A DNA stretch of 63,923 bases, filler included, from an uncultured bacterium (GTDB lineage: Bacteria > Hinthialibacterota > Hinthialibacteria > Hinthialibacterales > Hinthialibacteraceae): the NCBI GenBank assembly GCA_964449065.1. It is 3 parts of 3 records of this genome, joined end to end, with 100 filler letters (N's around TTAATTAATTAA, not from the genome) between each part and the next. Parts side by side here need not be neighbours in the genome. Positions count along the whole stretch, not along the records: positions 1 to 25,370 come from CAYVAZ010000024.1; 2 more parts are not named here. One strand, given 5' to 3'. Numbering within the stretch: position 1 is the first letter of the stretch; each line of letters opens with the position of its first letter. The translations under genes were made by a program, and so were the position numbers. Below are positions 1 to 63,923 of this stretch, piece by piece. The notes below the pieces were generated by a model. It saw only the letters and a program-made list of their open reading frames with translations. It had not been told where the DNA came from and ran no database searches.

Positions 1-69
1 CTTAATCTTGATCCTTTTCAGAACATCCGGATTCTCACACCCAAACAGTACCTCACTGATTTTTTGTAA
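1..69 (+). CDS. 3' end of probable PIN-domain (PIN_3-like) toxin, truncated by window edge
   Basis: Frame 1 reads LNLDPFQNIRILTPKQYLTDFL*, resembling the LxxFxxIxILTPxxF/YL tail of PIN-family toxins; the stop overlaps the MITE end. Confidence 0.5.
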   Translation, partial: LNLDPFQNIRILTPKQYLTDFL

Positions 70-239
70 TAGGTCAGCCGCTTGAAGAGAAATTCCCCTC
101 CCAAAGGTGGGAGGGGCTAGGGGAGGGTTTGAAGCACTGAGCGTTTAACCCCCACCTAGCCTCCCCCATTGCATTGGGGGAGGAATAAGAAAATCGATTC
201 GATTTTTTGAATATGCACTTCATATCGCTGACCTGTTAC
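66..239 (+). mobile_element. MITE family A (GTAA...TTAC ends, ~175 bp) with internal GC hairpins
   Basis: TIR GTAATAGGTCAG / CTGACCTGTTAC; near-identical copy at 44475-44650 and diverged inverted copy at 10561-10747; flanks gatttttt/gatgtttt resemble a TSD. Confidence 0.8.
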
Positions 240-343
240 CGATGTTTTAATGTGAAAGAGGTGGATCGTTGTTTTTTATGGGAAAGAGGTATAATCCGCA
301 CGCTGAATTTATCGAATATGAATAAAAGGCAGGATACACGGTA

Positions 344-694
344 ATGTTTATAACTCCCATTTTGCTGTTAGTTGTTTCAAATATTTTTATGACGTATGCG
401 TGGTATGGTCATTTGAAAGATTTTCGGACACAGCATATTGCCTTGGTGATTGTGTTGAGTTGGGGAATTGCGTTTTTTGAGTATTGTTTTCAAGTTCCTG
501 CAAACCGGATCGGATCGGCTCATTTTTCGTTGGTGCAGTTGAAAGTTTTGCAAGAAATTATCACCATGACGGTGTTTGGATTGTTTTGTGTTTTTTATAT
601 GAAAGAAAATTTGAGCAAAGATTTTGTTTGGGCGGGGCTGTGTTTGGTGGGAGCTGCGTATTTTATGTTTCGGAATGTACCGGAGTTGAAATAA
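344..694 (+). CDS. DMT family membrane protein (DUF486-like)
   Basis: SNIFMTYAWYGHLK, SWGIAFFEY, QVPANRIG and QLKVLQEIIT motifs; four hydrophobic segments. Confidence 0.85.
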   Translation: MFITPILLLVVSNIFMTYAWYGHLKDFRTQHIALVIVLSWGIAFFEYCFQVPANRIGSAHFSLVQLKVLQEIITMTVFGLFCVFYMKENLSKDFVWAGLCLVGAAYFMFRNVPELK

Positions 695-714
695 CGGGTA
701 AATTTTTAGACTTG

Positions 715-941
715 TCAAAAAAAATGTGGGTGAATTTTGGTTCGGGCAAGTGTCCAAGTGTATGATATAACGCCACTTCCAAACTTCGGAAGGTGCGAAA
801 TCCGTATGCTTTTCTGGTGGTGACTTTTGCTTTGTTGTTTAACCCTTCCACAATGCCCGATGAAAATTCCTTTTTCGCCTGAAACCAATTCAAAATTAAT
901 TCGCGATGACGCCCGCAACATCTTCGCCACTTTCTTCATCG
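715..941 (-). pseudogene. ISL3-family transposase C-terminal remnant (frameshifted, 5'-truncated)
   Basis: PMKKVAKMLR, then frameshift to NWFQAKKEFSSGIVEGLNNKAKVTTRKAYGFRT; homology stops at the repeat starting at 942. Confidence 0.85.
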
Positions 942-1130
942 GACGGGTCACAAGGCGAAGGCCGTTCGTCCCCCCTGCTGTTCAGGCAAATCGCCCGCTC
1001 ACATCCAACCATCTTGATCCAACCCTCTTGCCAAAAATCCCAACAGCGGTCAACTCGAACAACCCGGGGACGGCAAGTCGTTCTCTCTCTCTTCATCAAA
1101 GGCAGACTTCGCTTGCCTTTGCCGCCCGTC
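942..1130. repeat. Module-delimiting repeat, copy 1 (full length)
   Basis: GACGGG...CCCGTC ends; closely matches 4901-5103 and 5816-5999 in the same orientation. Confidence 0.9.
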
Positions 1131-1168
1131 TATTAATGGGCGCAAAAAGACCGTGCCCATACAACTGA

Positions 1169-1306
1169 CTGTCAGAATTAGGATAACCAGGATAAAAGAA
1201 TGAACAGGATTTTTACCGCAAGAGAATCAATCCTGTGGAAAGCCATAGATTTTGATGAATGTTATCCTGAGCATCCCGCCAATCCTGGGCATTCTGATTC
1301 AGACAA
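1169..1306. mobile_element. MITE-like element with AGGAT/ATCCT internal repeats
   Basis: Imperfect TIR CTGTCAGAATTAGGAT / ATTCTGATTCAGACAA; flanked by ATGGGC...CCCAT REP-like hairpins. Confidence 0.5.
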
Positions 1307-1420
1307 TGAATAGTAAACGCAGGATGGGCAAAGCGGTATCATACCCATCGGGATTATACAATTATTGGGCACACCATGCACATATTCCCCACGATTAAAC
1401 GTGGATTTTATTATGGAAAA

Positions 1421-1436
1421 TGTGTATAATATAGAT
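1421..1436 (+). promoter_or_regulatory. -10 box of Fic TA operon (leaderless configuration)
   Basis: TGTG-TATAAT ends 6 nt before ATG 1437; no SD. Confidence 0.55.
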
Positions 1437-1652
1437 ATGAAAAATAATCAAAAAACTCACACACCACAGAAAACCGCCAAAGAAAGACTGATGGAGGGCA
1501 TTCACCTTCATGAGATCGAAGGCAATCCGTTAACTTCGGAAGAAGTTGAATTGCTTTTACGATTTGAGCATGAAAATTGGCCCTATGAAAAGCGGATTGA
1601 ATATATCCGCAATACCGCACTGAATGAATTGGTGCAGTCAACAGAAGAATGA
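1437..1652 (+). CDS. VbhA-like antitoxin of Fic TA module
   Basis: 71 aa; IHLHEIEGNPL resembles the inhibitory xxxEG motif; ATGA overlap with the Fic gene. Confidence 0.7.
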   Translation: MKNNQKTHTPQKTAKERLMEGIHLHEIEGNPLTSEEVELLLRFEHENWPYEKRIEYIRNTALNELVQSTEE

Positions 1653-2227
1653 GTGATAACCAATATTGTTACCCACCTGAATATACCGTCCTAAAAAACA
1701 AATTGGATATCCGCGACGCCGAACTACTGGATAAAGTGGAACGGAAAATCGTTTCGATTCGGATTGAACAGGGCCCGCCGCATGGTGATTTTGACCTCAA
1801 TCATCTTAAAGCGATTCACCTACATTTGTTTCAGGATATTTATGCGTGGGCGGGTGAAATCCGCACGGTTGAAATCTCCAAAGATGGACATCAATTCCAG
1901 TTGATGAAGTTTATCGAAACCGGTATGGCAGATGTTCACCGCCGTATCGTAGAAAATCATTATCTTCAAGAGTTACATCCTGCCGAATTCGCCCAAAAAG
2001 CCGGTGAGATCATCGGCGATCTTAATTACGTTCATCCCTTTCGTGAAGGCAACGGCAGAACGCAATTGCAATATTTAGATCAACTTGCAGAACAAGCCGG
2101 GTATAAACTGGAGGTAATTCGAATTCAGCCCGCCCATTGGCTGCAAGCATCCCGTGAAGCCCATAACAATGATTACAGGCTGATGATTCATTGTATTGAA
2201 CACGCAATTGCAAAGGAGCAAAAATGA
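1649..2227 (+). CDS. Fic/DOC family toxin
   Basis: HPFREGNGRTQ motif, IHxxLFQDIYxWAG, N-terminal VLKNKL. Confidence 0.92.
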   Translation: MSDNQYCYPPEYTVLKNKLDIRDAELLDKVERKIVSIRIEQGPPHGDFDLNHLKAIHLHLFQDIYAWAGEIRTVEISKDGHQFQLMKFIETGMADVHRRIVENHYLQELHPAEFAQKAGEIIGDLNYVHPFREGNGRTQLQYLDQLAEQAGYKLEVIRIQPAHWLQASREAHNNDYRLMIHCIEHAIAKEQK

Positions 2228-2264
2228 TGGGCACCAAACGGGCGTGCCCATCCTACGGACTGTG

Positions 2265-2329
2265 GACGGTTGACAAGTCGTTCTCTCTCTTCATCAAAGG
2301 CAGATTTCGCTTGCCTTTGCCGCCTGTAC
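2265..2329. repeat. Module-delimiting repeat, copy 2 (internally deleted)
   Basis: Left end GACGGTTGACAAG joined through CAAG microhomology to the right half TCGTTCTCTCTCTTCATCAAAGGCAG...GCCGCCTGTA. Confidence 0.8.
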
Positions 2330-2464
2330 CATCAATTTCAAAAGAAAAGCAATATTGAAGGTAAGGATTCAAGTTTCAAGTTCGTATAGCGTTATCCACC
2401 ACGTTTTTCACTCTTCAATTAAAATCGGCAATTTCAAGCTTAATTAGATATTTCCCTTACATAA

Positions 2465-2492
2465 TATTGATAATGATATATCATTATCAATA
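2465..2492. promoter_or_regulatory. Perfect 28-bp palindrome, Fur-family (Fur/Zur)-type operator
   Basis: TATTGATAATGATA|TATCATTATCAATA contains GATAATGAT...ATCATTATC half sites, ~50 bp upstream of the oxidoreductase ORF. Confidence 0.7.
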
Positions 2493-2542
2493 ATGTTGCA
2501 ATGGGTATATGATTTATCCCAAAGGAGGCAACAACATACAAA

Positions 2543-3703
2543 ATGAAAGGGAATCATGGAATGAATGCATCGCTTAAACGTAAAAAAATGAAAACGTTAC
2601 CACGACTCTCTCCATTCTCTGTACTGATTGTTGGTGCAGGCGCATCAGGCATTGGAATGGGGATCGTTTTCGAGAAATGTGGAATAAAAGATTACGTAAT
2701 TCTTGAACGCAACAAGATCGGTTCTTCCTTTGTCGCCTGGCCTCGCTACACACGGTTCATCTCGCCGTCGTTCTGCGGTAATTTTTTTAACGCTGTTGAC
2801 TTGAACGCCGTATCTCCTGATACTTCGCCCGCCTTCACCCTCATGACAGAACACCCATACGGCAATGAATACGAAAAATACCTACAGCAGGCTGCAAAAC
2901 ATTTCACACTCAAAGTGCGAAAACAGACTTCGGTGCTTTCAATTAAAAAACAAGGCGATGTATTCGAAATTGAAACCAACAAAGCCATTTTCACAAGTCG
3001 ATTTGTGATATGGGCTGGTGGTGAATTTTCGAATCCAGCAAACCAACCATTCGATGGTGCGGAATATTGTGTCCACTCTTCTATCATAGAGGATTTTCCC
3101 GATAACAAGTACACGATCATCGGAGGTTTCGAAAGCGGCATGGAGCTTGCCGCACATCTCCTCTCGAACGGCAAATCAGTAACGATCATCGATGCCGGCG
3201 AACCGTGGGAAGTCAATGGCAGCGACTCCAGCATCTCACTGGCACCCTCAACCCGTGACCGACTGAGACCTTTCATCGGTACACCGGACTTGCGCTTTAT
3301 CGGAAAGTCTCGTGTTATCAAAGTCGAGTTTAAAGAAAACGGTTACAAAATCATCTTTGAAAACAAAAAACATATCCTAAGCCCCACCCGCCCCATCCTC
3401 GCGACGGGATTCCACCCACTTTCTCCCGTCGTACAGGAACTCTTTATGCAAGAAGAAGATGGAGTCGCCCTTACGGAAGACGACGAGTCAACCGTAACAC
3501 CAGGACTTTTTCTTGTTGGTCCGCGTGTGCGTCATGTAGGAGGAAATTTCTGTTTCATTTACAAGTTCCGACAGCGGCTCCCAATTGTTGCAGAGATAAT
3601 TGCAGATCGATTGAACCTGAGTACAGAAGGACTAGACGAGTACAAGAAAGCCAACATGTACCTCAAAGATTTGTCTTGCTGTAACAACGAGTGCACCTGT
3701 TAA
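2543..3703 (+). CDS. NAD(P)/FAD-dependent oxidoreductase (flavin monooxygenase-like) with Cys-rich tail; start uncertain
   Basis: IVGAGASG, IGGFESG, ILATGF, ESTVTPGLFLVG, FCFIYKFRQR; C-terminal DLSCCNNECTC. Confidence 0.85.
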   Translation: MKGNHGMNASLKRKKMKTLPRLSPFSVLIVGAGASGIGMGIVFEKCGIKDYVILERNKIGSSFVAWPRYTRFISPSFCGNFFNAVDLNAVSPDTSPAFTLMTEHPYGNEYEKYLQQAAKHFTLKVRKQTSVLSIKKQGDVFEIETNKAIFTSRFVIWAGGEFSNPANQPFDGAEYCVHSSIIEDFPDNKYTIIGGFESGMELAAHLLSNGKSVTIIDAGEPWEVNGSDSSISLAPSTRDRLRPFIGTPDLRFIGKSRVIKVEFKENGYKIIFENKKHILSPTRPILATGFHPLSPVVQELFMQEEDGVALTEDDESTVTPGLFLVGPRVRHVGGNFCFIYKFRQRLPIVAEIIADRLNLSTEGLDEYKKANMYLKDLSCCNNECTC

Positions 3704-3852
3704 TTATAAAAATATAAATTCAATATCATGAAAGTAAAATCATTGATTAAAAAAACATTGTGAAGCCTGCAGAGTATTCAAGCGCGGTAAATATGTATAC
3801 ATCGTCAGCAAACTGAATCCGCGCTGCAAGCAAAGACAAGGAGAGTCATCTC

Positions 3853-4830
3853 ATGTATTTCGGCAACAAAGTCTTTACGAACTTCGGCACAACAATTCTG
3901 CTTCTAGGTGCCATTGTTATCGGGTCACTCATAGGCTCACTCTATCCACAGGGTGGCCGCTGCCTTAGTGACTATGTAGACTTCACCATTCTTGCCCTTG
4001 TGTCGCTCCTCTTTTTCGAGGTGCGTTTCGAAGCACTTTCCAAGATTACACAAAACTTCAGGTTCCTCTCGATAGCCTGGGTCGCCAACTTTATCTTTAT
4101 ACCAACCATCGGCTTTCTCATCGCGTCCCTATTTCTATCCGGCAAGCCTCTCTTCTTAACCGGTCTTTTCATCTACTTTAGCGCGCCTTGCACAGATTGG
4201 TTTTTGGGCTTCACCAGACTTGCACACGGCAATACTTCGCTCGGGGCGGCTCTTCTGCCCATCAACTTGATTTCGCAACTTCTCTTGTATCCAATTTATC
4301 TTTCCCTCTTTGTGCACAAACAGGTCAGCGTCAATATCGCTTCCATCGGACATACGCTTCTGATTTGGTTCCTAATACCGTTCATTGGTGCGGTTCTCGT
4401 GCACATGTTGCTCAAGACAGTGCTCCACACACAAACCTTTGAAAGGCTGCTGGTACTCATTGGTAAAATCATTCCGTTTGTCATTAGTGTTCTCGTTGTC
4501 TGCATCTTCTCGGCAAATTTTGGGACCATCCTCGAACACATTGGCACTTTCCTGATCATACTTGTCGCTGTGTTTACATTCTTCGTTGTCACCTACTTTC
4601 TCGTTGAAGGAGCAGCCAAGATATTCAAACTCAATTATCCAGAGCACGTGCTTCTCGTTATGACAACCGCTGCACGCAACGCACCGATGATGCTCGGTCT
4701 TTCTGCAGCCGCACTGCCCGATCAACCTCTCATCCACGCAGCAATCGTGATTGGCATGCTTGTCGAGTTCCCCCATCTAACAGCACTGAAACATATTATG
4801 CTCAAGAGACGCTCTACAACTACTCCATAA
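3853..4830 (+). CDS. Acr3/SBF-family transporter (arsenic resistance protein-like)
   Basis: About 10 TM segments; NFIFIP, APCTDWFLGFT, LLPINL, ARNAP, MLVEFP motifs. Confidence 0.8.
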   Translation: MYFGNKVFTNFGTTILLLGAIVIGSLIGSLYPQGGRCLSDYVDFTILALVSLLFFEVRFEALSKITQNFRFLSIAWVANFIFIPTIGFLIASLFLSGKPLFLTGLFIYFSAPCTDWFLGFTRLAHGNTSLGAALLPINLISQLLLYPIYLSLFVHKQVSVNIASIGHTLLIWFLIPFIGAVLVHMLLKTVLHTQTFERLLVLIGKIIPFVISVLVVCIFSANFGTILEHIGTFLIILVAVFTFFVVTYFLVEGAAKIFKLNYPEHVLLVMTTAARNAPMMLGLSAAALPDQPLIHAAIVIGMLVEFPHLTALKHIMLKRRSTTTP

Positions 4831-4900
4831 TATAACTACTTCCATTTAATTTCCGCAAACTAATCTTAGTCCGTTTTCTCAACATTCCATAATCCATATG

Positions 4901-5103
4901 GACGGACAGATGGCAAGCACAAGGCCGTTGGTCTCCCCTTGCTGTTCAGTACAGTTCAGGCGAATCGCCCGCTCACACCCAACTTTCTTGATCCAACCAT
5001 CTTGCCAAAAATCCCACCAGCGGTCAACTCGAACTATTCGGGGGCGGCAAGTCGTTCTCTCTCTTCATCAAAGGCAGTCTTCGCTTGCGTTTGCCGCCCC
5101 GCC
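4901..5103. repeat. Module-delimiting repeat, copy 3
   Basis: Homologous to 942-1130; perfect internal stem GGGGCGGCAA...TTGCCGCCCC. Confidence 0.9.
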
Positions 5104-5104
5104 T

Positions 5105-5236
5105 AAGGTTTCCCCAGGACAAATATACAGCGGCACGCCATCCACCGCCCGCACATGGTTCATCACATTGCCCATCACACCTTTGCGGATGGGGATATTT
5201 AACGAGATTGCTTACTTGTAAGAGGGGCGGTGTCAT
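5105..5236 (-). pseudogene. 5' fragment of OppF/DppF-like peptide ABC ATPase
   Basis: MTPPLLQVSNLVKY, then with a frameshift PIRKGVMGNVMNHVRAVDGVPLYICPGETL; ends at repeat copy 3. Confidence 0.7.
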
Positions 5237-5497
5237 TTAAGGGCGGTTATTTTTGTGCGCTTCATAGTATGTGCGAAGAATGGCATTGATGCGTGTTTGA
5301 TAGCCTTTTCCTTCTTTTTTGAGCCAATCCAAAATATCGGCATCCAAACGGATATACACCCCTTGTTTTGGTTCCGGCATTTGTATTTCCGCGCTTTCCC
5401 AAAACGCAGCATCCGTCTCAGGAATGTCAGAGTAATCGATATCTTCATCCCGCAGTGCTTCAATCTCTTTCTTGCGTTTTTTTGAGATGGTTAACAT
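5237..5497 (-). CDS. brnA: BrnA-family antitoxin
   Basis: IDYSDIPE, VYIRLDADILDWLK, GYQTRINAILR. Confidence 0.9.
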   Translation of the reverse strand: MLTISKKRKKEIEALRDEDIDYSDIPETDAAFWESAEIQMPEPKQGVYIRLDADILDWLKKEGKGYQTRINAILRTYYEAHKNNRP

Positions 5498-5753
5498 AAA
5501 TATTCCTTTCTGCACGGTTTGCCCGTCTGGCGGATAGGATTCGGATCACATCGTTTCTATCCACATGAACGACAACAATGACGGCAATTCCAGCCATACT
5601 CCCTAAACTGATGAATCGTTCTTCACCATAATCAAAACGGTCATCTACACGTGTGAGAACAAACCCATTACATATTTCTTTTGCTTCCTCAAACGCCAGC
5701 CCATGCTTTTGACGATTGATCTTATTTTTCTGTTCGTCCCAATCAAATTTCAT
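5460..5753 (-). CDS. brnT: BrnT-family toxin
   Basis: MKFDWDEQKNKINRQKHGLAFEEA, DYGEERF, IRILSARRA. Confidence 0.92.
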   Translation of the reverse strand: MKFDWDEQKNKINRQKHGLAFEEAKEICNGFVLTRVDDRFDYGEERFISLGSMAGIAVIVVVHVDRNDVIRILSARRANRAERNIYVNHLKKTQERD

Positions 5754-5759
5754 ACTTTA

Positions 5760-5788
5760 AGTATATATAGATTGTATATACAATGCAA
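5760..5788 (-). promoter_or_regulatory. sigma70 promoter with palindromic operator for brnTA (leaderless)
   Basis: TTGCAT-N17-TATACT, 6 nt before ATG; palindrome ATTGTATATACAAT in the spacer. Confidence 0.7.
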
Positions 5789-5815
5789 TACTACTTTTAT
5801 AGGGATACAAACACA

Positions 5816-5999
5816 GACGGGTCACAAGGGCAAGGCTGTTCGTTTCCCCTTGCTGTTCAGTACAGTTCAGGCGAATCGCCCGCTCACATTCAACTATCTT
5901 GCCAAAAATCCCACCGGCGGTCAACTCGAACAATTCGGGGGCGGCAAGTCGTTCTCTCTCTTCATCAAAGGCAGACTTCGCTTGCCTTTGCCGCCCGTC
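5816..5999. repeat. Module-delimiting repeat, copy 4
   Basis: GACGGGTCACAAGGGCAAG...CTTGCCTTTGCCGCCCGTC, ~19-bp imperfect terminal IR. Confidence 0.9.
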
Positions 6000-6040
6000 C
6001 AAACCAACTGACTTACTGAAGGAATTAGTTAATCTTGCTC

Positions 6041-6068
6041 TTGCCTATGACATCATATACGCTATCAT
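6041..6068 (+). promoter_or_regulatory. sigma70 promoter of PIN TA operon (leaderless)
   Basis: TTGCCT-N16-TATCAT, 6 nt before ATG 6075. Confidence 0.55.
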
Positions 6069-6074
6069 TTATCG

Positions 6075-6500
6075 ATGGGAGAGAACATCGTTATTGATAC
6101 GAGCGTACTGATCAGTGCGTTGATAGGAAATGAAGGACCGGGCAGGGAAATTTTGCGCCGTTGCCTGTTGGGACACTATACCCCATTAATGAGCAACACC
6201 TTATTTCATGAATATGAAGACGTTACTACGCGCAAAAATATACTTGATCTGTGTCCCCTGAAGCCTGATGAAATCAGAACACTGCTCAATGCCTTATACA
6301 GCACGTGCCGGTGGATACCCATTTACTTTTTATGGCGGCCGAACCTCAAAGATGAAGACGACAATTTTTTGATAGAACTCGCTATTGCAGGCAACAGCGG
6401 ATATATTATTACCAATGATACCAAAGACCTGCGAAATGCCGAGTTACATTTTGAAAACCTAACCATAGTAACACCCGAAGAATTTTTGAGAGGGAACTAG
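6075..6500 (+). CDS. PIN-domain toxin (PIN_3 family)
   Basis: IVIDTSVLISAL, EYEDV, WRPNLKDEDDNFLIELA, IITNDTKDL. Confidence 0.9.
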   Translation: MGENIVIDTSVLISALIGNEGPGREILRRCLLGHYTPLMSNTLFHEYEDVTTRKNILDLCPLKPDEIRTLLNALYSTCRWIPIYFLWRPNLKDEDDNFLIELAIAGNSGYIITNDTKDLRNAELHFENLTIVTPEEFLRGN

Positions 6501-6501
6501 C

Positions 6502-6723
6502 ATGGCTACGTTAACCGTGAGATTGCCGGATGATAAACACGAACGGCTCAAAGCATTGGCTGCGCATAAAAAGATCAGTGTAAACAAGCTGGTGGAAGAA
6601 CTTTCCACTCAAGCGCTGGCAGAATTTGATAGCGAAATCCGCTTTCGAGCCTTAGCGGCAAAAGGCAACCGAAAAAAAGGCTTGGCTCTGCTTGATCAGC
6701 TCGATACTCATTTTAAAGAGTAA
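6502..6723 (+). CDS. HicB-like/RHH antitoxin
   Basis: MATLTVRLPDDKHERLKALA...SVNKL; directly follows the PIN toxin. Confidence 0.85.
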   Translation: MATLTVRLPDDKHERLKALAAHKKISVNKLVEELSTQALAEFDSEIRFRALAAKGNRKKGLALLDQLDTHFKE

Positions 6724-6769
6724 CGCCAGCCATAACCGCACCCAATAAGCGAAGCATAGCGCCAACACT

Positions 6770-6817
6770 CTACCATTGTGATAGGAGTTGTTCGTACTCA
6801 TCGTGAGTCCCAATCCA
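6770..6817 (-). pseudogene. 3' tail of RelE/ParE-like toxin gene
   Basis: WIGTHDEYEQLLSQW* matches the WIG(S/T)HxEY C-terminal motif; cut off at repeat copy 5. Confidence 0.55.
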
Positions 6818-6820
6818 TCT

Positions 6821-6894
6821 GAACGGGTCACAAGCACAAGGCCGTTCGTCTCCCCCTGCTGTTCATGCGAATCGGTCGAGGCCCAGTCCATCTG
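6821..6894. repeat. Module-delimiting repeat, copy 5 (left part only)
   Basis: GAACGGGTCACAAGCACAAGGCCGTTCGTCTCCCCCTGCTGTTCA; bracketed by TCCATCTG at 6814-6821 and 6887-6894. Confidence 0.8.
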
Positions 6895-6976
6895 GATACC
6901 CGGTTAGAGTATTGACCAAAAATATATTCACTTTAGGGCGCACCGGCTTTCAAACGGTTGTCCGATTTCCGATTAT

Positions 6977-7603
6977 TTATCCATCGCAGGTGCCCGAGCA
7001 GCCGAAATCGGCTAATGATATACCGGGATATTGCGAGGTGGTAAAGGGATAACCTTTGCCGCCACCGCCATCGGCGAGGGGACGGTAGATGGTGCCTTTG
7101 CTGTTGAGTCCGTTTGACATGTCGTAGGGCAGGAAAAACTCCTGGCCGGATGCGATGGAACCGTCTTTATCGGGGCCGACGGATTTGGTGAAAAAGGCGG
7201 CATTTTTATGCCGGGCATAATATTTGGGTGCGGCAATCCCGATTCTCCCCGCTCCTTCGACGGCAGAAGGTTCAACGTGGTATTGTCCACAAAACCATTG
7301 CCAGGTTTGGGTTTCGTGTTCGGTTTGAAAGGGATCGGACATGCTGGTGCTTAAATAGGCGATGGGGCTGGTGATGAATTTGTGCTGGGCCTTGCAGCGG
7401 TCGGCGTGAGGCGGCCAAGCGTTGTTGTCTAGTTTGTACATTAAATAGGCTTCGTTGAGGGAGCGCATTTCGGCTTCCGCTTTGGCGATCTTGGCCTTGG
7501 TTTGGGCGTTTAAAAAGTTGGGTACAGCAATGGCGGCTAGAATCCCGATGATGGCGACGACAATGAGCAACTCAATTAACGTAAAGGCTGTTTTCATTTG
7601 CAC
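6977..7603 (-). CDS. Prepilin-type N-terminal cleavage/methylation domain protein
   Basis: AFTLIELLIVVAIIGILAAIAVPNF; ITSPIAY, SVGPD, YDMSNGLNSKG. Confidence 0.88.
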   Translation of the reverse strand: MQMKTAFTLIELLIVVAIIGILAAIAVPNFLNAQTKAKIAKAEAEMRSLNEAYLMYKLDNNAWPPHADRCKAQHKFITSPIAYLSTSMSDPFQTEHETQTWQWFCGQYHVEPSAVEGAGRIGIAAPKYYARHKNAAFFTKSVGPDKDGSIASGQEFFLPYDMSNGLNSKGTIYRPLADGGGGKGYPFTTSQYPGISLADFGCSGTCDG

Positions 7604-7773
7604 TATTCTCCCCGGAAGGTAATGATGTTATATTTCAGCATTTTTATCGATAGAATGCAACGGCTGGAAGAATCCTTTTTGGATAGGCTTATCAGCAGTG
7701 AAATAATGAAATAGAATTGATCGTATTATCAAGCAACCAAAGCGGTGTTGAATTGCAATGACGGTAAAATATT

Positions 7774-9207
7774 ATGATGAAACTTCTAAGCAATCTTGGT
7801 TTGGTGTCCATCCTTCTTTCGTTCTGTGTGCTGCGCTCTACTGCGCAAGAAACCTCTGGTAACCCTGTTAAAGACAAAGAGCAGGTTGTCTATGTGCTGC
7901 CCTTTGTTGGCGAAGTGGAATTGGGGTTGGTGCAGGTTTTTCGGCGGGGATTTGAAGCGGCCAAACAGGCCGAAGCGGATCATATCATTATTGAAACCAA
8001 CACTCCCGGCGGGCGTGTGGACGCGGCGCTGGAAATTATCGATTTAATTATGGATACCAAGATCCCGGTTTATATCTACGTCACGGGGGATGCGACCTCT
8101 GCCGGGGCGATTATCAGCATTGCGGCAGACGGAATCTATATGCAGCCGAGCACAACTATCGGGACGGCGGCGCCGGTATTGATGGGGGGCGGCGGCGGGA
8201 ATGAAACCGTCAATGAGAAAGTGCTGTCATACCTATTGGCGAAGGTTCGCAGTTTGTGTGAAGAAAAGGGATATTCGGAAGAAAAAACCGAGATCTTTTT
8301 GGCGATGATCGACTCTAGTAAGAAAATTCCCGACCCGGATGACCCCGAAGAGTTTATTACGACTGAAGGCAGCCTGTTGACGCTGACCAACAACGAAGCC
8401 CTGCAATACGGTATTGCCGATGGAATTCATGAAACCCGGGAGGATTTACTGAAAACGCTTCAACTGGAACATGCGAGAATCGTTACGGTGAGCGAATCCG
8501 ATTTTGAGCGGATCGCGCGCTTTTTTTCCAGCATATCGATCTCGGGATTGTTGATCACCATTGCGGTGATCGGGTTGTATCTTGAATTTCAAACCCCCGG
8601 CTTCGGAATTCCTGGGTTGGTTGGCGTGATTGCGCTGGCATTGTTCTTCTGGGGGCATCTACTGGGGGGGTTAACGGGGTATGAAGGTGTGCTGTTGTTC
8701 GGAATCGGCGTAATCTTGGTGGGCTTGGAATTGTTTATTATCCCCGGTTTTGGATTCACCGGCTTTTTAGGCGTGATTTGCATGTTGACATCAATAGTAA
8801 TCACACTTTTAGACCGTCCAATCACCAGCCCCCATTTTTGGGAAACCTTTGATTGGGCTACCTTTTATCAAGCAACGTTTGTGACGCTGGTTTCAACCCT
8901 TGCAGGGATACTGATGGTGCTGTCGCTGCCCTTTTTCTTGCCGGCGGCATTTCAAACGTCTGCCGGCTCTTGGTTGATGTTGAAGGATACCCAGGACCGA
9001 AAGAAGGGATATCATTCCTCGCAGGACGGTTTAGAAGCGATGCTGGGCAAAGAAGGCGTGACCAAATCAACCCTTCGTCCCGCCGGGATTGCAACGATTG
9101 ACGGGGTTCGGATGGATGTGGTCAGCCAAGGCGGTTTTATTCCAAAAAATACGAATATAAAGGTTGTGAAAGTGGAAGGCCGGCGGGTTGTTGTAAAGCA
9201 AGTATAG
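7774..9207 (+). CDS. Long-form NfeD (ClpP-class protease domain, TM region, OB fold)
   Basis: Signal peptide, NTPGGRVD, ATSAGAII, IGTAAPV, EFQTPGFGIPG, TLRPAG...VKVEGRRVVV. Confidence 0.88.
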   Translation: MMKLLSNLGLVSILLSFCVLRSTAQETSGNPVKDKEQVVYVLPFVGEVELGLVQVFRRGFEAAKQAEADHIIIETNTPGGRVDAALEIIDLIMDTKIPVYIYVTGDATSAGAIISIAADGIYMQPSTTIGTAAPVLMGGGGGNETVNEKVLSYLLAKVRSLCEEKGYSEEKTEIFLAMIDSSKKIPDPDDPEEFITTEGSLLTLTNNEALQYGIADGIHETREDLLKTLQLEHARIVTVSESDFERIARFFSSISISGLLITIAVIGLYLEFQTPGFGIPGLVGVIALALFFWGHLLGGLTGYEGVLLFGIGVILVGLELFIIPGFGFTGFLGVICMLTSIVITLLDRPITSPHFWETFDWATFYQATFVTLVSTLAGILMVLSLPFFLPAAFQTSAGSWLMLKDTQDRKKGYHSSQDGLEAMLGKEGVTKSTLRPAGIATIDGVRMDVVSQGGFIPKNTNIKVVKVEGRRVVVKQV

Positions 9208-9243
9208 CGGCATCGAAATCAGAGCAGGAGGCGAAGCAGCATT

Positions 9244-9720
9244 ATGTGGTTGACCATTATCACGCTTTTGTTGGTCGGGCTAATCTTTATGTGTTTTGAA
9301 CTATTTGTGCCCGGCGGTATTTTAGGGATCATCGGCGTATTTCTGATGGGGTATGGCGTATGGCTGTCGTTTGAACATTACGGATCGGTGCAGGGCTTCG
9401 GCGTATTGATATTTTGCGGCGTGGCTGTGCTGGCCATCATAATTTTTGGGATCAAAGTCCTTCCGCACACATCGTTCGGAAAGCAATTAATATTGGCGGA
9501 CAGTCAGTTAAAAACTTCGGGCTATAATTCGGAATCGTTTGATGAAGCGGCTTTGGTCGGTCAGGAAGGTATAGCGGAGAGCGACTTACGTCCGGCGGGA
9601 ATCGCGAATTTCGGGGATCAACGGCTGGATGTTGTGACAGAAGGCGAATTTGTGGAGGCGCAGCAGCGTGTCAAAATTGTACGGGTTAACGGCAACCGAG
9701 TTGTTGTTGAAACGGTCTAA
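9244..9720 (+). CDS. Short-form NfeD family protein
   Basis: ELFVPGGILG, DLRPAG, DVVTEGEFV, VNGNRVVV. Confidence 0.85.
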   Translation: MWLTIITLLLVGLIFMCFELFVPGGILGIIGVFLMGYGVWLSFEHYGSVQGFGVLIFCGVAVLAIIIFGIKVLPHTSFGKQLILADSQLKTSGYNSESFDEAALVGQEGIAESDLRPAGIANFGDQRLDVVTEGEFVEAQQRVKIVRVNGNRVVVETV

Positions 9721-9742
9721 AATTATCCGCGCAGAGAATCTT

Positions 9743-10462
9743 ATGAAACCGGTTTTATTTCTTCAAAACATTACCCTGGAACCTCCGGGACTTGCGGCAT
9801 CTTTTTTAAAAAAACGGAACATACCATATGAAATCATTGACTTATATATCAATGAGGCCATCCAACATCCTCCCGGTTATTATGGTGCGGTTGTCATTCT
9901 TGGCGGGCCCATGAATGTGGATGATGAAGACAAATATCCTTATTTGCGGGAAGAAAAAGACTTTATTCGCCAATGTTATAAACAGCGTGTCCCAACATTG
10001 GGATTGTGTTTGGGAAGCCAGTTGATGGCCGCCGTTGCGGGAGCGCCGGTACGGAAAAACGAAGTGCCGGAAATCGGATGGATGGAAGTTGAACTAAATG
10101 AAAACGGCCGGGAATGCGTATTGTTTGAAGGGATCGATTCTCCGGTGCCGGTGTTTCAATGGCATGGCGATACGTTCGCGCTTCCAGATGGTGCGACGCA
10201 CTTGGCCTCCTCAAGCAATTGCCGAAACCAGGCTTTTATGATTCATGAGAATTCATTCGGCTTGCAGTTTCACATTGAGGTGAATGAAGAAGACGCGAAA
10301 GAGTGGGCGCTGGCTTATTGGGATGACGTAAGTGATAAGATGAAACCGGAAGTACAAGAATTGATAGATCATCCCAATCAAGCAAAAGCCCAAATAGTCG
10401 CCGCTGTCTCTGAACGGTTGTTTTTTAACTTTTTTTGTAAAGTGGGTAAATACAATGTTTAG
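9743..10462 (+). CDS. Type 1 glutamine amidotransferase
   Basis: LGGPMNV, LGLCLGSQ, FQWHGDTF, GLQFHIE (Cys-His-Glu triad). Confidence 0.9.
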   Translation: MKPVLFLQNITLEPPGLAASFLKKRNIPYEIIDLYINEAIQHPPGYYGAVVILGGPMNVDDEDKYPYLREEKDFIRQCYKQRVPTLGLCLGSQLMAAVAGAPVRKNEVPEIGWMEVELNENGRECVLFEGIDSPVPVFQWHGDTFALPDGATHLASSSNCRNQAFMIHENSFGLQFHIEVNEEDAKEWALAYWDDVSDKMKPEVQELIDHPNQAKAQIVAAVSERLFFNFFCKVGKYNV

Positions 10463-10560
10463 AAAAAAAATAATGATACGTTTTAAGTAAAATTTACGTT
10501 GAATCGTATAGTACTGTATTTAGTGATACGATATTCTTGCACCGGATATATTGACTGGGT

Positions 10561-10747
10561 GCAACAGGTCAGCGGCGTGAAGTAAAAAATCAAAAAGAGG
10601 TTCCTTCTTCTCCCCCCAATGCAATGGGGGAGGTTAGGAGGGGGGTAAAAAGGGGTAAGACACTCTCTTACGAAACCGGATCAACCCTCCCCTAACCCCT
10701 CCCAGGCCTGGGAGGGGGAATCTCTCTTCAAACGGCTGACCAATTAC
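10561..10747 (-). mobile_element. MITE family A, diverged inverted copy
   Basis: GCAACAGGTCAG...CTGACCAATTAC; flanks gactggg/gaccggg resemble a TSD. Confidence 0.7.
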
Positions 10748-10870
10748 GACCGGGCAATAAGAAACCGGTGATAAGAATCTCAGTCAAAATGGACACTTTT
10801 TTTTAAAAAACTTGTAACGCTTGGGTGGAATGGAAACACTACGTAATTAAGAAAATAGTAGGAAAAGATT

Positions 10871-12406
10871 ATGAAAACGATTTGTACATGGGTAATGATA
10901 TTGATCACGGCTAGTGTAATGCTGAGCGGCTGCGGAGGCGGTGGAGACGAACGATCCAACCGTCGCAATTTTACCCGTCCCAATGCCGGGGGCGGCGGAT
11001 TTGAAAAGCCGGATCGGCCGCGGTTTAAGATCCCCGTAACGGTCACCCGTTTGGAGCGGGAACGCATGTATGCCTATACCCAAGAGGTGGGCAGCATTGT
11101 GCCGATTAAGCAAGTGGAGATCAAACCGGAGTACAACGGCCGGATTTATTACACCCAAAAGTGGATGGAAGGCGATGAAGTTAAAGCCGGACAAGTGTTT
11201 GCCCGGATTGACGACCGCGATTTACGAATTGATTTGCGTGACGCGGAACTCAATTTGGAAAAAGCCAAGGCGGCGGTTCATCCCGCATCCGCGCAATTGG
11301 CGCAGGCCATAAAGGATGAAGAGTTTTCCGAACGGATGTTTAAGCGGGATGCGATTTCAAAACAAGAGTGGGACAACTCAATCTTAGCTAGAATTCAACA
11401 AGAAAACCAGTATGAAGAAGCATTGAAAAATATAGAATCCGCCCGGATGCAGATGGAAAAAATTCAGCAGGAATTGGAAAAGATCGAGATTGTGGTTCCA
11501 TTTGACGGCGTATTGCTGCCGGCGGAAGAAAGCGTGAGTGCGGGACAAAGTTCCGACTCCAGCGCGATTGATTTGACATTAAATCACGGGCAAACAGTGA
11601 CCAGCGGGCAACTCTTGTGCCGGTTGGCGGATATAGAACAAGTCTATGCCGCGTTGGATGTTCCGGCGAAAGATTTGCTGGAAGTGGAAATCGGGCAAAA
11701 GGTGGAACTGGATATCTATTCACGCGTAGGGACGAATTTTGAAGGGGTTGTGCATGATATTTCAACCGGGATGAACCGAAGCACGCGTACACATACTGTA
11801 AACGTGTTGATCGCAAACGAAGGACACGAATTGCGGCCGGGAATGTTTGTCATCGCGAACATCATAACAGAAGAAAAACCCGCGGCCATCAAGATTCCAC
11901 GGGAAATCATTCAGGTCCGTAACAACCAAGAAATTGTGTTTGTGGTAAAAGAGAAAGAAGTGGAAGAGCCCTCCCGCAAACGGCTGGACCAAGACCAAAC
12001 GGAAGACGGGGTGGAACCAGCGGCCCGGCCGCGTGAAGTGGCTTCGAATGAACGAAGCGCTTATGCCGCGGAAGGCGAAACCCAGCAAAATCCAAACAAC
12101 CGCGGCGAAGATAATACGGAAGAAGAATCGGGACGCGAAGGCCTTAGCGGTCCTCCTGACCAAATGCAAGATGAAATGGATGACGAAGCATTCGAAGAAG
12201 AACCGGAAGAAGAACCGGAAATGATTGCGGAAAAACGGGTCATTACCCGCGGGATTGAAAACCGTGAATTTGTGGAAGTGGTTGACGGCCTGCGCGAAGG
12301 TGAACTGCTGGTGGTCATCGGATTTGAAACCCTGACGGACGGTGTGGATGTGAGCGTGAATTACGACACCGATGAATCCATGGATATCTCATCCGCAAGC
12401 AACTAA
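10871..12406 (+). CDS. RND periplasmic adaptor (MFP) lipoprotein with acidic insertion
   Basis: LSGC lipobox, EGDEVKAGQ lipoyl-like motif, coiled coil, PFDG, LRPGMF, GLREGE. Confidence 0.88.
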   Translation: MKTICTWVMILITASVMLSGCGGGGDERSNRRNFTRPNAGGGGFEKPDRPRFKIPVTVTRLERERMYAYTQEVGSIVPIKQVEIKPEYNGRIYYTQKWMEGDEVKAGQVFARIDDRDLRIDLRDAELNLEKAKAAVHPASAQLAQAIKDEEFSERMFKRDAISKQEWDNSILARIQQENQYEEALKNIESARMQMEKIQQELEKIEIVVPFDGVLLPAEESVSAGQSSDSSAIDLTLNHGQTVTSGQLLCRLADIEQVYAALDVPAKDLLEVEIGQKVELDIYSRVGTNFEGVVHDISTGMNRSTRTHTVNVLIANEGHELRPGMFVIANIITEEKPAAIKIPREIIQVRNNQEIVFVVKEKEVEEPSRKRLDQDQTEDGVEPAARPREVASNERSAYAAEGETQQNPNNRGEDNTEEESGREGLSGPPDQMQDEMDDEAFEEEPEEEPEMIAEKRVITRGIENREFVEVVDGLREGELLVVIGFETLTDGVDVSVNYDTDESMDISSASN

Positions 12407-12475
12407 TCCTTACCGAAGTTCAGCCGAAAAACAGCCTTTTTTGACTGAAAACACATACACAAAAAGACCGAAATT

Positions 12476-13351
12476 ATGGACGTCATTTGCCGTCAGTTGC
12501 GTAAAGTGTATCCCGACGGAACGGAAGCCTTGTCCAACGTTGATTTGGAGATCCGCGCCGGTTTATTGGGATTGCTAGGCCCAAACGGGGCCGGAAAAAC
12601 CACCCTTATGGAAATCCTAACACTGCTTATGGAGCCCACCAGCGGTACCGTTACCATTGGCGGATATGACATTCAAAAACAGGTGCGGCGCATTCGTCCT
12701 TATATCGGATACTTGCCGCAGTTTTTCGGCTACTTTCCGGAATTGACCGCGAAAGAATTTTTATCCTATCTGGGCTCGCTGCGGGGACTGTCGGGAAGGG
12801 AAATTTCACGGCAGGTGAAAGATATCTTGTTTGCCGTGCGCTTGCAGGAAGTGGCAAACCGGAAGTTGAAAACGTATTCGGGCGGAATGCTGCGGCGAGT
12901 CGGCATCGCGCAGGCGCTGCTGGGGGATCCGAAACTGATTGTGGTGGATGAACCGACAGCCGGTCTCGATCCGGAAGAACGGGTGAACTTTCGCAATCTG
13001 CTGTTTGAACTATCGGAAGGAAGAACGGTGATTCTCTCAACCCATATCGTCAAGGATATTGAAGATACCTGTACAAACATGGCCTTAATGTTGAACGGGC
13101 AAATTCATTTCCACGGCAACACAAGTCAGTTTATTCGCTCCGCGCATGAAGATACATGGGAGTTTTGGGGAGACCCGCAGGATATTGAGCGCTATTCAGG
13201 CGGATCGAATTTGGTTTCAATCCGGGAAGATGATCAGGGTGTTTGCTTTCGGATTGTTGCGGATGCCCCGCCGGTTGAGAACGCGCGCCGGGTAGATCCG
13301 AATTTAGAAGACGCGTACGTCCGCTTTCTAGATCGGCAGAAAGCGGCATAA
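12476..13351 (+). CDS. ABC transporter ATP-binding protein
   Basis: GPNGAGKT, YSGGM, VVDEPT, STH, PNLEDAY. Confidence 0.93.
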   Translation: MDVICRQLRKVYPDGTEALSNVDLEIRAGLLGLLGPNGAGKTTLMEILTLLMEPTSGTVTIGGYDIQKQVRRIRPYIGYLPQFFGYFPELTAKEFLSYLGSLRGLSGREISRQVKDILFAVRLQEVANRKLKTYSGGMLRRVGIAQALLGDPKLIVVDEPTAGLDPEERVNFRNLLFELSEGRTVILSTHIVKDIEDTCTNMALMLNGQIHFHGNTSQFIRSAHEDTWEFWGDPQDIERYSGGSNLVSIREDDQGVCFRIVADAPPVENARRVDPNLEDAYVRFLDRQKAA

Positions 13352-13364
13352 CGGAAAAAAAAAC

Positions 13365-13459
13365 TAGAGCGTTTCAGAGTTGAATAGCCGGGTAGCATCG
13401 GCTTCCAGCCGGTACATGGTTGTACACGTTGTACCTCTACGTAAACCTGAATTGCTCTA
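13365..13459. mobile_element. MITE family B (TAGAGC...GCTCTA) carrying a GGCTTCCAGCC REP hairpin
   Basis: TIR TAGAGCGTTTCAG / CTGAATTGCTCTA; partial copies at 31425-31492 (inverted) and 47290-47340. Confidence 0.7.
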
Positions 13460-13494
13460 ATAGTTTGACAGAGTCTTAATGTCGGGTTGTATTG

Positions 13495-13518
13495 GGAGGG
13501 CGAGGCTCCCGCCGAGCC
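13495..13518 (+). repeat. REP-like GGAGGGCGAGGCTCCCGCCGAGCC
   Basis: Near-identical copies at 47523-47546 and 47685-47708. Confidence 0.75.
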
Positions 13519-13561
13519 ACAAGGTTTTCACCTTACCCGACACTTTTTGCCTGTCAGTGTA

Positions 13562-13671
13562 CTAGTAGTTTGTCAATCAAAAAAAACGGCTGGCTATCCG
13601 TTGTTTCCCCCCTTGTTAAGGGGGGCTAGGGGGGATCGACACCCTTCATCCAATCGTTGACTCAGAACTAG
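13562..13671. mobile_element. MITE family C (CTAG-bounded, CCCCCTTGTTAAGGGGG hairpin)
   Basis: CTAGTAGTTTGTCAA...TTGACTCAGAACTAG; copies at 25271-25370, 47374-47478 and inverted 52690-52794. Confidence 0.75.
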
Positions 13672-13689
13672 AGGATATAAAAGAGTACT

Positions 13690-14589
13690 ATGACACCATC
13701 GCAATCCATAAAACAACGCCCACCCTTTTTTAAGAGGATGACACGGGGAACCGGATCGTTTTTTGCCGGTATACCGGGGGCGCTTTTTGGATTACTGCTG
13801 CTATTGCGGTTGGCGTGGAGTAAGAGTTGTTTAGAAGTCTCGTATTGGTTTCAACTGTTTTTGTATACCTCGCGGAATTTTTTACGGCTGGAAGCAGTGC
13901 TTTCGGTGGCAGGCGCGGTTTTGTTTTTTGGCTATATCATCAACAATGATCTCGCCAAAAACGGCGAACTGCTGATTTATTATTCCTACATTTACTTTTC
14001 CATTGTGATGGTGTTGCTATCGATGAACGTGCTGCCGCGGGAAAAATCGGGCGGCACATTGGAGATATTGTGGAGCCAGCCGTTAAGCCGCAGCGCCATG
14101 ATTGTGGTGCAATTAGTCACTCTTTCGATTTGGATGCTGGCGCTGAATTTGATTTGGTTAATCTTTATTGAGTCTTTTACGGCGTACCCGGAAGGCAAAT
14201 GGATTTTATTGCTTTTGGTGTGGACGACCACGGTTGCCGTGGGCGCGATGACATTGTTTGTTTCAACTTTTTGCCGCCATGCAATCGCGACGGGATTGGT
14301 GAGTCTATTGATATTGGGTCTGCATTTTTATTGGCTGCAAACTTTAGGGCCGGTTCAGTTTTATTTTATTCCCGATAACTTGCCGCAACTCATTACCGGG
14401 CCGGAGACCGCGCAGCAAGGTTTTGGCGGGAGATTCGGCGGCCGGGGTGGATTCGGCGGCAACAACAATTCTCTATTTTCCATTTGGTGGGATGTCATCT
14501 TTAACCGCGTTACCTTGATTGTGACGGTTGGATTTATTTTAGACTTTTTGTTCCGGCGGCTGCGGCGTACGGCGCAGTGGTTTACGTAA
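13690..14589 (+). CDS. ABC-2-type transporter permease
   Basis: About 6 TM segments, REKSGGTLEILWSQP motif; Gly/Arg/Phe-rich loop. Confidence 0.75.
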   Translation: MTPSQSIKQRPPFFKRMTRGTGSFFAGIPGALFGLLLLLRLAWSKSCLEVSYWFQLFLYTSRNFLRLEAVLSVAGAVLFFGYIINNDLAKNGELLIYYSYIYFSIVMVLLSMNVLPREKSGGTLEILWSQPLSRSAMIVVQLVTLSIWMLALNLIWLIFIESFTAYPEGKWILLLLVWTTTVAVGAMTLFVSTFCRHAIATGLVSLLILGLHFYWLQTLGPVQFYFIPDNLPQLITGPETAQQGFGGRFGGRGGFGGNNNSLFSIWWDVIFNRVTLIVTVGFILDFLFRRLRRTAQWFT

Positions 14590-14711
14590 GGTGGTCAGTG
14601 TTATTTAAGAGTTGATAGATAATCGTTCCCCCTCTATGTAAAAGGGGGCAACAATGGCTTGGTTGAGTGGGGATATCCTTTTAGAAACTGAAAAAAAAAA
14701 GAAGGCTTATT

Positions 14712-17700
14712 GTGAAAGACGAACATACTTCTACACAAAATGAAACGGCACCAAACGAACCGGCACCAAACGATCCGGCGGGGAATGAAGTAACCCCAAG
14801 TGGTCAACGGGGTATGGGTGCGGCGGCGTTTGCCGTGCGGTTTCCGGTAACGATCTCGATGCTGTTTATCGGGATCGTGATGCTGGGCTGGATATCGCTG
14901 AGCAAGTTGCCGACGAACTTGTTCCCGGATTTGCGCGCCCCGCGGATTACGGTGCAGGCCGACGCCCCTGGGCTTGCCCCGCAAGAGATTGAACGGGTGG
15001 TGATTGAAGATTTGGAAGGCCGCGTCGGCACCATTCGCGGGGTGGAAAATGTATCCAGCGTATCACGGTCGGATTCCGGCGCGGTGATTGTTGATTTTGT
15101 CTGGGGCACCGACATGGACTTTGCCATGTTGGAAGTCAAGAAGAACGTGCAAGGCGTCAATATTCCCGAAATCGAAGAAATTAATGAACTGCGGTATGAC
15201 CCGAACGCGCTGCCCATTGTAACGCTGGGCCTAACCGGCGACCGCAGTTTGGAAGATTTGTATTATTTGGCGGACCGGACGGTCGGCCCCGCGCTGGAAC
15301 GGATTGAAGGGGTGGCGCGCGCGCAGATTACCGGCGGGTTGATTCCGGAAGTGCATTGTATCCTCAAGCCGGAGTACCTGCATTTTTATGGATTGACGGT
15401 GAACCAAGTGGCCAATGCGCTGGATCAAGCCAATGTCAGCGCGACCGGCGGAACGTTGAGTGAAGGCAACCAACAGTACGTCATCCGTTCTATCGGTGAA
15501 ATCAAAAAGCCGGAAGAACTGCCGCGCTTGGTTGTGGGGTATTCGGAAAACGCGCCGATTTATTTGGAAGACGTCGGCGAAGTGGTTGTCAGCCATGAAG
15601 AACCGACCAACATCGTCCGGATGAGCCAAAAGGCCGGCGTGGGCATTTCGCTGTACAAAGAGGCGGGATCCAACACCGTTGAAGTGGTAAAGAAAGTCCG
15701 TGAATTTTTGAATATGGAAGATAAAACCCCATCCTTTTTTGAAAAATATCTTGGCTGGACCGGACAGGAATCCGGCGAACGCGGCGGGTTTGGTGGAAGA
15801 GGCGGCCGCGGCGGGTTCGGCGGCGGCCAAGAACGCTTTGATCTGATTCCAGAAGACACACAGATTTCGATTGCGTATGACCAATCGATGTTTATCAACC
15901 GCTCCATCAGCGAAGTAAAAAATACCGCGATTCAAGGGATCATGCTGGCGGCCATTATTTTGCTGGTGTTTTTGCGCAATATCCGCACGACAATCATCGT
16001 CGCGCTGGCGATTCCGGTCTCGATCCTGGCAACATTTAACTTGATGTACTTTATGGATTTGTCGCTCAACATTATGACGCTGGGCGGCTTGGCGCTGGGC
16101 GCCGGCATGTTGGTCGACAACGCGATTGTTGTGATCGAAAACATTTTCCGCCGCAAGCAGATGGGAGATAATCCGAACGATGCCGCGATGAATGGCGCGG
16201 GTGAAGTCGGTTCCGCGATTGCGGCTTCAACGCTGACAACGGTGGTGGTGTTTGTTCCCATTGCCTACATGGGCGGTGTGACGGCGATGCTGTTTAAGGA
16301 ACAGGCGCTGACGGTTGTGTTCTCGCTGTTAACCTCGTTGATCGTGGCGTTGATGATGATTCCCGCGCTGTGCTCGAAGTATTTGAAAGGGCAGGGAATG
16401 AAGACAGTGGATGAAACGCAAAAAGAAGGGATGTATTCGCGTTTCTTACGCTGGACACTGCATCACCGCTTTGTGACGATTGCTATCGTGTTTTTGATTA
16501 CCGCCGCTTCGGTGCCGACGTTTCTCTCAATCAAACAGGAATTTATTCCGCAGGCGGCGGAATCGCAGTTTATCGTAAAGGTGCGCATGCCGCCGGGGAC
16601 AAAATTGGAAACCACCGAAATGGCAGCCCAGGCCATTGAAGGATGGCTGATGCAGGATTTGGGCGCCGATGTGGGCTCTGTTTTTACACGGGTGGGGCCA
16701 AAGCCGGATGACACCGGAGCGATTGAGGAAGACCCGGAAGGGCCCCACACGGCCGAAATCATGGTGAGTATGAAAGAAGGGGCGGCGCTTTCCGTACCGT
16801 CTGTGATTGAGTATTTGGAACCGCGGGCGAAACAAATCCATGGAATGGAAATGAACTATTTGATGTCGCAAACATCGCTATCGACGTTAATCGGTGGAGA
16901 AAAGGCGGCACTGGTGGTTGAAATCAAAGGCCGCAGTTTAGAAACGCTGGGCGAAATCGCGCGGTCGGTCAAAGCGCAGATGGATGGTATACCGACAGTG
17001 GCGAACGTGCGCACCACGATTTTGGAAGGCAACCCCGAAGTGCATTTGATTCCAGACCGGACATTGTTGGCGGAAGCGAATTTGGACCAGCAGCAATTGA
17101 TTGAACTGGTGCAGGCGCAGCTGCGCGGGCAGGTCGCGACCAATTTGCAGGATGAAGATCAAACCAAGGCGATCCGGGTGCAGTTTTCCGAAGACAAAAT
17201 GAATTTGCCGGAACTGCTGGAGACGATTATTCCGATCGGGCAGGAACGGGTTGTCAGTTTAAAGGATTTGGTGGAAGTAAAAGTTGAACCGGGACCACGC
17301 GAGATCCTGCACCGCAACCAAGAGCGGGTTGCCAGAGTGTTGGCCGATGTATCGGAAGGCAGCAAATTGAGCGATGCCGTTGCGGCGGTGCAATCGCAAA
17401 TCGGCGGCATGCAGGTACCGAACGGTTACAGCCTGCGCTTTGGCGGTGAAGAAGAGCGCAGGCGGGAGTCATTCGAGCGGATGAGTTTCGCGCTGATCTT
17501 GGCGCTCATTTTGGTGTATATGGTGATGGCCTCGTTGTTTGAATCGCTCTTGCACCCGTTTGTGATTATGTTCTCGCTGCCCTTGGCGGCGCTGGGTGTG
17601 ATTTGGGCGTTTGCGTTAACAGGGCAAACCCTCAATTTGATGGGATACATCGGAATTATCATGTTGGCGGGAATTGTTGTGAACAATGCCATTGTTTTGA

Positions 17701-18035
17701 TCGACTATATTAATTACCTGAGACGGGATGGCGGCCTGCCGATTTTGGAAGCGATAATCCAGGCGGGCAGACGGCGCCTGCGTCCGATTATGATGACCAC
17801 CTTGACGACCGTGCTGGCGCTTTTGCCGCTGGCATTGGGCATTGGAGAAGGTGCCGAAATTCGCGCCCCCATGGCGGTGGCGGTTATCGGCGGATTGTTG
17901 TCATCGACCATATTGACGCTGGTGATCATCCCGATTTTATATAGCATCCTTGAAGATGTACGGTTGTTCTTTCTTTGGATTTTTTCCCGGATCGGTATGG
18001 TCAGGCAGCCGGCTCTGCAAGAACAAGAATCGTAA
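14712..18035 (+). CDS. RND efflux permease (AcrB/SwrC-like)
   Basis: LVDNAIVVIENI, ASTLTT, GIVVNNAIVLID, RLRPIMMT, GGLLSST. Confidence 0.93.
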   Translation: MKDEHTSTQNETAPNEPAPNDPAGNEVTPSGQRGMGAAAFAVRFPVTISMLFIGIVMLGWISLSKLPTNLFPDLRAPRITVQADAPGLAPQEIERVVIEDLEGRVGTIRGVENVSSVSRSDSGAVIVDFVWGTDMDFAMLEVKKNVQGVNIPEIEEINELRYDPNALPIVTLGLTGDRSLEDLYYLADRTVGPALERIEGVARAQITGGLIPEVHCILKPEYLHFYGLTVNQVANALDQANVSATGGTLSEGNQQYVIRSIGEIKKPEELPRLVVGYSENAPIYLEDVGEVVVSHEEPTNIVRMSQKAGVGISLYKEAGSNTVEVVKKVREFLNMEDKTPSFFEKYLGWTGQESGERGGFGGRGGRGGFGGGQERFDLIPEDTQISIAYDQSMFINRSISEVKNTAIQGIMLAAIILLVFLRNIRTTIIVALAIPVSILATFNLMYFMDLSLNIMTLGGLALGAGMLVDNAIVVIENIFRRKQMGDNPNDAAMNGAGEVGSAIAASTLTTVVVFVPIAYMGGVTAMLFKEQALTVVFSLLTSLIVALMMIPALCSKYLKGQGMKTVDETQKEGMYSRFLRWTLHHRFVTIAIVFLITAASVPTFLSIKQEFIPQAAESQFIVKVRMPPGTKLETTEMAAQAIEGWLMQDLGADVGSVFTRVGPKPDDTGAIEEDPEGPHTAEIMVSMKEGAALSVPSVIEYLEPRAKQIHGMEMNYLMSQTSLSTLIGGEKAALVVEIKGRSLETLGEIARSVKAQMDGIPTVANVRTTILEGNPEVHLIPDRTLLAEANLDQQQLIELVQAQLRGQVATNLQDEDQTKAIRVQFSEDKMNLPELLETIIPIGQERVVSLKDLVEVKVEPGPREILHRNQERVARVLADVSEGSKLSDAVAAVQSQIGGMQVPNGYSLRFGGEEERRRESFERMSFALILALILVYMVMASLFESLLHPFVIMFSLPLAALGVIWAFALTGQTLNLMGYIGIIMLAGIVVNNAIVLIDYINYLRRDGGLPILEAIIQAGRRRLRPIMMTTLTTVLALLPLALGIGEGAEIRAPMAVAVIGGLLSSTILTLVIIPILYSILEDVRLFFLWIFSRIGMVRQPALQEQES

Positions 18036-18052
18036 GACGAACAGGAACGCGA

Positions 18053-20803
18053 ATGAGCAAGATATTCAGCATAGCCTGGTATGAAGCGAAAATGAGCAGC
18101 CGCAGCTGGCGGTTTTGGCTGCTGCTCACGTTGATCGCGGGCGTTTCGTGGTTTGCGCGGCAAGACTTTTTGGAAGTGGTGCGCGGCGGAATGTTTGTGC
18201 ATACAGCCTACAGTTTCGCGCACCCCAGTTTCTGGCTCATGTTCAGTGTCATCATGCTGGGGGCGGCCTCGTTGGGGCTTGATATCTGCGGGCGGCTGCG
18301 CAACAACGGGATGGATAAGATTATGTTCCCCCTGCCGTTTTCTTCCATGCAGCTGATGTGGGGACGCTTTTTGGGTGTGCTGTTTATTATGCTCCCCCTC
18401 AGCGCGCTGGGTGTGTTTTCGCTGGCGGTTTGGCATTACTTTTACGGACATGGATTTGTGATCTGGCAGCCGTTTGTGTATGCCTATTTGTATTTAATTT
18501 TGCCCTGCATGATTCCGGTAATTGTAACCGCCATTACCATGCGGACATTTTTTAAGCACGATTTCGCGGCGTTGCTGTTTGGTGCGGTTTTTATGCTTGC
18601 CGTCATGATCGTCGGGCAAAAAACCGGTGTGATTTTGGATGTACCGGAAGTGATGAACCGGCTGCGCGATTCCTCTCCAACGATTGGGGTGCGGCTGAAC
18701 TGGCGCAATCATACCGGCGCGTTTTGGGTGCACGGTTTGTACAGTTTGTTTGTGCTGTATCTGGGACCGCTTTATTTGCGGCGGCAGCAAATCCAAACGT
18801 GGGGCGCGGCGGCAGGCGACCGTTTCGGATTCTCGCGCCTCTTGGGGCATCTCTCGCGCTTTCGGATTGACCGCAATTTAGAGATGTCGTACCGGATTGC
18901 TTTAATCGTGCTGATTGGTGTGTGCACGGTCGGCGGCATTCGCGCGGGTCAGCATTACCAGGACATTTTGGAACAGGAACGGTTGGAAGAATCCTACCAA
19001 CGCATGATTGTGACGGAAACCAACCTCAATATGCCGGTCGATATCGCTTCCTATAAGATTGATATGTTGCCGTTGAAGAAAAACCGCCTGCCGCTTCATG
19101 CCGCGATGCAGTTCGAATTGAAAGGCGATACCGAACAACTGGTCTTTGAATTGGAACCCACATACGAATTGGACAGCGTGGCGTTGAACGGACAAAAGGT
19201 GCCGTTTGAGCGCCGGCTCGACCGGATTTATATTCAATCCCCATCCACAATCCAACCCGAAGATCAAGTGGAAGTGTCGTTTGCCTATGCTTGGAATGAG
19301 CCGCGGATCTCGCATGAATACGGCGTTCTGTTGGGGCGGTGGTATCCCGTGCCGGCGCGGCGGATTCAGGCCAGCGACAATAATCCCTATCTGGACCGCG
19401 AGCAAGATTTGTTTGACGCCGCCGTTACGGTTCATCTTGCCCATGGGCAAAACAGCGTGTTTGCCGGTGAGTTGATTCGGGATGAAGAGACGAACGGCGG
19501 CCGTGTGGAAGAATGGCGGACGAAGTATCCGGTCAATCATCTCGAACTGCGTTGGGGGTTGTACGACAAAGTGACAGTAGCGCGCGATTATTACCGCATC
19601 CACTTTTACCATCTCCCCTATCACGCCTACGAATCGCAAGTGATGCTGGAAGAAGTTCAGGATCAAGAAGAGTATGTGACGGAACGGTTGGGTGTGTTTC
19701 CGTTTGAAGATTTGGTGTTGGTGGAAACCCCCTACGACGAAGATGAATTCACCCATAACCGGTGGTGGAATCAACACGCGACTCCGGAAAACCAGCAGCC
19801 GCGGATGCCGGGGATGATCCGGATGCCGGAAGAGTTGCTTTCCTACATGCACGAAGGGATTTGGAGTTTGGAACGTTTGGATACAGACCCGCGCGAAGTC
19901 CCGTTTTATCAGATGCTGCGTTCAACCGTGTATACCGTGCGGGATTCATTTTATAAAAACTACATCAAAGCCTATTTTGAAGACGCGTTTCATCCGACCG
20001 GGGAACTGGCCTTTTGGCTGGAAGAATATTTGTACAGTTACGCGGCAAAGCTGCTGGAACAAAACCGGTGGGTGCAAAAGCAGGGATTGAATTTCAATAT
20101 CGGGACATCGAAAGACAAACCGGTGCACGCCGCGAAAGAAAAATCACTGGTGGAATTGCACCGTGAAGGTGATTATAAAGAATTGGAACGCGTTCGCGGC
20201 GAAGGGACGCTGCGGATGATTCACCACCTGCTGGGAGATGACGAGTGGTGGGCGGTGATCAAAAATATGTTTGAAGATAACCGCTTCAAAGAAATGCCGG
20301 TGAAAGAGTTGTTTCGCCAAGTGGAAGAACGCTATGGCGAACCGCTGGATTGGTTTGTGGAGCAATGGGTGTATGGAAGCGTGCTGCCGGAGTATCAAGT
20401 GGTGCAGGCGGAAGGCAAAATTTTAGAAGAACAATCCGGCGAAGACGAGTTTCGGGTATATTACGAGGCATCCATCAAAGTCAAAAATCATGGCACCGGG
20501 CGGATGGCGGTGCCGGTTTTTATCGAGACGGAGATGGATTATATTTTCCGCGATCTGTGGCTCGATTCGCAAGACGAACAAACGTTGACGTTAACCATGC
20601 CCAGCCGCCCCTTGTTCGCCACGGTAGACCCGGAAAATTGGGTGGTGAAGACGCCCTATTATGATCCCAATTTGAAGCGCCGAATTAATTCCGAAATGAA
20701 GGTATACATCCCCGGTGATGACCGGAAAAATGTCGGCCGGGGCTTTGAAGAAAGAGGCCGGCGTGGAAGAGGAAGACGCGGCGGGTTCCGTTTTGGATTT
20801 TAG
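18053..20803 (+). CDS. ABC permease fused to M1-aminopeptidase-like domain (probably inactive)
   Basis: N-terminal IAWYEAK plus TM segments; M1-like FPFEDLVLVE, WLEE, LRMIHHLLGD, LDWFVEQWVYG, VDPEN; no HEXXH seen. Confidence 0.75.
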   Translation: MSKIFSIAWYEAKMSSRSWRFWLLLTLIAGVSWFARQDFLEVVRGGMFVHTAYSFAHPSFWLMFSVIMLGAASLGLDICGRLRNNGMDKIMFPLPFSSMQLMWGRFLGVLFIMLPLSALGVFSLAVWHYFYGHGFVIWQPFVYAYLYLILPCMIPVIVTAITMRTFFKHDFAALLFGAVFMLAVMIVGQKTGVILDVPEVMNRLRDSSPTIGVRLNWRNHTGAFWVHGLYSLFVLYLGPLYLRRQQIQTWGAAAGDRFGFSRLLGHLSRFRIDRNLEMSYRIALIVLIGVCTVGGIRAGQHYQDILEQERLEESYQRMIVTETNLNMPVDIASYKIDMLPLKKNRLPLHAAMQFELKGDTEQLVFELEPTYELDSVALNGQKVPFERRLDRIYIQSPSTIQPEDQVEVSFAYAWNEPRISHEYGVLLGRWYPVPARRIQASDNNPYLDREQDLFDAAVTVHLAHGQNSVFAGELIRDEETNGGRVEEWRTKYPVNHLELRWGLYDKVTVARDYYRIHFYHLPYHAYESQVMLEEVQDQEEYVTERLGVFPFEDLVLVETPYDEDEFTHNRWWNQHATPENQQPRMPGMIRMPEELLSYMHEGIWSLERLDTDPREVPFYQMLRSTVYTVRDSFYKNYIKAYFEDAFHPTGELAFWLEEYLYSYAAKLLEQNRWVQKQGLNFNIGTSKDKPVHAAKEKSLVELHREGDYKELERVRGEGTLRMIHHLLGDDEWWAVIKNMFEDNRFKEMPVKELFRQVEERYGEPLDWFVEQWVYGSVLPEYQVVQAEGKILEEQSGEDEFRVYYEASIKVKNHGTGRMAVPVFIETEMDYIFRDLWLDSQDEQTLTLTMPSRPLFATVDPENWVVKTPYYDPNLKRRINSEMKVYIPGDDRKNVGRGFEERGRRGRGRRGGFRFGF

Positions 20804-20862
20804 GTTCAACGCGTTCGCGAATACCAGAAAGAGAATGCGATCTGTTGCCGAAGGTATAAATC

Positions 20863-23800
20863 ATGTTTCTATCTGAAGTGGCTGTGAAACGGCCTGTTAC
20901 AACCATGATGTTTTTCGCCGCCATTGTCCTGCTGGGCATCGTATCGGTGATGCGTTTGCCCTTGCAGATGCTGCCGGATATGTCGCCGCCGGTCGGTGGA
21001 TTGCGCGTTTTTACGTATGAAGAATACAGCGCGGAAGAATTTGAACGGAATTTTATTGAACCATTAGAGGGCATTGTTTCGCAAATCCCAAACATAAAAA
21101 ATACCCGTGTATTTAGCGATGGAGAAAACTTCGCCTTTTTCACGCTGGAATTTGAATTCGGGACCAATGTGAAATACCGCGTGGTTGAATTGCAAGACAA
21201 AGCCAATCAGTTTATGCGCGAATTTCCCCGCAACACGATGAATGTGCGCGCGTTTCAATTCGAGACCTCCCGCTTTAATGAAGAGTTTATGGAAGTGGAA
21301 ATTGTTGGACCGCGTTCAGATCCGCACGTGGAAGGGGTTGATATCGAAAAACTACGCCAGCAATTGATTAACATTGATGGGGTAGCCGAAGCGGATTTGT
21401 GGGGCGGACGCGAGCGCACGGTGGATGTGCAAATTATGCAAGACCGGCTGCGCGAGTTTGGGGTTGGGATGTTCAACGTACGCAACACGGTCGAAACCTT
21501 TGCCGGAGAACCGGTCTTTTTGGGAGAAATTGAAGAAGGGAAACAACGCTATTTTGTGCGCTTCGACGGGCAATTTAAAGATACCGGTGAGATTGAAGAT
21601 GTCATTGTAAAAGAGGAGGGCAATATCGCGATCCGGCATTTGGGAGAAGTCAACGATTATTACCGCAGCCGCCGCCAACTCCGGCGCCACAACGGGCAGC
21701 CCTCGATTAACTTGGAATTGGAAAAAGAAGCCGATGTCAATGTGCTCGAACTTTCCAACCGGACGCATGGCGTGATCGCGCAAATCAACTCGGAGTTGCC
21801 GCCTGGATATAATATCATGGTGGAACGCGATCAGGCGGATCAAATCAAAGACATGCTGTGGACTCTTTCGAAGTTGGCGATGATGGGTGTTGTGCTGTCC
21901 ATGTTTGTTCTGTATTTGTTCGTGCGCAATCTCAAAATGACGCTGATTATCTGTGTCGTCATTCCGATCTGCATCGTGGCCACATTTAACTTGATGTACT
22001 TCAGCGGGATGACGATCAACATGCTGACCCTGATGGGCCTGGCGGTAGGCGTCGGTATTTTGATCGACAGTTCGATTGTGGTGCTGGAAAATATCTTCCG
22101 GCATCATGAGCAAGGGAAAAGCGCGATGCACTCAGCAGTAGTCGGCAGCCACGAGGTGGGAATTGCCGTATTCGCTTTGACCTTAACTAACGTGGTGGTC
22201 TTTTTGCCCATCATTTTCATTGAAGGGCAAATTCGGATTATGTTCACCGAAGGGGCGCTGGCCATCATTTATCCCATGTTAATCTCGATGATTGTGGCCC
22301 TTACGCTGATCCCGATGGGCTGCTCAAAAATTCTGCAATTTTCACGAAGAAAAATGCGGGCCAAAACGCTTCCTGCACAAATCGAAGCGGGCAGTTTGGC
22401 GTTCGCCGCCCCTCCTGTCCCGGTTGGGGTTTCTCAGGCTTCTAAACTTTTAACCATGTCGAATATCAAAAAGCAGTACGGCAAAATCCTGAAATCGTGT
22501 TTGCGCCACCGGGTCCGATTGTTTTTAGCCATTGTCATGGTGTGTATGTATACCTATTTCTACAGCATGAGCCGCGTCAATCAGGATGTGCTGGAACCAC
22601 CGCCGGATCATGATTGGTTCCAAGTGTATGTCTATCTGCCGGAAGGAACCAAGCAGGATCACACCATTGAAGTCGTCAACGCGGTAGAAGATATCATTAT
22701 CGAGAATGTGCCGGAGCGGCATCATACCGGTTCGCGGATTGATGAAGATTGGGCGGTCATTTGGACGCGGTTAAAAGACGACCGGGAACGGGAACAGCCG
22801 GAAATCAAGGAAAGCCTGCGTCCGGTTTTTGAAGCCTTTGCAAGCGCGGAGGTGTCGTTTAACCGCCGCAGCCGGGGGGATAATGCCGAACCGCCCGTCG
22901 AAACGGGCCGCAGCGGGATGATTGAAATCCGCGGGCCGGAGTATGGGCAGATTCAAACCATTGCCAATACCTTTATCGAACAGGCCGAAAACGTGCCGGG
23001 CGTGCGCGATGTGCAAAGCCAAACCGAAGGCGGCGCGCTGGAAGTGAACTTTATCCTGGACCGCGAGCGCGCGGCGCACTTGCAGATCACCCCGCAATCG
23101 GTTGCACAGGCCATTCAAAGCGCGCAGCGCCAGGGAGAATCGTCCTCGATTGAAATGAAAAAAGGCGACAGCGAAATCATGATCGTGTTTTCCCAGGTGG
23201 AAGAATTGATTGATATTTCCGAACTGGATAACGCGGATGAGGGACTGAAATTTGATGAACTGCTTCGAATTCCGGTTTTTTCACCCACGGTGGGAGGGAC
23301 GATCAGTTTATCCGAATTGGGGCGGTTTGAAATTCGCCGCGGCATGGGACAGTTGCAGCGGGAAAATCAGGAACGGATCGGCAAGATCGTGTTTGAAACC
23401 GCTCCGGACGCGAACTTTAAAGAAGTCGAAACCGCCATGCAAACACTCATGGATAACTATCCTATCAAGGCGGGCTACCGCATGTCGCTTGGGGGACGCT
23501 CCCGAACGATTGATGAAAATATGCAGGCGTTTACGCAAATGATTTACCTGGCGTTTTTGCTGGTGTATATGTGTATGGCCTCGCTGTTTGAATCGTTTAG
23601 CAAGCCGTTGGTGGTGTTTCTATCGGTGCCGCTCGCGATTGTCGGTATTGTATGGATGTTTATTTTTACGAATACCCCGTTTACGGAAACGGCGGCGCTG
23701 GGTGCGTTGTTCTTGGTGGGGATATTGCCGAACAGCGCGATTTTGCTGGTGCATTATACGAGTTATCTCATCCGCAATTATAACTATCCCCGTGAACGGG

Positions 23801-25161
23801 CGATTATGCGGTCGGGTTACAACCGGCTGCGTCCCATCTTTATGACAGTGATGACAACTTGTTTGGGCATCTTGCCGCTGGCGGTTGATATTCGCGGCAG
23901 TGAAGAATGGACCCCCTTCGCGCGCTGTGTCATCGGCGGCCTTTTAAGCAGCACGGTCTTGACGCTGATTATTGTGCCGGGATTTTATTTTATCGTGGAA
24001 GATTTGATGAAGGGCATTCAGGTCGTCATGCGCTATATCAGCAGCTGGCGCTGGATCTTTGTCTTTTGGAATAAAACAAGCCGGACCGCCTACCGCCAGC
24101 GAATTACCGCTTACCGTCAAAAGCCAACGCCGGATGAGCCGCTGGAAATTGTAGTGGAGTATCTAGTCCGCATTTATCAACCGCCGTTTTTGGAGCGGAT
24201 GCTGGGTAAGATTAAACGAATTTTGTCGATGAATACCTATTCAACGGCGACCGGGTTTATCCCGCAGCCGGTAGCGGCACCATCGGCTCATGCAACGCAA
24301 GCGCGCACCAAAGCGCTGGACGGCATACACGTGAATTTAGGGCCGGGGATTTATGGTCTCTTGGGGCCGAACGGCGCGGGGAAAACCACGTTGCTGCGTC
24401 TCTTAGCGGGAATAGATCAACCCACCCGCGGGTTTTTATCAGTATGCGGATACGACATGAAGACGAACGCGCGGGATATCCAAAAGCTGATCGGATATCT
24501 GCCGCAAGAGTTCGGCGTGTACACTCATTTATCCGCGGAAAAGTATTTGGATTACTTTGCGCTGATGAAGGGAATCAAAACCACGGCCGAACGCAAAAAC
24601 GCTGTGGATGCCGCGCTGGAGATGGTGAATTTGAACGAACAGCGGCATACGCCGGTCGGGCAGTTTTCAGGCGGGATGAAACGGCGCATCGGTTTGGCGC
24701 AAATCTTTGTGAAACCGCCGAAGGTGTTGATTGTGGATGAACCAACAGTTGGGCTGGATCCGATTGAGCGGGTACGCTTTCGCAATTTGCTGGTCAAATT
24801 AAGCCAAGACCGGATTGTGATTTTATCCACCCACATTGTGGATGATGTGGCGCATACCTGCAAAAACGTCGGCGTGATGAACAAAGGACGGCTGCTGTTT
24901 AACGGCAGTACATCCAACTTTGTAGAAACGGTGCAAGGCAAAGTGTGGCAAATGACTGTACCTATTGAAATGACACAAGGCGTGAATCAAGATGAATGGC
25001 GCGCGTTTCGTAAGACCTATCAAATCGTGGGACAGCATCATACCGCGGACGGCATTCATTTGCGGGTGGTTGCCGATGATGCGCCGCGGCCGGATGCGGT
25101 GAACGCGCAGCCGACGCTGGAAGACGCTTATATCTATCATACACATGTAAAAGCACAGTAA
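20863..25161 (+). CDS. RND permease fused to C-terminal ABC ATPase
   Basis: RND motifs LIDSSIVVLENI and RLRPIFMT, then in the same frame GPNGAGKT, FSGGM, IVDEPT, STH, PTLEDAY. Confidence 0.9.
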   Translation: MFLSEVAVKRPVTTMMFFAAIVLLGIVSVMRLPLQMLPDMSPPVGGLRVFTYEEYSAEEFERNFIEPLEGIVSQIPNIKNTRVFSDGENFAFFTLEFEFGTNVKYRVVELQDKANQFMREFPRNTMNVRAFQFETSRFNEEFMEVEIVGPRSDPHVEGVDIEKLRQQLINIDGVAEADLWGGRERTVDVQIMQDRLREFGVGMFNVRNTVETFAGEPVFLGEIEEGKQRYFVRFDGQFKDTGEIEDVIVKEEGNIAIRHLGEVNDYYRSRRQLRRHNGQPSINLELEKEADVNVLELSNRTHGVIAQINSELPPGYNIMVERDQADQIKDMLWTLSKLAMMGVVLSMFVLYLFVRNLKMTLIICVVIPICIVATFNLMYFSGMTINMLTLMGLAVGVGILIDSSIVVLENIFRHHEQGKSAMHSAVVGSHEVGIAVFALTLTNVVVFLPIIFIEGQIRIMFTEGALAIIYPMLISMIVALTLIPMGCSKILQFSRRKMRAKTLPAQIEAGSLAFAAPPVPVGVSQASKLLTMSNIKKQYGKILKSCLRHRVRLFLAIVMVCMYTYFYSMSRVNQDVLEPPPDHDWFQVYVYLPEGTKQDHTIEVVNAVEDIIIENVPERHHTGSRIDEDWAVIWTRLKDDREREQPEIKESLRPVFEAFASAEVSFNRRSRGDNAEPPVETGRSGMIEIRGPEYGQIQTIANTFIEQAENVPGVRDVQSQTEGGALEVNFILDRERAAHLQITPQSVAQAIQSAQRQGESSSIEMKKGDSEIMIVFSQVEELIDISELDNADEGLKFDELLRIPVFSPTVGGTISLSELGRFEIRRGMGQLQRENQERIGKIVFETAPDANFKEVETAMQTLMDNYPIKAGYRMSLGGRSRTIDENMQAFTQMIYLAFLLVYMCMASLFESFSKPLVVFLSVPLAIVGIVWMFIFTNTPFTETAALGALFLVGILPNSAILLVHYTSYLIRNYNYPRERAIMRSGYNRLRPIFMTVMTTCLGILPLAVDIRGSEEWTPFARCVIGGLLSSTVLTLIIVPGFYFIVEDLMKGIQVVMRYISSWRWIFVFWNKTSRTAYRQRITAYRQKPTPDEPLEIVVEYLVRIYQPPFLERMLGKIKRILSMNTYSTATGFIPQPVAAPSAHATQARTKALDGIHVNLGPGIYGLLGPNGAGKTTLLRLLAGIDQPTRGFLSVCGYDMKTNARDIQKLIGYLPQEFGVYTHLSAEKYLDYFALMKGIKTTAERKNAVDAALEMVNLNEQRHTPVGQFSGGMKRRIGLAQIFVKPPKVLIVDEPTVGLDPIERVRFRNLLVKLSQDRIVILSTHIVDDVAHTCKNVGVMNKGRLLFNGSTSNFVETVQGKVWQMTVPIEMTQGVNQDEWRAFRKTYQIVGQHHTADGIHLRVVADDAPRPDAVNAQPTLEDAYIYHTHVKAQ

Positions 25162-25370
25162 GGGCAACGTACTTCTCCCCCCCGCCTCTTATTTTCTCTT
25201 TTGGGGAGAAGGCAATACAGGTATCGCTTTATGAAAGCATAGAGTAGATTTTGATTTCAATGGTTTAGAACTAGTACTTTGTCAATCAAAAAATGACGGC
25301 TGGCTATCCGTTGTTCCCCCCTTGTTAAGGGGGGTAAGGGGGGATCGAAGCACGCTTCCAACGACGCAAA

Positions 25371-25470
25371 NNNNNNNNNNNNNNNNNNNNNNNNNNNNNN
25401 NNNNNNNNNNNNNNTTAATTAATTAANNNNNNNNNNNNNNNNNNNNNNNNNNNNNNNNNNNNNNNNNNNN
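25371..25470. other. Scaffold gap with TTAATTAATTAA linker
   Basis: Run of N with an artificial spacer. Confidence 0.98.
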
Positions 25471-26169
25471 AGCACCGAACCCTCAGATAAAGCGTTGGGG
25501 GATATAGCGAAAGGCTAACACCATCTGGCTGGTAATGCTGATTTCCAACTTGATTATGCAATTTCTAATTTGGATTGTTCACTAAAATCAAATCGGCTAA
25601 CCATGATTCCTTCATTTGAATGCTAAGGGGAAAACTTTCTTCAAACGGCTGACTTATTACTTTACGGATTATGGCTCTCTTCACACCCCCTCTGTCCTCC
25701 TTACGTCGGACATCTCCCCCAAAATGATTGGGGGAGAAATGGCATCGGCAGGCAGGAAGCCTTGCACCACCATAAAAGATTTTTTGCCGTTCCTTCATTC
25801 ATAGTGAACTTTTCTATTTGAAAATGGTATTACACGCGATTGTACAAGATGCTCATATAACAAGACTTACAAAAGTGTTAGTTCGGAGTGATAAGTCCAA
25901 CGAATTCAAGAAATTCTACGATTGACTGCTCTCACCATTTTGGTGATTATTTTTAACTGCTCCGCAGTTTATAATTCTATTATATTCAGAAAGTTATGGC
26001 ATACCTTTTCAATATCAACTGCTTTTTTTAGAATCATACGCGACCTCCCACCCTTTGTATCGTCTACAAAATTGGGAGAGAAGACATCGTGTTTTCAGAT
26101 TTGACTCCTTCAGTCGATGACATTGCCCCCTGCCTCTCTTTAATATGGGAGGGGAAACAACGACAAACT

Positions 26170-27978
26170 CTACTTCCTCCTGTTTGCCGGTAAGACCGTT
26201 TTACGCAGCCTTACGGATTTCGGTGTAACCTCAACCATTTCGTCATCGCGGATGAAGTCGATGGCTTTTTCGAGCGTCATCGGCAGGACGGGCATTAGTT
26301 GGGTGCCTTCGTCTTTGGTAGCACTGCGCATGTTGGTGAGTTTTTTCTCTTTGCTGGCGTTGACATTCAGATCATTTTCACGATTGTGCTCTCCAACGAT
26401 CATGCCTTCATACAACTGCTCGCCCGGCGTGACAAACAGGGTGCCGCGGGGTTCGAGGTTGGAAAGCGCGTAGGTGACCGCGATTCCCTGCCGGTCGGCG
26501 ACCAACGATCCGGTGTGGCGGGTCGGAAAATCACCACGAAATTCTTCATAGCCTCCCAGGTAGGAATTGAGGATTCCGGTGCCTTTGGTGTCGGTCAAGA
26601 ACTCATTGCGGTAGCCGATGAGACCGCGCGCGGGGATAGAGAATTCCATCCGGACGCGGCCGGTGCCGTGATTGACCAAATTGATCATGCGGCCTTTGCG
26701 AATCGAGAGTTTTTCGGTGACGATACCGACGAAGTCTTCATCACAGTCGACATAAAGGTGTTCAATGGGCTCCATGGTATTGCCGTCTTTCTCGTGCATG
26801 ATAACCTGTGGGCGCCCGACGGTGAGTTCAAAGCCTTCGCGGCGCATGGCTTCGATCAGGACCACCATCTGCAATTCGCCGCGGCCTTTGACGCGGTAGA
26901 CGTTGGCGTCCTCGGTTTCTTCCACTTGAACGGATACGTTGCTGAGCGTTTCTTTGTAAAGGCGGTCGCGGATTTTGGTGGATTGCACAATCTTGCCTTC
27001 TTTGCCCGCGAAGGGAGATGTGTTGACGCCAAAGCGCATGGTTACGGTGGGTTCATCCACGGTGATGCGCTTGAGTGCTTTGGGGTTGTCTTTGGTGCAG
27101 ATGGTATCGCCGATGTGGACATTGTCGATCCCGGCGAGGACGATGATATCGCCGGCATGGGCTTCATCGGCGTCTGCGAATTCGATTCCGGCGTAGACTT
27201 GCAGTTTGGAAATCTGCAAATTCGAAACGCTATCGTGCTCTCCTAAGCAGACCAATTGCTCGTTCTTCTTCGCGTTTCCGTTCCAGACCTTCCCGACCGC
27301 AAGGCGCCCCAAAAAGTCGGAATAGTCCAAATCGGTGACCAGCATTTGGAACGGCTGGCCGGGGTCGTACCGCGGAGGCGGGACTTCACTGAGAATTAAA
27401 TCAAACAGCGGGGACAAATCTTTGCCGGGGGTGTCAAGTTCGGGCTGGGCGATGCCGTCGCGGCCAATGGCGTAGAGCACGGGAAACTCAATCTGTTCTT
27501 CGTTGGCGTCAAGATCGATAAAGAGATCGTAGACCATGTTCAGCACTTCTTGCGGTTGGGCGTCTTTGCGGTCAATTTTGTTGACCACCACGATGACTTT
27601 GTGATTGAGTTCCAGCGCCTTTCCCAGGACGAAACGGGTTTGAGGCAAGGGACCTTCGGCGCTGTCCACCAGCAGGATGACGCCTTCGACCATGCTGAGG
27701 GCGCGTTCGACCTCGCCGCCGAAATCGGCGTGACCGGGGGTATCCAAGATGTTGATTTTAATGCCATTCCAAATCACGGAACAATTTTTAGCGGCGATGG
27801 TGATGCCGCGTTCGCGTTCTTGGTCCATGCTGTCCATCACGCGCTCGTCGATTTGTTTGTGGGTTTCGAATGTGCCGGATTGCTTGAACATTTGGTCGAC
27901 CAAGGTTGTTTTGCCGTGGTCAACGTGGGCGATGATGGCGATATTACGAATGCCGTCATTGGTGGCTGTCGTTTTCAT
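26170..27978 (-). CDS. typA: Translational GTPase TypA/BipA
   Basis: IRNIAIIAHVDHGKTTLVD, ERERGITI, DTPGHADFGGEVER, KKLTNMRS, VEVTPKSVRLRK. Confidence 0.97.
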   Translation of the reverse strand: MKTTATNDGIRNIAIIAHVDHGKTTLVDQMFKQSGTFETHKQIDERVMDSMDQERERGITIAAKNCSVIWNGIKINILDTPGHADFGGEVERALSMVEGVILLVDSAEGPLPQTRFVLGKALELNHKVIVVVNKIDRKDAQPQEVLNMVYDLFIDLDANEEQIEFPVLYAIGRDGIAQPELDTPGKDLSPLFDLILSEVPPPRYDPGQPFQMLVTDLDYSDFLGRLAVGKVWNGNAKKNEQLVCLGEHDSVSNLQISKLQVYAGIEFADADEAHAGDIIVLAGIDNVHIGDTICTKDNPKALKRITVDEPTVTMRFGVNTSPFAGKEGKIVQSTKIRDRLYKETLSNVSVQVEETEDANVYRVKGRGELQMVVLIEAMRREGFELTVGRPQVIMHEKDGNTMEPIEHLYVDCDEDFVGIVTEKLSIRKGRMINLVNHGTGRVRMEFSIPARGLIGYRNEFLTDTKGTGILNSYLGGYEEFRGDFPTRHTGSLVADRQGIAVTYALSNLEPRGTLFVTPGEQLYEGMIVGEHNRENDLNVNASKEKKLTNMRSATKDEGTQLMPVLPMTLEKAIDFIRDDEMVEVTPKSVRLRKTVLPANRRK

Positions 27979-28222
27979 TTCAGTACGCTTTCTAACCAGA
28001 GTTATTACCCATTTTTTTTTAGGATTGTCAAGAAAGAAACTATCGAAGTCTTTCTTTCGCTGAGGCTTATCGCCGCGCTTATTTTTCAATCCAAATTCGA
28101 AACGGTATAAATGATCGTTAGGCATTATCCCGTTGGTATAGGCGGAACAACCGCCGTAACGGGAATGCCAAAGGAGTGATTATATCTACTGAAATTTTAG
28201 CGGCAATGCAATGAGCAAAAAC

Positions 28223-28407
28223 GGAGGCATGTCCTTTCTCCCAGTGGTCATGGGGCGGGACAGAATTCCGGTTGGATTCACGAAGCAGTTGCGATCGAAA
28301 GGTAACGCAATGGCGCCAATCCCCTCACGCGAAGAACAACGGGGTTCTTTCAGGTTCAAAGGGTTTCATACCGGTGTAATTTTGGATTATTGGGAAACGA
28401 AGCATCC
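28223..28407 (+). ncRNA. Candidate ~185-nt structured RNA of unknown family
   Basis: Ends pair with several G-U pairs on the + strand; CCGGTTGGA/TTCATACCGG stem, TTGCGATC-GAAA-GGTAACGCAA GNRA hairpin, GAAGAAC/GTTCTTTC hairpin. Confidence 0.35.
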
Positions 28408-28503
28408 AGCATTTCTTTCACGGAGATGTATCGCCGCGCTTACTCTACAATTCAAACTCTACAATTCAAAATAGAAACCGTATTCAATTTTGGGCAAGAT
28501 CAT

Positions 28504-28542
28504 CATGGCATAAAATCCATGGCATGAAATCCATGGCATAAA
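28504..28542. repeat. 14-bp tandem repeat (CATGGCATRAAATC, ~2.8 copies)
   Basis: Directly visible just past the ispF stop. Confidence 0.7.
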
Positions 28543-28543
28543 G

Positions 28544-29044
28544 TCACTGTTGGTGAACAGCCGAAATACGATTCATAAGCAAGACCGCCGCCATCACAAC
28601 GATCCCGCCATTGCCTTGAAACACAACACCTTCAGTACGGGTGGCTTTGATACTGATTCGGTCTTCCGCAATACCGACTATCGGGGCAAGTGTCTTTCTC
28701 ATTTTTGGGATGTGTGGTGCCATCTTTGGTTCATCCGCAACCACCGTGCTGTCAATATTTCCGATGGTAAAGCCTTTATCATAAATGATGGTAACGGCAT
28801 CTTTTAATAACACCTTGCTATCCACATCTTTGTATTTGGGGTCGGTATCGGGAAAATGCCGCCCAATATCGCCAAGGCACAATGCGCCAAACAGGGCGTC
28901 AATGATGGCGTGGATGAGTGCATCTGCGTCGGAATGTCCCAATAACCCTTTATCATGCGGAATTTCGATTCCCCCCAAGATTAACTTACGGCCTTTTTGC
29001 CAGCGGTGGGTATCGAAACCATATCCAATTCGTATATCGTCCAT
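28544..29044 (-). CDS. ispF: 2-C-methyl-D-erythritol 2,4-cyclodiphosphate synthase
   Basis: RIGYGFDTH, GHSDAD, DALFGA, GDIGRHFPD, SIKATRTE. Confidence 0.96.
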   Translation of the reverse strand: MDDIRIGYGFDTHRWQKGRKLILGGIEIPHDKGLLGHSDADALIHAIIDALFGALCLGDIGRHFPDTDPKYKDVDSKVLLKDAVTIIYDKGFTIGNIDSTVVADEPKMAPHIPKMRKTLAPIVGIAEDRISIKATRTEGVVFQGNGGIVVMAAVLLMNRISAVHQQ

Positions 29045-29144
29045 GTTTATCCTCAAAAAGAAACCGGCGGCTTTGCCTTTTACGTATGACGCAATCTATT
29101 GTAAATTGTTTCTATTCGAATTCGAATTGAGATGGAGAAAACAA

Positions 29145-31427
29145 ATGAAAAAAAGTATGTTGATAGAATTGGGGATCATCATCATGACAACCATTCATGT
29201 TTCTGTACCCGATGATGCCGAAGCGCAATTGGGGAAAATTCACCGAAAATACGCCCAACTAACCGTTTCACCGGCTGTGGTGACGCAAACGAATTCGTTT
29301 TATGTCACGGTGCGTCCCTGGATGGAATTGGATGAATGGAAACTGCAAATCCAAGAGGACGGCGCTGTGATTGATAGCCGGACATTCACGGATGACAAAC
29401 ACCTCACCCAACATTCGTTTCTATTTCCGGATGATTTCACCGGCTTGAAAACCATACGCCTGCTGGGAAAAGAACGCGGGGATTGGCGAATTCTGTTGGA
29501 AGAAAGCGTCGAGTTAATGCCCGGTTTTTATGATGAGGTTCAATCGGTATACGATGAACTGCGGGACATCGAAGACAACGTTGCGGTCCCGGACGCATGG
29601 GTCTATAACACCATGGCTAACGTTGAAGATTTGCTGGAACGGATGAAAACAGCAGAGAGCGGCCGCGGTTGGGACCTGCGCAACCGGTTCAATGATATCC
29701 AAGCAATGGTTGAAGATCTGCGAAATAAACAAGACCCCTACGAAGGCAAAACAGGCTATATGCTGCGTGGATACCGTTCTTACGCTACCGGAGAGATACA
29801 ACTCTATTCGTCTTATCTTCCCAAGGATTTTGATCCGGGTAAAAAATATCCCACCGTAATCATGCTGCATGGGGCATGGTCAAACCATCACCTTGCCTTA
29901 CGCCGTGTGATGGGAAAAACCAACCGCCGGGGAGAGACGGATGCCTCGGCAAAACGCACAATGCCCGCATTGCCGGATGTTCCTTACATTGTCTTGGCGC
30001 CAAACGGTTATGAGACGATGGGATACTTAGGCGTGGCGGAAGTGGATGCTTTATTTCCATTGGTTTGGATGTCGCTAACATATTACACCGATGATCAAAT
30101 CTTGAATCCGATTGATGAAAACAAACTTTATTTAACCGGGTTATCCATGGGTGGGGGCGGTACCGGTCGTATAGGAATCCAACATCCCGGGCGTTTCGCC
30201 GCGATTGCGCCGGTTTGCGGATATTTTGATGCCCGTTTTCGCGGCAATGAGGAAGAATTGCCGGATTTTGTTCAGCGGCTGTTTGCATTGAAATCTCCTA
30301 AAAATATGGCGGAAAACTTGATGCATGTACCGGTGAAGTTGATGCACGGAGATGCCGATCCGGTTGTGCCGCCGGAAGGTTCGCGTGAACTGCATGACAT
30401 TCTACGTGGTTTGGATTATCATTCCGAGTTGGAAATGTACCCGGGTGTCGATCATGATGCTTGGACACCAGCATACAAAGAGGCCCGCATCTTTGATTGG
30501 TTCAGCCAATTCGAGCGCGACCCCTATCCCAGGCATGTGCGGTTTAAAACCGCGAGAATGAATGAAGGCGCGTATTGGGTTCATATTTATGAACCGCATA
30601 CGTTGAGAGCGTTTGCTTCGGTGGATGCGGAAATTAAAGAGGATGGGATCCATATTCAAACCGCTAATATAAAAGCCATGAACATATCGTTCACAGACGA
30701 TATCGTTCCGATGAACGATGACGTGAAATTGATTATCGATCGTGACCATGAAATCCGCTTCACGCCATCTGAATTTACGCCGGATCATTCGGAAAAAGCA
30801 GATGTGGTTTTGTTGAATGATCAAGGGAATTGGAGATCTAAACGTTTACAAGACTATAGACAACAGGATTATCCAACAGTGCCGTTCCCTAAATTAAGCG
30901 GTCTTCTCGCCTCCACCGAAACACGGCATGAATATGTGTATGGTGTAAATGGCAGCGAAAAGGAAACCAAACGGCTGCAAGCCATCGCGGATGAGATGGC
31001 CTATTGGGGCGATATGACCGATGTACGATGGAACGTGCTGCCCGAACGTGAAGTTGATTACAGCCCCAAAGAGCACAAAGGATTTGTGCTCTTCAGCAAA
31101 GTAAGTTCTTCGTCTTACATTCAGGATCACATTGATGAATTGCCGATTGAAGTCAAAGGCGGGAATATTCATTTTGGGGACCGGGTGGTGGAAAAAGACC
31201 AAGGCTTTATTTTTGTGTATCCGATCCAAGACACGGGAAATTTGATCACCATTTGCACCACCACATCGACTGCTGGATTGGACGCGTTAAACGCCTTCGC
31301 GATTCAGCGTTTTTCCTTTTTGGGCAGCACCTATGGAGACTTTTTATGCATTAACAAAAACGGCGACTCTCTTTGGGGAGGCCTTTTTGATAAGAACTGG
31401 AACATCGAAACCATTGAAGACTATTAA
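29145..31427 (+). CDS. Secreted alpha/beta-hydrolase (S9/esterase-like)
   Basis: MLHG, YLTGLSMGG, HGDADPVV, YPGVDHDAW; signal-like N-terminus. Confidence 0.8.
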   Translation: MKKSMLIELGIIIMTTIHVSVPDDAEAQLGKIHRKYAQLTVSPAVVTQTNSFYVTVRPWMELDEWKLQIQEDGAVIDSRTFTDDKHLTQHSFLFPDDFTGLKTIRLLGKERGDWRILLEESVELMPGFYDEVQSVYDELRDIEDNVAVPDAWVYNTMANVEDLLERMKTAESGRGWDLRNRFNDIQAMVEDLRNKQDPYEGKTGYMLRGYRSYATGEIQLYSSYLPKDFDPGKKYPTVIMLHGAWSNHHLALRRVMGKTNRRGETDASAKRTMPALPDVPYIVLAPNGYETMGYLGVAEVDALFPLVWMSLTYYTDDQILNPIDENKLYLTGLSMGGGGTGRIGIQHPGRFAAIAPVCGYFDARFRGNEEELPDFVQRLFALKSPKNMAENLMHVPVKLMHGDADPVVPPEGSRELHDILRGLDYHSELEMYPGVDHDAWTPAYKEARIFDWFSQFERDPYPRHVRFKTARMNEGAYWVHIYEPHTLRAFASVDAEIKEDGIHIQTANIKAMNISFTDDIVPMNDDVKLIIDRDHEIRFTPSEFTPDHSEKADVVLLNDQGNWRSKRLQDYRQQDYPTVPFPKLSGLLASTETRHEYVYGVNGSEKETKRLQAIADEMAYWGDMTDVRWNVLPEREVDYSPKEHKGFVLFSKVSSSSYIQDHIDELPIEVKGGNIHFGDRVVEKDQGFIFVYPIQDTGNLITICTTTSTAGLDALNAFAIQRFSFLGSTYGDFLCINKNGDSLWGGLFDKNWNIETIEDY

Positions 31428-31611
31428 AGCAATTCAGGTTTGTGTAGAGGTACAAAATGTACATTCATGTACCGGCTGGAAGCCGATGCTCCTCACCCAA
31501 TTAAAACGAACATTCTTAATTGCAAATGGTGTAAGTGTATGCTGGAAGTTTCATTCCTTCCCAAACTCCATTACAATGACACCATGCGATACATAACGGG
31601 GAGAAACAAAC

Positions 31612-32343
31612 ATGGAATTACAAGAGAAAGTCGTATTGGTCACCGGCGGGGGCAGCGGCATCGGTAAAGGCATCGCAACCGCGTTTGTGCAGGAAGGCTG
31701 TAAAGTTGTCATCACCGGACGAACAGAAGAAACCCTGCAAAACGCTGCCGCGGCCATCAGCGGTTCCGGCAGCATTCAATACAAACTCTGCGATGTCGCC
31801 CAATACGATCAAGTCACCGCTTTGTTTGACGAAATCAAAAGCGAATTGGGCGCGCCCGATATCCTCGTCAACAGCGCGGGCATCAATGTGCCCAAACGCA
31901 AATTTCAGGATTTAGACCCCGCCGATTGGGATAAGGTCATGGGCGTTAACGCCACCGGAACCTTCAATTGCATCCACGCCGCCTTGCCGGGAATGAAAGA
32001 AAAAGGACAAGGCTTTATCACCAATATCAATTCGGTATCCGGGATTCACACGCTGCTGCTGGGCGGGCTGCAATACTGCGCGTCCAAATACGCCGCCGCG
32101 TCGGTCGGAACCTTCGCGAACCTGGAAGAGGCGGAAAACGGCATCCGCGTCACCAACATCTACCCCGGCGAAACCAACACACCGATCTTGGAAAAACGCC
32201 CGGTGGTGCCGCCGCCGGAAAAACGCGCCAAGATGCTGCATCCCGAAGACATCGCGGCCTGTGTCATCACCATCGCCAAACTGCCCGACCGCGCGGTCGT
32301 CACTGATTTGGTCATCACCCCGCCGTATATGATTTTGTCATAA
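31612..32343 (+). CDS. SDR family oxidoreductase
   Basis: TGGGSGIG, NSAG, YCASK, PGETNT. Confidence 0.93.
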   Translation: MELQEKVVLVTGGGSGIGKGIATAFVQEGCKVVITGRTEETLQNAAAAISGSGSIQYKLCDVAQYDQVTALFDEIKSELGAPDILVNSAGINVPKRKFQDLDPADWDKVMGVNATGTFNCIHAALPGMKEKGQGFITNINSVSGIHTLLLGGLQYCASKYAAASVGTFANLEEAENGIRVTNIYPGETNTPILEKRPVVPPPEKRAKMLHPEDIAACVITIAKLPDRAVVTDLVITPPYMILS

Positions 32344-32379
32344 AAGGATACAGCAAAAAGAGAACAGCAAGTGGATTGA

Positions 32380-32703
32380 TCAAGCAATCGCATCCAGCCC
32401 GTTTTTTTGGACCAAGCGTAAGAGTTTTAATGAAGGGCCCGTGGGGCTTTTATCCCCCCGTTCCCATTTGCTGATGAGTCCAGTGGTGACATTCAAATAG
32501 CGTGCAAACACAGATTGACTTACCTGTTCACGGTCGCGGATTTTTCGTATCTCTTCAGGGGTTAAAGGTGTTGCCGGGGTGAGACACATCGCATCGAATT
32601 TTCGTAAGGTTTGTTTATCCATAGCACCGGCTTCATGCAAATCCGATGCGGTTTCATGAATTGCACCCAATATTTTGCTTTTATATGTTTTGGTCTTATT
32701 CAT
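32380..32703 (-). CDS. HTH-XRE antitoxin (HigA-like)
   Basis: AIHETASDL, TLRKFD, SQSVFARYLNV, WERGDKSPTGPSLKLL. Confidence 0.9.
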   Translation of the reverse strand: MNKTKTYKSKILGAIHETASDLHEAGAMDKQTLRKFDAMCLTPATPLTPEEIRKIRDREQVSQSVFARYLNVTTGLISKWERGDKSPTGPSLKLLRLVQKNGLDAIA

Positions 32704-33070
32704 TTCGTTTTACCTCAATCAATTTACCTTGCTTGACCGACATTTTCACTACATCTTCACTATAGTTTAACATTTCGTTAGCCAATTCTTTAAATGCTTT
32801 CAATTCAACGGCAGAAATATTATCCCTTTCATTTTTTGCAAACCCATAAACAAAGAAAAATTTTTCTCCTTTTTTAAAAAGGACAATCGTGCGATATCCT
32901 GAAGATTTCCCTCTCCCTTGACGGGCAATACGTTGCTTTATCACGCCTCCACCTAAATTCGCATCGATTTGACCATTTTCTGCCCGATCAACTGCTTCAA
33001 GTAAATGTGCATTCGATATATTTTCTTGTTTTGCAAAACGGTTAAATAATTTATTCTTGTATACTTTCAC
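32696..33070 (-). CDS. RelE/ParE-superfamily toxin (HigB-like)
   Basis: DANLGGGVIKQRIAR, GKSSGYRT, FVYGFAKNERDNI. Confidence 0.9.
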   Translation of the reverse strand: MKVYKNKLFNRFAKQENISNAHLLEAVDRAENGQIDANLGGGVIKQRIARQGRGKSSGYRTIVLFKKGEKFFFVYGFAKNERDNISAVELKAFKELANEMLNYSEDVVKMSVKQGKLIEVKRNE

Positions 33071-33095
33071 TTTTCTATCTTAGTTTCTATAGTAA

Positions 33096-33124
33096 ATTCT
33101 ATATCACTGAGTGACAGAGTTCAA
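33096..33124 (-). promoter_or_regulatory. TA promoter with palindromic operator
   Basis: TTGAAC-N17-TAGAAT with TGTCACTCAGTGATA in the spacer. Confidence 0.65.
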
Positions 33125-33140
33125 GTTTTTTTTAAAATTT

Positions 33141-34295
33141 TTAAGCCCCCACCGGTTTAAACTTGATGCAAACCGGCGTCGGTAAATTGATCGAATGTCC
33201 AGTATACTCCAACTTTCCGGTATCGCCGTCAATGCGGAACACATAGACATCATTCGTCTTTTGGTTCTCCGCCAACAAATAGGTTCCGGTTGGATCAATC
33301 GCGAAGTTGCGTGGGATTTCACCGCGCGTCGGTTCGTGCCCAACCAGCGTCAGTTCACCGCTCACTTCATCCACCGCGTAAATCACGATACTGTTGTGCC
33401 CCCGGTTGGAGCCATAGACAAACTTCCCATTTGGATGCACATGAATATCCGCGCAGCTGTTGCCGCCGTCATAGTCTTCCGGCAGCGATGGAACCGTCTG
33501 GATATGATAAAGTCTGCCCGTCTCCGCTTCGTATTGATAAGAACTTAGAGTCGAGTTCAATTCCAAGATCAAAAACGCCAACTTATTGTTTGGGTGAAAG
33601 ATGAAATGCCGCGGTCCCGCTCCCGGAGCGGTTTTCACGGCGGGCTGCGGAATCAACTTCCCTTCCCCACGGTCAAAGCGGTAGCATTTAATTTCATCCG
33701 TACCCAAATCAGCGGCAAAGACATAGCGGTTATCGGGCGAGAGCACGATGCAATGCGCGTGCGGGCCCTGCTGCCGTCTTTCATTTACGCTCGAACCCTC
33801 ATGCTGCCGTACATCCGAGGCTGGGGCCAAACTGCCGTCATCGTTCACGGGAAACACGCAGACATTGCCGCTGCCGTAGTTGGCGGCCAACACCCACTTG
33901 CCGCTGTCATCCACCGTCACATAACACGGGCCGTTTCCATGCACGGATTGATGATTCAGAGGCGTCAGCAACCCTGTTTTCGAATCTATAGCAAACGCGC
34001 TGACCGACCCGCTGTCCGACGTCTCGCTCACCGAATAGAGATAATTGCGTTTAGGATCCAGCGCCAAAAACGAAGCCCGCTTGATACCGGCATAATTCCC
34101 GATTTTTTCAACCGAACCATCTTTCGCATTGAAATTACATATTTGAATCCCCCCATCCTCACCGGAGGCATACGTCCCCACATAAATGAAATATTCTTCC
34201 GGTATCGGTTGCGCGTTCATTGCATTCGGCATCCCCAGCATGGCACTGCCCACGGCAAGCGTTTGCGCGAAATCCCGGCGGTTGATTGTGTTCAT
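33141..34295 (-). CDS. pgl: Lactonase family (6-phosphogluconolactonase-like) beta-propeller with Tat signal
   Basis: NRRDF twin-Arg; YVGTY, AANYGSG, RQQGPHAH, ADLGTD, GAGPRH, SNRGHNSI, PRNF. Confidence 0.85.
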   Translation of the reverse strand: MNTINRRDFAQTLAVGSAMLGMPNAMNAQPIPEEYFIYVGTYASGEDGGIQICNFNAKDGSVEKIGNYAGIKRASFLALDPKRNYLYSVSETSDSGSVSAFAIDSKTGLLTPLNHQSVHGNGPCYVTVDDSGKWVLAANYGSGNVCVFPVNDDGSLAPASDVRQHEGSSVNERRQQGPHAHCIVLSPDNRYVFAADLGTDEIKCYRFDRGEGKLIPQPAVKTAPGAGPRHFIFHPNNKLAFLILELNSTLSSYQYEAETGRLYHIQTVPSLPEDYDGGNSCADIHVHPNGKFVYGSNRGHNSIVIYAVDEVSGELTLVGHEPTRGEIPRNFAIDPTGTYLLAENQKTNDVYVFRIDGDTGKLEYTGHSINLPTPVCIKFKPVGA

Positions 34296-34296
34296 G

Positions 34297-37200
34297 TTAG
34301 TCTCCTTGTTCATCCGCACCGGTGTTTAGTTTTTCGGTTACGGCATCGATAGATTTTAAAGAAGGTGTGGCATCATCCGTATCAGAATCGTAAAACATAT
34401 AATCCAACGAAAATGGATCGAACAGACTCGACCGTAATTCATTCGGTGATAAATACTGCCGCAAGTCATCCGCCTCCTCACGATTTCCCCACTGAACGGT
34501 CGCGCTTTCTATAAATCCACCGGGAATTTGGGGGGATGTCCAAGGAACATACCACCCATCATACAGTTCCATCGAATCATAGTACCGCTCTTCATTCATT
34601 GATTCCACATAATCCGTTGCCGAATCGATATCCTCTTTCACCTTAATCTCATAGGAGAAATCTTCTTGCCCTTGCGTTGCCTGTTGTGTCTCATCCACGG
34701 CATCACGATCAATCTCTTCCATCCAATTCTCTTCGGCCGGAGAATCCACTTCATCATCAGGCGTGGGATAATCATCCGGAGAAGTATTGATGGGAGGACT
34801 CGCCTTCTCAATCGTATCACCGGACGGAATTTTTTCTTCTTCCGTCACCGGGGGAATCACATCCGCGGGGTCTTCGATGATTGGTGTAATAACAGGCGTA
34901 GGCTCAACCACGTTAGTCGGTGTTTCTGTAGGTACTTCAGTTGCGGTTGCGGATGGGGTTGGCTCCGGCAGTTCTGTTGCTTCTGTTGCTGTCGGCGTAA
35001 GTTCAATCACCGCTGTGGCTGTTGGTGACGGTTCGGGCAAAGGCGTCACCGTCGGCGTCGGTTCCGGTAAGGCGGTCGCGGTAGGCGTTGGTTCTACCCT
35101 TTGCACAAAATCCGGCACGTTCACAACCCGGTGCTGCCCCTTATCGGTGACCAGCAATTGCTGATCGTGGCTGATGTGAATGCCCAGCGGTTCGATAAAC
35201 TCCCTATCGTTCACATCCCGCACCGCTTTGCCCAGCAAGTCACCGGATTGTGAATAGGCATGAACGCTCTTCTCGCGCGGGTCGGTCATGTAAATGATGC
35301 CGTCGGCGCCGCACGCCACATGGCCTTCAAAGCCGCCGGTGCCGTCCCAGCTGCTTTGAATGGGGATGATGGTTTTTAACGCGCCCGTCATGGTATAAAT
35401 TTTGAGCCGTTTGTTCAAACTATCCACCACAACAAAATCGCCGCTGTCTTGGAAAAAGTCGATCCCCACCGGCTCAAGAAACGCGTCATCCCCTTCGCCG
35501 CCGCCCGGCACGCCGATATTGGTTTCTACCCGCCCATTTTGATTCAACACACGCACCAAATGGCTGCCGGTATCGCACACCAATATTCGCCCGGTATAAG
35601 GATGAAAGATAATGCCGCGCGGCCCAAAGAAACTGCCGGCAAACATCCCCAACACATTGCCGTTGTTGTCCATCTTCACCACCCGGTGGTTCCAGGTATC
35701 CGCTATATAGATATCCCCAGTATCCAAATCAATCGAGACATCATTCGGCTCTTTAAACTGGCCGGGGGCGTTCCCTTCCGAGCCAATCTTCCCTTCAAAG
35801 CTGCCATCTTCACGAAACGCCTGCACGCGGTGGTTGCGGGTATCGGCGATATAAAAGTACCCTGCCGCGTCCTGTGCCAATCCGCGCGGCTCGTTAAACA
35901 GGCCATTGGCTTCACCCAATTCACCCTCAAACATGCTTTCGCCCGATATGGTAGGATGCAGGCTTGAAACCTCTGGTAAATCCGCGCGCACTGTCGGGAT
36001 CTGCATATAATCTTCTTCCCCACTCAAGCCGTAAATTCGGTTCAGGCTGTTATCCACCTTAAAGATGGATTGATCGCCCAAGCGGTACACCAAGCGGAAC
36101 ACATCGCCCCATTCTTCAAAACGGTTGAGCGAGGCCACACCCAGCGGTTCTTCGCTATCGCGGTGTCCCCGCCGGTGATTCTTTTCAATATCGCCGAAAA
36201 TGACATATTCGATGTTGTATTTCGCTAGGATATCGATTACTTCTTTCTTGTTGGGCGATTCATAAACGCGGTACACCGCATTGCGCCGCGGCTCTTTTTC
36301 ATCCATGTGCATGCGTTCGCCCACATGATGTTCCCAACCAAGAAGGGAAGGCAGTCCGGTATTGGTCGAGAAGCGCGCGATATCCAAATATCCTTTATGG
36401 TGATCGACATACTCTACTATATTCGGTGTTCCTTTAACATAGCGGTTCATCCACTGAATGCCCGCGTAGCTGTCATATTTCTGCTCACGAAGCCACGCCA
36501 AACCATCCAGCGTCGGCACATCGGCCCCGCGAACATCCCGCCATTTCCCGCCGCTGGTTTGGGTAACGATGTACGGCCCCAAAACCGCAAAGGGCACCGT
36601 CATAAGCACCAACACAACAAACGCCAAGCCGAACATAAACTGCGATCCCGCCGATAGAATCGAACCGATGGAAATCCGCAACTCCTTTAACTTATATAAC
36701 GCAAAGATGAATCCAAACACGGCAAAGACTGATAGATAATGCCAGATTTGAATGTTGAATTTAAACAGCGTGTTATAACGGTGCGAGGGGCGGGTCCATC
36801 CTTCTTTGATATAAAACCATTCGATCCCCAGCGCCAATCCCAAGCCGATAATGCCAACCAAAAAACCGAACACTTGCTCGCCAGTCAGTTTGCGGTTCCA
36901 AAGTTGGATGAACATCACCACCAAGAACGGAAAGAACAACCCGAACACGGTTAAATCAAATTGGGGATCGGTTGGGCTTAGCGTATTCGGGATGGAAATA
37001 CTGCCCAACAAGGGGATCGAAAACTCGTTCAGTGAATCGTTTCTGACCGCATTGGTGACGTAAAAGCATCCCCCCAACACGGCAAGATAAAAGATGGCAA
37101 AGACTATTGTTCGTATGATGGACAACTTCTTATCCGCCCGGACAATGGCGGAAAGGATCACAGCCACCGCCAGCGTAAACAACATCACACCCCAAAAGCC

Positions 37201-40200
37201 TAAAAATGTCGTCAGCGGGGCATGGCCTTCCGTCATCACGCCGATACCGGTCACACGGGCAATGAAGTTCGCGTGGAAGGGATAAAACATCGCCATCTGC
37301 AAGACAAACACCAAAACCAACAATCCAATCGGGAACCACAACCACTTTTGCAGCGTATCGGTATCCAGCCATTCGGCTTTTTTAAACGTCGATACCACAT
37401 TATCCGATTCGCGGTACCATTTCACCAACACACCAACTAACAGAATAATCATCAGCGCCGGCATATCCCAAGTATTGGTGCAGATTACGGTTCCCAGAAG
37501 CAATGCCAAAAAGACGCTGTATCCAATCAGCGAAGTAGTCTTCCATTCTTTATGTGGTTTTAAAAACAACGCCAACAACAGCGTAATAAACGCCCAGGTG
37601 AATGGAATCACCAGCATGTGGGCGTGAAAATCCAAGAACAAATGCATCCAATAGGGGAACTCATTCGCCGCCGTCCCCTGATACAAATCATGCCCAACCC
37701 GCCAAAACAGGATCTCATAATTGATCCGCGCCAACTCCTGCTTCATCGCGTCGGTTGCAAACCCCAAATAATAGAGAACGGCATACCAACATATTAATAA
37801 TGTAGCGGGCACAGCCTTGATGATATCCCACAACGTAAGGTCGGCGCTCCACTGGTACCAAAATTCCGAAATCGCCCGATCCATGGCAAAAGCGGATATT
37901 TGAATAAATGAAATAATGTGCCCGGCAAAGACGGCAAGATACGCGGCAATGGCCGCCATATATTTACAGCGGCACAACGCGTATGCCAACGAGAAGATGC
38001 TGATGGCAACCAACCCCGCGATGGAGGTTCCGGCGACGTTAAAGAAGTATTCCGGCGGGATGCTCATAAAACGCCCCGCGATCGACAACACCGCATGGCC
38101 GTAATAATAATAGTTGATGAGATGCCCCGATATCCACGGGTCTTCCGGCGGGAAAGTGAGCGTGCGGTAGACCGCGTTCACAAACGAAAAGTTCATCGGC
38201 TTTTCACCCCAACTAATACCGGGGTGATACATGCGGATCAGCAAAAAGACCGCCCACACCGCGATAAACATCACTTCGATACTCAGCAGCAACCGCCAGC
38301 GCGCGCGGATAAATTCCAGACACTCCTGCCCGCAGCGCTGCCACACCAAGGCCGCCAGCACAATCATTCCAAACAGCACAAACCACATCGATGCCTGTGA
38401 AAGCAATATGATTTCGTTCGAAGCCAAGAACCATGCCAGCCACGAGAAGAACGCCAAACCGATGGTTTTCGATACCGCGTATCCGCCATCCGGCAAACGC
38501 TGCATCAGCGGGAAGAGAAACACAAACGCCAACGCCCCCAACGCGAACAGCATCACATACCAACGCAATACCGGAGCCCAAACCGGTTTGGCAAACACCG
38601 GCTTGCCATCCCGCAGCGTCAAGATTTCTTCTTTAGTGATCTCATTCACCCAGGCCGGTGGATTTAAAATCAATTCTTCGATCTGTTGACCGGAAAGCTG
38701 TTGGAACTTTTCTAAAATAATCACCTTGGGATGATCATAAATCCTGGCGGTCTCGTCTTCTTCATCCACATAAAAATGAATCCCCATAAACTGCACGGGG
38801 TTCTCAATCACCTTCAGCACCCGAAAGCCCAGCTGCTCGGCAAACAGCGCCCGCAAAAATTTATTGGTAAGGGGATACTGCTCGGGATTTTCAAACGTGG
38901 TGCCATACGCGCGTTTGCTGGGGAACACGATGTAATCAAACTCTTGCAGCTTTCCGGTGAAGTATTGTATTCGCTGCGATGGGTTCCGGTCGCTTCCGGA
39001 ATGGATATACAACTGATCATCCCGTTCAATGTGGATGCCAAATCCTTCATCCCAATCGTTCTGGGTGATTTTTTGCCCCGGTTTCATGTGCTGCTTCAAA
39101 AAGTCTTCTGTTGTTTTAAGCGTATGAGGATGTTGATACATCGCGGTATAAGCGTTGCCGTAAATCAACCCAAAGAGCAATGCCGCAAAGCCGCCGGCCC
39201 ACCCCAGGCCTTTCAACGCTTTGCGCGTATTCAAATCCAAGAAAGGCAGCGCGTTGATTTTCTCCCGCACTTGGATCCGGCAAAGCGTTACGATCAAACG
39301 CGCTCCCAGCACAATCATCACCGGCAGCACGGGTACAATATACCGCGGAAATTTGCTATCCAGCGAACTGTAAACCACAAATGCCGGAATCGCCCACGCA
39401 ACCAAAAACAGGTCGGATTTACACTTCACATGCAGCAGCCGGAACGCCGCGAACAAACAGCCCGCCAATACAAAAAACGCGGTGACATAATCCAGCGATG
39501 GGTAAAACAGATTATTCAATAGCGTTAACACCGGCAGCGTGTTGTTGAATTGTTTTGTATAAATCATATTCGCTTCACCGGTGGCATTGATTCGGCTTAC
39601 TTCGTTGATATCACGGGCAAAGGCATGCGAATCAAAATACGCCATCGGCTGCGCGAACAAAAACGCCCCCCATCCAACAGCCACCGCGACCACCAGCCAC
39701 ACCCAGGGCAAATAAATTTGAAAACACCCTTTAAAGAAACCGGGTTGATTGAGTTGTTTCTTTCGGATAAACAAAAACACCAGCGTGGCCACTATCAAAA
39801 CGCCAACGGCCGCTGCTAGGGCTATCCAATTGTTAACATAAAAATCGCGGAACCGCGCCAGTGTGATATGAAACAGAGGATCAGCCGAACGCGCCGCTTG
39901 GAAAAACTGCACCAACACCAACGCGGAAACCATCAGCCAAAACACATGAATCAAGCGCCCGTCTTTGCCGTGGCGGTCATCGCTCCAGGTAGCAATCGCG
40001 TGCGCGAACCACAGCATGGCGGGCAAGAGGATGGCGCTCCACTTTGTCCCCACCGCAAAGCCGGTACACACCGCTCCCAGAACATACCAAATCAAGCGCG
40101 GCTTTTGCGATATCTTTAAAAAGAAATAAATCGCGGCGGTCACCCAAAACGCGGCGATGCCATCGACGGTCGCGAAATGGCTGGTTTGAATGTGCAGCAT

Positions 40201-40983
40201 GGCGGTCGCCAGCATAAACGCCGCCACCAATCCGGTCGCCCGGTTATAGGCGTCGTTCCCGATGAGGTAAGCCAACAAAACGGTCAACACGCTTAAAAAC
40301 GCCGTCACAATCCGGCCGATGACGATAATCGAAACACTATTGGGATTGTATTTGCTTAGGTTCACCACTTCGGCCGGTAAAAAGAAAAAGATCATCAATC
40401 CGGTGAGTGGAATCAGCATACACGGGATAAAAAACACCAGTTTGCGTTCGTTTTTCCACAACGGCTTACAGCCCGGTTCCGCCTGATTGAACGACTTCAT
40501 CACCGACGCGAAAAACCGGAACGCAAGGAGGAGCGTGATGGCAAAAAAGAACGCGCTGAACGCATCCGTCACCCCGAAAAATATCCATTCCCACTGCTGC
40601 GGGGCGCCGGATAGCTGCACCGCGTTCTGCGCGATATAATGGCGGTAAAGCAGATACAAATGGAGGGGAAACGTGCCGTAGTTATAATTCACCGGGCGCA
40701 GGCCGGTGGACCCGCCCGATGATGACTGCGGGTTTTCGATTTGCAAATTGCGCTCATAAAACAGCTGCCATTTCTCCTGCCACGGCAGCTCCATCTCGTC
40801 TTCGCTGAACCACTGAAAATTCATGACATTGGCGCAGTTTTGGTAATGGCTCTCATCCGGATGGTGGGTGTAAATCCCGTCTTTAAATGCCCAATCGATC
40901 CCGTAAAAGCGCAGACCGATGGCAATGGTCATGATTCCCAACAACAGCAAAGCCGATAAAATGCGTTTGATGGCAGCGTTCAT
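34297..40983 (-). CDS. Giant GT-C protein: GT39/ArnT-like + DUF2298 (YYY) + NHL repeats + Pro/Thr linker
   Basis: HPDE, HFATVD; GEKPMNF, PPEDPW, NYYYYG, NEFP, DFHAH, NTWD, TLDG; IADTRNHRV/IADTWNHRV; PTPTATALPEP repeats. Confidence 0.85.
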   Translation of the reverse strand: MNAAIKRILSALLLLGIMTIAIGLRFYGIDWAFKDGIYTHHPDESHYQNCANVMNFQWFSEDEMELPWQEKWQLFYERNLQIENPQSSSGGSTGLRPVNYNYGTFPLHLYLLYRHYIAQNAVQLSGAPQQWEWIFFGVTDAFSAFFFAITLLLAFRFFASVMKSFNQAEPGCKPLWKNERKLVFFIPCMLIPLTGLMIFFFLPAEVVNLSKYNPNSVSIIVIGRIVTAFLSVLTVLLAYLIGNDAYNRATGLVAAFMLATAMLHIQTSHFATVDGIAAFWVTAAIYFFLKISQKPRLIWYVLGAVCTGFAVGTKWSAILLPAMLWFAHAIATWSDDRHGKDGRLIHVFWLMVSALVLVQFFQAARSADPLFHITLARFRDFYVNNWIALAAAVGVLIVATLVFLFIRKKQLNQPGFFKGCFQIYLPWVWLVVAVAVGWGAFLFAQPMAYFDSHAFARDINEVSRINATGEANMIYTKQFNNTLPVLTLLNNLFYPSLDYVTAFFVLAGCLFAAFRLLHVKCKSDLFLVAWAIPAFVVYSSLDSKFPRYIVPVLPVMIVLGARLIVTLCRIQVREKINALPFLDLNTRKALKGLGWAGGFAALLFGLIYGNAYTAMYQHPHTLKTTEDFLKQHMKPGQKITQNDWDEGFGIHIERDDQLYIHSGSDRNPSQRIQYFTGKLQEFDYIVFPSKRAYGTTFENPEQYPLTNKFLRALFAEQLGFRVLKVIENPVQFMGIHFYVDEEDETARIYDHPKVIILEKFQQLSGQQIEELILNPPAWVNEITKEEILTLRDGKPVFAKPVWAPVLRWYVMLFALGALAFVFLFPLMQRLPDGGYAVSKTIGLAFFSWLAWFLASNEIILLSQASMWFVLFGMIVLAALVWQRCGQECLEFIRARWRLLLSIEVMFIAVWAVFLLIRMYHPGISWGEKPMNFSFVNAVYRTLTFPPEDPWISGHLINYYYYGHAVLSIAGRFMSIPPEYFFNVAGTSIAGLVAISIFSLAYALCRCKYMAAIAAYLAVFAGHIISFIQISAFAMDRAISEFWYQWSADLTLWDIIKAVPATLLICWYAVLYYLGFATDAMKQELARINYEILFWRVGHDLYQGTAANEFPYWMHLFLDFHAHMLVIPFTWAFITLLLALFLKPHKEWKTTSLIGYSVFLALLLGTVICTNTWDMPALMIILLVGVLVKWYRESDNVVSTFKKAEWLDTDTLQKWLWFPIGLLVLVFVLQMAMFYPFHANFIARVTGIGVMTEGHAPLTTFLGFWGVMLFTLAVAVILSAIVRADKKLSIIRTIVFAIFYLAVLGGCFYVTNAVRNDSLNEFSIPLLGSISIPNTLSPTDPQFDLTVFGLFFPFLVVMFIQLWNRKLTGEQVFGFLVGIIGLGLALGIEWFYIKEGWTRPSHRYNTLFKFNIQIWHYLSVFAVFGFIFALYKLKELRISIGSILSAGSQFMFGLAFVVLVLMTVPFAVLGPYIVTQTSGGKWRDVRGADVPTLDGLAWLREQKYDSYAGIQWMNRYVKGTPNIVEYVDHHKGYLDIARFSTNTGLPSLLGWEHHVGERMHMDEKEPRRNAVYRVYESPNKKEVIDILAKYNIEYVIFGDIEKNHRRGHRDSEEPLGVASLNRFEEWGDVFRLVYRLGDQSIFKVDNSLNRIYGLSGEEDYMQIPTVRADLPEVSSLHPTISGESMFEGELGEANGLFNEPRGLAQDAAGYFYIADTRNHRVQAFREDGSFEGKIGSEGNAPGQFKEPNDVSIDLDTGDIYIADTWNHRVVKMDNNGNVLGMFAGSFFGPRGIIFHPYTGRILVCDTGSHLVRVLNQNGRVETNIGVPGGGEGDDAFLEPVGIDFFQDSGDFVVVDSLNKRLKIYTMTGALKTIIPIQSSWDGTGGFEGHVACGADGIIYMTDPREKSVHAYSQSGDLLGKAVRDVNDREFIEPLGIHISHDQQLLVTDKGQHRVVNVPDFVQRVEPTPTATALPEPTPTVTPLPEPSPTATAVIELTPTATEATELPEPTPSATATEVPTETPTNVVEPTPVITPIIEDPADVIPPVTEEEKIPSGDTIEKASPPINTSPDDYPTPDDEVDSPAEENWMEEIDRDAVDETQQATQGQEDFSYEIKVKEDIDSATDYVESMNEERYYDSMELYDGWYVPWTSPQIPGGFIESATVQWGNREEADDLRQYLSPNELRSSLFDPFSLDYMFYDSDTDDATPSLKSIDAVTEKLNTGADEQGD

Positions 40984-41078
40984 GCAGCATCTCCATTCGT
41001 GTTTCGCAATGAATTTTTTCGAGTAGCATACCCGCTAAGTGTAAGGTTTTGGGCAAAAGGTGACAAGTTGAAAACAAC

Positions 41079-41735
41079 ATGAAAACAACAGATATCCATG
41101 AAGTTATTCGTATCCTGCGCGGCGAAGTAAAGCAGTGGAAAACCCCGGCCGTGACGGTTGTGGCGGGGGAATCGCGCAGCCCCTTTAATGTGCTGATATC
41201 CTGTATCATCAGCCTGCGCACCAAAGACGAAACCACCGCCGCCGCCTTCAAACGCCTGCACAAACGCGCCAAAACCCCGCGGGGTATGCTTCGCCTGCCG
41301 GTTGAAGAAATCGCGCAACTCATCTATCCCGCCGGATTCTACAACAACAAAGCCAAAACCATCCATGAGATCTGCCGGGATTTGATTGACCGCTTTCACG
41401 GCGAAGTGCCGGATACCATCGATGAATTACTTACTCTAAAAGGGGTAGGAAGAAAAACTGCCAATTTGGTCGTCACCCTCGGCCACAACAAACCGGGCAT
41501 CTGCGTGGATACCCACGTCCACCGCATCCCCAACCGCTGGGGATACATCAAAAGCAAAACGCCGGATGAATCCGAAGCCAAACTTCGCCATAAACTCCCG
41601 AAAGAATACTGGATCGAGTTCAATGACCTGCTGGTCACATATGGTCAAAATCTATGCACGCCCGTCTCGCCCAAATGCTCGTTATGCAAAATTTCTGCCT
41701 ATTGCAAAAAAGTCAATGTCCAAACAAAACGGTAA
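41079..41735 (+). CDS. nth: Endonuclease III paralogue 1
   Basis: HhH LKGVGRKTAN, VDTHVHRI, Fe-S motif CTPVSPKCSLCKISAYC. Confidence 0.92.
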   Translation: MKTTDIHEVIRILRGEVKQWKTPAVTVVAGESRSPFNVLISCIISLRTKDETTAAAFKRLHKRAKTPRGMLRLPVEEIAQLIYPAGFYNNKAKTIHEICRDLIDRFHGEVPDTIDELLTLKGVGRKTANLVVTLGHNKPGICVDTHVHRIPNRWGYIKSKTPDESEAKLRHKLPKEYWIEFNDLLVTYGQNLCTPVSPKCSLCKISAYCKKVNVQTKR

Positions 41736-42020
41736 TACCGTTTCCATTTAGGATTGGTACCACTCATCAAAGTGATTCAACTGATGGCTTCGTTAGAGTG
41801 CCAAGAAAGCACGGTCATTGACGTAGCGATCTTAAACGTATTCGATTCTATGACAGGTGGTCACACCCCTCCTCTGTGTCTTCCCCAAGATTGGGGGAGA
41901 AGATAAAGCGTGTTCCAGTTTGATTGTTTAACTCAATGATATTGATCTTGGGGAGAGAATTGGCATCACACAAAATTTTATTGAAACCGGATAGCAAAAA
42001 CAATTCTCTCAACCGATTTA

Positions 42021-42674
42021 TCAAGCCGTTTCTTCCGACGGGCAGTATTTGGCGATGACGCATTCGCCGCATTTGGGTTTGCGGGCGATGCAAACTTTGC
42101 GTCCGTGCCAGATCAGGCGGTGGCAAAAGCCGGTTTGGTCTTTTGGGGAAATGAGGTTGAGTAAGTCTTGTTCAATCTTATCGGGATTGCTGTGTTTGGT
42201 GAGCCCTAATTTGTTGGCCAAGCGTTTGACGTGGGTATCGACAAACACCGCGGGATGGCCATAGGCGGTGCCTAACACGACGTTCGCGGTTTTGCGTCCG
42301 GTGCCGGGAAGTTGAACGAGCGCTTCCATATCTTCCGGCACGTTTCCGTTGTGTTTTTCCACCAGGGCCTGCGCCATGCCGATAATGCTTTTGGCCTTTT
42401 GGCGGTAAAAACCAGACGATTTGATAAGAGATTCAACCTTTTCTTGATCGGCTTGGGCGAGTGTTTCGGCGTTGGGATAGGCTTTGAACAAAGCGGGGGT
42501 GATTTGGTTGATTTTCACATCGGTGCTTTGCGCGGAAAGAATGGTTGCCGCCAACAGTTGGAAGGGATTCTTGAAATTGAGCCCGCAGACGGCATCATGC
42601 TCTTTTTCCAGCAGGGGGATGATTTTTTTAACACGGTCTTTGGCAGGTGCGGCTTTCCAGTCTTTGGTTGGCAT
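42021..42674 (-). CDS. nth: Endonuclease III paralogue 2
   Basis: ILSAQSTD, LPGTGRKTAN, VDTHV, CIARKPKCGECVIAKYC. Confidence 0.93.
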   Translation of the reverse strand: MPTKDWKAAPAKDRVKKIIPLLEKEHDAVCGLNFKNPFQLLAATILSAQSTDVKINQITPALFKAYPNAETLAQADQEKVESLIKSSGFYRQKAKSIIGMAQALVEKHNGNVPEDMEALVQLPGTGRKTANVVLGTAYGHPAVFVDTHVKRLANKLGLTKHSNPDKIEQDLLNLISPKDQTGFCHRLIWHGRKVCIARKPKCGECVIAKYCPSEETA

Positions 42675-42731
42675 GATGATTTCCATTCAATACACATAAT
42701 GGAGAAATCATACAAGCAATTTAATCGATTA

Positions 42732-43080
42732 TCAAAGCGGTCAATACAAAACTCTGTTTTCCCATTCTTTTTGTTCGCTGCTATGATTGAGAAACAAAAT
42801 CTCCCGAATCGCTTCTCCCAATGGGAACCGATCTTTAATTACGAACACTCCCAACATTTTTTTGATTCAACAACATGTTTATATGCAAAGTCTTGCATCG
42901 TTGCACTATCATGAGTTACTATGATTCGATTATATTCAGCAGCCCAATTTAAAATAAACGGATCATCCATCCCGGAAAGCCCTACATCTTGCACTCGCAC
43001 AATATCAGAGGAAGGTTCTTTGAGTAATATTCCGCGAACAAACTCCCCATGAAAAATTTCATCCGCCAATCATCTTATTG
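42732..43080 (-). pseudogene. DUF5615-like PIN toxin, disrupted
   Basis: In-frame TGA before LADE; DDPFILNWA, VTHD; frameshift at an A7 run to MLGVFVIKDRFPLGEAIREIL...EWENRVLY*PL*. Confidence 0.7.
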
Positions 43081-43419
43081 TGTGTTGTTTTCATTTTGTT
43101 GAAGAGCAAGCAATCTTTCCCGTATTTCACTAAGATCTCCATGCTCAGCCATGAATTTCGCATGAACTTCTTCCGCCTTTTTTTCTCTCTCGGCAAGGTA
43201 TTGTTCTACCTCATCCCGATGACGCAAATAGCAGGCAATGACTGCATAAACATCGGCAAGAGATAAAGTAGTATATGCGGAAACAATGGATTCGGGTTTG
43301 GCGCCGTCTTGAAAGGCACGAATGACAAGTTCCAACAGCACTCGAGTATTGCCTACACGCAAGGCACCGGATTCATCTTTTCTTATAGGTGGTGCTTCGG
43401 CTTGTACCGGTATCGTCAT
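43075..43419 (-). CDS. DUF433-family antitoxin
   Basis: RVGNTRV, GAKPESIV, LSLADVYAVI, EVEQYL. Confidence 0.88.
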   Translation of the reverse strand: MTIPVQAEAPPIRKDESGALRVGNTRVLLELVIRAFQDGAKPESIVSAYTTLSLADVYAVIACYLRHRDEVEQYLAEREKKAEEVHAKFMAEHGDLSEIRERLLALQQNENNTQ

Positions 43420-43511
43420 GAACGCTTTTCTATATTTCTGGTACATGTTTTCGATTAAAGTAAAATCATGCACTCACAAATCGCAAAACAAAATTTGCTT
43501 AATCCAGACCG

Positions 43512-43931
43512 TTATTTCCCCAACAGTTGGACGACGACTTCGCGGTGGCGGGGACGGTTATCGAAGTCGAGAAGGATGACTTGCTGCCAAGTTCCCAGCG
43601 TGAGGGATTGATTGACAAACGGGATGGTTAGAGAAGGCTTAATGAGCGTAGCACGCAGGTGCGAGTGGCCGTTGCCATCATGCCAGGTTTGATTGTGTTT
43701 GTAATCCACACCGCTGGGAGCGATTTTTTCCAGCATTGCGGGGATATCCTGCAAGAGACCGGGTTCGTATTCCACCACACTGATGCCGGCCGTCGCTCCG
43801 GGAACAAATACGGTCGCTTGTCCTTCCTGCATACCGCTTTCTTTGAGCAATGACCGGATATGCGGTGTGAGATCATGGATATCGGTATTGCCTTTGGTGG
43901 AGAGTTCGATGGTTTTGGTTTGAATGTCCAT
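43512..43931 (-). CDS. yjbQ: YjbQ/UPF0047 family protein
   Basis: GNGHSHLRA, LGTWQQVILLDFDNRPR. Confidence 0.9.
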   Translation of the reverse strand: MDIQTKTIELSTKGNTDIHDLTPHIRSLLKESGMQEGQATVFVPGATAGISVVEYEPGLLQDIPAMLEKIAPSGVDYKHNQTWHDGNGHSHLRATLIKPSLTIPFVNQSLTLGTWQQVILLDFDNRPRHREVVVQLLGK

Positions 43932-44035
43932 AAAAAATAATTCTGCATGTTCTATAATTGGGTAGAATACAAATAGTTCAAATATGAATGTATCATATCC
44001 GGATCAATAGGTGAGGGAATAGGAAGCATGAGAAC

Positions 44036-44367
44036 AGGTGCATGTCATCTCTCTCAGTAAAAGAGATTGTTCCAGAGAAGCAATGGGATTGAAGTGCACT
44101 GAAAGTATATCGATCCCCCACTAGCCCAATGCCATGGACTTAATAAATTTCCGGCCGATTAGTGTATATAAATAAGTGAATGCGTTCTTCACAACCCCCT
44201 CTGTGTCTCCCCCCAAACTTGGGGGAGAAACTATTGCGTATTTAAGGTTGATTGTTTAAATCAATGACATCCCCCACTAACCCTTCTTAACAAGGGAGGA
44301 ACCTGCCTCATTACCAACAAGAGCGCCGTTCCACCGCATGACCATCGAGAAAAGTGACATGCAACCT
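44036..44367. mobile_element. ~330-bp MITE-like element
   Basis: TIR AGGTGCATGTCATCTCTCTC / GAGAAAAGTGACATGCAACCT; internal hairpin shared with 25682-25740, 26041-26155 and 41863-41960. Confidence 0.55.
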
Positions 44368-44474
44368 CACTTTGATTTCAGCTAACAATCCAAATTATAA
44401 AGGGTATTATTCAGATAACCACTATACAATTAAAAAAAGACGTGATGATTATTTGAATAAACACGCTTCATTTC

Positions 44475-44650
44475 GTAATAGGTCAGACACTAGAAGAGAA
44501 ATTCCCCCTCCCAAAGGTGGGAGGGGTTAGGGGAGGGTTTGAAGCACTGAGCGTTTAACCCCCACCTAGCCTCTCCCATTGCATTGGGGGAGGAATGAGA
44601 AAATCTGTTCGATTTTTTTGAATATGCACTTCATATCGCTGACCTGTTAC
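44475..44650 (+). mobile_element. MITE family A copy
   Basis: Near-identical to 66-239; TCATTTC on both flanks. Confidence 0.85.
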
Positions 44651-44725
44651 CTCATTTCTAACTGAAATAAATCAACTTACTTATGCATTTTGTGGTATTT
44701 AAATGCCACTTAGTTATAGTTTAGG

Positions 44726-44884
44726 CTATATGAACAGTTCCCGAATGAGGCTGCCCCCCGTCTGGGAGATTTATTTAAACCAGCCTTCGTGGAAGAGGGT
44801 GAGTTTATTGTCGTTGAGGCCCAGCAGGTGGAGGATGGTGACGTGCAGGTCTTGGATGGGGTGCACCACATCCACGGCTACTTT
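44726..44884 (-). pseudogene. C-terminal remnant of DUF1501-family gene
   Basis: HPIQDLHVTILHLLGLNDNKLTLFHEG, internal stop, then SQTGGSLIREL. Confidence 0.65.
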
Positions 44885-45128
44885 TGGATTGGAATACGCG
44901 GGAGGAAGTCCGGTGAGAATCCCTAACAGGAATAATATCAGATAAAATTGTGAACATTTCACAAAATTCAAACAAAAATACAAGATAATTCTCCCCATAA
45001 TTCGTTTGTAATGCTGTTCAATCGCCAACGCGAAGATATCATAAAAGGTAAAGGATAAAAATTTATCTTACGGCATTCCGGCGAAGAAAACAAGCGGAAA
45101 ATTGATTCGCCTAGGGGGTTTTATAGCC

Positions 45129-47270
45129 ATGGGAAACAGTCTGTATATTTGTGGAACCGATCATCAAGCAGGGATGAGTATCATCACCTTGGGGATGTAC
45201 AAAGCCCTGCATCAATTCACTCCCAACTTGACTTATTTCAAGCCCGTAAGCGACGGCTCGATCGATCAAGATGTGTCCGTCATAAAGACGGCACATAACT
45301 TAAAACAAAAAGACAGCGATATCTGTCCGGTCTCAAAAGAAGAGGCAAGCAGACTGCTGGCACACCGGCAAGAAGAAGAGTTGTTAGACCGCATTAAAAA
45401 TTCTTTTCAAGACATGTCGGAAAACGGCAATTTTGTGATTGTGGAAGGAATCAGTTCAAAACACAATCTACTGGATATCGACTTTAACAAAAATATCGCG
45501 TCCCGGCTGAACATACCGGTTTTGTTGGTCGCGCGGGGGGACAATTGCGATACCCCTGCCGGAATGGATGAGTTGGTAACAACCGTATTCACCGCCAAGC
45601 AGGTGTTTGAAAAAGAAGGGTTGCATGTGTTGGGCGTTTTGATCAACCGCGCGGTGTGCGAGTCTCCTTCCGAACATTACCCGCTCATCCGCAAAGCCTT
45701 GAAAGAAGCCGGGGTGGAAGTGTTTGGAATTATCCCGGAACTAAAATCGCTTTCGTTCCCGATACTGGATCAAATTGCGCAAGAGTTGAAAGCTCAGGTC
45801 ATCAGTGGATACGACGCGTTATCGGAAACGGTGGCGCATGTGTTGGTCGCGGCCATGGCGCCGCGGCATTTTTTAAGGCATCTGAAAAAGAAAAAAACCT
45901 TGGTGATTACGTCTGGCGACCGCAATGATATCTTGCTTTCAATCGCCTGTACACACGGTTGTCCGGAACACCGGAAGGTGGCGGGCGTCCTCTTATCCGG
46001 CGGAATCGATCCCGATCCGGGGGTGCTTGAATTAATTAACGCTATGAATTTACCTCCATTGCCGATTTTGAAAGTAGACACGGATTCGTTTATTACCGCT
46101 ACGCATGTCCAGCGTGTGGATGTACGGATTCGCCCCAAAGATCACGAAAAAATCGCGACCGCGTCATCTCGCGTGTCGGAAGCAATCGATGCCGAAGCGT
46201 TGTGGAAGGCGTTGAACATTCCGCTGCCGAAACGCAAACGCAGCGCCTCGGTTGACTTTTTGGAACAACTTGTCGATCAAGCCCGTTCGTATGGAAACCG
46301 CATTGTGCTGCCGGAAGGCGAAGAACCGCGAACCCTCAAAGCGGTGGCAAAGGTTCAAGACCTGAAGTTGTGCTATGTGACGTTGCTGGGCGATACAGAC
46401 CGTATCACCAACATGGCAAAGTCGATTGGGGTATCATTCAATGAAATGACGACTGTGCTTGATCCGAAAGCTTCACCTCATTTAGAAGAATATATTCATA
46501 CCGTAATGGAAGCGCGCAAAGGCAAAAAAGGCGGGATGACAGAGGATGTTGCCCGTGAGTGGCTGCTGGAATCCACCGTCAACTTCGGCACGGTGATGGT
46601 GAAGTTGGATCACGCGGACGGATTGGTTTCCGGCGCGATCCATTCGACCGCGGATACGATTCGTCCCGCTTTGCAAATGATCCGCGTGAAGCAAGGGGTG
46701 GATGTGGCATCCAGCATCTTCTTTATGGCACTGCAAGACCGGGTATTGGTTTATGGCGATTGCGCGATTGTCCCGAACCCAAACGCGAATGAGTTGGCGG
46801 CGATCGCGATTTCATCGGCACGGACGGCACGGGCGTTTGGCATCGAGCCGCGGGTGGCTCTTTTGTCATACTCCACAGGAATTTCCGGCAAGGGCGAAAC
46901 GGTGGATAAGGTGAGCAAAGCCTTGGAAATCGTAAAAGAAACCAACCCTGACTTTGCGATTGACGGCCCGCTGCAATACGATGCCGCGATTGATCCCGAT
47001 GTGGGCAGTTTGAAACTGCCGGATTCTCCGGTCGCGGGTACAGCCAATGTGTTTATTTTTCCGGATTTGAACGCGGGGAACATTGCATACAAAGCGGTAC
47101 AGCGGTCGGCAGGCGCGTTGGCAGTCGGCCCGGTGCTGCAAGGGCTTAATAAGCCAGTGAATGATCTTTCGCGCGGATGCAGCGTGGATGATATTGTCTA
47201 CACGGTTGCCGTGACGGCAATCCAGGCCGCTACGGATTCAAACGTAGTGCAGATGGACTTTGCGATTTGA
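45129..47270 (+). CDS. pta: Phosphate acetyltransferase (long form with DRTGG domain)
   Basis: YFKP, VITSGDR, IVLPEGEEPR, DGLVSGA, DGPLQYDAA, PDLNAGNI, QGLNKPVNDLSRG. Confidence 0.95.
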   Translation: MGNSLYICGTDHQAGMSIITLGMYKALHQFTPNLTYFKPVSDGSIDQDVSVIKTAHNLKQKDSDICPVSKEEASRLLAHRQEEELLDRIKNSFQDMSENGNFVIVEGISSKHNLLDIDFNKNIASRLNIPVLLVARGDNCDTPAGMDELVTTVFTAKQVFEKEGLHVLGVLINRAVCESPSEHYPLIRKALKEAGVEVFGIIPELKSLSFPILDQIAQELKAQVISGYDALSETVAHVLVAAMAPRHFLRHLKKKKTLVITSGDRNDILLSIACTHGCPEHRKVAGVLLSGGIDPDPGVLELINAMNLPPLPILKVDTDSFITATHVQRVDVRIRPKDHEKIATASSRVSEAIDAEALWKALNIPLPKRKRSASVDFLEQLVDQARSYGNRIVLPEGEEPRTLKAVAKVQDLKLCYVTLLGDTDRITNMAKSIGVSFNEMTTVLDPKASPHLEEYIHTVMEARKGKKGGMTEDVAREWLLESTVNFGTVMVKLDHADGLVSGAIHSTADTIRPALQMIRVKQGVDVASSIFFMALQDRVLVYGDCAIVPNPNANELAAIAISSARTARAFGIEPRVALLSYSTGISGKGETVDKVSKALEIVKETNPDFAIDGPLQYDAAIDPDVGSLKLPDSPVAGTANVFIFPDLNAGNIAYKAVQRSAGALAVGPVLQGLNKPVNDLSRGCSVDDIVYTVAVTAIQAATDSNVVQMDFAI

Positions 47271-47289
47271 TGGAATTCTTGATATTTAT

Positions 47290-47708
47290 TAGAGCGTTTC
47301 AGAGTTGAATAGCCGGGTAGCACCGGCTTCCAGCCGGTGCGTCAATCCGTACAACGCAATATAACTATACTGATAGTGGTTTAGTCAAAAAATGACGGCT
47401 GGCTATCCGTTGTTGCCCCCCTTGTTAAGGGGGGTTGGGGGGATCGCCCCCGTCATTTAATCGTTGATACAGTACTTGAAAGAAGTTGTCCAAATAATGT
47501 TTTTCAGAAGGGCAGTTTTTTAGGAGGGCGAGGCTCCTGCCGAGCCGGAAGAACCCTTTGATTGAAACAGTAGGGCTCAACACTCTTACAACCTTGATTA
47601 CGCTTTATGTCAAAACGGGTGCAATCCTGAATCCAACCGAAAGGCTTGTGTCCGGTAGCCCACCACTCGCGAAGCAAGCCCATGGGAGGGCAAGGCTCCC
47701 GCCGAGCC
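47290..47708. repeat. Stack of MITE B, MITE C and two REP copies
   Basis: Same repeat families as 13365-13671. Confidence 0.7.
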
Positions 47709-47742
47709 GGAAGTACCGTTCATTCGAATTCGTAAAATTCAA

Positions 47743-49671
47743 TTAGATTTCAACGATGCGTATGAAGGATGACCCTTGATTTGTGCTGGATCCACTCGTA
47801 CTGCTGGTGGTTGATGATGTCGATGAACCGGAAACAAATACTCCCGGATCAAGTTGCCGGGGTGGAATGACAACTTCATCCGATTCATCGCTTGGAGTGC
47901 TGCCTGTATCCGTGCCATCCGTTCCTGTTGTTGGCGTTCCATCCGTTGTTGTATCGTCTGTTGTTGTATCGGTTGTATCAGTTGAATCTGTGGCGCCGTT
48001 TCCGGCTGCCGGATCCGTTGTGTCTCCGGTATCATCCGCAGGAGCGGTTGTGTCCGTGGCGCTATCTGTATTGTCCGTGTTGTCCGTTGGAGTTGTTGTA
48101 TCCGTCGAATCACCGGTATCATCTGTAGGAGTGGTTGTGTTATCAGCGTTACCTGCCGTATCTGTATCATCTGTTGTATCGGCGTTGGGATTGATACCGA
48201 AACGTTCCTGCAATCTAGCTAAGGCTTCGTTAAAGCGTTCATCAATTTGAACCAACCGGTTGTCCAAGCCAATATCAATCCGTTCCAACGCGCTTTCAAA
48301 ACGGCTTTCGATATTGGTGCGGCGTTCCGCTCTTCTTTCATCGAAGTTGGTTACCCGCCCGTTTTCAAGCTCATCCAAGCGGTTGAAGCGTTCGGTAAAG
48401 CGCTGTTCGATTTGGGAAAGACGCTCGGGGTTACCGGCGAAGCGTTCTTCCAATTCAGCCTGCCGTTCGGTCAGACGTTCTCTCCGGTCGGTAAAGTTCT
48501 CTTCGATGTTCGCGCCGCGTTCGGTGGTGTTGTTGTCAAAGCGTTCCAGCCGCTCGGCAAAGCGTTCTTCAATATTGCCGCGGCGTTGACCGAAGTTTTC
48601 CGTAGCGCGTTCACGGCGTTCATCAAAGCGGTCTTCTAATCTTGCCAAAGCGGTTTCAAAGGTTTCCGGTTCATTGTTGGCATCGTTCCCGGTTGGGGCG
48701 GTGCTTGCAACCGGTTCTTGTGTTTCCGGATCCAGGGTGATGCCAAAGCGTTCCGCCACACGGTTGAGAGCGGTATCAAAACGCTCTTCCAAACGGGTAA
48801 TGCGGTTATCAAAGCGTTGGTCAATCCGGTCTTGTGCGTTGGTGAAATTTTCATCAATCCGGGCTTGCCTATCCGCGGTGCGTTCCTCAAAGCGGGATTG
48901 CACTTCGGATTGGCGATCATTGATTCGGGTGATCCGCTCATTAAAGCGCTCTTCCGCGCGGGCTAAGCGTTCGGGATTTTCCGCAAAGCGTTCTTGGGCT
49001 TGGGCAAAGCGCTCGTTGGCGCGTTCAATCCGGTTGGCAAAGCTTTCATCGATACGGGTTTGGCGGTCTAGGGTTCTTTCGTCAAAGCGTTCCTGCAAGT
49101 TGCTAAGCCGTTCATCAAGATTATTCGAACGGTTTACGAAGCGCTCTTCTATGCGGGTACGCCTTTCCTCAAACCGTTCTTCCAAGCGGGTGCGTGCTTC
49201 TAAAAAGCTTTGAAGATTGGATGAATTTTCAGCGTTCTGCGTGACAGCAGGTGTATCGACGGTTTCATTGGCATCATCCACATCACCGGAATCATCCGAG
49301 GGGGTGACGGTGGAGTCATTGGTTACATCAATAACATCACCGGCGTTTGCGGGTCCCGGCCCGGAAAAAAAGTTAAAGTTAATTTGATTGTTATTACCGT
49401 TTATGTTAATCGTAACGTTGGAACCGTTGTTGGAGCCGAATGTGATGTTGTTATCGTCGGTATCATTCAGTGAGCTATTTTGTGTGGCAGTAATAGCGTT
49501 TACGGAAAGTTGAACGGAATCGGTGTTAAGGGTAACTTGAGTGTTGTTCGCCCCGCCTTGAACAAGGGAATTGGATCCGTTACCGTTCGAGTTGGCGTTT
49601 CCGCGGTTCACTTCAATGAAGTTGTTAAAAGCATTAATAATGCCATTTACTGAGTTGGGGGCTGTAACCAT
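47743..49671 (-). CDS. Hypothetical protein with Asn-rich N-terminus, R/E-rich 11-mer helical repeats and Thr/Asp tail
   Basis: Long ORF, GAGGTG SD before ATG 49671, repeated RxEERFxER units. Confidence 0.8.
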   Translation of the reverse strand: MVTAPNSVNGIINAFNNFIEVNRGNANSNGNGSNSLVQGGANNTQVTLNTDSVQLSVNAITATQNSSLNDTDDNNITFGSNNGSNVTININGNNNQINFNFFSGPGPANAGDVIDVTNDSTVTPSDDSGDVDDANETVDTPAVTQNAENSSNLQSFLEARTRLEERFEERRTRIEERFVNRSNNLDERLSNLQERFDERTLDRQTRIDESFANRIERANERFAQAQERFAENPERLARAEERFNERITRINDRQSEVQSRFEERTADRQARIDENFTNAQDRIDQRFDNRITRLEERFDTALNRVAERFGITLDPETQEPVASTAPTGNDANNEPETFETALARLEDRFDERRERATENFGQRRGNIEERFAERLERFDNNTTERGANIEENFTDRRERLTERQAELEERFAGNPERLSQIEQRFTERFNRLDELENGRVTNFDERRAERRTNIESRFESALERIDIGLDNRLVQIDERFNEALARLQERFGINPNADTTDDTDTAGNADNTTTPTDDTGDSTDTTTPTDNTDNTDSATDTTAPADDTGDTTDPAAGNGATDSTDTTDTTTDDTTTDGTPTTGTDGTDTGSTPSDESDEVVIPPRQLDPGVFVSGSSTSSTTSSTSGSSTNQGSSFIRIVEI

Positions 49672-49779
49672 TTTTATCCACACCTCAAGCCATATTTTTA
49701 TGGCTTAAACATCGCCTACTTCAACCACAATCTGTTATAACAGATATCATTCAAAGGTCTATTTAACCTGATAAACCTA

Positions 49780-49806
49780 TTATCGTCAAGATTAATTTTA
49801 ACTTGA
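49780..49806 (-). promoter_or_regulatory. sigma28 (FliA)-type promoter
   Basis: TCAAGTTA-N11-GACGATAA versus consensus TAAAGTTT-N11-GCCGATAA. Confidence 0.65.
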
Positions 49807-49922
49807 ATAAATACCACTTTTTAGCCGTTGTGATTAACGGTCTGTCATTTTAACATAAATTTATATTATGTTATATATATTTCCATAATGATAATTATTT
49901 ATGTAGATTGAACATTAAACCA

Positions 49923-50772
49923 TTAAAATTGATGTAACGATTCCACAAAATCTTGCCGCTGCACTTTTCCGTTCGGCAGTACTTCTTCCAACTTAGTCAT
50001 TATAGGAAAAAAGTCTTTGTCATCTGTGGCGGAGAATGAAATGGATGGACTGACAAGATTTTGTAGATAGTTCAGCTCGGCTTCGTCTTCAACGGCATCG
50101 CGTTTGTTGAATATCGTTAATACCGGTTTGTCATCTACCTTCATTTCTTTCAGGATTCCCATTACGGATTCAATGTGCTTCTCCGCGTTGGGGCTGGAAG
50201 CATCGACCACATGAATTAGCAAATCGGCTTCTTCCACTTCAGCCAACGTGGCGCGGAAGGCATCCAACAGCAGAGGCGGCAGGTCTTCGATGAATCCCAC
50301 TGTATCCGAAATGAGCAATTTTTGCCCCGTCGTAAGATGAAAACGCCGGGTCGTGGTATCTAACGTGCAGAAGAGTTGATCTTTTGCGGTCACATTCGAT
50401 TTGGTCAACCGGTTTAAAATGGTGGATTTGCCCGCGTTGGTATATCCGACCAACGCAACCGCGACACCGCCATCACGTTTGCGGCCGCTGCGCTGCACTT
50501 TTCCGACTTCTTTACACTTTTTGTATTCGCCTCTGAGTTTGCTGATGCGTTTGTCGATCTTTCGGCGGTCGACTTCCAGTTTGGTTTCGCCCGGGCCGCG
50601 GGTACCCACACCGCCGCCGAGTTTGGAGAGCATGTTATAGCGCCCGGTCAGGCGGGGTTTGAGATATTGCAGCTGTGCCAGTTCGACTTGAATTTTTCCA
50701 TCACGGGTGATGGCGTGTTGGGCAAAAATATCGAGAATCAACTCGGTACGGTCGATGACACGGCGGTCAAGC
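49923..50772 (-). CDS. hflX: GTPase HflX (5' part lost in gap)
   Basis: ILDIFAQHA, GTRGPGETKLEVDRR, VGYTNAGKST, DTVGFI, NKRD. Confidence 0.95.
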
Positions 50773-50872
50773 NNNNNNNNNNNNNNNNNNNNNNNNNNNN
50801 NNNNNNNNNNNNNNNNTTAATTAATTAANNNNNNNNNNNNNNNNNNNNNNNNNNNNNNNNNNNNNNNNNNNN
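50773..50872. other. Scaffold gap with TTAATTAATTAA linker
   Basis: Run of N with an artificial spacer. Confidence 0.98.
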
Positions 50873-50924
50873 GATACCAATGTTCCCGCGAGGAAGCGGG
50901 ATCATAGCGTTTTTCTAGTTCCAT
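50873..50924 (-). CDS. valS: Probable 5' tip of valyl-tRNA synthetase running into the gap
   Basis: MELEKRYDPASSREHWY resembles the ValRS start MxLxKxYDPxxxExxWY; only 17 codons visible. Confidence 0.55.
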
Positions 50925-51100
50925 GATTTACATATTTAAGAAAAAATTTAGTTTAAGATTTGACAATATAAGATACTAACAGGAAAAGCGAAGTTGCAAC
51001 ACACTTTTTCATAAAAGAAGACATCCATAGATTCAAAACGCAAATTTATTCATGCAAAATTGTTTAAAACTTCATTAAATTGAAGATAGATGATTCAACT

Positions 51101-52144
51101 TTATGTAGTCCTTTGTTCTTTTTTGTGATCTTTCTTAGAATTTCCGGTCTTTTTGTTGTGCTGGAGATTACTGTCAGAGTTTCGTCTTGTTTTCTCAGAA
51201 GAGTTTCTATTGGAATCTCTTGAATTGTTTTTTTGCATAATTTGGTCAACATCACTTTTATTCTCCTTTTTTTCTGATGTATCAGACAAGACTTTAAAGC
51301 AAGTATCTTCTGGGTTTTGTCTTGGTATCTTACATATATTATCGTATAAAATATCTAGCAATTCAGCAAGTTCTTTTTCATTTTCACTGGGTTCCCTGAC
51401 ATTTTCAAATAGTTCTGACGCTTCTTGACGATCAATTACAAAACCATGTGACGGGTAGGCTGTAGTCAAATATTCAAGTGTTTGTTCATCAAAATTCAAA
51501 CTTTTTGGATGCAATCGCCTCCCATAACCTTCAGCAATTTTCATATCTCGGGCAGCTTCCCCTAAATGCATGGGATCAATTTGAGCACAGATAGGAGACA
51601 ACAAACCTATTGTCAATTTGGTCGAAATTTCCATTGCAGTTTTTAAAGTAATTTGACCTCCACTTTTTTGCTCTAAAGTTAGAAAATATCTTTCAAATGC
51701 TGTAAACGCTTTTTCCCTTAGGGATGAAAAAGCAGAATTGATCGTTAAGCCAGATTGGAACTCAAACAATTCATCTTTCTTTGTAATCTGTACATCTAAA
51801 GGACCTAATTCACCATGATCTGATATGATCAATTCATTTGCTCCAAGTGCAATTAACGTACCTGCACTTTTACAATAACCTGTAACATAGAGATAAAACT
51901 TTTCATATTTTGTTTGAAGACATCTTGCAATTCTATAAGCTGCATCAGCACTTCCACCGGGCGTAACTAAAATTAGAAATATATTGTTTTTTTGCTTTTT
52001 TTGATTAAAAATTGAAATTATTTCATTGTCAGAAAACCTTACAATTTGTCCATTAAACAAAACAATATCGGCATTTAATTGATCTGATATCAGTTCAATC
52101 AGTTCATTGATCCGACTTTCAATTTGATCCAATTTAGTGTCCAT
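51101..52144 (-). CDS. SDH-family ClpP-fold serine protease, AT-rich
   Basis: LVTPGGSADAAY, CKSAGTLIALGA, LGPLDVQ, YPSHGFVI. Confidence 0.85.
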   Translation of the reverse strand: MDTKLDQIESRINELIELISDQLNADIVLFNGQIVRFSDNEIISIFNQKKQKNNIFLILVTPGGSADAAYRIARCLQTKYEKFYLYVTGYCKSAGTLIALGANELIISDHGELGPLDVQITKKDELFEFQSGLTINSAFSSLREKAFTAFERYFLTLEQKSGGQITLKTAMEISTKLTIGLLSPICAQIDPMHLGEAARDMKIAEGYGRRLHPKSLNFDEQTLEYLTTAYPSHGFVIDRQEASELFENVREPSENEKELAELLDILYDNICKIPRQNPEDTCFKVLSDTSEKKENKSDVDQIMQKNNSRDSNRNSSEKTRRNSDSNLQHNKKTGNSKKDHKKEQRTT

Positions 52145-52202
52145 ACAACATCTCAATCAGCAATCTAACATCAATTTTCTGTCAAAAATATACAATAACA
52201 AA

Positions 52203-52237
52203 AACCAAAAGGGAAGGTAACCCCTTCCCTTTTGGTT
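52203..52237. terminator. Intrinsic terminator after rpsU
   Basis: AACCAAAAGGGAAGG / CCTTCCCTTTTGGTT stem, T-run on the minus strand. Confidence 0.75.
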
Positions 52238-52261
52238 GAATCATCCGATATAAAGCCGGTT

Positions 52262-52468
52262 TTAGTAGTTGTTTTTCATGCGGTTTTTCTTTTGCCGCTT
52301 TACGGCTTTGAGGTGCTTCTTGCGCTTGCGAACGCTGGGTTTCTCGTAGAACGCGTTTTTGCGGATATCTTGCGGGATGGACTCTTTGATGCATTTCCGC
52401 TTAAACCGCTTCAGCGCTGTGTTAATATCTTCGTCTTCACGAACGTCTACCGCGACCAAATCAATCAC
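52262..52468 (-). CDS. rpsU: 30S ribosomal protein bS21 (start GTG 52468 or TTG 52459)
   Basis: EDINTALKRFKRK, FYEKPSVRKRKK. Confidence 0.92.
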   Translation of the reverse strand: MIDLVAVDVREDEDINTALKRFKRKCIKESIPQDIRKNAFYEKPSVRKRKKHLKAVKRQKKNRMKNNY

Positions 52469-52927
52469 CAACCTTTTTATTGAGATACGGTGCATGTTGC
52501 AGAGAAACGGTTCTGTCTGCAAAAGACCAGAAAGAAAAGTATATACTCCATACTTGAGATGTAAAGCCTGCTTTATGTGGATTCCACCAAAACGCACCCG
52601 AACCCGCAAAAACCGATGCGGCCCACGCTTGTGTGCCGCCACATTTGTTTCTTCATACCCGCCGATCTTCCTCAAACGTTGACACAGTACTAATACAGTT
52701 TCAACGTTTTATTGACGGGTTCGACCACTACCCCCGTAACAAAGGGGACAACAGCGGATAGCCAGTCATCATTTTTAGATTGACACAATATTAGTGATTA
52801 TTTAACCGAACCATAGCATTCTTAAGATATGGTTGCAAGTTATCAAAATCAAACCGTCGATACCAGTTATGGAAATGGTTATTGAAAAAGATAATATTAG
52901 AAGAATTCAACTTGCAGGAATCCGGTC

Positions 52928-53518
52928 ATGAAAACTGCATTTACCCTCATCGAATTGTTGATTGTCGTCGCCATCATCGGTATCTTGGCGGCAATTGCCG
53001 TTCCGATTTTTTTAAACGCGCAACTGAAAGCCAAAATCGCCTCCGTTCAGGGTGATTTTCACACCTTGATCCAAGCAGCGGATATGTATCTTATAGACTG
53101 GGGACGGTACCCAATAGATGGCGCATATGTTGCTAACGCAACAGAACATCCCAACGCCGGGTATCGAGGACTCACCACACCGGTGGCCTATATCAACAGC
53201 TTGGAACTGGCGCGCGACAACTTCGCCCATGTCCAATTCCGCATGCAAAACGGTCACGATTGGGATCAGTTCTACGAGTTCGGCTTTTCCAATGCGCTGA
53301 ACGGCAACGTGGACCCCGCCAAAAAACGCGACCGCTATTTCATCGAATCGGTCGGCCCGGATGGTCTGGACAGCATTCAAGGTACACGTGACTACCCCAA
53401 CAAACCAGGCCTCTTTGAGGCGTTTCATCCCTCCAACGGCTTAAGCAGCCGGGGGGATCTTTTTCGCGCGGGCGGCGCCGACATTCCCAATTGGCTGCCG
53501 GCACCGCAATCGCCATAA
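52928..53518 (+). CDS. Prepilin-type N-terminal cleavage/methylation domain protein
   Basis: AFTLIELLIVVAIIGILAAIAVP, LTTPVAY, SVGPD, FHPSNGLSSRGD. Confidence 0.88.
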   Translation: MKTAFTLIELLIVVAIIGILAAIAVPIFLNAQLKAKIASVQGDFHTLIQAADMYLIDWGRYPIDGAYVANATEHPNAGYRGLTTPVAYINSLELARDNFAHVQFRMQNGHDWDQFYEFGFSNALNGNVDPAKKRDRYFIESVGPDGLDSIQGTRDYPNKPGLFEAFHPSNGLSSRGDLFRAGGADIPNWLPAPQSP

Positions 53519-53690
53519 CCGGCGGACCGGCAAAAAGTCTGTTCGCATAGCGCAGGCTTCCAGCCCTTCGATATGTGGATTTGGGCTATACTGGGCATTG
53601 CTAAGATGCCTATACTGTATGATATGCTATTACGCTTTACACTTAACACGCTTTACACTAATTCACTGGTAACCGCTTTCACAAAACTGT

Positions 53691-53734
53691 ATGATTGCAA
53701 TAACGCAATGATTGCAATAACGCAATGATAGCAA
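53691..53734. repeat. 17-bp tandem repeat (ATGATTGCAATAACGCA, ~2.6 copies) upstream of the PQQ-like gene
   Basis: Directly visible; ACGCTTTACACT also occurs twice at 53632 and 53648. Confidence 0.7.
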
Positions 53735-53758
53735 CAAAACCATGAAAGAGACGACACT

Positions 53759-56700
53759 TTGATACCCATACTTTCGATTTTATTTCTCTTGTTTGGCGTC
53801 TCGTCGTATTCTAGCGATTGGCCGACTCATTTAAGTGACAACAACCGAAGTGCCTTTACCAAAGAATCCCTGCAATTTCCGCTTTATGAAGCATGGCGCT
53901 TCAACTCTCAATCTCCGCGGCGTGGGTGGGATGACCCGGCCAAGCAGGATTTTTGGCACCACGCAACCAACCTCAAACCCCGCATGATCTTCGACCGCGC
54001 GCCCTATGTGGTTTCTGCCGGCAACTACGTCTATTTCGGCAGCACGGTGGATGACCAAGTCTATTGCCTGGATGCCGATACCGGTAAGATCGTTTGGCGG
54101 TTCTACACTACGGCCCCGGTACGATTGCCCCCAACCCTGCATGACAACAAAGTCTTCGCCGGTTCAGACGATGGATATGTCTATTGTCTGGACGCGGAAT
54201 CCGGCGAACAGATTTGGAAATTTCACGCATCTCCCGCTCACCGCCTGCTGCCGGGAAACGAACGAATCATTTCTCCCTGGGCGGTGCGAACGGGTGTGTT
54301 GATCGATGAGGGCACCGCGTATTTCGCCTCAGGCATGTTCCCCGAAGAAACCGTGTATCTCTGTGCCGTAAACGCGCATGATGGAAGAGTTATATGGAAA
54401 CATAAGATCGCTTTCTCGCCGCAAGGGAATCTGCTGGCATCCGATACGCATCTATTTTTGCCTACAGGCAGAAGCACGCCCGCGGTGTTCAACAAAGCGG
54501 ATGGAGTGTTTCTGAAAGTATTATCCGGTTTTGGCGGATCGTATGCCGTATTGATGGGAAATCAGTTGGCCCACGGCCCGGGACGTACCGGACAGATCAG
54601 CGTGTCATCCACCGAATCGCAAGTCCAGATCGCCTCCTTCACCGGCAACCATATGATCGTCACGCCCAACGCATCTTACCTGCACACCGATACCGAACTC
54701 ACCGCCATTAACCGCCAACTATACACGCGGCACAAACGTGAACAAGCCAAGTTAACAAGCCATCAGCAATCCATTGAACGCAAACTGAAAAAAGCCAAAA
54801 GCGACGGCCGTGATGAACTCGAAACCGCCCTGGAAGCGGCATTACGTTCGGCGAAAAAAGCCCTGGGAGAAACGCAAGCCGAATTGCAGAAAAGCATCTT
54901 GTGGAACATCCCCTGCGCTCACCCCTATTCACTCATCCTGGCAGGAGATCATATTTACGCCGGCGGTGAAAATACGGTCGCGGCCTATGATGCCGCGGGC
55001 GGAAACGAAGTCTGGCGGGCAGATGTGCGCGGCAAAGCCTATGGTTTGGCAGTCGCGAATGGAAAACTGTTTGTCAGCACGGATCAGGGTGTGATTCATG
55101 GGTTTTCAATGAATCGTGTTCAATCCATCAATCGGGGGTCTCGTGGTAAGTCAACGCCGTTTCAATATTCGATTCCATCTGATAACCATGAAGCCCTGCA
55201 ACTAAATATTCAGCATGAAGACTTTCCAAATTCATCCGTACCGCAAAAGGGATATGCCGTACTGACCGGTTGGGATCAAGATACCGTTTCGTCTTTGATC
55301 GCGGCTTCTAAATTGCATATTCTTGTGTTTGAAGAAGAGAAAGACATTGTGGAAAATGCACGAAAGTGGCTTTCGGAACAGGATCTTTATGGAAAAAGAG
55401 TTGTCGTCTTTCCTGAAACGGCACAGCGGAGCGGTCTGGCAAACTATATTGCCAACCTTGTGCTCATTCCGAAGCGGTATGCGAAGCCTGTCCAAAAAGA
55501 TCGCAAACCATTTCTTTCAAACCTAGTCCGTCCACATGGGGGTATGCTGGCCATTCATCTTATGGATCAAGAAGGATTCTCATCTCACGCAAAAGAATCA
55601 AAACTGAAAATGGATGCAATTCTTAACGAGTACATTGACTGGAACGGCGTTCGGTCTATTGCTGTAAATCAAGGCGAAAACGGAACGTGGTTAATTGCGT
55701 ACCGGAATCCGCTGCCCAACACCGGCGAATGGACCCACCTCTACGCCAACGCGGGCAACACCGCGTCCAGCGGCGATCAGACCATCACCCAAAATACCCG
55801 CTTGCAATGGTTCGGCCGTCCGGGACCGCGATGGATGATTGACCGCCATCTGCGTCCGCCGTCTCCATTGGCGAAAGGCGGCCGCTTGTTCATCCAGGCC
55901 AACGACAAAATCATCGCGGCAGATGCCTACAACGGCACGGTGTTGTGGGAAACCGGTGTGCCCGGGTTCCGCCGGGTGGGCATCCCATACGATAGCGGCA
56001 ACATGGTCGTGACGGATAAATATCTTTATGCGGTTGCCGGTAATGATTGCTGGGTGCTGGATGTGGAGACGGGCTCGAAAGTAAAAGCGTTGAACCTACC
56101 CCCTTCAATTCAAAAAAAGTTCCCTGGTCATGAATGGGGGTTTCTCGCATACAGCAATGGCTTCATTATTGGATCGGCGCAGCATCCCAATGCATCCAGA
56201 ACCGAGATGAGCCGGGATGCTATCTTGGAGCAGTATGGCACATTCCGGCCGTTGGTGACCAGCGATGCGCTGTTTCTGTTGCGAGAAGATAGCCAAGAGC
56301 CAGTTTTGCTTGCGAACAAGAACAGTATTATCAACACCACAATCGGCGCGAACTCATCTGATATATTTTGGATTGAGTGCAATCCGAAAGATGCCATTGA
56401 AGGCCAAACGGGAAGAATACCGCTGGGGCATCTGTTAACCGGAGATGTGTATTTAACCGGCCGTCATCTAACAACCGGGAAAGAATCATTTAAACGGAAT
56501 ATTGATATTGGTCACTTGCAACATATCGTTTATCTCTCCTGCACCGAAGATATCGTAACGATAGTGGGCTCGTATGACAACCTGGAAACCCGCTCGGTTT
56601 GGTACAGCGTGATGGCATTCGATGCCGATACCGGAGAGCATCTGTGGCACCAACGGCATGAGAACAACCGCAAGGGACTCGGCGGCGACCACGGCGAGCA

Positions 56701-57052
56701 GGTGCATCATCCTGTCATCTTGGATGACAGGATCATCGCCGAACCGGTTGCGTACGAATTGCTGTCCGGCGAACAAATCACCGTGGACGAGAACCCCTGG
56801 TATATCCCCGCACGCAGCGGCTGCGGCACAATATCCGCGTCGGCGGGTTGCCTATTATTCCGCGACAGCAACCCGGTCATCATGGACATGAATTCAGGGA
56901 ACGGTCACACACCGCTGACGCCGGTCAACCGCCCGGGATGCTGGATCAGTATGATCCCCGCAGACGGGCTGGTGCTGATGCCCGAAGCCAGTTCAGGATG
57001 CACCTGCAATTATTCCATCCAAACCTCAATGGCGTTTGTGCCGGTGGATTAG
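53759..57052 (+). CDS. PQQ-like (BamB-type) beta-propeller repeat protein
   Basis: DWPT, YCLDADTGKIVW, GSDDGYVYCLDA, ISPWAVRTG, GEWTHLY, DAYNG, RPGCWI...PEASSGCTC. Confidence 0.85.
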   Translation: MIPILSILFLLFGVSSYSSDWPTHLSDNNRSAFTKESLQFPLYEAWRFNSQSPRRGWDDPAKQDFWHHATNLKPRMIFDRAPYVVSAGNYVYFGSTVDDQVYCLDADTGKIVWRFYTTAPVRLPPTLHDNKVFAGSDDGYVYCLDAESGEQIWKFHASPAHRLLPGNERIISPWAVRTGVLIDEGTAYFASGMFPEETVYLCAVNAHDGRVIWKHKIAFSPQGNLLASDTHLFLPTGRSTPAVFNKADGVFLKVLSGFGGSYAVLMGNQLAHGPGRTGQISVSSTESQVQIASFTGNHMIVTPNASYLHTDTELTAINRQLYTRHKREQAKLTSHQQSIERKLKKAKSDGRDELETALEAALRSAKKALGETQAELQKSILWNIPCAHPYSLILAGDHIYAGGENTVAAYDAAGGNEVWRADVRGKAYGLAVANGKLFVSTDQGVIHGFSMNRVQSINRGSRGKSTPFQYSIPSDNHEALQLNIQHEDFPNSSVPQKGYAVLTGWDQDTVSSLIAASKLHILVFEEEKDIVENARKWLSEQDLYGKRVVVFPETAQRSGLANYIANLVLIPKRYAKPVQKDRKPFLSNLVRPHGGMLAIHLMDQEGFSSHAKESKLKMDAILNEYIDWNGVRSIAVNQGENGTWLIAYRNPLPNTGEWTHLYANAGNTASSGDQTITQNTRLQWFGRPGPRWMIDRHLRPPSPLAKGGRLFIQANDKIIAADAYNGTVLWETGVPGFRRVGIPYDSGNMVVTDKYLYAVAGNDCWVLDVETGSKVKALNLPPSIQKKFPGHEWGFLAYSNGFIIGSAQHPNASRTEMSRDAILEQYGTFRPLVTSDALFLLREDSQEPVLLANKNSIINTTIGANSSDIFWIECNPKDAIEGQTGRIPLGHLLTGDVYLTGRHLTTGKESFKRNIDIGHLQHIVYLSCTEDIVTIVGSYDNLETRSVWYSVMAFDADTGEHLWHQRHENNRKGLGGDHGEQVHHPVILDDRIIAEPVAYELLSGEQITVDENPWYIPARSGCGTISASAGCLLFRDSNPVIMDMNSGNGHTPLTPVNRPGCWISMIPADGLVLMPEASSGCTCNYSIQTSMAFVPVD

Positions 57053-57060
57053 TACACTTA

Positions 57061-57389
57061 CTACCACAATTTCCTTTTTCTGAGATTATGCGGTGGGGTG
57101 TTGTAACGGTCTCCTACCTCTTGTTGATCTGGTCTAACCGGTGCGCGAGTGTGTGTGGGTTTCAATAACATCATGAGCGTGTGCCGACCATTTCTGCCGG
57201 AATGTTCCATCCTCCAAATAGTGCTGGGTAAGATCATGTAGTTCTTCCTACGTCCTGGCCGCTTCCGGCCGACAGCCCGGTTTCGCCCAAATCCTTTAAC
57301 ATCCCAGTTAATCCTTTGCATTTGTGCAACGCTAGCGTTACATCATCTAACTTGTGCGGTTTTAAATAGGCTTTAATTTCTTTCATCAT
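57061..57389 (-). pseudogene. P-II family regulator remnant
   Basis: MKEIKAYLKPHKLDDVTLALHKCKGLTG, then frameshift to DVKGFGRNRA; follows the czcA-like remnant. Confidence 0.7.
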
Positions 57390-57398
57390 TTCACCTCT

Positions 57399-57812
57399 TT
57401 ATATTTCTTGAGATTCTTCAGCAGGATTAATGGCGAACCATTTATACAGTGATGGCAAAACCAACAGGGTTAAAATGGTCGAAGTAATCAACCCTCCCAC
57501 AACCACAATCGCGAGCGGACTTTGGACCTCGCTGCCGGTTTCTTCTGAAAACAGCAAGGGGATCATTCCCTGGGCGGTTGTCAGCGCGGTCATTAATACC
57601 GGGCGCAAACGCAACTCTGTCCCCAGGACAGACGCCTTACCGACCGGTATCCCGTCTTGCAGCAATTGATTGAGGTAGGTCATCAGAACCATGCCGTTTT
57701 GTAAGGCGATTCCAAACAAGGCAATAAACCCGACCGAGGCAGGCACCGACAGGTTTTTCCCATCAGCCATAACCCAACCACACCGCCCACGAGCGCAAAT
57801 GGAATTGAAGTG
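57399..57812 (-). pseudogene. CzcA/CusA heavy-metal RND C-terminal remnant
   Basis: SIPFALVGG (frameshift) LSVPASVGFIALFGIALQNG, RLRPVLMTA, GSEVQSPLA. Confidence 0.85.
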
Positions 57813-57861
57813 TACCCGACAGCCTATCGATCCCCCTTTAACGATTCCCATGCCGGGCCAG

Positions 57862-59718
57862 TTACTGTTGCGATTGAGAAGAGCGGATGCGCAAAATCTT
57901 TCCCGGCAAAATTTCTTGCAGGCGCTGAAAGTTTTCGTTTTGTTCCAACCGCTCCATCATTTCGCCGCGGGACGGTTGGTCTTGGTCGGAGATATCTTCC
58001 TCCTCTTCTTCAACCACTTGTGAGGAAGATTGAATTTCGTATTTAACCGTTAACTGCTTCCCGGTTTTTTGAAAAATTTTTTCTTCCAACTGCTTTTTGT
58101 TGGCCGATTTTTCCAGTTGGTTCAAATGCATCTTGTCCGGCGGGGATACGCTAATCTTCACAGTATTTCCGTTCCCCCCCTGGATCGAAGAGTCTTCCAA
58201 ACTATGGGCAAAGAAGGGATTGGTTTCTTCAATTTCTTGTAAGATTGCTTCCCACAATGGAGGCGTAAGGGCGGACTCTAAGAGTCCGGCATCGATGTTT
58301 CGTACCGTTTTCTTCTCATTTTGTCCGTGATCCGAACCCCGTTCCGGCGGCGGCTCCGGCAATGGCGGTTCGTCTTTTTGAATGGGAGCGGCAGTTTGCC
58401 GGTCATCTTTGGGTTTAGCGGCCGCATCATTGGTAAACGTGCGGACCGGTTTCGTTTCCGCTGTTACGGGTTTGCTGGTTGTTTGAATTTTGGCTTCAGG
58501 GGCTGTTTTTTTTTGCGGTATTTCTTTTTGCGGTATGTCTACTGGCGGTGATTCGATATTTCCGGATGAAGCCAATTGATTCAGCAGGTCTTTGATGTTG
58601 GATGCTTGAGCCGCTTTTGCGGCTTTGATGGCGGCTACCTCAACGATCATGCGGGCTTCCGGCGAAAAGTACATGCGCCGTTCGGCTTCCCAGAGTTGAT
58701 CGGAAATGTAGAGGATTTGCTCAATCGTGGTATGTTCGGCGGTGCTCATCATTTCGGTGTAATAATCTTCCGGTAAGTCAACCAAATCTTTTTGGTTGGG
58801 CGAAATTTTGATGACCATCAGATTGCGCAGATAGTGCTGGCATTCCTTCAAGAACCATTTGATTTCGCGGCCCCGGTTGGTGATGTCTTCAATCACTTGC
58901 AGGATGATATCGAGTTCCTGCCGGATAATCGCGCCGATGAACCTCTGCATGCGGTCAAATTCAACCACACCCAGCATTTCTTCAACCAAAGCGAGGTTCA
59001 GTTTGCCGGAACAAAACGCGATTAATTGATCCATCGATACCAGCGCGTCCCGCATTCCCCCATCCGAACCTTGAGCAATGAGATAGAGGATGCGGTCAAA
59101 CTCGCTTTGATCTTCCAACGCAAAGCCCGGTTCGCTCTTCAATACATGTTTCAGTTGGTCAACAATCACTCCAACCGGAATACGGCGGAACTGAAACAAT
59201 TGGCATCGGGATTTAATGGTCGGCATGATTTTTTGCAATTCGGTGGTGGCAAAGATAAATTTCACATGCGAGGGTGGCTCTTCCAAGGTTTTCAGTAACG
59301 CGTTGTTGGCATGATTGGAGAGCATGTGACACTCATCGATGATGTAAATCTTGTTTTGCCCCAGCGAAGGCAAAAACTGCGTCGTTTCGCGCAGGGCTTC
59401 GGCTTCTTCCACCTGCCGGTTGGATGCCGCGTCAATTTCCAAAACATCCGGGTGATTGCCTTTTTTCACGGAAATACAATTTTCGCATTCGTTGCAGGGT
59501 TCGGCATCGCGCAGGCTGGTGCAGTTCAGTGCCTTAGCGAGTATCCGGGCGGTGGTTGTCTTTCCGGTACCGCGCGGTCCCGCAAAAATGTAGGCATTGG
59601 CGATTTGCTCTTTTTGGATGCTGTGCTTAAGCGTACGGGTAACATGCTCTTGCGCCAGAACATCGGCAAACAAAGAGGGGCGGTATTTTAACGCGGAAAT
59701 CCGGTATGCTTCACTCAT
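57862..59718 (-). CDS. dnaX: DNA polymerase III subunit gamma/tau
   Basis: KYRP, GPRGTGKTT, PCNECENC, EIDAASN, IIDECHML, NALLKTLEEPP, SRCQ, GGMRDA. Confidence 0.97.
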   Translation of the reverse strand: MSEAYRISALKYRPSLFADVLAQEHVTRTLKHSIQKEQIANAYIFAGPRGTGKTTTARILAKALNCTSLRDAEPCNECENCISVKKGNHPDVLEIDAASNRQVEEAEALRETTQFLPSLGQNKIYIIDECHMLSNHANNALLKTLEEPPSHVKFIFATTELQKIMPTIKSRCQLFQFRRIPVGVIVDQLKHVLKSEPGFALEDQSEFDRILYLIAQGSDGGMRDALVSMDQLIAFCSGKLNLALVEEMLGVVEFDRMQRFIGAIIRQELDIILQVIEDITNRGREIKWFLKECQHYLRNLMVIKISPNQKDLVDLPEDYYTEMMSTAEHTTIEQILYISDQLWEAERRMYFSPEARMIVEVAAIKAAKAAQASNIKDLLNQLASSGNIESPPVDIPQKEIPQKKTAPEAKIQTTSKPVTAETKPVRTFTNDAAAKPKDDRQTAAPIQKDEPPLPEPPPERGSDHGQNEKKTVRNIDAGLLESALTPPLWEAILQEIEETNPFFAHSLEDSSIQGGNGNTVKISVSPPDKMHLNQLEKSANKKQLEEKIFQKTGKQLTVKYEIQSSSQVVEEEEEDISDQDQPSRGEMMERLEQNENFQRLQEILPGKILRIRSSQSQQ

Positions 59719-59900
59719 AATAAACAATCGTATCCTGTCGGGAAAGAAATGCGAACCTTCATCATAACGAACGAACGGTAAATTCGGAATGCGGAGCGAG
59801 GATAGAATCTTCACTTATCCCAAACATCCCCATCATTCCACTTCCGTTTTTGTCAATCCTGCAAAATAATGGCATCCAATCTCGAATCGAATCAAGAGAC

Positions 59901-61388
59901 ATGCGGAACAATTCATTAAAAACATACATCATAAAGCCTATATTATTCGCCATGCTGGGCATACTCTTTTGGCAATTGCGGTCTTGGAACCTGGATATCG
60001 GGGACGGCCTGTTTTGCTGCAAGCAAACCATTGGCGATCAGATATTTCAGATCACCCTGTCCCGGTCATTTTTATCGTATTTGCTTTACAGAATGATGTT
60101 TTTTTCACTCCATCCTATACTCGATTGGTGGGTGGAAGACATTATCGCGATTTCATCCTGCCTTGCGGGGTTGGTTTATTTTTGGGCGCTCAACCGCTTG
60201 AGCGAGGAAAGCGCCCATAACACGTTTGAACGTTGGATGATCCTGCTGTTCCCATCCACCACGCTCATTTTCCAAATTTTCTGCGGCCATATCGAATTTT
60301 ACCCATGGACGAACGCGCTATTGATGGTATGCGTCTATTTTTCTTGGAAATGTATTCATCAAAACCAATCCCCTCTCTATGCCAGCATCGCAATGGCCTT
60401 AGCGGGAGGATTCCATTCCAGCGGGGTGTTTTATTATCCCGCGCTGTTGTTGTTGCCTTGGCTGCAACAGCATTTGAATGGTCGGCTTCGGCTTTACAAA
60501 CAAGATGGAATGAAAATGGGGGTTTTCTTTTTTTTGTTTATTATTACGGCCATGCTGCACCGGGTGCCGTGGTTATATCTATTGGTTTTGGTTCTTGCCA
60601 TTCCGGCCTTCTTTGCCTTGGTGAAACATGATGTCCGCAAAACGCTTACTCCGTGGATGGCGGTTTATTTGCCTTGGTTTATGTTATTCACCGTGCGGGC
60701 TTCGCTCAACCTGCGCGCGGAACCATTGATCGAGCATTTGCCCCCATTTATGGAGCCGTATGATCATGGCGCTTATTTATACATGGCAATCTCATGGGAA
60801 CATTTGTATGACAAAACCATGTTCCACCTTTGGCTGGCTCCGTTTGCCTTGGTTACCATCATTTCGTTTTGTATCGGGAAGTGGAAGCAAGTCATACAAG
60901 ACCGCTGGCTATTGTTTTTGGGACATTTCTGTGTGTGGACAATGGTTTGGACCATCTTGTTTTATCCGCAGCTGCGCACGCGGGATTGGGATTTGTTCGC
61001 GACCATGTCGATCCCACTCAATTTGATGGCGCTTTACTTGACCCTTCAATTTATATCCGTATCATGGCAAAAAATAATAGTGCCACTGGCCATTTTGATT
61101 CAACTTGCTATTTCACTGCCGATTATAATAGAAAATTCTAAAATTTTAGAAAACCGGGGATACGCCACCGTCCGCTTTTATTCGGAACCGGTATCTGCGG
61201 ACGTGTATCTACACAGCTTAAAGTTAGGCAGCACTCCTTTAGAACAAAAAAACATCCGCACCGGTACCGTGGATGTTCGAATGGTTCCGCATGAAAGAAA
61301 CTATTTATCTTGGTCAGAGGAAGTGGAATTAATTCCGGGAGACACATACGTGTTTGAGGAGACCTTCCAAGATAGAGAACTTAAATAG
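59901..61388 (+). CDS. Polytopic membrane protein (GT-C-like) with C-terminal PEGA-like domain
   Basis: Many TM segments, FCGHIEFY, RDWDLFA; C-terminal SEPVSADVYL...LGSTPL. Confidence 0.6.
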   Translation: MRNNSLKTYIIKPILFAMLGILFWQLRSWNLDIGDGLFCCKQTIGDQIFQITLSRSFLSYLLYRMMFFSLHPILDWWVEDIIAISSCLAGLVYFWALNRLSEESAHNTFERWMILLFPSTTLIFQIFCGHIEFYPWTNALLMVCVYFSWKCIHQNQSPLYASIAMALAGGFHSSGVFYYPALLLLPWLQQHLNGRLRLYKQDGMKMGVFFFLFIITAMLHRVPWLYLLVLVLAIPAFFALVKHDVRKTLTPWMAVYLPWFMLFTVRASLNLRAEPLIEHLPPFMEPYDHGAYLYMAISWEHLYDKTMFHLWLAPFALVTIISFCIGKWKQVIQDRWLLFLGHFCVWTMVWTILFYPQLRTRDWDLFATMSIPLNLMALYLTLQFISVSWQKIIVPLAILIQLAISLPIIIENSKILENRGYATVRFYSEPVSADVYLHSLKLGSTPLEQKNIRTGTVDVRMVPHERNYLSWSEEVELIPGDTYVFEETFQDRELK

Positions 61389-61487
61389 CATAACAATTTT
61401 ACCGAAACCTAATATTTTCTTTATCCAATTACAATATAGACTTGTTAACTTGCATGTTTGTAATGAACAAAATGAAGAGAGGTTACT

Positions 61488-62039
61488 ATGAAATCAGGAT
61501 TTACTTTGATTGAATTGCTTATCGTTGTCGCTATTATCGGTATATTGGCAGCCATCGCGGTACCGAACTTTTTAAACGCGCAAATGAAAGCGAAAATTGC
61601 ACGGGTAGAATCGGAACAACGTTCAACAGCGACTGCGTTAGAACAATACCGCTTGGATTGGAACACCTATGTTGAAGACCATGATTTTCCATCCTCAGCC
61701 GGCCAAAAAGGGTTGTTTCGGTTAACAACTCCGATTGCCTATATGTCTCAACTTCCGGTTGAACCGTTCGTATCAAAAATTAAAAAGGATTTTTCGGAAG
61801 GGAATCCTAACTATGAATTCGGTTCCGGAAAAGTCGGTGGTTGCGCCCCGTTTCCTTCCAATGCATACATTATCATTTCGCCCGGACCGGATTTGGATGA
61901 AGAAGTCAGCGGAAACGATTGTTTTCCCAACGGCGTATTTATCCGCCAGTATGATATCAGCAACGGTTTAAACAGCGACGGCGATATTGTCCGTATGGGC
62001 GGGGAATTCAACGGCGGTCAAATTACATTTGTTTTTTAA
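61488..62039 (+). CDS. Prepilin-type N-terminal cleavage/methylation domain protein
   Basis: GFTLIELL..., LTTPIAY, SPGPD, YDISNGLNSDGD. Confidence 0.9.
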   Translation: MKSGFTLIELLIVVAIIGILAAIAVPNFLNAQMKAKIARVESEQRSTATALEQYRLDWNTYVEDHDFPSSAGQKGLFRLTTPIAYMSQLPVEPFVSKIKKDFSEGNPNYEFGSGKVGGCAPFPSNAYIIISPGPDLDEEVSGNDCFPNGVFIRQYDISNGLNSDGDIVRMGGEFNGGQITFVF

Positions 62040-62048
62040 GGAGTATAC

Positions 62049-62609
62049 ATGAATAATAAAGCCTTTACCTTAATAGAACTTCTAATCGTTGTGGCCATTA
62101 TCGGCATATTGGCAGCCATTGCTGTTCCCAATTTTTTGAACGCGCAAACCAAAGCGAAGATCGCGCGGGTTGAGTCGGATCAAAAATCCATGGCCACCGC
62201 CTTGGAGATGTACTTTTTGGATAACAATACGTATGTTGAAGATCATGATTTTCCGTCCGACCCCAGCCAAAAAGGGTTGTTTCATTTAACTTCGCCCATT
62301 GCGTATATGTCCGCCCTTCCATTAGACCCTTTTCCCTCCGCGGCGAGAAAAAACTCCGAAGGGAACCCGCATTATGAATTCGGGTCCGGAAACTATAATG
62401 GCAATAATATAAAAAACAGAAACGTCTATATAAACATTTCGCAGGGGCCGAACCTGGCCGAAGAGGTCAGCGGCAACAACTGCTTTCTTTGCGGCAATCA
62501 AAACGCCTTTGTGCGCACATTTCACATCTCAAACGGATTAAACAGCGCGGGCGATATCATTCGCTACGGCGGGGCGTTTGATGAAAACCGTATCATCGAG
62601 GTATTTTAG
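62049..62609 (+). CDS. Prepilin-type protein, tandem paralogue
   Basis: AFTLIELL..., shares YVEDHDFP, QKGLF and EGNPxYEFGSG with the upstream gene. Confidence 0.9.
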   Translation: MNNKAFTLIELLIVVAIIGILAAIAVPNFLNAQTKAKIARVESDQKSMATALEMYFLDNNTYVEDHDFPSDPSQKGLFHLTSPIAYMSALPLDPFPSAARKNSEGNPHYEFGSGNYNGNNIKNRNVYINISQGPNLAEEVSGNNCFLCGNQNAFVRTFHISNGLNSAGDIIRYGGAFDENRIIEVF

Positions 62610-62631
62610 TTTCCGCGTTCAACCTATCCCT

Positions 62632-62670
62632 CAAACGGGACAGCAAGAAATACTGTCCCGTTTGCTTTTT
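62632..62670 (+). terminator. Intrinsic terminator
   Basis: CAAACGGGACAG / CTGTCCCGTTTG stem followed by a T-run. Confidence 0.8.
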
Positions 62671-62864
62671 GAACAAACTGTTGAAATTGAACTTCGTACA
62701 ACATGATTGGTTTTTAAATCATTCGACTTCCTAAATTCTTTAACCCTTGTATTATTCAGTGGTTACAAAATTTAAAATTTGCTGTTTCCTAAATTTTGTC
62801 ATGCGTTAAGACGGTATAAATATTGCTTCACGCAATAAAAAACCATATTTCGAAGGAGTCTGTT

Positions 62865-63632
62865 ATGAAAAGTCGTATTTTGTTGGTTTGCTTTATTTGT
62901 TTGTCTTTGGTATGCACGAGTTCCAGTTATGCTCAGGAAGCGGAGCCGGTCGTGAATGCCGACAGCCCATCGGGCGCGGCGGGGGATTTATCAATCCAAT
63001 TCAAGGGCACATCTTCGGTAGGGGCCACGGATTCAGATGGTGTTCTGAATATCATTGAAGGTCCGATCACCATGGAGACCTGGATGAAGATGGATGGTTT
63101 TGCCGATTTTTGGACCGGATTGGGATCCTGGGGATTCTCATACAAAATGGGAATGGATCCGAATGCGGAATTCATTTTCACGTTCTTCGGTGTTGTAGAC
63201 ATCTTCAGTGGATTCAGTTTCCAACCGTGGATTGGCGATGGACAATGGCACCACGTTGCAGCCGTTTGGGAACCGGGTGTTGGTGTTACGTTTTTTGCCG
63301 ACGGAGCGGAAGTGGGTTTTGCGGAAGAAACCGGAGCGCCTCGTGAAGGGGACGCGGATTTGAACCTCACAGTCGGCGGCGAAAATAACGGCGCGGTTCC
63401 CTTTATCGGATCGATGGACCGGTTTCGCATTCATAACGCTATTTTTGCTTTAGAAGACTTAGATAGCGTTGCGGATGGACCAAAAGATCCGCTAGAAAAC
63501 ACCATCGTACATTATGGATTCGATGAAACCGAACCGCCATTCGAAAGTCTGGGCAGCGCCGCATTGCCGCTCGAATTTCAAAATGAAGTAGTGGTAGAAT
63601 CCTCCGCTGAAGGCTGGGAACTCTATCAGTAA
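62865..63632 (+). CDS. Secreted LamG/ConA-like domain protein
   Basis: Signal peptide (SYA-QE), ITMETW, DGQWHHVAAVW, FIGSMDRFRI. Confidence 0.82.
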   Translation: MKSRILLVCFICLSLVCTSSSYAQEAEPVVNADSPSGAAGDLSIQFKGTSSVGATDSDGVLNIIEGPITMETWMKMDGFADFWTGLGSWGFSYKMGMDPNAEFIFTFFGVVDIFSGFSFQPWIGDGQWHHVAAVWEPGVGVTFFADGAEVGFAEETGAPREGDADLNLTVGGENNGAVPFIGSMDRFRIHNAIFALEDLDSVADGPKDPLENTIVHYGFDETEPPFESLGSAALPLEFQNEVVVESSAEGWELYQ

Positions 63633-63657
63633 CTCACAACTTTATATTCCTTTCAAC

Positions 63658-63691
63658 AAGGCAGCCGGTGTCTACTTTCCGGCTGCCTTTT
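63658..63691 (+). terminator. Intrinsic terminator
   Basis: AAGGCAGCCGG / CCGGCTGCCTT stem followed by T. Confidence 0.75.
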
Positions 63692-63923
63692 GGTTTTTCT
63701 GCCCGTTCCGCAATGCTTTCGTCTGCCCTTTGAATCGCATAAATGGCATTGGCGGTGTAGTTCATGCAATCAATAAAAGAAATCATGCTGTTATTTTCAT
63801 GGCCAAACGCCAAGATTTTTTATCGAAGGTACTCAGTGAGATTGGGTAATAACAAAACGCTGGTTTCATTATTTACTGATGTTACGCAATCCATGATTGA
63901 CGATTGCTTGAAAAATGGTTTTT

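Follow-up and report, generated by a model that had tools for sequence, protein, structure and literature searches.

In the window, a stretch of 63,923 nucleotides of DNA, five same-direction copies of a repeat of about 190 bp lie between small gene modules, and the question is what this repeat is and whether it gathered the modules. The window consists of three contigs joined by N spacers. Because base 1 is a contig end, the upstream DNA is unreadable, and the "other 57 kb" of which the earlier note spoke is non-contiguous. That note described an undescribed gene-capture array; the positions that it gave for the five copies were confirmed, as were the four self-contained modules between them. 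The repeat is almost certainly a REP doublet derived from the REPtron of a REP-associated HUH transposase (RAYT), that is, a non-autonomous mini-REPtron of the BIME/REPIN heterodimer type. The following copies were identified:

942..1130, + strand: R1, full mini-REPtron; left REP with eroded guide and stem, RAYT 3′ remnant in the spacer, right REP
1028..1063, − strand: RAYT C-terminal remnant in R1; 12 codons, VVRVDRCWDFWQ; 39.0 bits
2264..2329, + strand: R2, internally deleted; left foot joined to right part
4901..5103, + strand: R3, full mini-REPtron; RAYT remnant at 5002-5037 (−), IVRVDRWWDFWQ
5816..5999, + strand: R4, full mini-REPtron; RAYT remnant at 5899-5934 (−), 37.6 bits
6821..6874, + strand: R5, limited to the left REP and some bases of the spacer; homology ends at about 6874

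R1, R3 and R4 are full copies, which are 88-93% identical over the aligned bases. The deletion point of R2 apparently corresponds to a short GCAAG-type microhomology. The repeat is composed of two outward-facing REP hairpins with a GTGG tag (GTAG, GTAC or GTGC in relatives) followed by a stem of 8-9 bp, and its termini form a 19-bp imperfect inverted repeat. REPs as a class are extragenic hairpins of 20-50 nt behind a GTAG-type tetranucleotide. Among the window copies, the right REPs fold into hairpins; in R1 and R4 the left REP folds no better than shuffled sequences, and the same was observed for the entire repeat (z of −1.8 and −0.7). A search of Rfam gave three weak miRNA matches, none of them on the repeat. 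In three of the five window copies, the spacer encodes the C-terminus of RAYT. When the genome was scanned with a DNA profile of the RAYT end, all six full copies scored 37-41 bits, with the R3 remnant at the top (40.8 bits), and the next site reached 19.4 bits. In the alignment, the remnant adjoins the left REP, and its strand agrees with that of the gene in four REPtrons. Moreover, one family provides a series of sizes, from the intact unit of about 700 bp, through 274 bp with about 140 bp of the gene (genome G014), 257 bp in which the two ends of the gene survive (G009) and 190 bp with 12 codons (this genome), to doublets of about 80 bp with a 10-bp spacer (G013). The word "undescribed" was thereby refuted for the repeat: it is a RAYT-derived REP doublet, present on about 20 contigs and dispersed in relatives.

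The enzyme had been expected outside the window, and this was borne out by an HUH-type RAYT, which was found full-length and adjoining the same REP in 6 of 19 same-family genomes. The six RAYTs tested all pass NCBIfam NF047646 (102-112 bits, cut-off 80), and the HuH and Y-x-x-x-NP motifs are conserved. The REP adjoins all eight RAYT loci (seven by pattern and one by BLAST), and the gene neighbourhood differs at each of them. One G009 contig carries three RAYT loci, 58-81% identical, and one G009 REPtron holds a passenger ORF within its REP pair. These data suggest that whole REPtrons have moved as units in this family. No intact cognate RAYT was found in the present assembly, which is 87% complete; it contains the 12-codon relic only. 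The RAYT clade is tight, since 2 of 1.84 billion representatives fell below 1e-60 and the next one was at 5e-44. A single-protein scan of metagenome contigs for RAYT returned nothing, and an alignment scan returned 79 distant homologues (32-41%), with this REP absent around all 79.

The organization of the repeat was compared with that of known systems. According to the available parts of the work on the E. coli REPtron/BIME and its TnpA(REP) (Ton-Hoang 2012, PMC3333891; Corneloup 2021, PMC8266576), both systems have tetranucleotide-tagged imperfect hairpins that form inverted heterodimers around a Y1 HUH gene; both amplify locally in tandem, leave no target duplication, and have CC/CA junctions for a GTGG guide. 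In contrast, the linker here is a relic of the tnpA gene, the copies are 0.7-2.6 kb apart with intervening genes, and the RAYT occupies eight loci with differing neighbourhoods, whereas those texts, as far as available, describe one fixed locus with no sign of gene movement. In the accessible sections on the Pseudomonas REPIN-RAYT system (Bertels and Rainey 2011, PMC3116915, PMC3337134; Bertels 2017, PMC5581495), non-autonomous REP doublets of set length are mobilised in trans and form tandem clusters that include flanking DNA, a likeness to our repeat. The same sections propose that REPINs arose from the REPs on either side of an ancestral autonomous element; in the present family, the steps can be followed from the intact unit of about 700 bp to the doublet of about 80 bp. 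The GTAG superfamily, which carries GTRG/GTGG tags, has in common with our repeat a stem of 6-9 bp, a degenerate GTAG tag and heterodimers with the tags outside, as described in the excerpts of Di Nocera 2013 (PMC3733652). The Y-x-x-x-NP signature is shared with class 2 TnpA(Y1) in the available text of Quentin 2018 (PMC6006769), and the RAYT here is a tight clade of its own.

We lean towards an account in which the mini-REPtron was amplified locally within plastic, TA-rich regions, with addiction guarding the intervals. Homology shows that the central part of an ancestral REP-tnpA(REP)-REP unit of about 700 bp was lost, while both hairpins and the last codons of the gene were retained. A RAYT acting in trans would then bind the folded REP on single-stranded DNA and cut 3′ of a C near the foot, at the CC or CA predicted for a GTGG guide. 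Judging from published chemistry and the junctions, copies would be pasted or amplified nearby on the same strand with no target duplication. Such amplification would concentrate in plastic regions where small accessory modules abound, and copies would thus end up between modules, all facing the same way. DNA enclosed by direct 190-bp repeats would be prone to deletion and TA-bearing stretches would resist loss, so that TA cargo would become enriched. The proposed survival filter is modelled on integron arrays, which TA pairs stabilise. The array is probably old, because the cognate RAYT is missing from the 87%-complete assembly and the left REPs (those of R1, R4 and R5) are eroded.

A second reading, which we regard as doubtful, is an HUH counterpart of the integron or of CRISPR adaptation: it assumes that RAYT cuts the REP foot and joins foreign single-stranded DNA, or excises the repeat together with genes as a circle. 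Re-insertion beside an existing copy would make the array grow by one module and one repeat at a time. RAYT would thus use its own minis as recombination sites for capturing, arraying and shuffling kb-sized TA and accessory modules on single-stranded DNA. Within this reading, the REPtron moves whole and may carry a passenger gene, and integron attC sites receive its minis. The models of strand transfer in vitro and of circles that have been published would allow it, as far as the available text of PMC3333891 goes.

The distribution of the repeat bears on both readings. The earlier note had found no copy in the other 57 kb, and none was present on the other two window contigs; however, the repeat occurs well beyond the locus. 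The 59 profile matches, overlapping double hits included, fall on 23 of the 515 contigs, and 41 units were found at ≤4 mismatches, compared to 1 in the reversed genome. Relatives contain 181 (G011), 154 (G009), 58 (G001) and 50 (G013) REP matches on both strands, counted with differing patterns, and the reversed-pattern controls gave 0. Most of these copies lie between ordinary genes, dispersed in both orientations. The scatter that had been named as an argument against an array was therefore found genome-wide, and in both orientations in relatives, but the target duplications that should accompany it were absent: no duplication of ≥4 bp was seen at any of 14 doublets. An exact-pattern scan of the genome-contig collection gave seven loci, two of them full units and the rest chance matches, and R4 had no match among 72,556 plasmids. 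An empty-site comparison drew on 19 family genomes, none of the same genus; the query for the left-hand DMT gene matched in none of the 19, and the flavoprotein turned up in one.

Neighbouring repeats were co-oriented in all 15 pairs of the genome (hand count of profile matches). At least five co-oriented clusters were found, mostly with one module per interval, which is in favour of capture; clusters outside the window lie on C51, C354, C157, C215 and C261. In favour of local growth, 11 of 12 right units and 12 of 14 left units had their nearest neighbour on their own contig; the permutation for local origin gave p = 0.014 and 0.12, respectively. Over the full length, identity was 88-93% among the window copies, compared to 87-91% with copies on other contigs. 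The local-origin signal is therefore modest, and this counts against the amplification account. Insertion of IS200/IS605-like HUH elements is biased to the lagging-strand template; here, element orientation agreed with positive GC skew on 9 of the 20 contigs, a weak test with such short contigs, and replication-strand bias was not supported as the cause of co-orientation. On contig C354, modules lie inside REP pairs as well as between pairs, and this observation, together with the passenger ORF in the G009 REPtron, suits capture. The tandem arrays of G009 were later split by IS481 and ISL3.

The modules and neighbours of the array were annotated as follows:

66..240, no strand assigned: control element; palindromic, dispersed and unrelated to the repeat, in about 100-124 copies
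344..694, + strand: DMT_6 (DUF486) gene left of the array
666..941, − strand: ISL3 transposase 3′ fragment, frameshifted; ends exactly at the R1 foot
1136..1349, no strand assigned: other repeats in interval 1; eroded GTAG-type REPs at 1136-1172 and 1319-1349, ATCCTG-type short repeats
1365..2227, + strand: Module 1, small ORF and Fic protein; then GTAG REP at 2226-2256
2462..4830, + strand: Module 2, Fur-family palindrome, flavoprotein and transporter
2543-3703, in Module 2: Pyr_redox_3 flavoprotein
3853-4830, in Module 2: SBF/Acr3-like transporter
5237..5753, − strand: Module 3, BrnT toxin and BrnA antitoxin
6075..6723, + strand: Module 4, PIN_3 toxin and HicB/FitA-like RHH antitoxin
6773..6775, + strand: join of a right REP end to the window; one public contig, 1-base overlap
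6977..7603, − strand: N-methyl pilin-like gene, right border of the array

This cargo (Fic; Pyr_redox_3 with SBF/Acr3-like; BrnT/BrnA; PIN_3 with HicB/FitA-like RHH) agrees with the first description. Fic was matched, but the 95-aa ORF before it (a putative antitoxin) and the 22-aa tail at 1-66 gave no Pfam hit, so the labels "VbhA-like" and "PIN tail" reflect how the sequence looks. Each module had also been credited with its own promoter or operator. An operator is predicted in Module 2, where the palindrome at 2462-2494 is of the Fur family (Fur or Zur); the promoter scan gave 15 sites against 10.6 ± 2.7 in shuffles and thus supports no module promoter besides that palindrome. In G018, the flavoprotein-transporter pair stands after cobW, rpmG and rpmB; these neighbours suggest what is presumably a zinc-starvation operon. 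The location of the pair in an ordinary operon argues against capture. So do the uneven module ends, which carry other REP families and IS debris (other repeat families are also found in the window intervals), and the fact that, among the matches listed, no whole window module recurs in the genome at the DNA level.

The link with TA genes lies above chance. The repeat was beside PIN/ParE genes in 6 of 31 cases, compared to 3.0% of 5000 random non-coding sites, an approximately 6-fold enrichment, and the control element in 3 of 124. This enrichment favours capture, and invasion alone fails to explain such a preference over the control. TA modules cannot move by themselves and must have been brought in by another agent. 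A seed list gave 23/32 against 8.4%, with 32 of the 62 PIN/ParE genes among its seeds; these came largely from beside the repeat, and the enrichment is therefore based on the independent lists instead. Against capture, 57 of the 62 PIN/ParE genes have no repeat copy within 500 bp, and relatives with an intact RAYT and 154-181 REPs showed TA-like matches in just 3 of 18 chosen regions. TA clusters without the repeat exist, e.g., on C359 with eight TA-like ORFs. The same-direction pile-up of repeats between TA genes hints at a role in gathering such genes.

At the junctions of 39 units, the dinucleotide was CC in 21 cases, CA in 6, CT in 5 and another in 7. A GTGG guide predicts CC or CA as the cut dinucleotide in the consulted part of PMC8266576, and the 27 of 39 feet with CC or CA fit this rule. 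We infer that cleavage itself takes place at CC/CA near the foot; alternatively, conservation at the junction may just mean that these bases belong to the end of the element. R1 interrupts an ISL3 gene, and two G014 minis adjoin attC half-sites; at all three sites, the latter two in a relative, the repeat seems to have come in after its neighbour. The join at 6774 comes from a single population contig with a short side of 27 bases and no homology. Its 1-base overlap is unexpected from homologous recombination and speaks for capture, but with one contig and so short a side it could also be an extra inserted copy. The join was not found in this assembly. In a third run of the same sample this stretch was nearly unseen, which is no evidence of absence.

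A build-up independent of RAYT, with old copies serving as homology anchors for RecA-type recombination or transformation that imports or duplicates neighbouring DNA, is improbable. It would suit the lack of an intact cognate RAYT in this assembly, the length and 88-93% likeness of the copies, and two intervals on C51 that share the same first 127 bp after the repeat (89%). However, it leaves the first copies unexplained, and the junction of R1 with ISL3, like the join at 6774, falls at a REP foot, outside shared sequence.

It is very improbable that the repeat is an att site of a tyrosine or serine recombinase or a DDE-type MITE end, as its 19-bp terminal inverted repeat and cassette-like spacing might indicate, since the spacer is RAYT coding DNA, target duplications are absent, the partner is HUH, and none of the five tyrosine recombinases of the genome (XerC-like or phage-type) has a unit nearby. 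Integron arrays, CALINs and pdif modules also combine co-oriented repeats with small self-contained cargo and many TA pairs, and pdif modules have 28-bp XerC/D sites in alternating orientation. Here, in contrast to integron arrays, there is no IntI, no attC at the repeat, module ends are uneven, and the enzyme is of the HUH type. IntI (TIGR02249) was not found in the genome and exceeded the cut-off in 1 of 40 relatives. A home-made finder for attC (stem RYYYAAC...GTTRRRY) recovered three sites beside the G019 integrase and two of the roughly four visible by eye in G014; applied to the present genome, it returned 28 rows, none on the contig of the array. The first description was right that the repeat is neither attC nor CRISPR, the latter in view of the 190-bp repeats and gene-bearing intervals of 0.7-2.6 kb, as CRISPR arrays have 24-48 bp repeats with short, regular spacers. 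The anatomy of the repeat and its RAYT relic likewise speak against a 28-bp dif site.

The host role of RAYTs and the origin of REPINs are open questions in the REP/RAYT literature, as far as its available parts go. This family offers a near-complete deletion series from intact REP-RAYT-REP to bare doublet, with the last gene codons still readable. A search of titles and abstracts, thin on subscription literature, listed nothing on the arraying of TA modules by REP doublets, which does not imply absence from print. With a predicted enzyme-substrate pair and a predicted CC/CA cut, gene pick-up by REP doublets is directly testable. If capture is true, the array would be an integrase-free, HUH-driven analogue of the integron and would give "domesticated" transposases a concrete host function; if it fails, what remains is an ordinary accessory hotspot, rich in REPs, whose fossil record is unusually clear.

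The three other Y1 proteins of the genome were rejected as partners of the repeat, as they show at most about 31% identity to the cognate clade and stand without this REP. The one on C152 is accompanied by a different GTAG REP.

Three contigs, joined by N spacers, make up the window. It opens at a contig end, since positions 1-25370 comprise contig C24 in full, and no DNA upstream of base 1 is readable. The genome assembly (5.2 Mb, 515 contigs) is 87% complete, and the public contigs carrying this stretch belong to a single study of microbial mat metagenomes, which are probably its source. The five co-directed copies described in the earlier note were all recovered, with R1, R3 and R4 being full and 88-93% identical. 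The copies and the modules between them are as follows.

942..1130, plus strand, R1, full copy
Between R1 and R2, module 1: Fic plus a small ORF upstream
2264..2329, plus strand, R2, internally deleted copy
Between R2 and R3, module 2: Pyr_redox_3 flavoprotein and SBF/Acr3-like transporter
4901..5103, plus strand, R3, full copy
Between R3 and R4, module 3: BrnT/BrnA
5816..5999, plus strand, R4, full copy
6075..6723, module 4: PIN_3 and HicB/FitA-like protein
6821..6874, plus strand, R5, left part alone

R1 is adjoined by the 3' part of an ISL3 transposase gene, which is frameshifted and whose reading frame loses sense exactly at the R1 foot. The short stretch preceding R5 (6762-6818), possibly a relic of another element, also matches a related genome (G017, L137:5491-5527) and a contig from another organism. 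At 66-240 and 10563-10747 lies another, distinct palindromic element, of which the genome has some 100-124 copies, often at contig ends.

The repeat consists of two outward-facing copies of a ~34-base unit, in which GGGTGG is followed by an 8-bp stem with a variable loop of 5 or 8 bases. By its sequence, the unit is built like a REP, which PMC8266576 describes as an imperfect hairpin preceded by a GTAG-type tag; tags reading GTRG or GTGG are on record in PMC3733652. In R1 and R4, the left REP is degraded in both guide and stem. The C-terminus of a RAYT transposase is encoded by the minus strand of the spacer. The tblastn comparison of RAYT with the spacer was not significant by itself (E 0.26-0.39). 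A whole-genome scan with a 36-base profile from eight RAYT ends gave six full copies of the window type at 37-41 bits, the next site scoring 19.4. In the alignment, the relic falls just inward of the left REP, and its strand agrees with that in four REPtrons (REP-RAYT-REP units); 7-40 extra bases lie in between. Shortened stages were found in relatives: G014 has 274-bp minis retaining about 140 bp of the RAYT gene, G009 has a 257-bp doublet in which both ends of the gene survive along with eroded doublets of 200-226 bp, and G013 has 80-bp doublets. At the level of sequence comparison, these data establish a RAYT-element origin for the repeat: it is a REP heterodimer, a cut-down REPtron. No RAYT relic was detected in the 155-bp spacer of the C51 type. 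An origin of REPINs from such shortened elements is proposed, and called open, in PMC3337134 and PMC3116915.

A Y1_Tnp search of four relatives revealed three loci with a RAYT gene bracketed on both sides by the window-type REP. Full-length clade members (at least 55% identity) are present in 6 of 19 family genomes; a single G009 contig carries three of them, and the copy in G003 has a frameshift. The six RAYTs compared with NCBIfam NF047646 passed it and have retained the HuH and Y-x-x-x-NP motifs. The window-type REP adjoins 8 of 8 RAYT loci (7 by pattern, 1 by BLAST), the neighbour genes of which differ. The clade is narrow, and this REP was absent around 79 of 79 distant metagenomic homologues. 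In the 87% complete assembly of the genome under study, no intact cognate RAYT was found; its three other Y1 proteins share at most about 31% identity with the cognate clade. According to PMC3333891 and PMC8266576, there is no indication that REPtrons move as whole units. In contrast, the varied neighbourhoods and amplified minis in this RAYT family suggest that its REPtron moved as a unit, although transfer and loss at genus-level distances could also vary the neighbourhoods. One REPtron (L130:7365-8870, G009:C8) holds a 196-aa ORF with no Pfam family, a possible passenger gene, within its REP pair. In G011:C18 (L134:8400-11310), an AAA_21/DUF3696 ATPase and a 308-aa partner, a possible defence pair, are framed by outward-facing REPs and directly adjoin a RAYT. 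An intact RAYT of the genome under study (C152 11293-11943, L046; NF047646, 186 bits) adjoins a REP of the GTAG type, present in about 70 copies. GTAG REPs related to it stand on either side of the window Fic module and ahead of two partial copies of the repeat, R2 and C354:2832.

Within the window, the earlier note had found the repeat only in this array; genome-wide, there are 59 profile matches on 23 contigs, with overlapping double matches counted. A pattern scan allowing at most 4 mismatches gave 41 units vs 1 in the reversed genome. More clusters lie on C51 (six elements), C354, C157, C215, C261 and C379. The C51 array (13700-19800; L006:5700-11800) has six co-oriented 155-bp doublets with a spacer different from the window type, separating Phd/ParE, DUF2283, ParE, PIN, HicAB and TumE/HVO_A0114 genes; this spacer also occurs at the ends of C444 and C164. 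The heterodimers cluster in one orientation and without target duplications. Neighbouring pairs were co-oriented in 15 of 15 cases (C24 4, C51 5, C354 3, C157 2, C215 1; two-sided 6e-5 under a coin toss), as counted by hand with variant units of ambiguous class excluded (C51:18011, C26, C261, C379). A target duplication of at least 4 bp was seen at 0 of 14 doublets. Scatter in both orientations with ordinary duplications had been named as evidence against a capture array: copies were found on many contigs here and on both strands in relatives, the duplications were not found, and neighbours are co-oriented. Element orientation matched positive GC skew on 9 of 20 contigs, which gives no sign that it tracks skew in what is a weak test on short contigs. 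In relatives, the unit is scattered over both strands like any ordinary REP, with 181 matches in G011, 154 in G009, 58 in G001, 2 in G002 and 0 in G007 by one pattern, 50 in G013 and 10 in G016 by a stricter one, and 11 in G014 by a separate count. Housekeeping genes flank most of the inspected copies.

The repeat is enriched beside TA genes. Elements at most 500 bp from a PIN/ParE gene numbered 6/31, vs 3.0% of 5000 random non-coding sites (Fisher p 3e-4) and 3/124 for a control dispersed element (Fisher p 2e-3); one false unit within a gene had been left out of the count, and clustered elements are non-independent in these tests. The gene lists came from independent Pfam searches (43 PIN, 19 ParE matches). 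With a broader, partly circular TA list, 23/31 elements, or 12/18 clusters, were near TA. In the reverse direction, only 5 of the 62 PIN/ParE genes had a repeat copy nearby. Other REP-type families also lie near TA genes above random (GTAG family 13/70; others 9/30, 6/13, 2/6, 0/9). Relatives are uneven: TA families occurred at 4/10 G014 loci and were few in G013 and G016 (108 ORFs picked by eye out of about 240 candidates), and G009 and G011 had TA in 3/18 chosen regions. The genome is very TA-rich, as these PIN and ParE matches and the 266 TA-like ORFs of a local, incomplete inventory show. Among the titles and abstracts listed in searches of mostly open-access literature, none dealt with REP doublets that array TA modules.

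We consider local amplification in TA-rich regions, combined with a survival filter, to be the moderately probable origin of the array. The cognate RAYT would cut and join single strands at CC/CA, and copying would proceed locally on one strand by excision-insertion or a rolling circle. The filter may resemble that of superintegrons, in which TA pairs stabilise arrays, their loss being toxic; TA-bearing intervals would be retained in the same way. Excision-insertion and rolling-circle models for REP copying are given in PMC3333891. The dinucleotide at the third and fourth base past the foot of 39 units was CC in 21, CA in 6, CT in 5 and other in 7. According to PMC8266576, changing GTAG to GTGG made a Marinomonas TnpA(REP) cleave at CC, with CA still cut. 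The junctions are in good agreement with this GTGG-guide rule; the alternative is a conserved element end.

REP-directed capture of the modules appears unlikely, although three observations favour it: modules inside REP pairs on C354, the passenger ORF within the G009 REPtron, and a join in one public contig. In this contig (1116 bases, at the organism's depth), 27 bases of a right REP end run into the window from 6774 with a 1-base overlap; the join is absent from the assembly under study. It could mean that module 4 or the entire array was lost, or that another copy was inserted at 6773/6774. An extra copy or reordering is favoured because all modules have similar depth in that run. As evidence of capture the join is a hint only, its short side being under 30 bases and its class often repeat-derived. 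Several signs point to a later arrival of the repeat: R1 truncates the ISL3 gene, two G014 minis adjoin attC half-sites within an attC-bearing, TA-rich array, TA clusters exist that do not carry the repeat, and the flavoprotein-transporter pair in G018 lies downstream of cobW, rpmG and rpmB. Two features of G009 are signs that arrays came first and were filled afterwards: a doublet in triplicate that an IS481-type element interrupts, and an array with a 133-bp period that ISL3 interrupts. At L238, L244 and L246 of G009, ISL3, IS481-type and IS5-type transposases are inserted into tandem arrays of REPs or separate one REP from the next. The G014 array (L128:500-7210, C89) has ParE, HigBA, DUF4160/DUF2442 and PIN modules, and no IntI was found in G014; its attC sites were recognised by eye, two intact ones being confirmed by an attC finder. 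The minis there, about 275 bp, carry the RAYT relic, which suggests that such minis can enter attC hairpins.

The nearest relative of a unit was on the same contig for 11/12 right and 12/14 left units, ties counted (permutation p=0.014 and 0.12), in an ungapped comparison with two rows out of register. This local kinship signal is real but modest, because full-length identities are 88-93% inside the window and 87-91% to other contigs.

Homology-driven build-up is improbable, and an unrecognised recombinase or DDE element very improbable. The integron reading was rejected: no IntI was found in the genome, none of its five tyrosine recombinases has the window-type REP unit nearby, and a finder of partial sensitivity gave no attC-like site on C24. 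A complete integron in G019 (C28 about 20500-23900, L151/L154), with an IntI over the cut-off and three attC sites beside a tRNA-like gene, served as the positive control. In the genome under study, which has no integrase, a single convincing attC-like site lies near a TA-like ORF (C344 2533-2622).

Follow-up and report, generated by a model that had tools for sequence, protein, structure and literature searches.

In accounts of tripartite pumps, proton-driven RND exporters and ATP-driven ABC exporters figure as alternative engines. In MacAB-TolC the inner-membrane transporter carries a fused ATPase and acts together with an adaptor and a TolC-like channel; MacB has a membrane fold of its own and an N-terminal nucleotide-binding domain (NBD). 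In AcrB, replacement of D407, D408, K940 or R971 abolishes extrusion (PMC8277102). A B2C stoichiometry is confirmed for the E. coli MdtB2C heterotrimer of MdtABC-TolC (PMC7015380), whose subunits depend unequally on the relay, mutations in MdtB hurting the complex more than those in MdtC (PMC4338810). For mycobacterial PDIM export, which requires both the RND MmpL7 and DrrABC, it has been proposed, without direct evidence, that the RND protein cooperates with the type V ABC exporter (PMC11539658); the two sets of genes lie in one cluster (PMC11539658, PMC8427324).

The window, by which we mean the whole stretch of DNA analysed (63,923 nucleotides, filler included), carries an operon in which an RND permease and an ABC ATPase share one polypeptide (Table 1). 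Selection keeps the two engines in one operon, covalently joined, across several phyla, and two pump types taught as alternatives seem to have been built into one machine. We know of no experiment on any member of the fused family, and no description of the fusion or the operon was found in the literature listings searched.

Table 1. Features of the fusion gene and the surrounding operon.
Feature	Coordinates	Strand	Basis
Periplasmic adaptor (membrane fusion protein), 511 aa, lipobox-like LSGC	10871..12406	+	HlyD_D23 E 4e-22; TIGR01730 RND_mfp 167 bits, cut-off 95; lipobox by eye
Free ABC ATPase (NBD1), 291 aa, DrrA/GldA-like	12476..13351	+	ABC_tran; 41% to fused NBD
ABC-2 (type V) permease TMD1, 299 aa, coupling-helix-like RE..GTLEIL..QP	13690..14589	+	ABC2_membrane_2 32.8 bits, cut-off 27.2
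RND1, unfused partner permease, 1107 aa, relay DN/NN	14712..18035	+	ACR_tran E 5e-235
TMD2, ABC-2-type membrane domain then M1-aminopeptidase-like domain without HEXXH, 916 aa	18053..20803	+	Orthologue matches, profile comparison
RND2-NBD2 fusion, 1432 aa	20863..25161	+	ORF reading, Pfam, homologue list, genome matches
RND permease body, residues 4-1045	20872..23997	+	ACR_tran E 9e-172 (Pfam); structure model
TM4 relay IDSS: D402 (AcrB D407 position) kept, S403 at D408 position	22063..22074	+	PDB alignments, motif reading, relay survey
TM10 LPNS: N957 at K940 position (clade-wide); P956, S958 lineage-specific	23725..23736	+	PDB alignments, motif reading, relay survey
Cytoplasmic tether after TM12, residues 1046-1095, predicted helical, WRW motif	23998..24147	+	Sequence, structure model
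NBD first strand and A-loop-like Tyr1105	24148..24177	+	Strand predicted at 1096-1103; Tyr in 119/120
Insert within NBD: amphipathic helix 1109-1125 and low-confidence loop	24178..24315	+	Sequence, structure model
ABC ATPase core and C-terminal domain	24316..25158	+	Pfam, motif positions, 120-homologue alignment
Walker A	24364-24390	+	Within ABC ATPase core
Signature	24664-24678	+	Within ABC ATPase core
Walker B	24727-24741	+	Within ABC ATPase core
H-loop	24832-24834	+	Within ABC ATPase core
Dispersed palindromic repeat at contig end	25270..25370	.	Sequence
Outer-membrane factor gene, outside window, start of contig C390, same genome	L151:2335-3945	minus	Gene order

The fusion gene and its operon

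The initial annotation had described a single frame joining an RND permease to an ABC ATPase, and this reading is confirmed: the frame has zero internal stops, and Pfam places ACR_tran and ABC_tran (residues 1155–1295, E 2e-28) in the one chain. The RND part belongs to the AcrB/AcrD/AcrF superfamily (PF00873; 573.6 bits, profile positions 2–1020 of 1021), and a predicted structure of residues 320–1432 (pLDDT 84.6) matches AdeB/AcrB at E 1e-30; with a pTM of 0.64, this model supports the folds and not the placement of the NBD. The architecture recurs, as PF00873 and PF00005 occur together in all 120 homologues listed and the notion that homologues are always split does not hold, the list having been scored on a region that includes the NBD and thus being biased towards fused forms. 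None of the 25 matches spanning the junction (24 genomes, including the source genome) contains a stop, and among 25 further genomes from this order, 23 have a stop-free junction. Contigs from two runs of one study cover positions 23900–24399 at depths of 5.9 and 5.5 with no indel listed there, which is weak support for the junction because these are contigs and not reads, and one run is possibly the source sample. The junction is not an assembly error, and the frame is a genuine single gene with wide conservation. Its carriers include a named species, Plebeiibacterium sediminum (P0099). A viral scan gave no match, an Atlas search returned ABC clusters only, one of them also with ACR_tran, and a genome scan was dominated by generic ATPase patterns, with fusions at 2 of 80 loci. 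A scan for promoters and terminators was at chance level (10 vs 15.6 and 27 vs 20.7).

The conserved gene order is adaptor, free ATPase, ABC-2 permease, RND1, TMD2, fusion and outer-membrane factor. All seven genes are present in one order in 13 of the 14 relatives' loci fetched, these loci having been selected for long contigs out of 25 matches; three Bacteroidota loci contain the same seven genes in a different order, and a third lineage has six, with the outer-membrane gene absent downstream (L154 complete; L152, L157, L159 and L161 partial). Both permeases and NBD1 accompany the fusion in 18 of the 19 loci with enough flank, and the fusion gene of L041 has no partner genes on its own 28-kb contig, with a full operon elsewhere in the same genome. 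From the gene order in 13 relatives, we infer that contig C390 adjoins the contig that carries the operon. No biosynthesis gene was recognised beside the operon in the window and the loci read.

Several properties of the partner genes bear on their roles. RND1 is the best-conserved gene of the operon, with a mean identity of 65% over 13 operons vs 53% for RND2. The best NCBIfam matches of NBD1 are drrA and GldA, drrA also being the best match of the fused NBD (NBD2), in each case below the cut-off. The RE..GTLEIL..QP motif of TMD1, which resembles a coupling helix, is conserved in 50 sequences. TMD2, whose longest ORF starts at 17975, has no Pfam match in its window copy; its orthologues match ABC2_membrane and Peptidase_M1, its profile matches solved M1 peptidases (best E 5e-11) and is collinear with an ABC-2/M1 fusion permease (96% probability, 703 columns), and it is homologous to TMD1. 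A single-sequence fold of TMD2 had a pLDDT of 37 and was not used. The parts of a type V (ABC-2) exporter are thus present, namely two NBDs and two ABC-2-type membrane domains, with TMD1 counted by the Pfam cut-off and TMD2 by orthologue matches and profile comparison. An active peptidase in TMD2 was considered and rejected, as the HEXXH zinc motif is absent from all 36 TMD2 sequences in spite of the homology to the M1 fold.

The fused ATPase, its tether and the proton relay

The ABC motifs had been described as intact, and the window protein does contain all of them: Walker A (GPNGAGKTT, 1168), Q-loop (Q1215), signature (FSGGM, 1268), Walker B with its glutamate (LIVDE, 1289), D-loop and H-loop (H1324). 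Among the 120 homologues, Walker A, the Walker B glutamate and the H-loop are kept in 120 each, the Q-loop in 118, the D-loop in 117 and the signature in 116. The fused ATPase looks active from these motifs, and since the fusion is real and conserved, ATP hydrolysis would be physically tied to an RND subunit. The stretch that follows the Q-loop shows the conservation seen in free NBDs (F 120, G 115, Y 114 and L 119 of 120) and probably represents the permease-binding groove. The NBD starts near residue 1096, and an insert of about 46 residues separates its first strand, which is followed by the putative A-loop residue Tyr1105, from Walker A; both the start and the insert had been overlooked. 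The insert is longer and hydrophobic in fusion forms of about 1570 aa, and the distance from TM11 to Walker A ranges from 174 to 355 residues across fused proteins, with the long forms adding hydrophobic segments. This twofold variation in tether length fits a mooring better than a rigid lever. A complex prediction for the fused NBD with TMD1 and TMD2, made with alignments, gave a score of 0.02 and a mark of 0.32, and was given weight neither for nor against binding.

The likeness of the fused NBD to the ATPase at 12476 holds, this being its closest relative in the genome (41%, the next being at 28–36%). In the NBD tree 28 fused NBDs form one clade (SH 0.99), which lies inside a group (0.80) together with NBD1 and the ATPase adjoining the ABC-2/M1 permease, and apart from 67 other ATPases; in the RND tree a single clade (SH 1.0) gathers 24 fused RNDs. 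Both trees were built with FastTree only, and their deep nodes have moderate support. The covalent link seems to have a single origin and has been kept across several phyla. Four proteins within the fused RND clade have no NBD: one is a fragment, one has a different tail, and two that end within the tether (P0198 and P0199) may be truncated or genuinely split; a metagenome scan with P0198 found nothing.

The relay positions were also read correctly by the initial annotation, with IDSS in TM4 and LPNS in TM10 of the fusion aligning with DD and K-N of MdtB and AdeB, and VDNA and VNNA in the partner RND. Only D402 remains of the AcrB-type HAE-1 triad D407, D408 and K940, and the equivalents of R971, T978 and E414 are R988, T995 and E409. 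Fused proteins keep the equivalents of D407 (105/107), E414 (107/107), R971 (120/120) and T978 (120/120), and have the second aspartate in 0/107 and the lysine in 0/120. However, the degenerate relay as a hint of ATP drive fails its control, lack of the second aspartate and the lysine being characteristic of the RND clade at large, fused or not. DN/NN is found in 79 of 128 unfused relatives (second aspartate in 17, lysine in 6, DD/KN in only 6) and likewise in 15 of 20 fused proteins. It is also found in RND1 of the window and all 15 orthologues aligned, and in named stand-alone pumps, e.g. a Cetobacterium TolC-adaptor-RND trio with no ABC gene annotated in 15 kb. Because DN/NN is so common in unfused relatives, relay degeneracy was rejected as evidence for ATP drive. 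Judged from the alignments, the drift to P956, S958 and H964 alone is specific to the fused clade of the window lineage; TM10 drift among 120 fused proteins gives Pro in 42, Ser in 41 and His in 37. The available part of the FemT preprint contains nothing on the relay.

Models for the operon

We propose, with moderate confidence, that the operon encodes a hybrid envelope exporter, in which a type V ABC exporter is tethered to an MdtB2C-like heteromeric, proton-coupled RND pump. A complete RND permease and an ABC ATPase with intact motifs lie on a single chain, and the conserved operon supplies two each of ATPases, ABC-2 membrane domains and RNDs, together with a single adaptor and, in most cases, a single outer-membrane factor. 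The fused NBD2 would pair with the free NBD1 and dock on a TMD1/TMD2 heterodimer to give one type V exporter, and RND1 and RND2 would form a heterotrimer like MdtB2C, such that the fusion would moor one ABC exporter per RND-adaptor-channel assembly. The ABC part would spend ATP on moving cargo or pulling it out of the inner membrane, the M1-like domain without its catalytic motif would bind the cargo and pass it on, and the RND part would eject it across the outer membrane, proton-coupled via a single-aspartate relay, mainly that of RND1, with RND2 specialised as a tether. No published test of proton use by DN/NN pumps was found in the literature searched, so it is conservation that argues for the proton-coupling step. 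Our guess is that the cargo is a lipid-linked or peptide-like envelope molecule. Counted in favour were the operon's parts list, the descent of the NBD and TMD2, the conserved stretch following the Q-loop, the loose tether, the kept relay residues, the higher conservation of RND1 than RND2 and the precedents of MdtB2C and PDIM export; counted against were the loss of extrusion in AcrB on replacement of relay residues, L041 without partners, the four NBD-less clade members, the TM10 drift of RND2 and the moderate tree supports. The further TM10 drift of RND2 in the window lineage also fits a loss of coupling.

An RND-fold trans-envelope exporter run by ATP, in which an ABC motor powers export through its own permeases or directly and an AcrB-like trimer is without proton coupling, furthest in the window lineage, is a tentative alternative; if true, this would make it the first AcrB-type machine to be energised by ATP, and the RND-ABC coupling proposed for MmpL7/DrrABC would become testable in covalently locked form. 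The same tethered exporter could use ATP as its sole energy source, with the RND pair a scaffold or passive conduit loaded or pushed by the ABC part. The complete absence of the second aspartate and the lysine from fused proteins agrees with this, as does the TM10 proline of RND2 in the window lineage; MmpL7, which has no relay, also has a conserved TM10 proline (PMC8427324), and a scaffold role for MmpL7 is suggested by the DrrABC authors, though not on direct evidence (PMC11539658). However, DN/NN is shared with most unfused relatives and with stand-alone pumps, and the D407, E414, R971 and T978 equivalents are near-invariant, unlike in MmpL7, and we regard an ATP-only exporter as rather doubtful.

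The earlier suggestion that ATP energises or gates the RND protein stands in so far as the fusion is real and conserved and its ATPase apparently intact, but loses its relay argument. It had left the operon's two ABC-2 permeases unweighed. These are natural partners for the two ATPases, and direct ATP drive of the RND protein is less likely. That NBD2, alone or with NBD1, drives or gates the RND transmembrane domain, with the permeases accessory, would suit the apparently single origin of the link and its retention across phyla, the intact catalytic motifs, the L041 fusion without nearby partners and the further relay drift of RND2 in the window lineage; we consider it unlikely, given the presence of both permeases at nearly all loci with enough flank, the descent of the NBD from ATPases of ABC-2 permeases, the variable tether and the DN/NN relay shared by most fused and unfused proteins. 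A very unlikely reading is that the ABC module is a sensor or regulator, whose M1-like domain binds an outside ligand and whose ATP turnover acts as the on-off switch for an ordinary proton-driven RND pump. The large M1-like domain without HEXXH suits a binding role, and the signature is altered in four of 120 fused NBDs and the D-loop in three; but no conserved regulator gene was recognised beside the operon in the loci read, where neighbours were screened against the operon's own proteins, and the type V relatives described are exporters (PMC11539658). An assembly artefact or a single lost stop codon, as a metagenomic contig of low depth might suggest, is refuted by the uniformly fused homologues listed, the 25 open genome matches and the conserved first strand of the NBD upstream of the insert.

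The fusion is a fixed-stoichiometry system for testing hand-over and energy coupling, with the short-tether form of the window the simplest version for expression and structure solving. The relay control widens the question to a large RND clade without two of the three AcrB relay residues, for which no test of the power source was found in the literature searched.

Comparison with known systems

As in MdtABC-TolC and MuxABC-OpmB, the operon has one adaptor and two RND paralogues, and sequence comparison with the PDB puts MdtB (9lyq) first for both RND1 and RND2. The homology to MdtB is distant (E 2e-69), and MdtB has DD and K-N vs DN/NN in RND1 and DS/NS in RND2. Orthology to MdtB or MdtC was rejected by the NCBIfam cut-offs, RND2 scoring 321 vs 1774 and 275 vs 1584 bits and RND1, at 441 and 405 bits, also falling below both. 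Unlike the operon here, MdtABC has no ABC component or fused ATPase.

In function, the nearest precedent is MmpL7 with DrrABC, where the RND protein likewise departs from the canonical relay and the type V exporter is built on two unlike membrane subunits (PMC11539658, PMC8427324). Those proteins are separate and their contact is unproven, whereas the fusion joins its parts covalently and has an AcrB-like RND. MmpL7 is an MmpL-type RND without any relay, whereas the fusion is of the ACR_tran type and keeps D402 and R988; DrrABC has a single DrrA homodimer and lacks both an adaptor and a TolC-like channel, whereas the operon has two different NBDs and an adaptor. The operon thus does not belong with MmpL7/DrrABC as an MmpL-type, relay-less RND in a lipid biosynthesis cluster.

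The ATPase of a two-gene module, in which an ABC ATPase accompanies a fusion of ABC-2 permease and M1 aminopeptidase (e.g. L052, 1189 aa), groups with NBD1 and NBD2, and TMD2 is collinear with the second half of the L052-type permease; no paper on this module was found in the literature searched. The L052-type permease keeps HEXXH (HEMAH) in a module without an RND, whereas here HEXXH is lost and two genes share the membrane part. AcrAB-TolC and other HAE-1 RND pumps share the fold, adaptor and outer-membrane factor, and the fusion retains residues equivalent to D407, E414, R971 and T978; those pumps have D408 and K940, whereas the fusion lacks both and adds a C-terminal ATPase. Finally, a fused ATPase with an adaptor and a channel is common to MacAB-TolC and the operon, but here the NBD is C-terminal and is carried on an RND fold.

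Structure and distribution of the fusion gene

By sequence, the fusion is an RND permease (RND2) joined to an ABC ATPase (NBD2). The open frame and ATPase motifs read in the initial annotation are borne out: the 1432 codons are uninterrupted, Pfam places ACR_tran at residues 4–1045 (E 9e-172) and ABC_tran at 1155–1295 (E 2e-28), and the Walker A (1168), Q-loop (1215), FSGGM (1268), Walker B (1289) and H-loop (1324) motifs are all present. In an AlphaFold2 model of residues 320–1432 (84 sequences, pLDDT 84.6, pTM 0.64), TM12 continues into helices to 1083, followed by a strand at 1096–1103, a strongly amphipathic helix at 1109–1125 (moment 0.78–0.80), a low-confidence loop to 1147, and strands ahead of Walker A. 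Because the strand at 1096–1103 closes with a tyrosine conserved in 119 of 120 homologues, the NBD begins ahead of the insert. The spacing from TM11 to Walker A is less than 240 residues in 54 homologues, the short form present in the window, and 290–355 in 66, these long forms having extra hydrophobic segments ahead of the strand and within the insert.

The fusion is real and old. A search in which residues 880–1432 were scored, a design that favours fused forms, passed 5256 proteins, and both domains of the proposed architecture occur in all of the best 120; source names among those listed include Candidatus Omnitrophota, Ca. Hinthialibacter, KSB1, Latescibacterota, Krumholzibacteria, Aminicenantes and Bacteroidota. 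When the RND part alone served as query, giving fusions no advantage, 20 of the 150 representatives recovered have an NBD, and every one of the top eight is a fusion. A FastTree phylogeny of 167 RND domains places all 24 fused ones in a single clade of 28 (SH 1.0). Its four unfused members comprise one fragment, two possibly truncated proteins that break off in the tether, and a protein with another kind of tail. Whole-genome matches are found in 23 of 25 other members of the order, in none of nine genomes elsewhere in the class, and in none of six further out; in an even sample of Bacteroidota the fusion is rare (2/201 genomes, one being the query's own, with six candidates scored per genome). 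The stop between the domains that was named initially as refuting the fusion is absent from all 25 junction-spanning genome matches, and the junction is also covered, with no listed indel, by contigs from two runs of a single study, lending it slight further support. Four related RNDs (P0205, P0280, P0289 and P0298) have a C-terminal outer-membrane efflux (OEP) domain in place of the ATPase.

The operon and the origin of the fused ATPase

Features of the window and of related loci
Feature	Position	Remarks
NfeD-like genes (two) and class I glutamine amidotransferase	7774-10462	ahead of operon
Adaptor	10871	same strand, upstream of fusion
Free ATPase (NBD1)	12476	same strand, upstream of fusion
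ABC-2 permease (TMD1)	13690	same strand, upstream of fusion
RND1	14712	same strand, upstream of fusion
916-aa protein (TMD2)	18053	same strand, upstream of fusion
RND2-NBD2 fusion	20863-25161	plus strand
Dispersed palindromic repeats	10462-10870; 13351-13690; 25270-25370; L151 start	spaces between operon genes; contig ends
Gly/Arg/Phe-rich segments	~14420-14470; 15780-15830; 20760-20800	TMD1; RND1; TMD2 tail
2228-aa multi-pass membrane protein	34297-40983	minus strand, other contig
Lone 1424-aa fusion	L041:9661-13935 (G020:C97)	28-kb contig
ABC ATPase adjoining 1189-aa ABC-2 permease/M1 aminopeptidase fusion	L052:9896-14413	HEXXH intact
Bacteroidota TMD2	L045:896-4231; L049:1114-4629; L148:3082-6357	additional C-terminal Golvesin_C domain

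The same gene order, followed by an outer-membrane factor, is seen in 13 of 14 relative loci fetched (from 25, selected for long contigs). The exception, L041, holds a second copy of the fusion standing alone, with no operon partner on its contig, in a genome that also has the full operon; 5 kb upstream of this copy, the opposite strand carries a putative ABC exporter gene. In the source genome the outer-membrane gene begins contig C390, and a common repeat is present both at this end of C390 and at the end of the operon contig C24; the two contigs are presumably adjacent. Three Bacteroidota loci have the same seven genes in a different order, and a third lineage has six, with no channel gene downstream. 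What stays constant across loci is one adaptor plus two each of ATPases, ABC-2 membrane domains and RNDs.

Several further features of the region can be described. In 7/14 relative loci, too, an amidotransferase gene lies upstream of the adaptor. By BLAST, the repeat copy ending C24 matches 192 times in the genome, with 79 of the matches close to a contig end. The Gly/Arg/Phe-rich segments are found again in several orthologues, and GG[RF]GG occurs in only 14 of 2767 long frames of the genome, two belonging to the operon. An N run with a short spacer follows from 25371, and because C24 supplies only positions 1–25370, the later parts of the window do not continue the operon sequence; the 2228-aa protein there has repeat-like and proline/threonine-rich C-terminal parts.

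TMD2 of the window has no Pfam match, and its orthologues match ABC2_membrane and Peptidase_M1. Its N-terminus is homologous to TMD1, its profile matches M1 peptidases of known structure (best E 5e-11), and an alignment of 703 columns shows it to be collinear with the 1189-aa ABC-2/M1 fusion, which carries HEMAH. Because HEXXH is found in none of 36 aligned operon TMD2 proteins, their M1-like domain is probably not an enzyme.

In a midpoint-rooted tree of 122 NBDs with weak inner branches, the 28 fused NBDs form one clade (SH 0.99) inside a group (0.80) with 17 free operon ATPases, the ATPase adjoining the ABC-2/M1 fusion and two others, and 67 other ATPases fall apart from it. The L052 pair is the probable source module; our literature search found no paper on such a module. 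Fused NBDs match free ones in how well the residues following the Q-loop are conserved. A small fusion group (P0039–P0042) has altered signature motifs, three members also with altered D-loops, which an asymmetric NBD pair could tolerate at one of its sites.

The proton relay and the proposed machine

We take A939, N941 and E947 as position labels in the relay numbering. D407, D408, E414, K940, R971 and T978 follow PMC8277102, and relay codes give the residues at AcrB D407-D408 (TM4) and K940-N941 (TM10). The relay readings made initially hold, with D402/S403 and P956/N957/S958 of the fusion aligning in register with DD and K-N of MdtB and AdeB, and RND1 having VDNA and VNNA. Their use as a pointer to ATP drive does not, and we reject it: missing Asp and Lys are common to RNDs far beyond the fusion and so are no sign of ATP drive. 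DN/NN occurs in 15/20 fused representatives and in 79 of 128 unfused ones (at least 880 aa, out of 150, two fragments left out), a few of which group with RND1 or the fused clade and which are known by sequence rather than gene context; a second Asp is found in 17/128 and DD/KN in 6/128. Seven plasmid-collection RNDs, fetched from the best of 1021 matches, comprise four DN/NN, one DF/NN and two DD/KN, none with a fused ATPase; two records carry no annotation, the Cetobacterium locus is a plain TolC-adaptor-RND trio, and a zinc ABC importer lies upstream in Ilyobacter and a divergent ABC pair in Pontibacillus.

ABC ATPases act as dimers on a pair of membrane domains; AcrB-type RNDs act as trimers. 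Both rules would be satisfied by a free NBD together with a single fused subunit in each trimer, but not by a threefold NBD ring. From gene content, domains, motifs and conservation, which are what we observe, we infer the binding, stoichiometry, energy source and cargo of the machine. It is quite likely that the fused NBD forms one half of a type V ABC exporter's motor, and that this exporter is moored to a heterotrimer of RND1 and RND2. The exporter would be composed of NBD1, NBD2, TMD1 and TMD2, anchored by the fusion; in the leading version the ABC part would move or extract cargo, the pseudo-peptidase domain of TMD2 would pass it on, and the RND part would expel it with protons, mainly via RND1.

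That the moored exporter is such a two-energy relay, ABC then proton-driven RND, we judge an even call. Fused proteins keep the first Asp (105/107), Glu (107/107), Arg (120/120) and Thr (120/120); all 16 aligned RND1 copies read DN/NN, and RND1 is 65% conserved against 53% for RND2, whose TM10 drift is special to the window's lineage (Pro 42/120, Ser 41/120, His 37/120). Against proton use, relay replacements of this kind kill AcrB (PMC8277102); our literature search found no test of proton coupling for any DN/NN pump. A moored exporter with ATP as its sole energy source is rather unlikely, and an ATP-energised RND-fold exporter, as first suggested, is less likely than not. That the NBD acts directly on the RND core is improbable, and a sensing role more improbable still.

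Comparison with known systems

A literature search covering few subscription journals found neither the fusion nor the operon described, and database names of homologues already reflect both domains; the present analysis contributes the lineage with the short tether, the control on the relay residues, the M1 domain with its incomplete catalytic motif and a comparison with MmpL7/DrrABC. The fusion differs from AcrB-type pumps in lacking the full relay triad, and NCBIfam cut-offs rule out orthology with MdtABC. By analogy the RND pair may work like MdtB2C, in which MdtB relay mutations are more harmful than MdtC ones (PMC4338810). Among functional precedents PDIM export comes closest: it needs both MmpL7, an RND without a canonical relay (PMC8427324), and DrrABC, a type V exporter with two different membrane subunits (PMC11539658); the authors of the DrrABC study suggest a scaffold role for MmpL7 while stating that there is no direct evidence for it. 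The PDIM system has an MmpL-type RND and no adaptor, with RND and ABC as separate proteins, whereas the operon described here includes an adaptor and the fusion has both in one chain.
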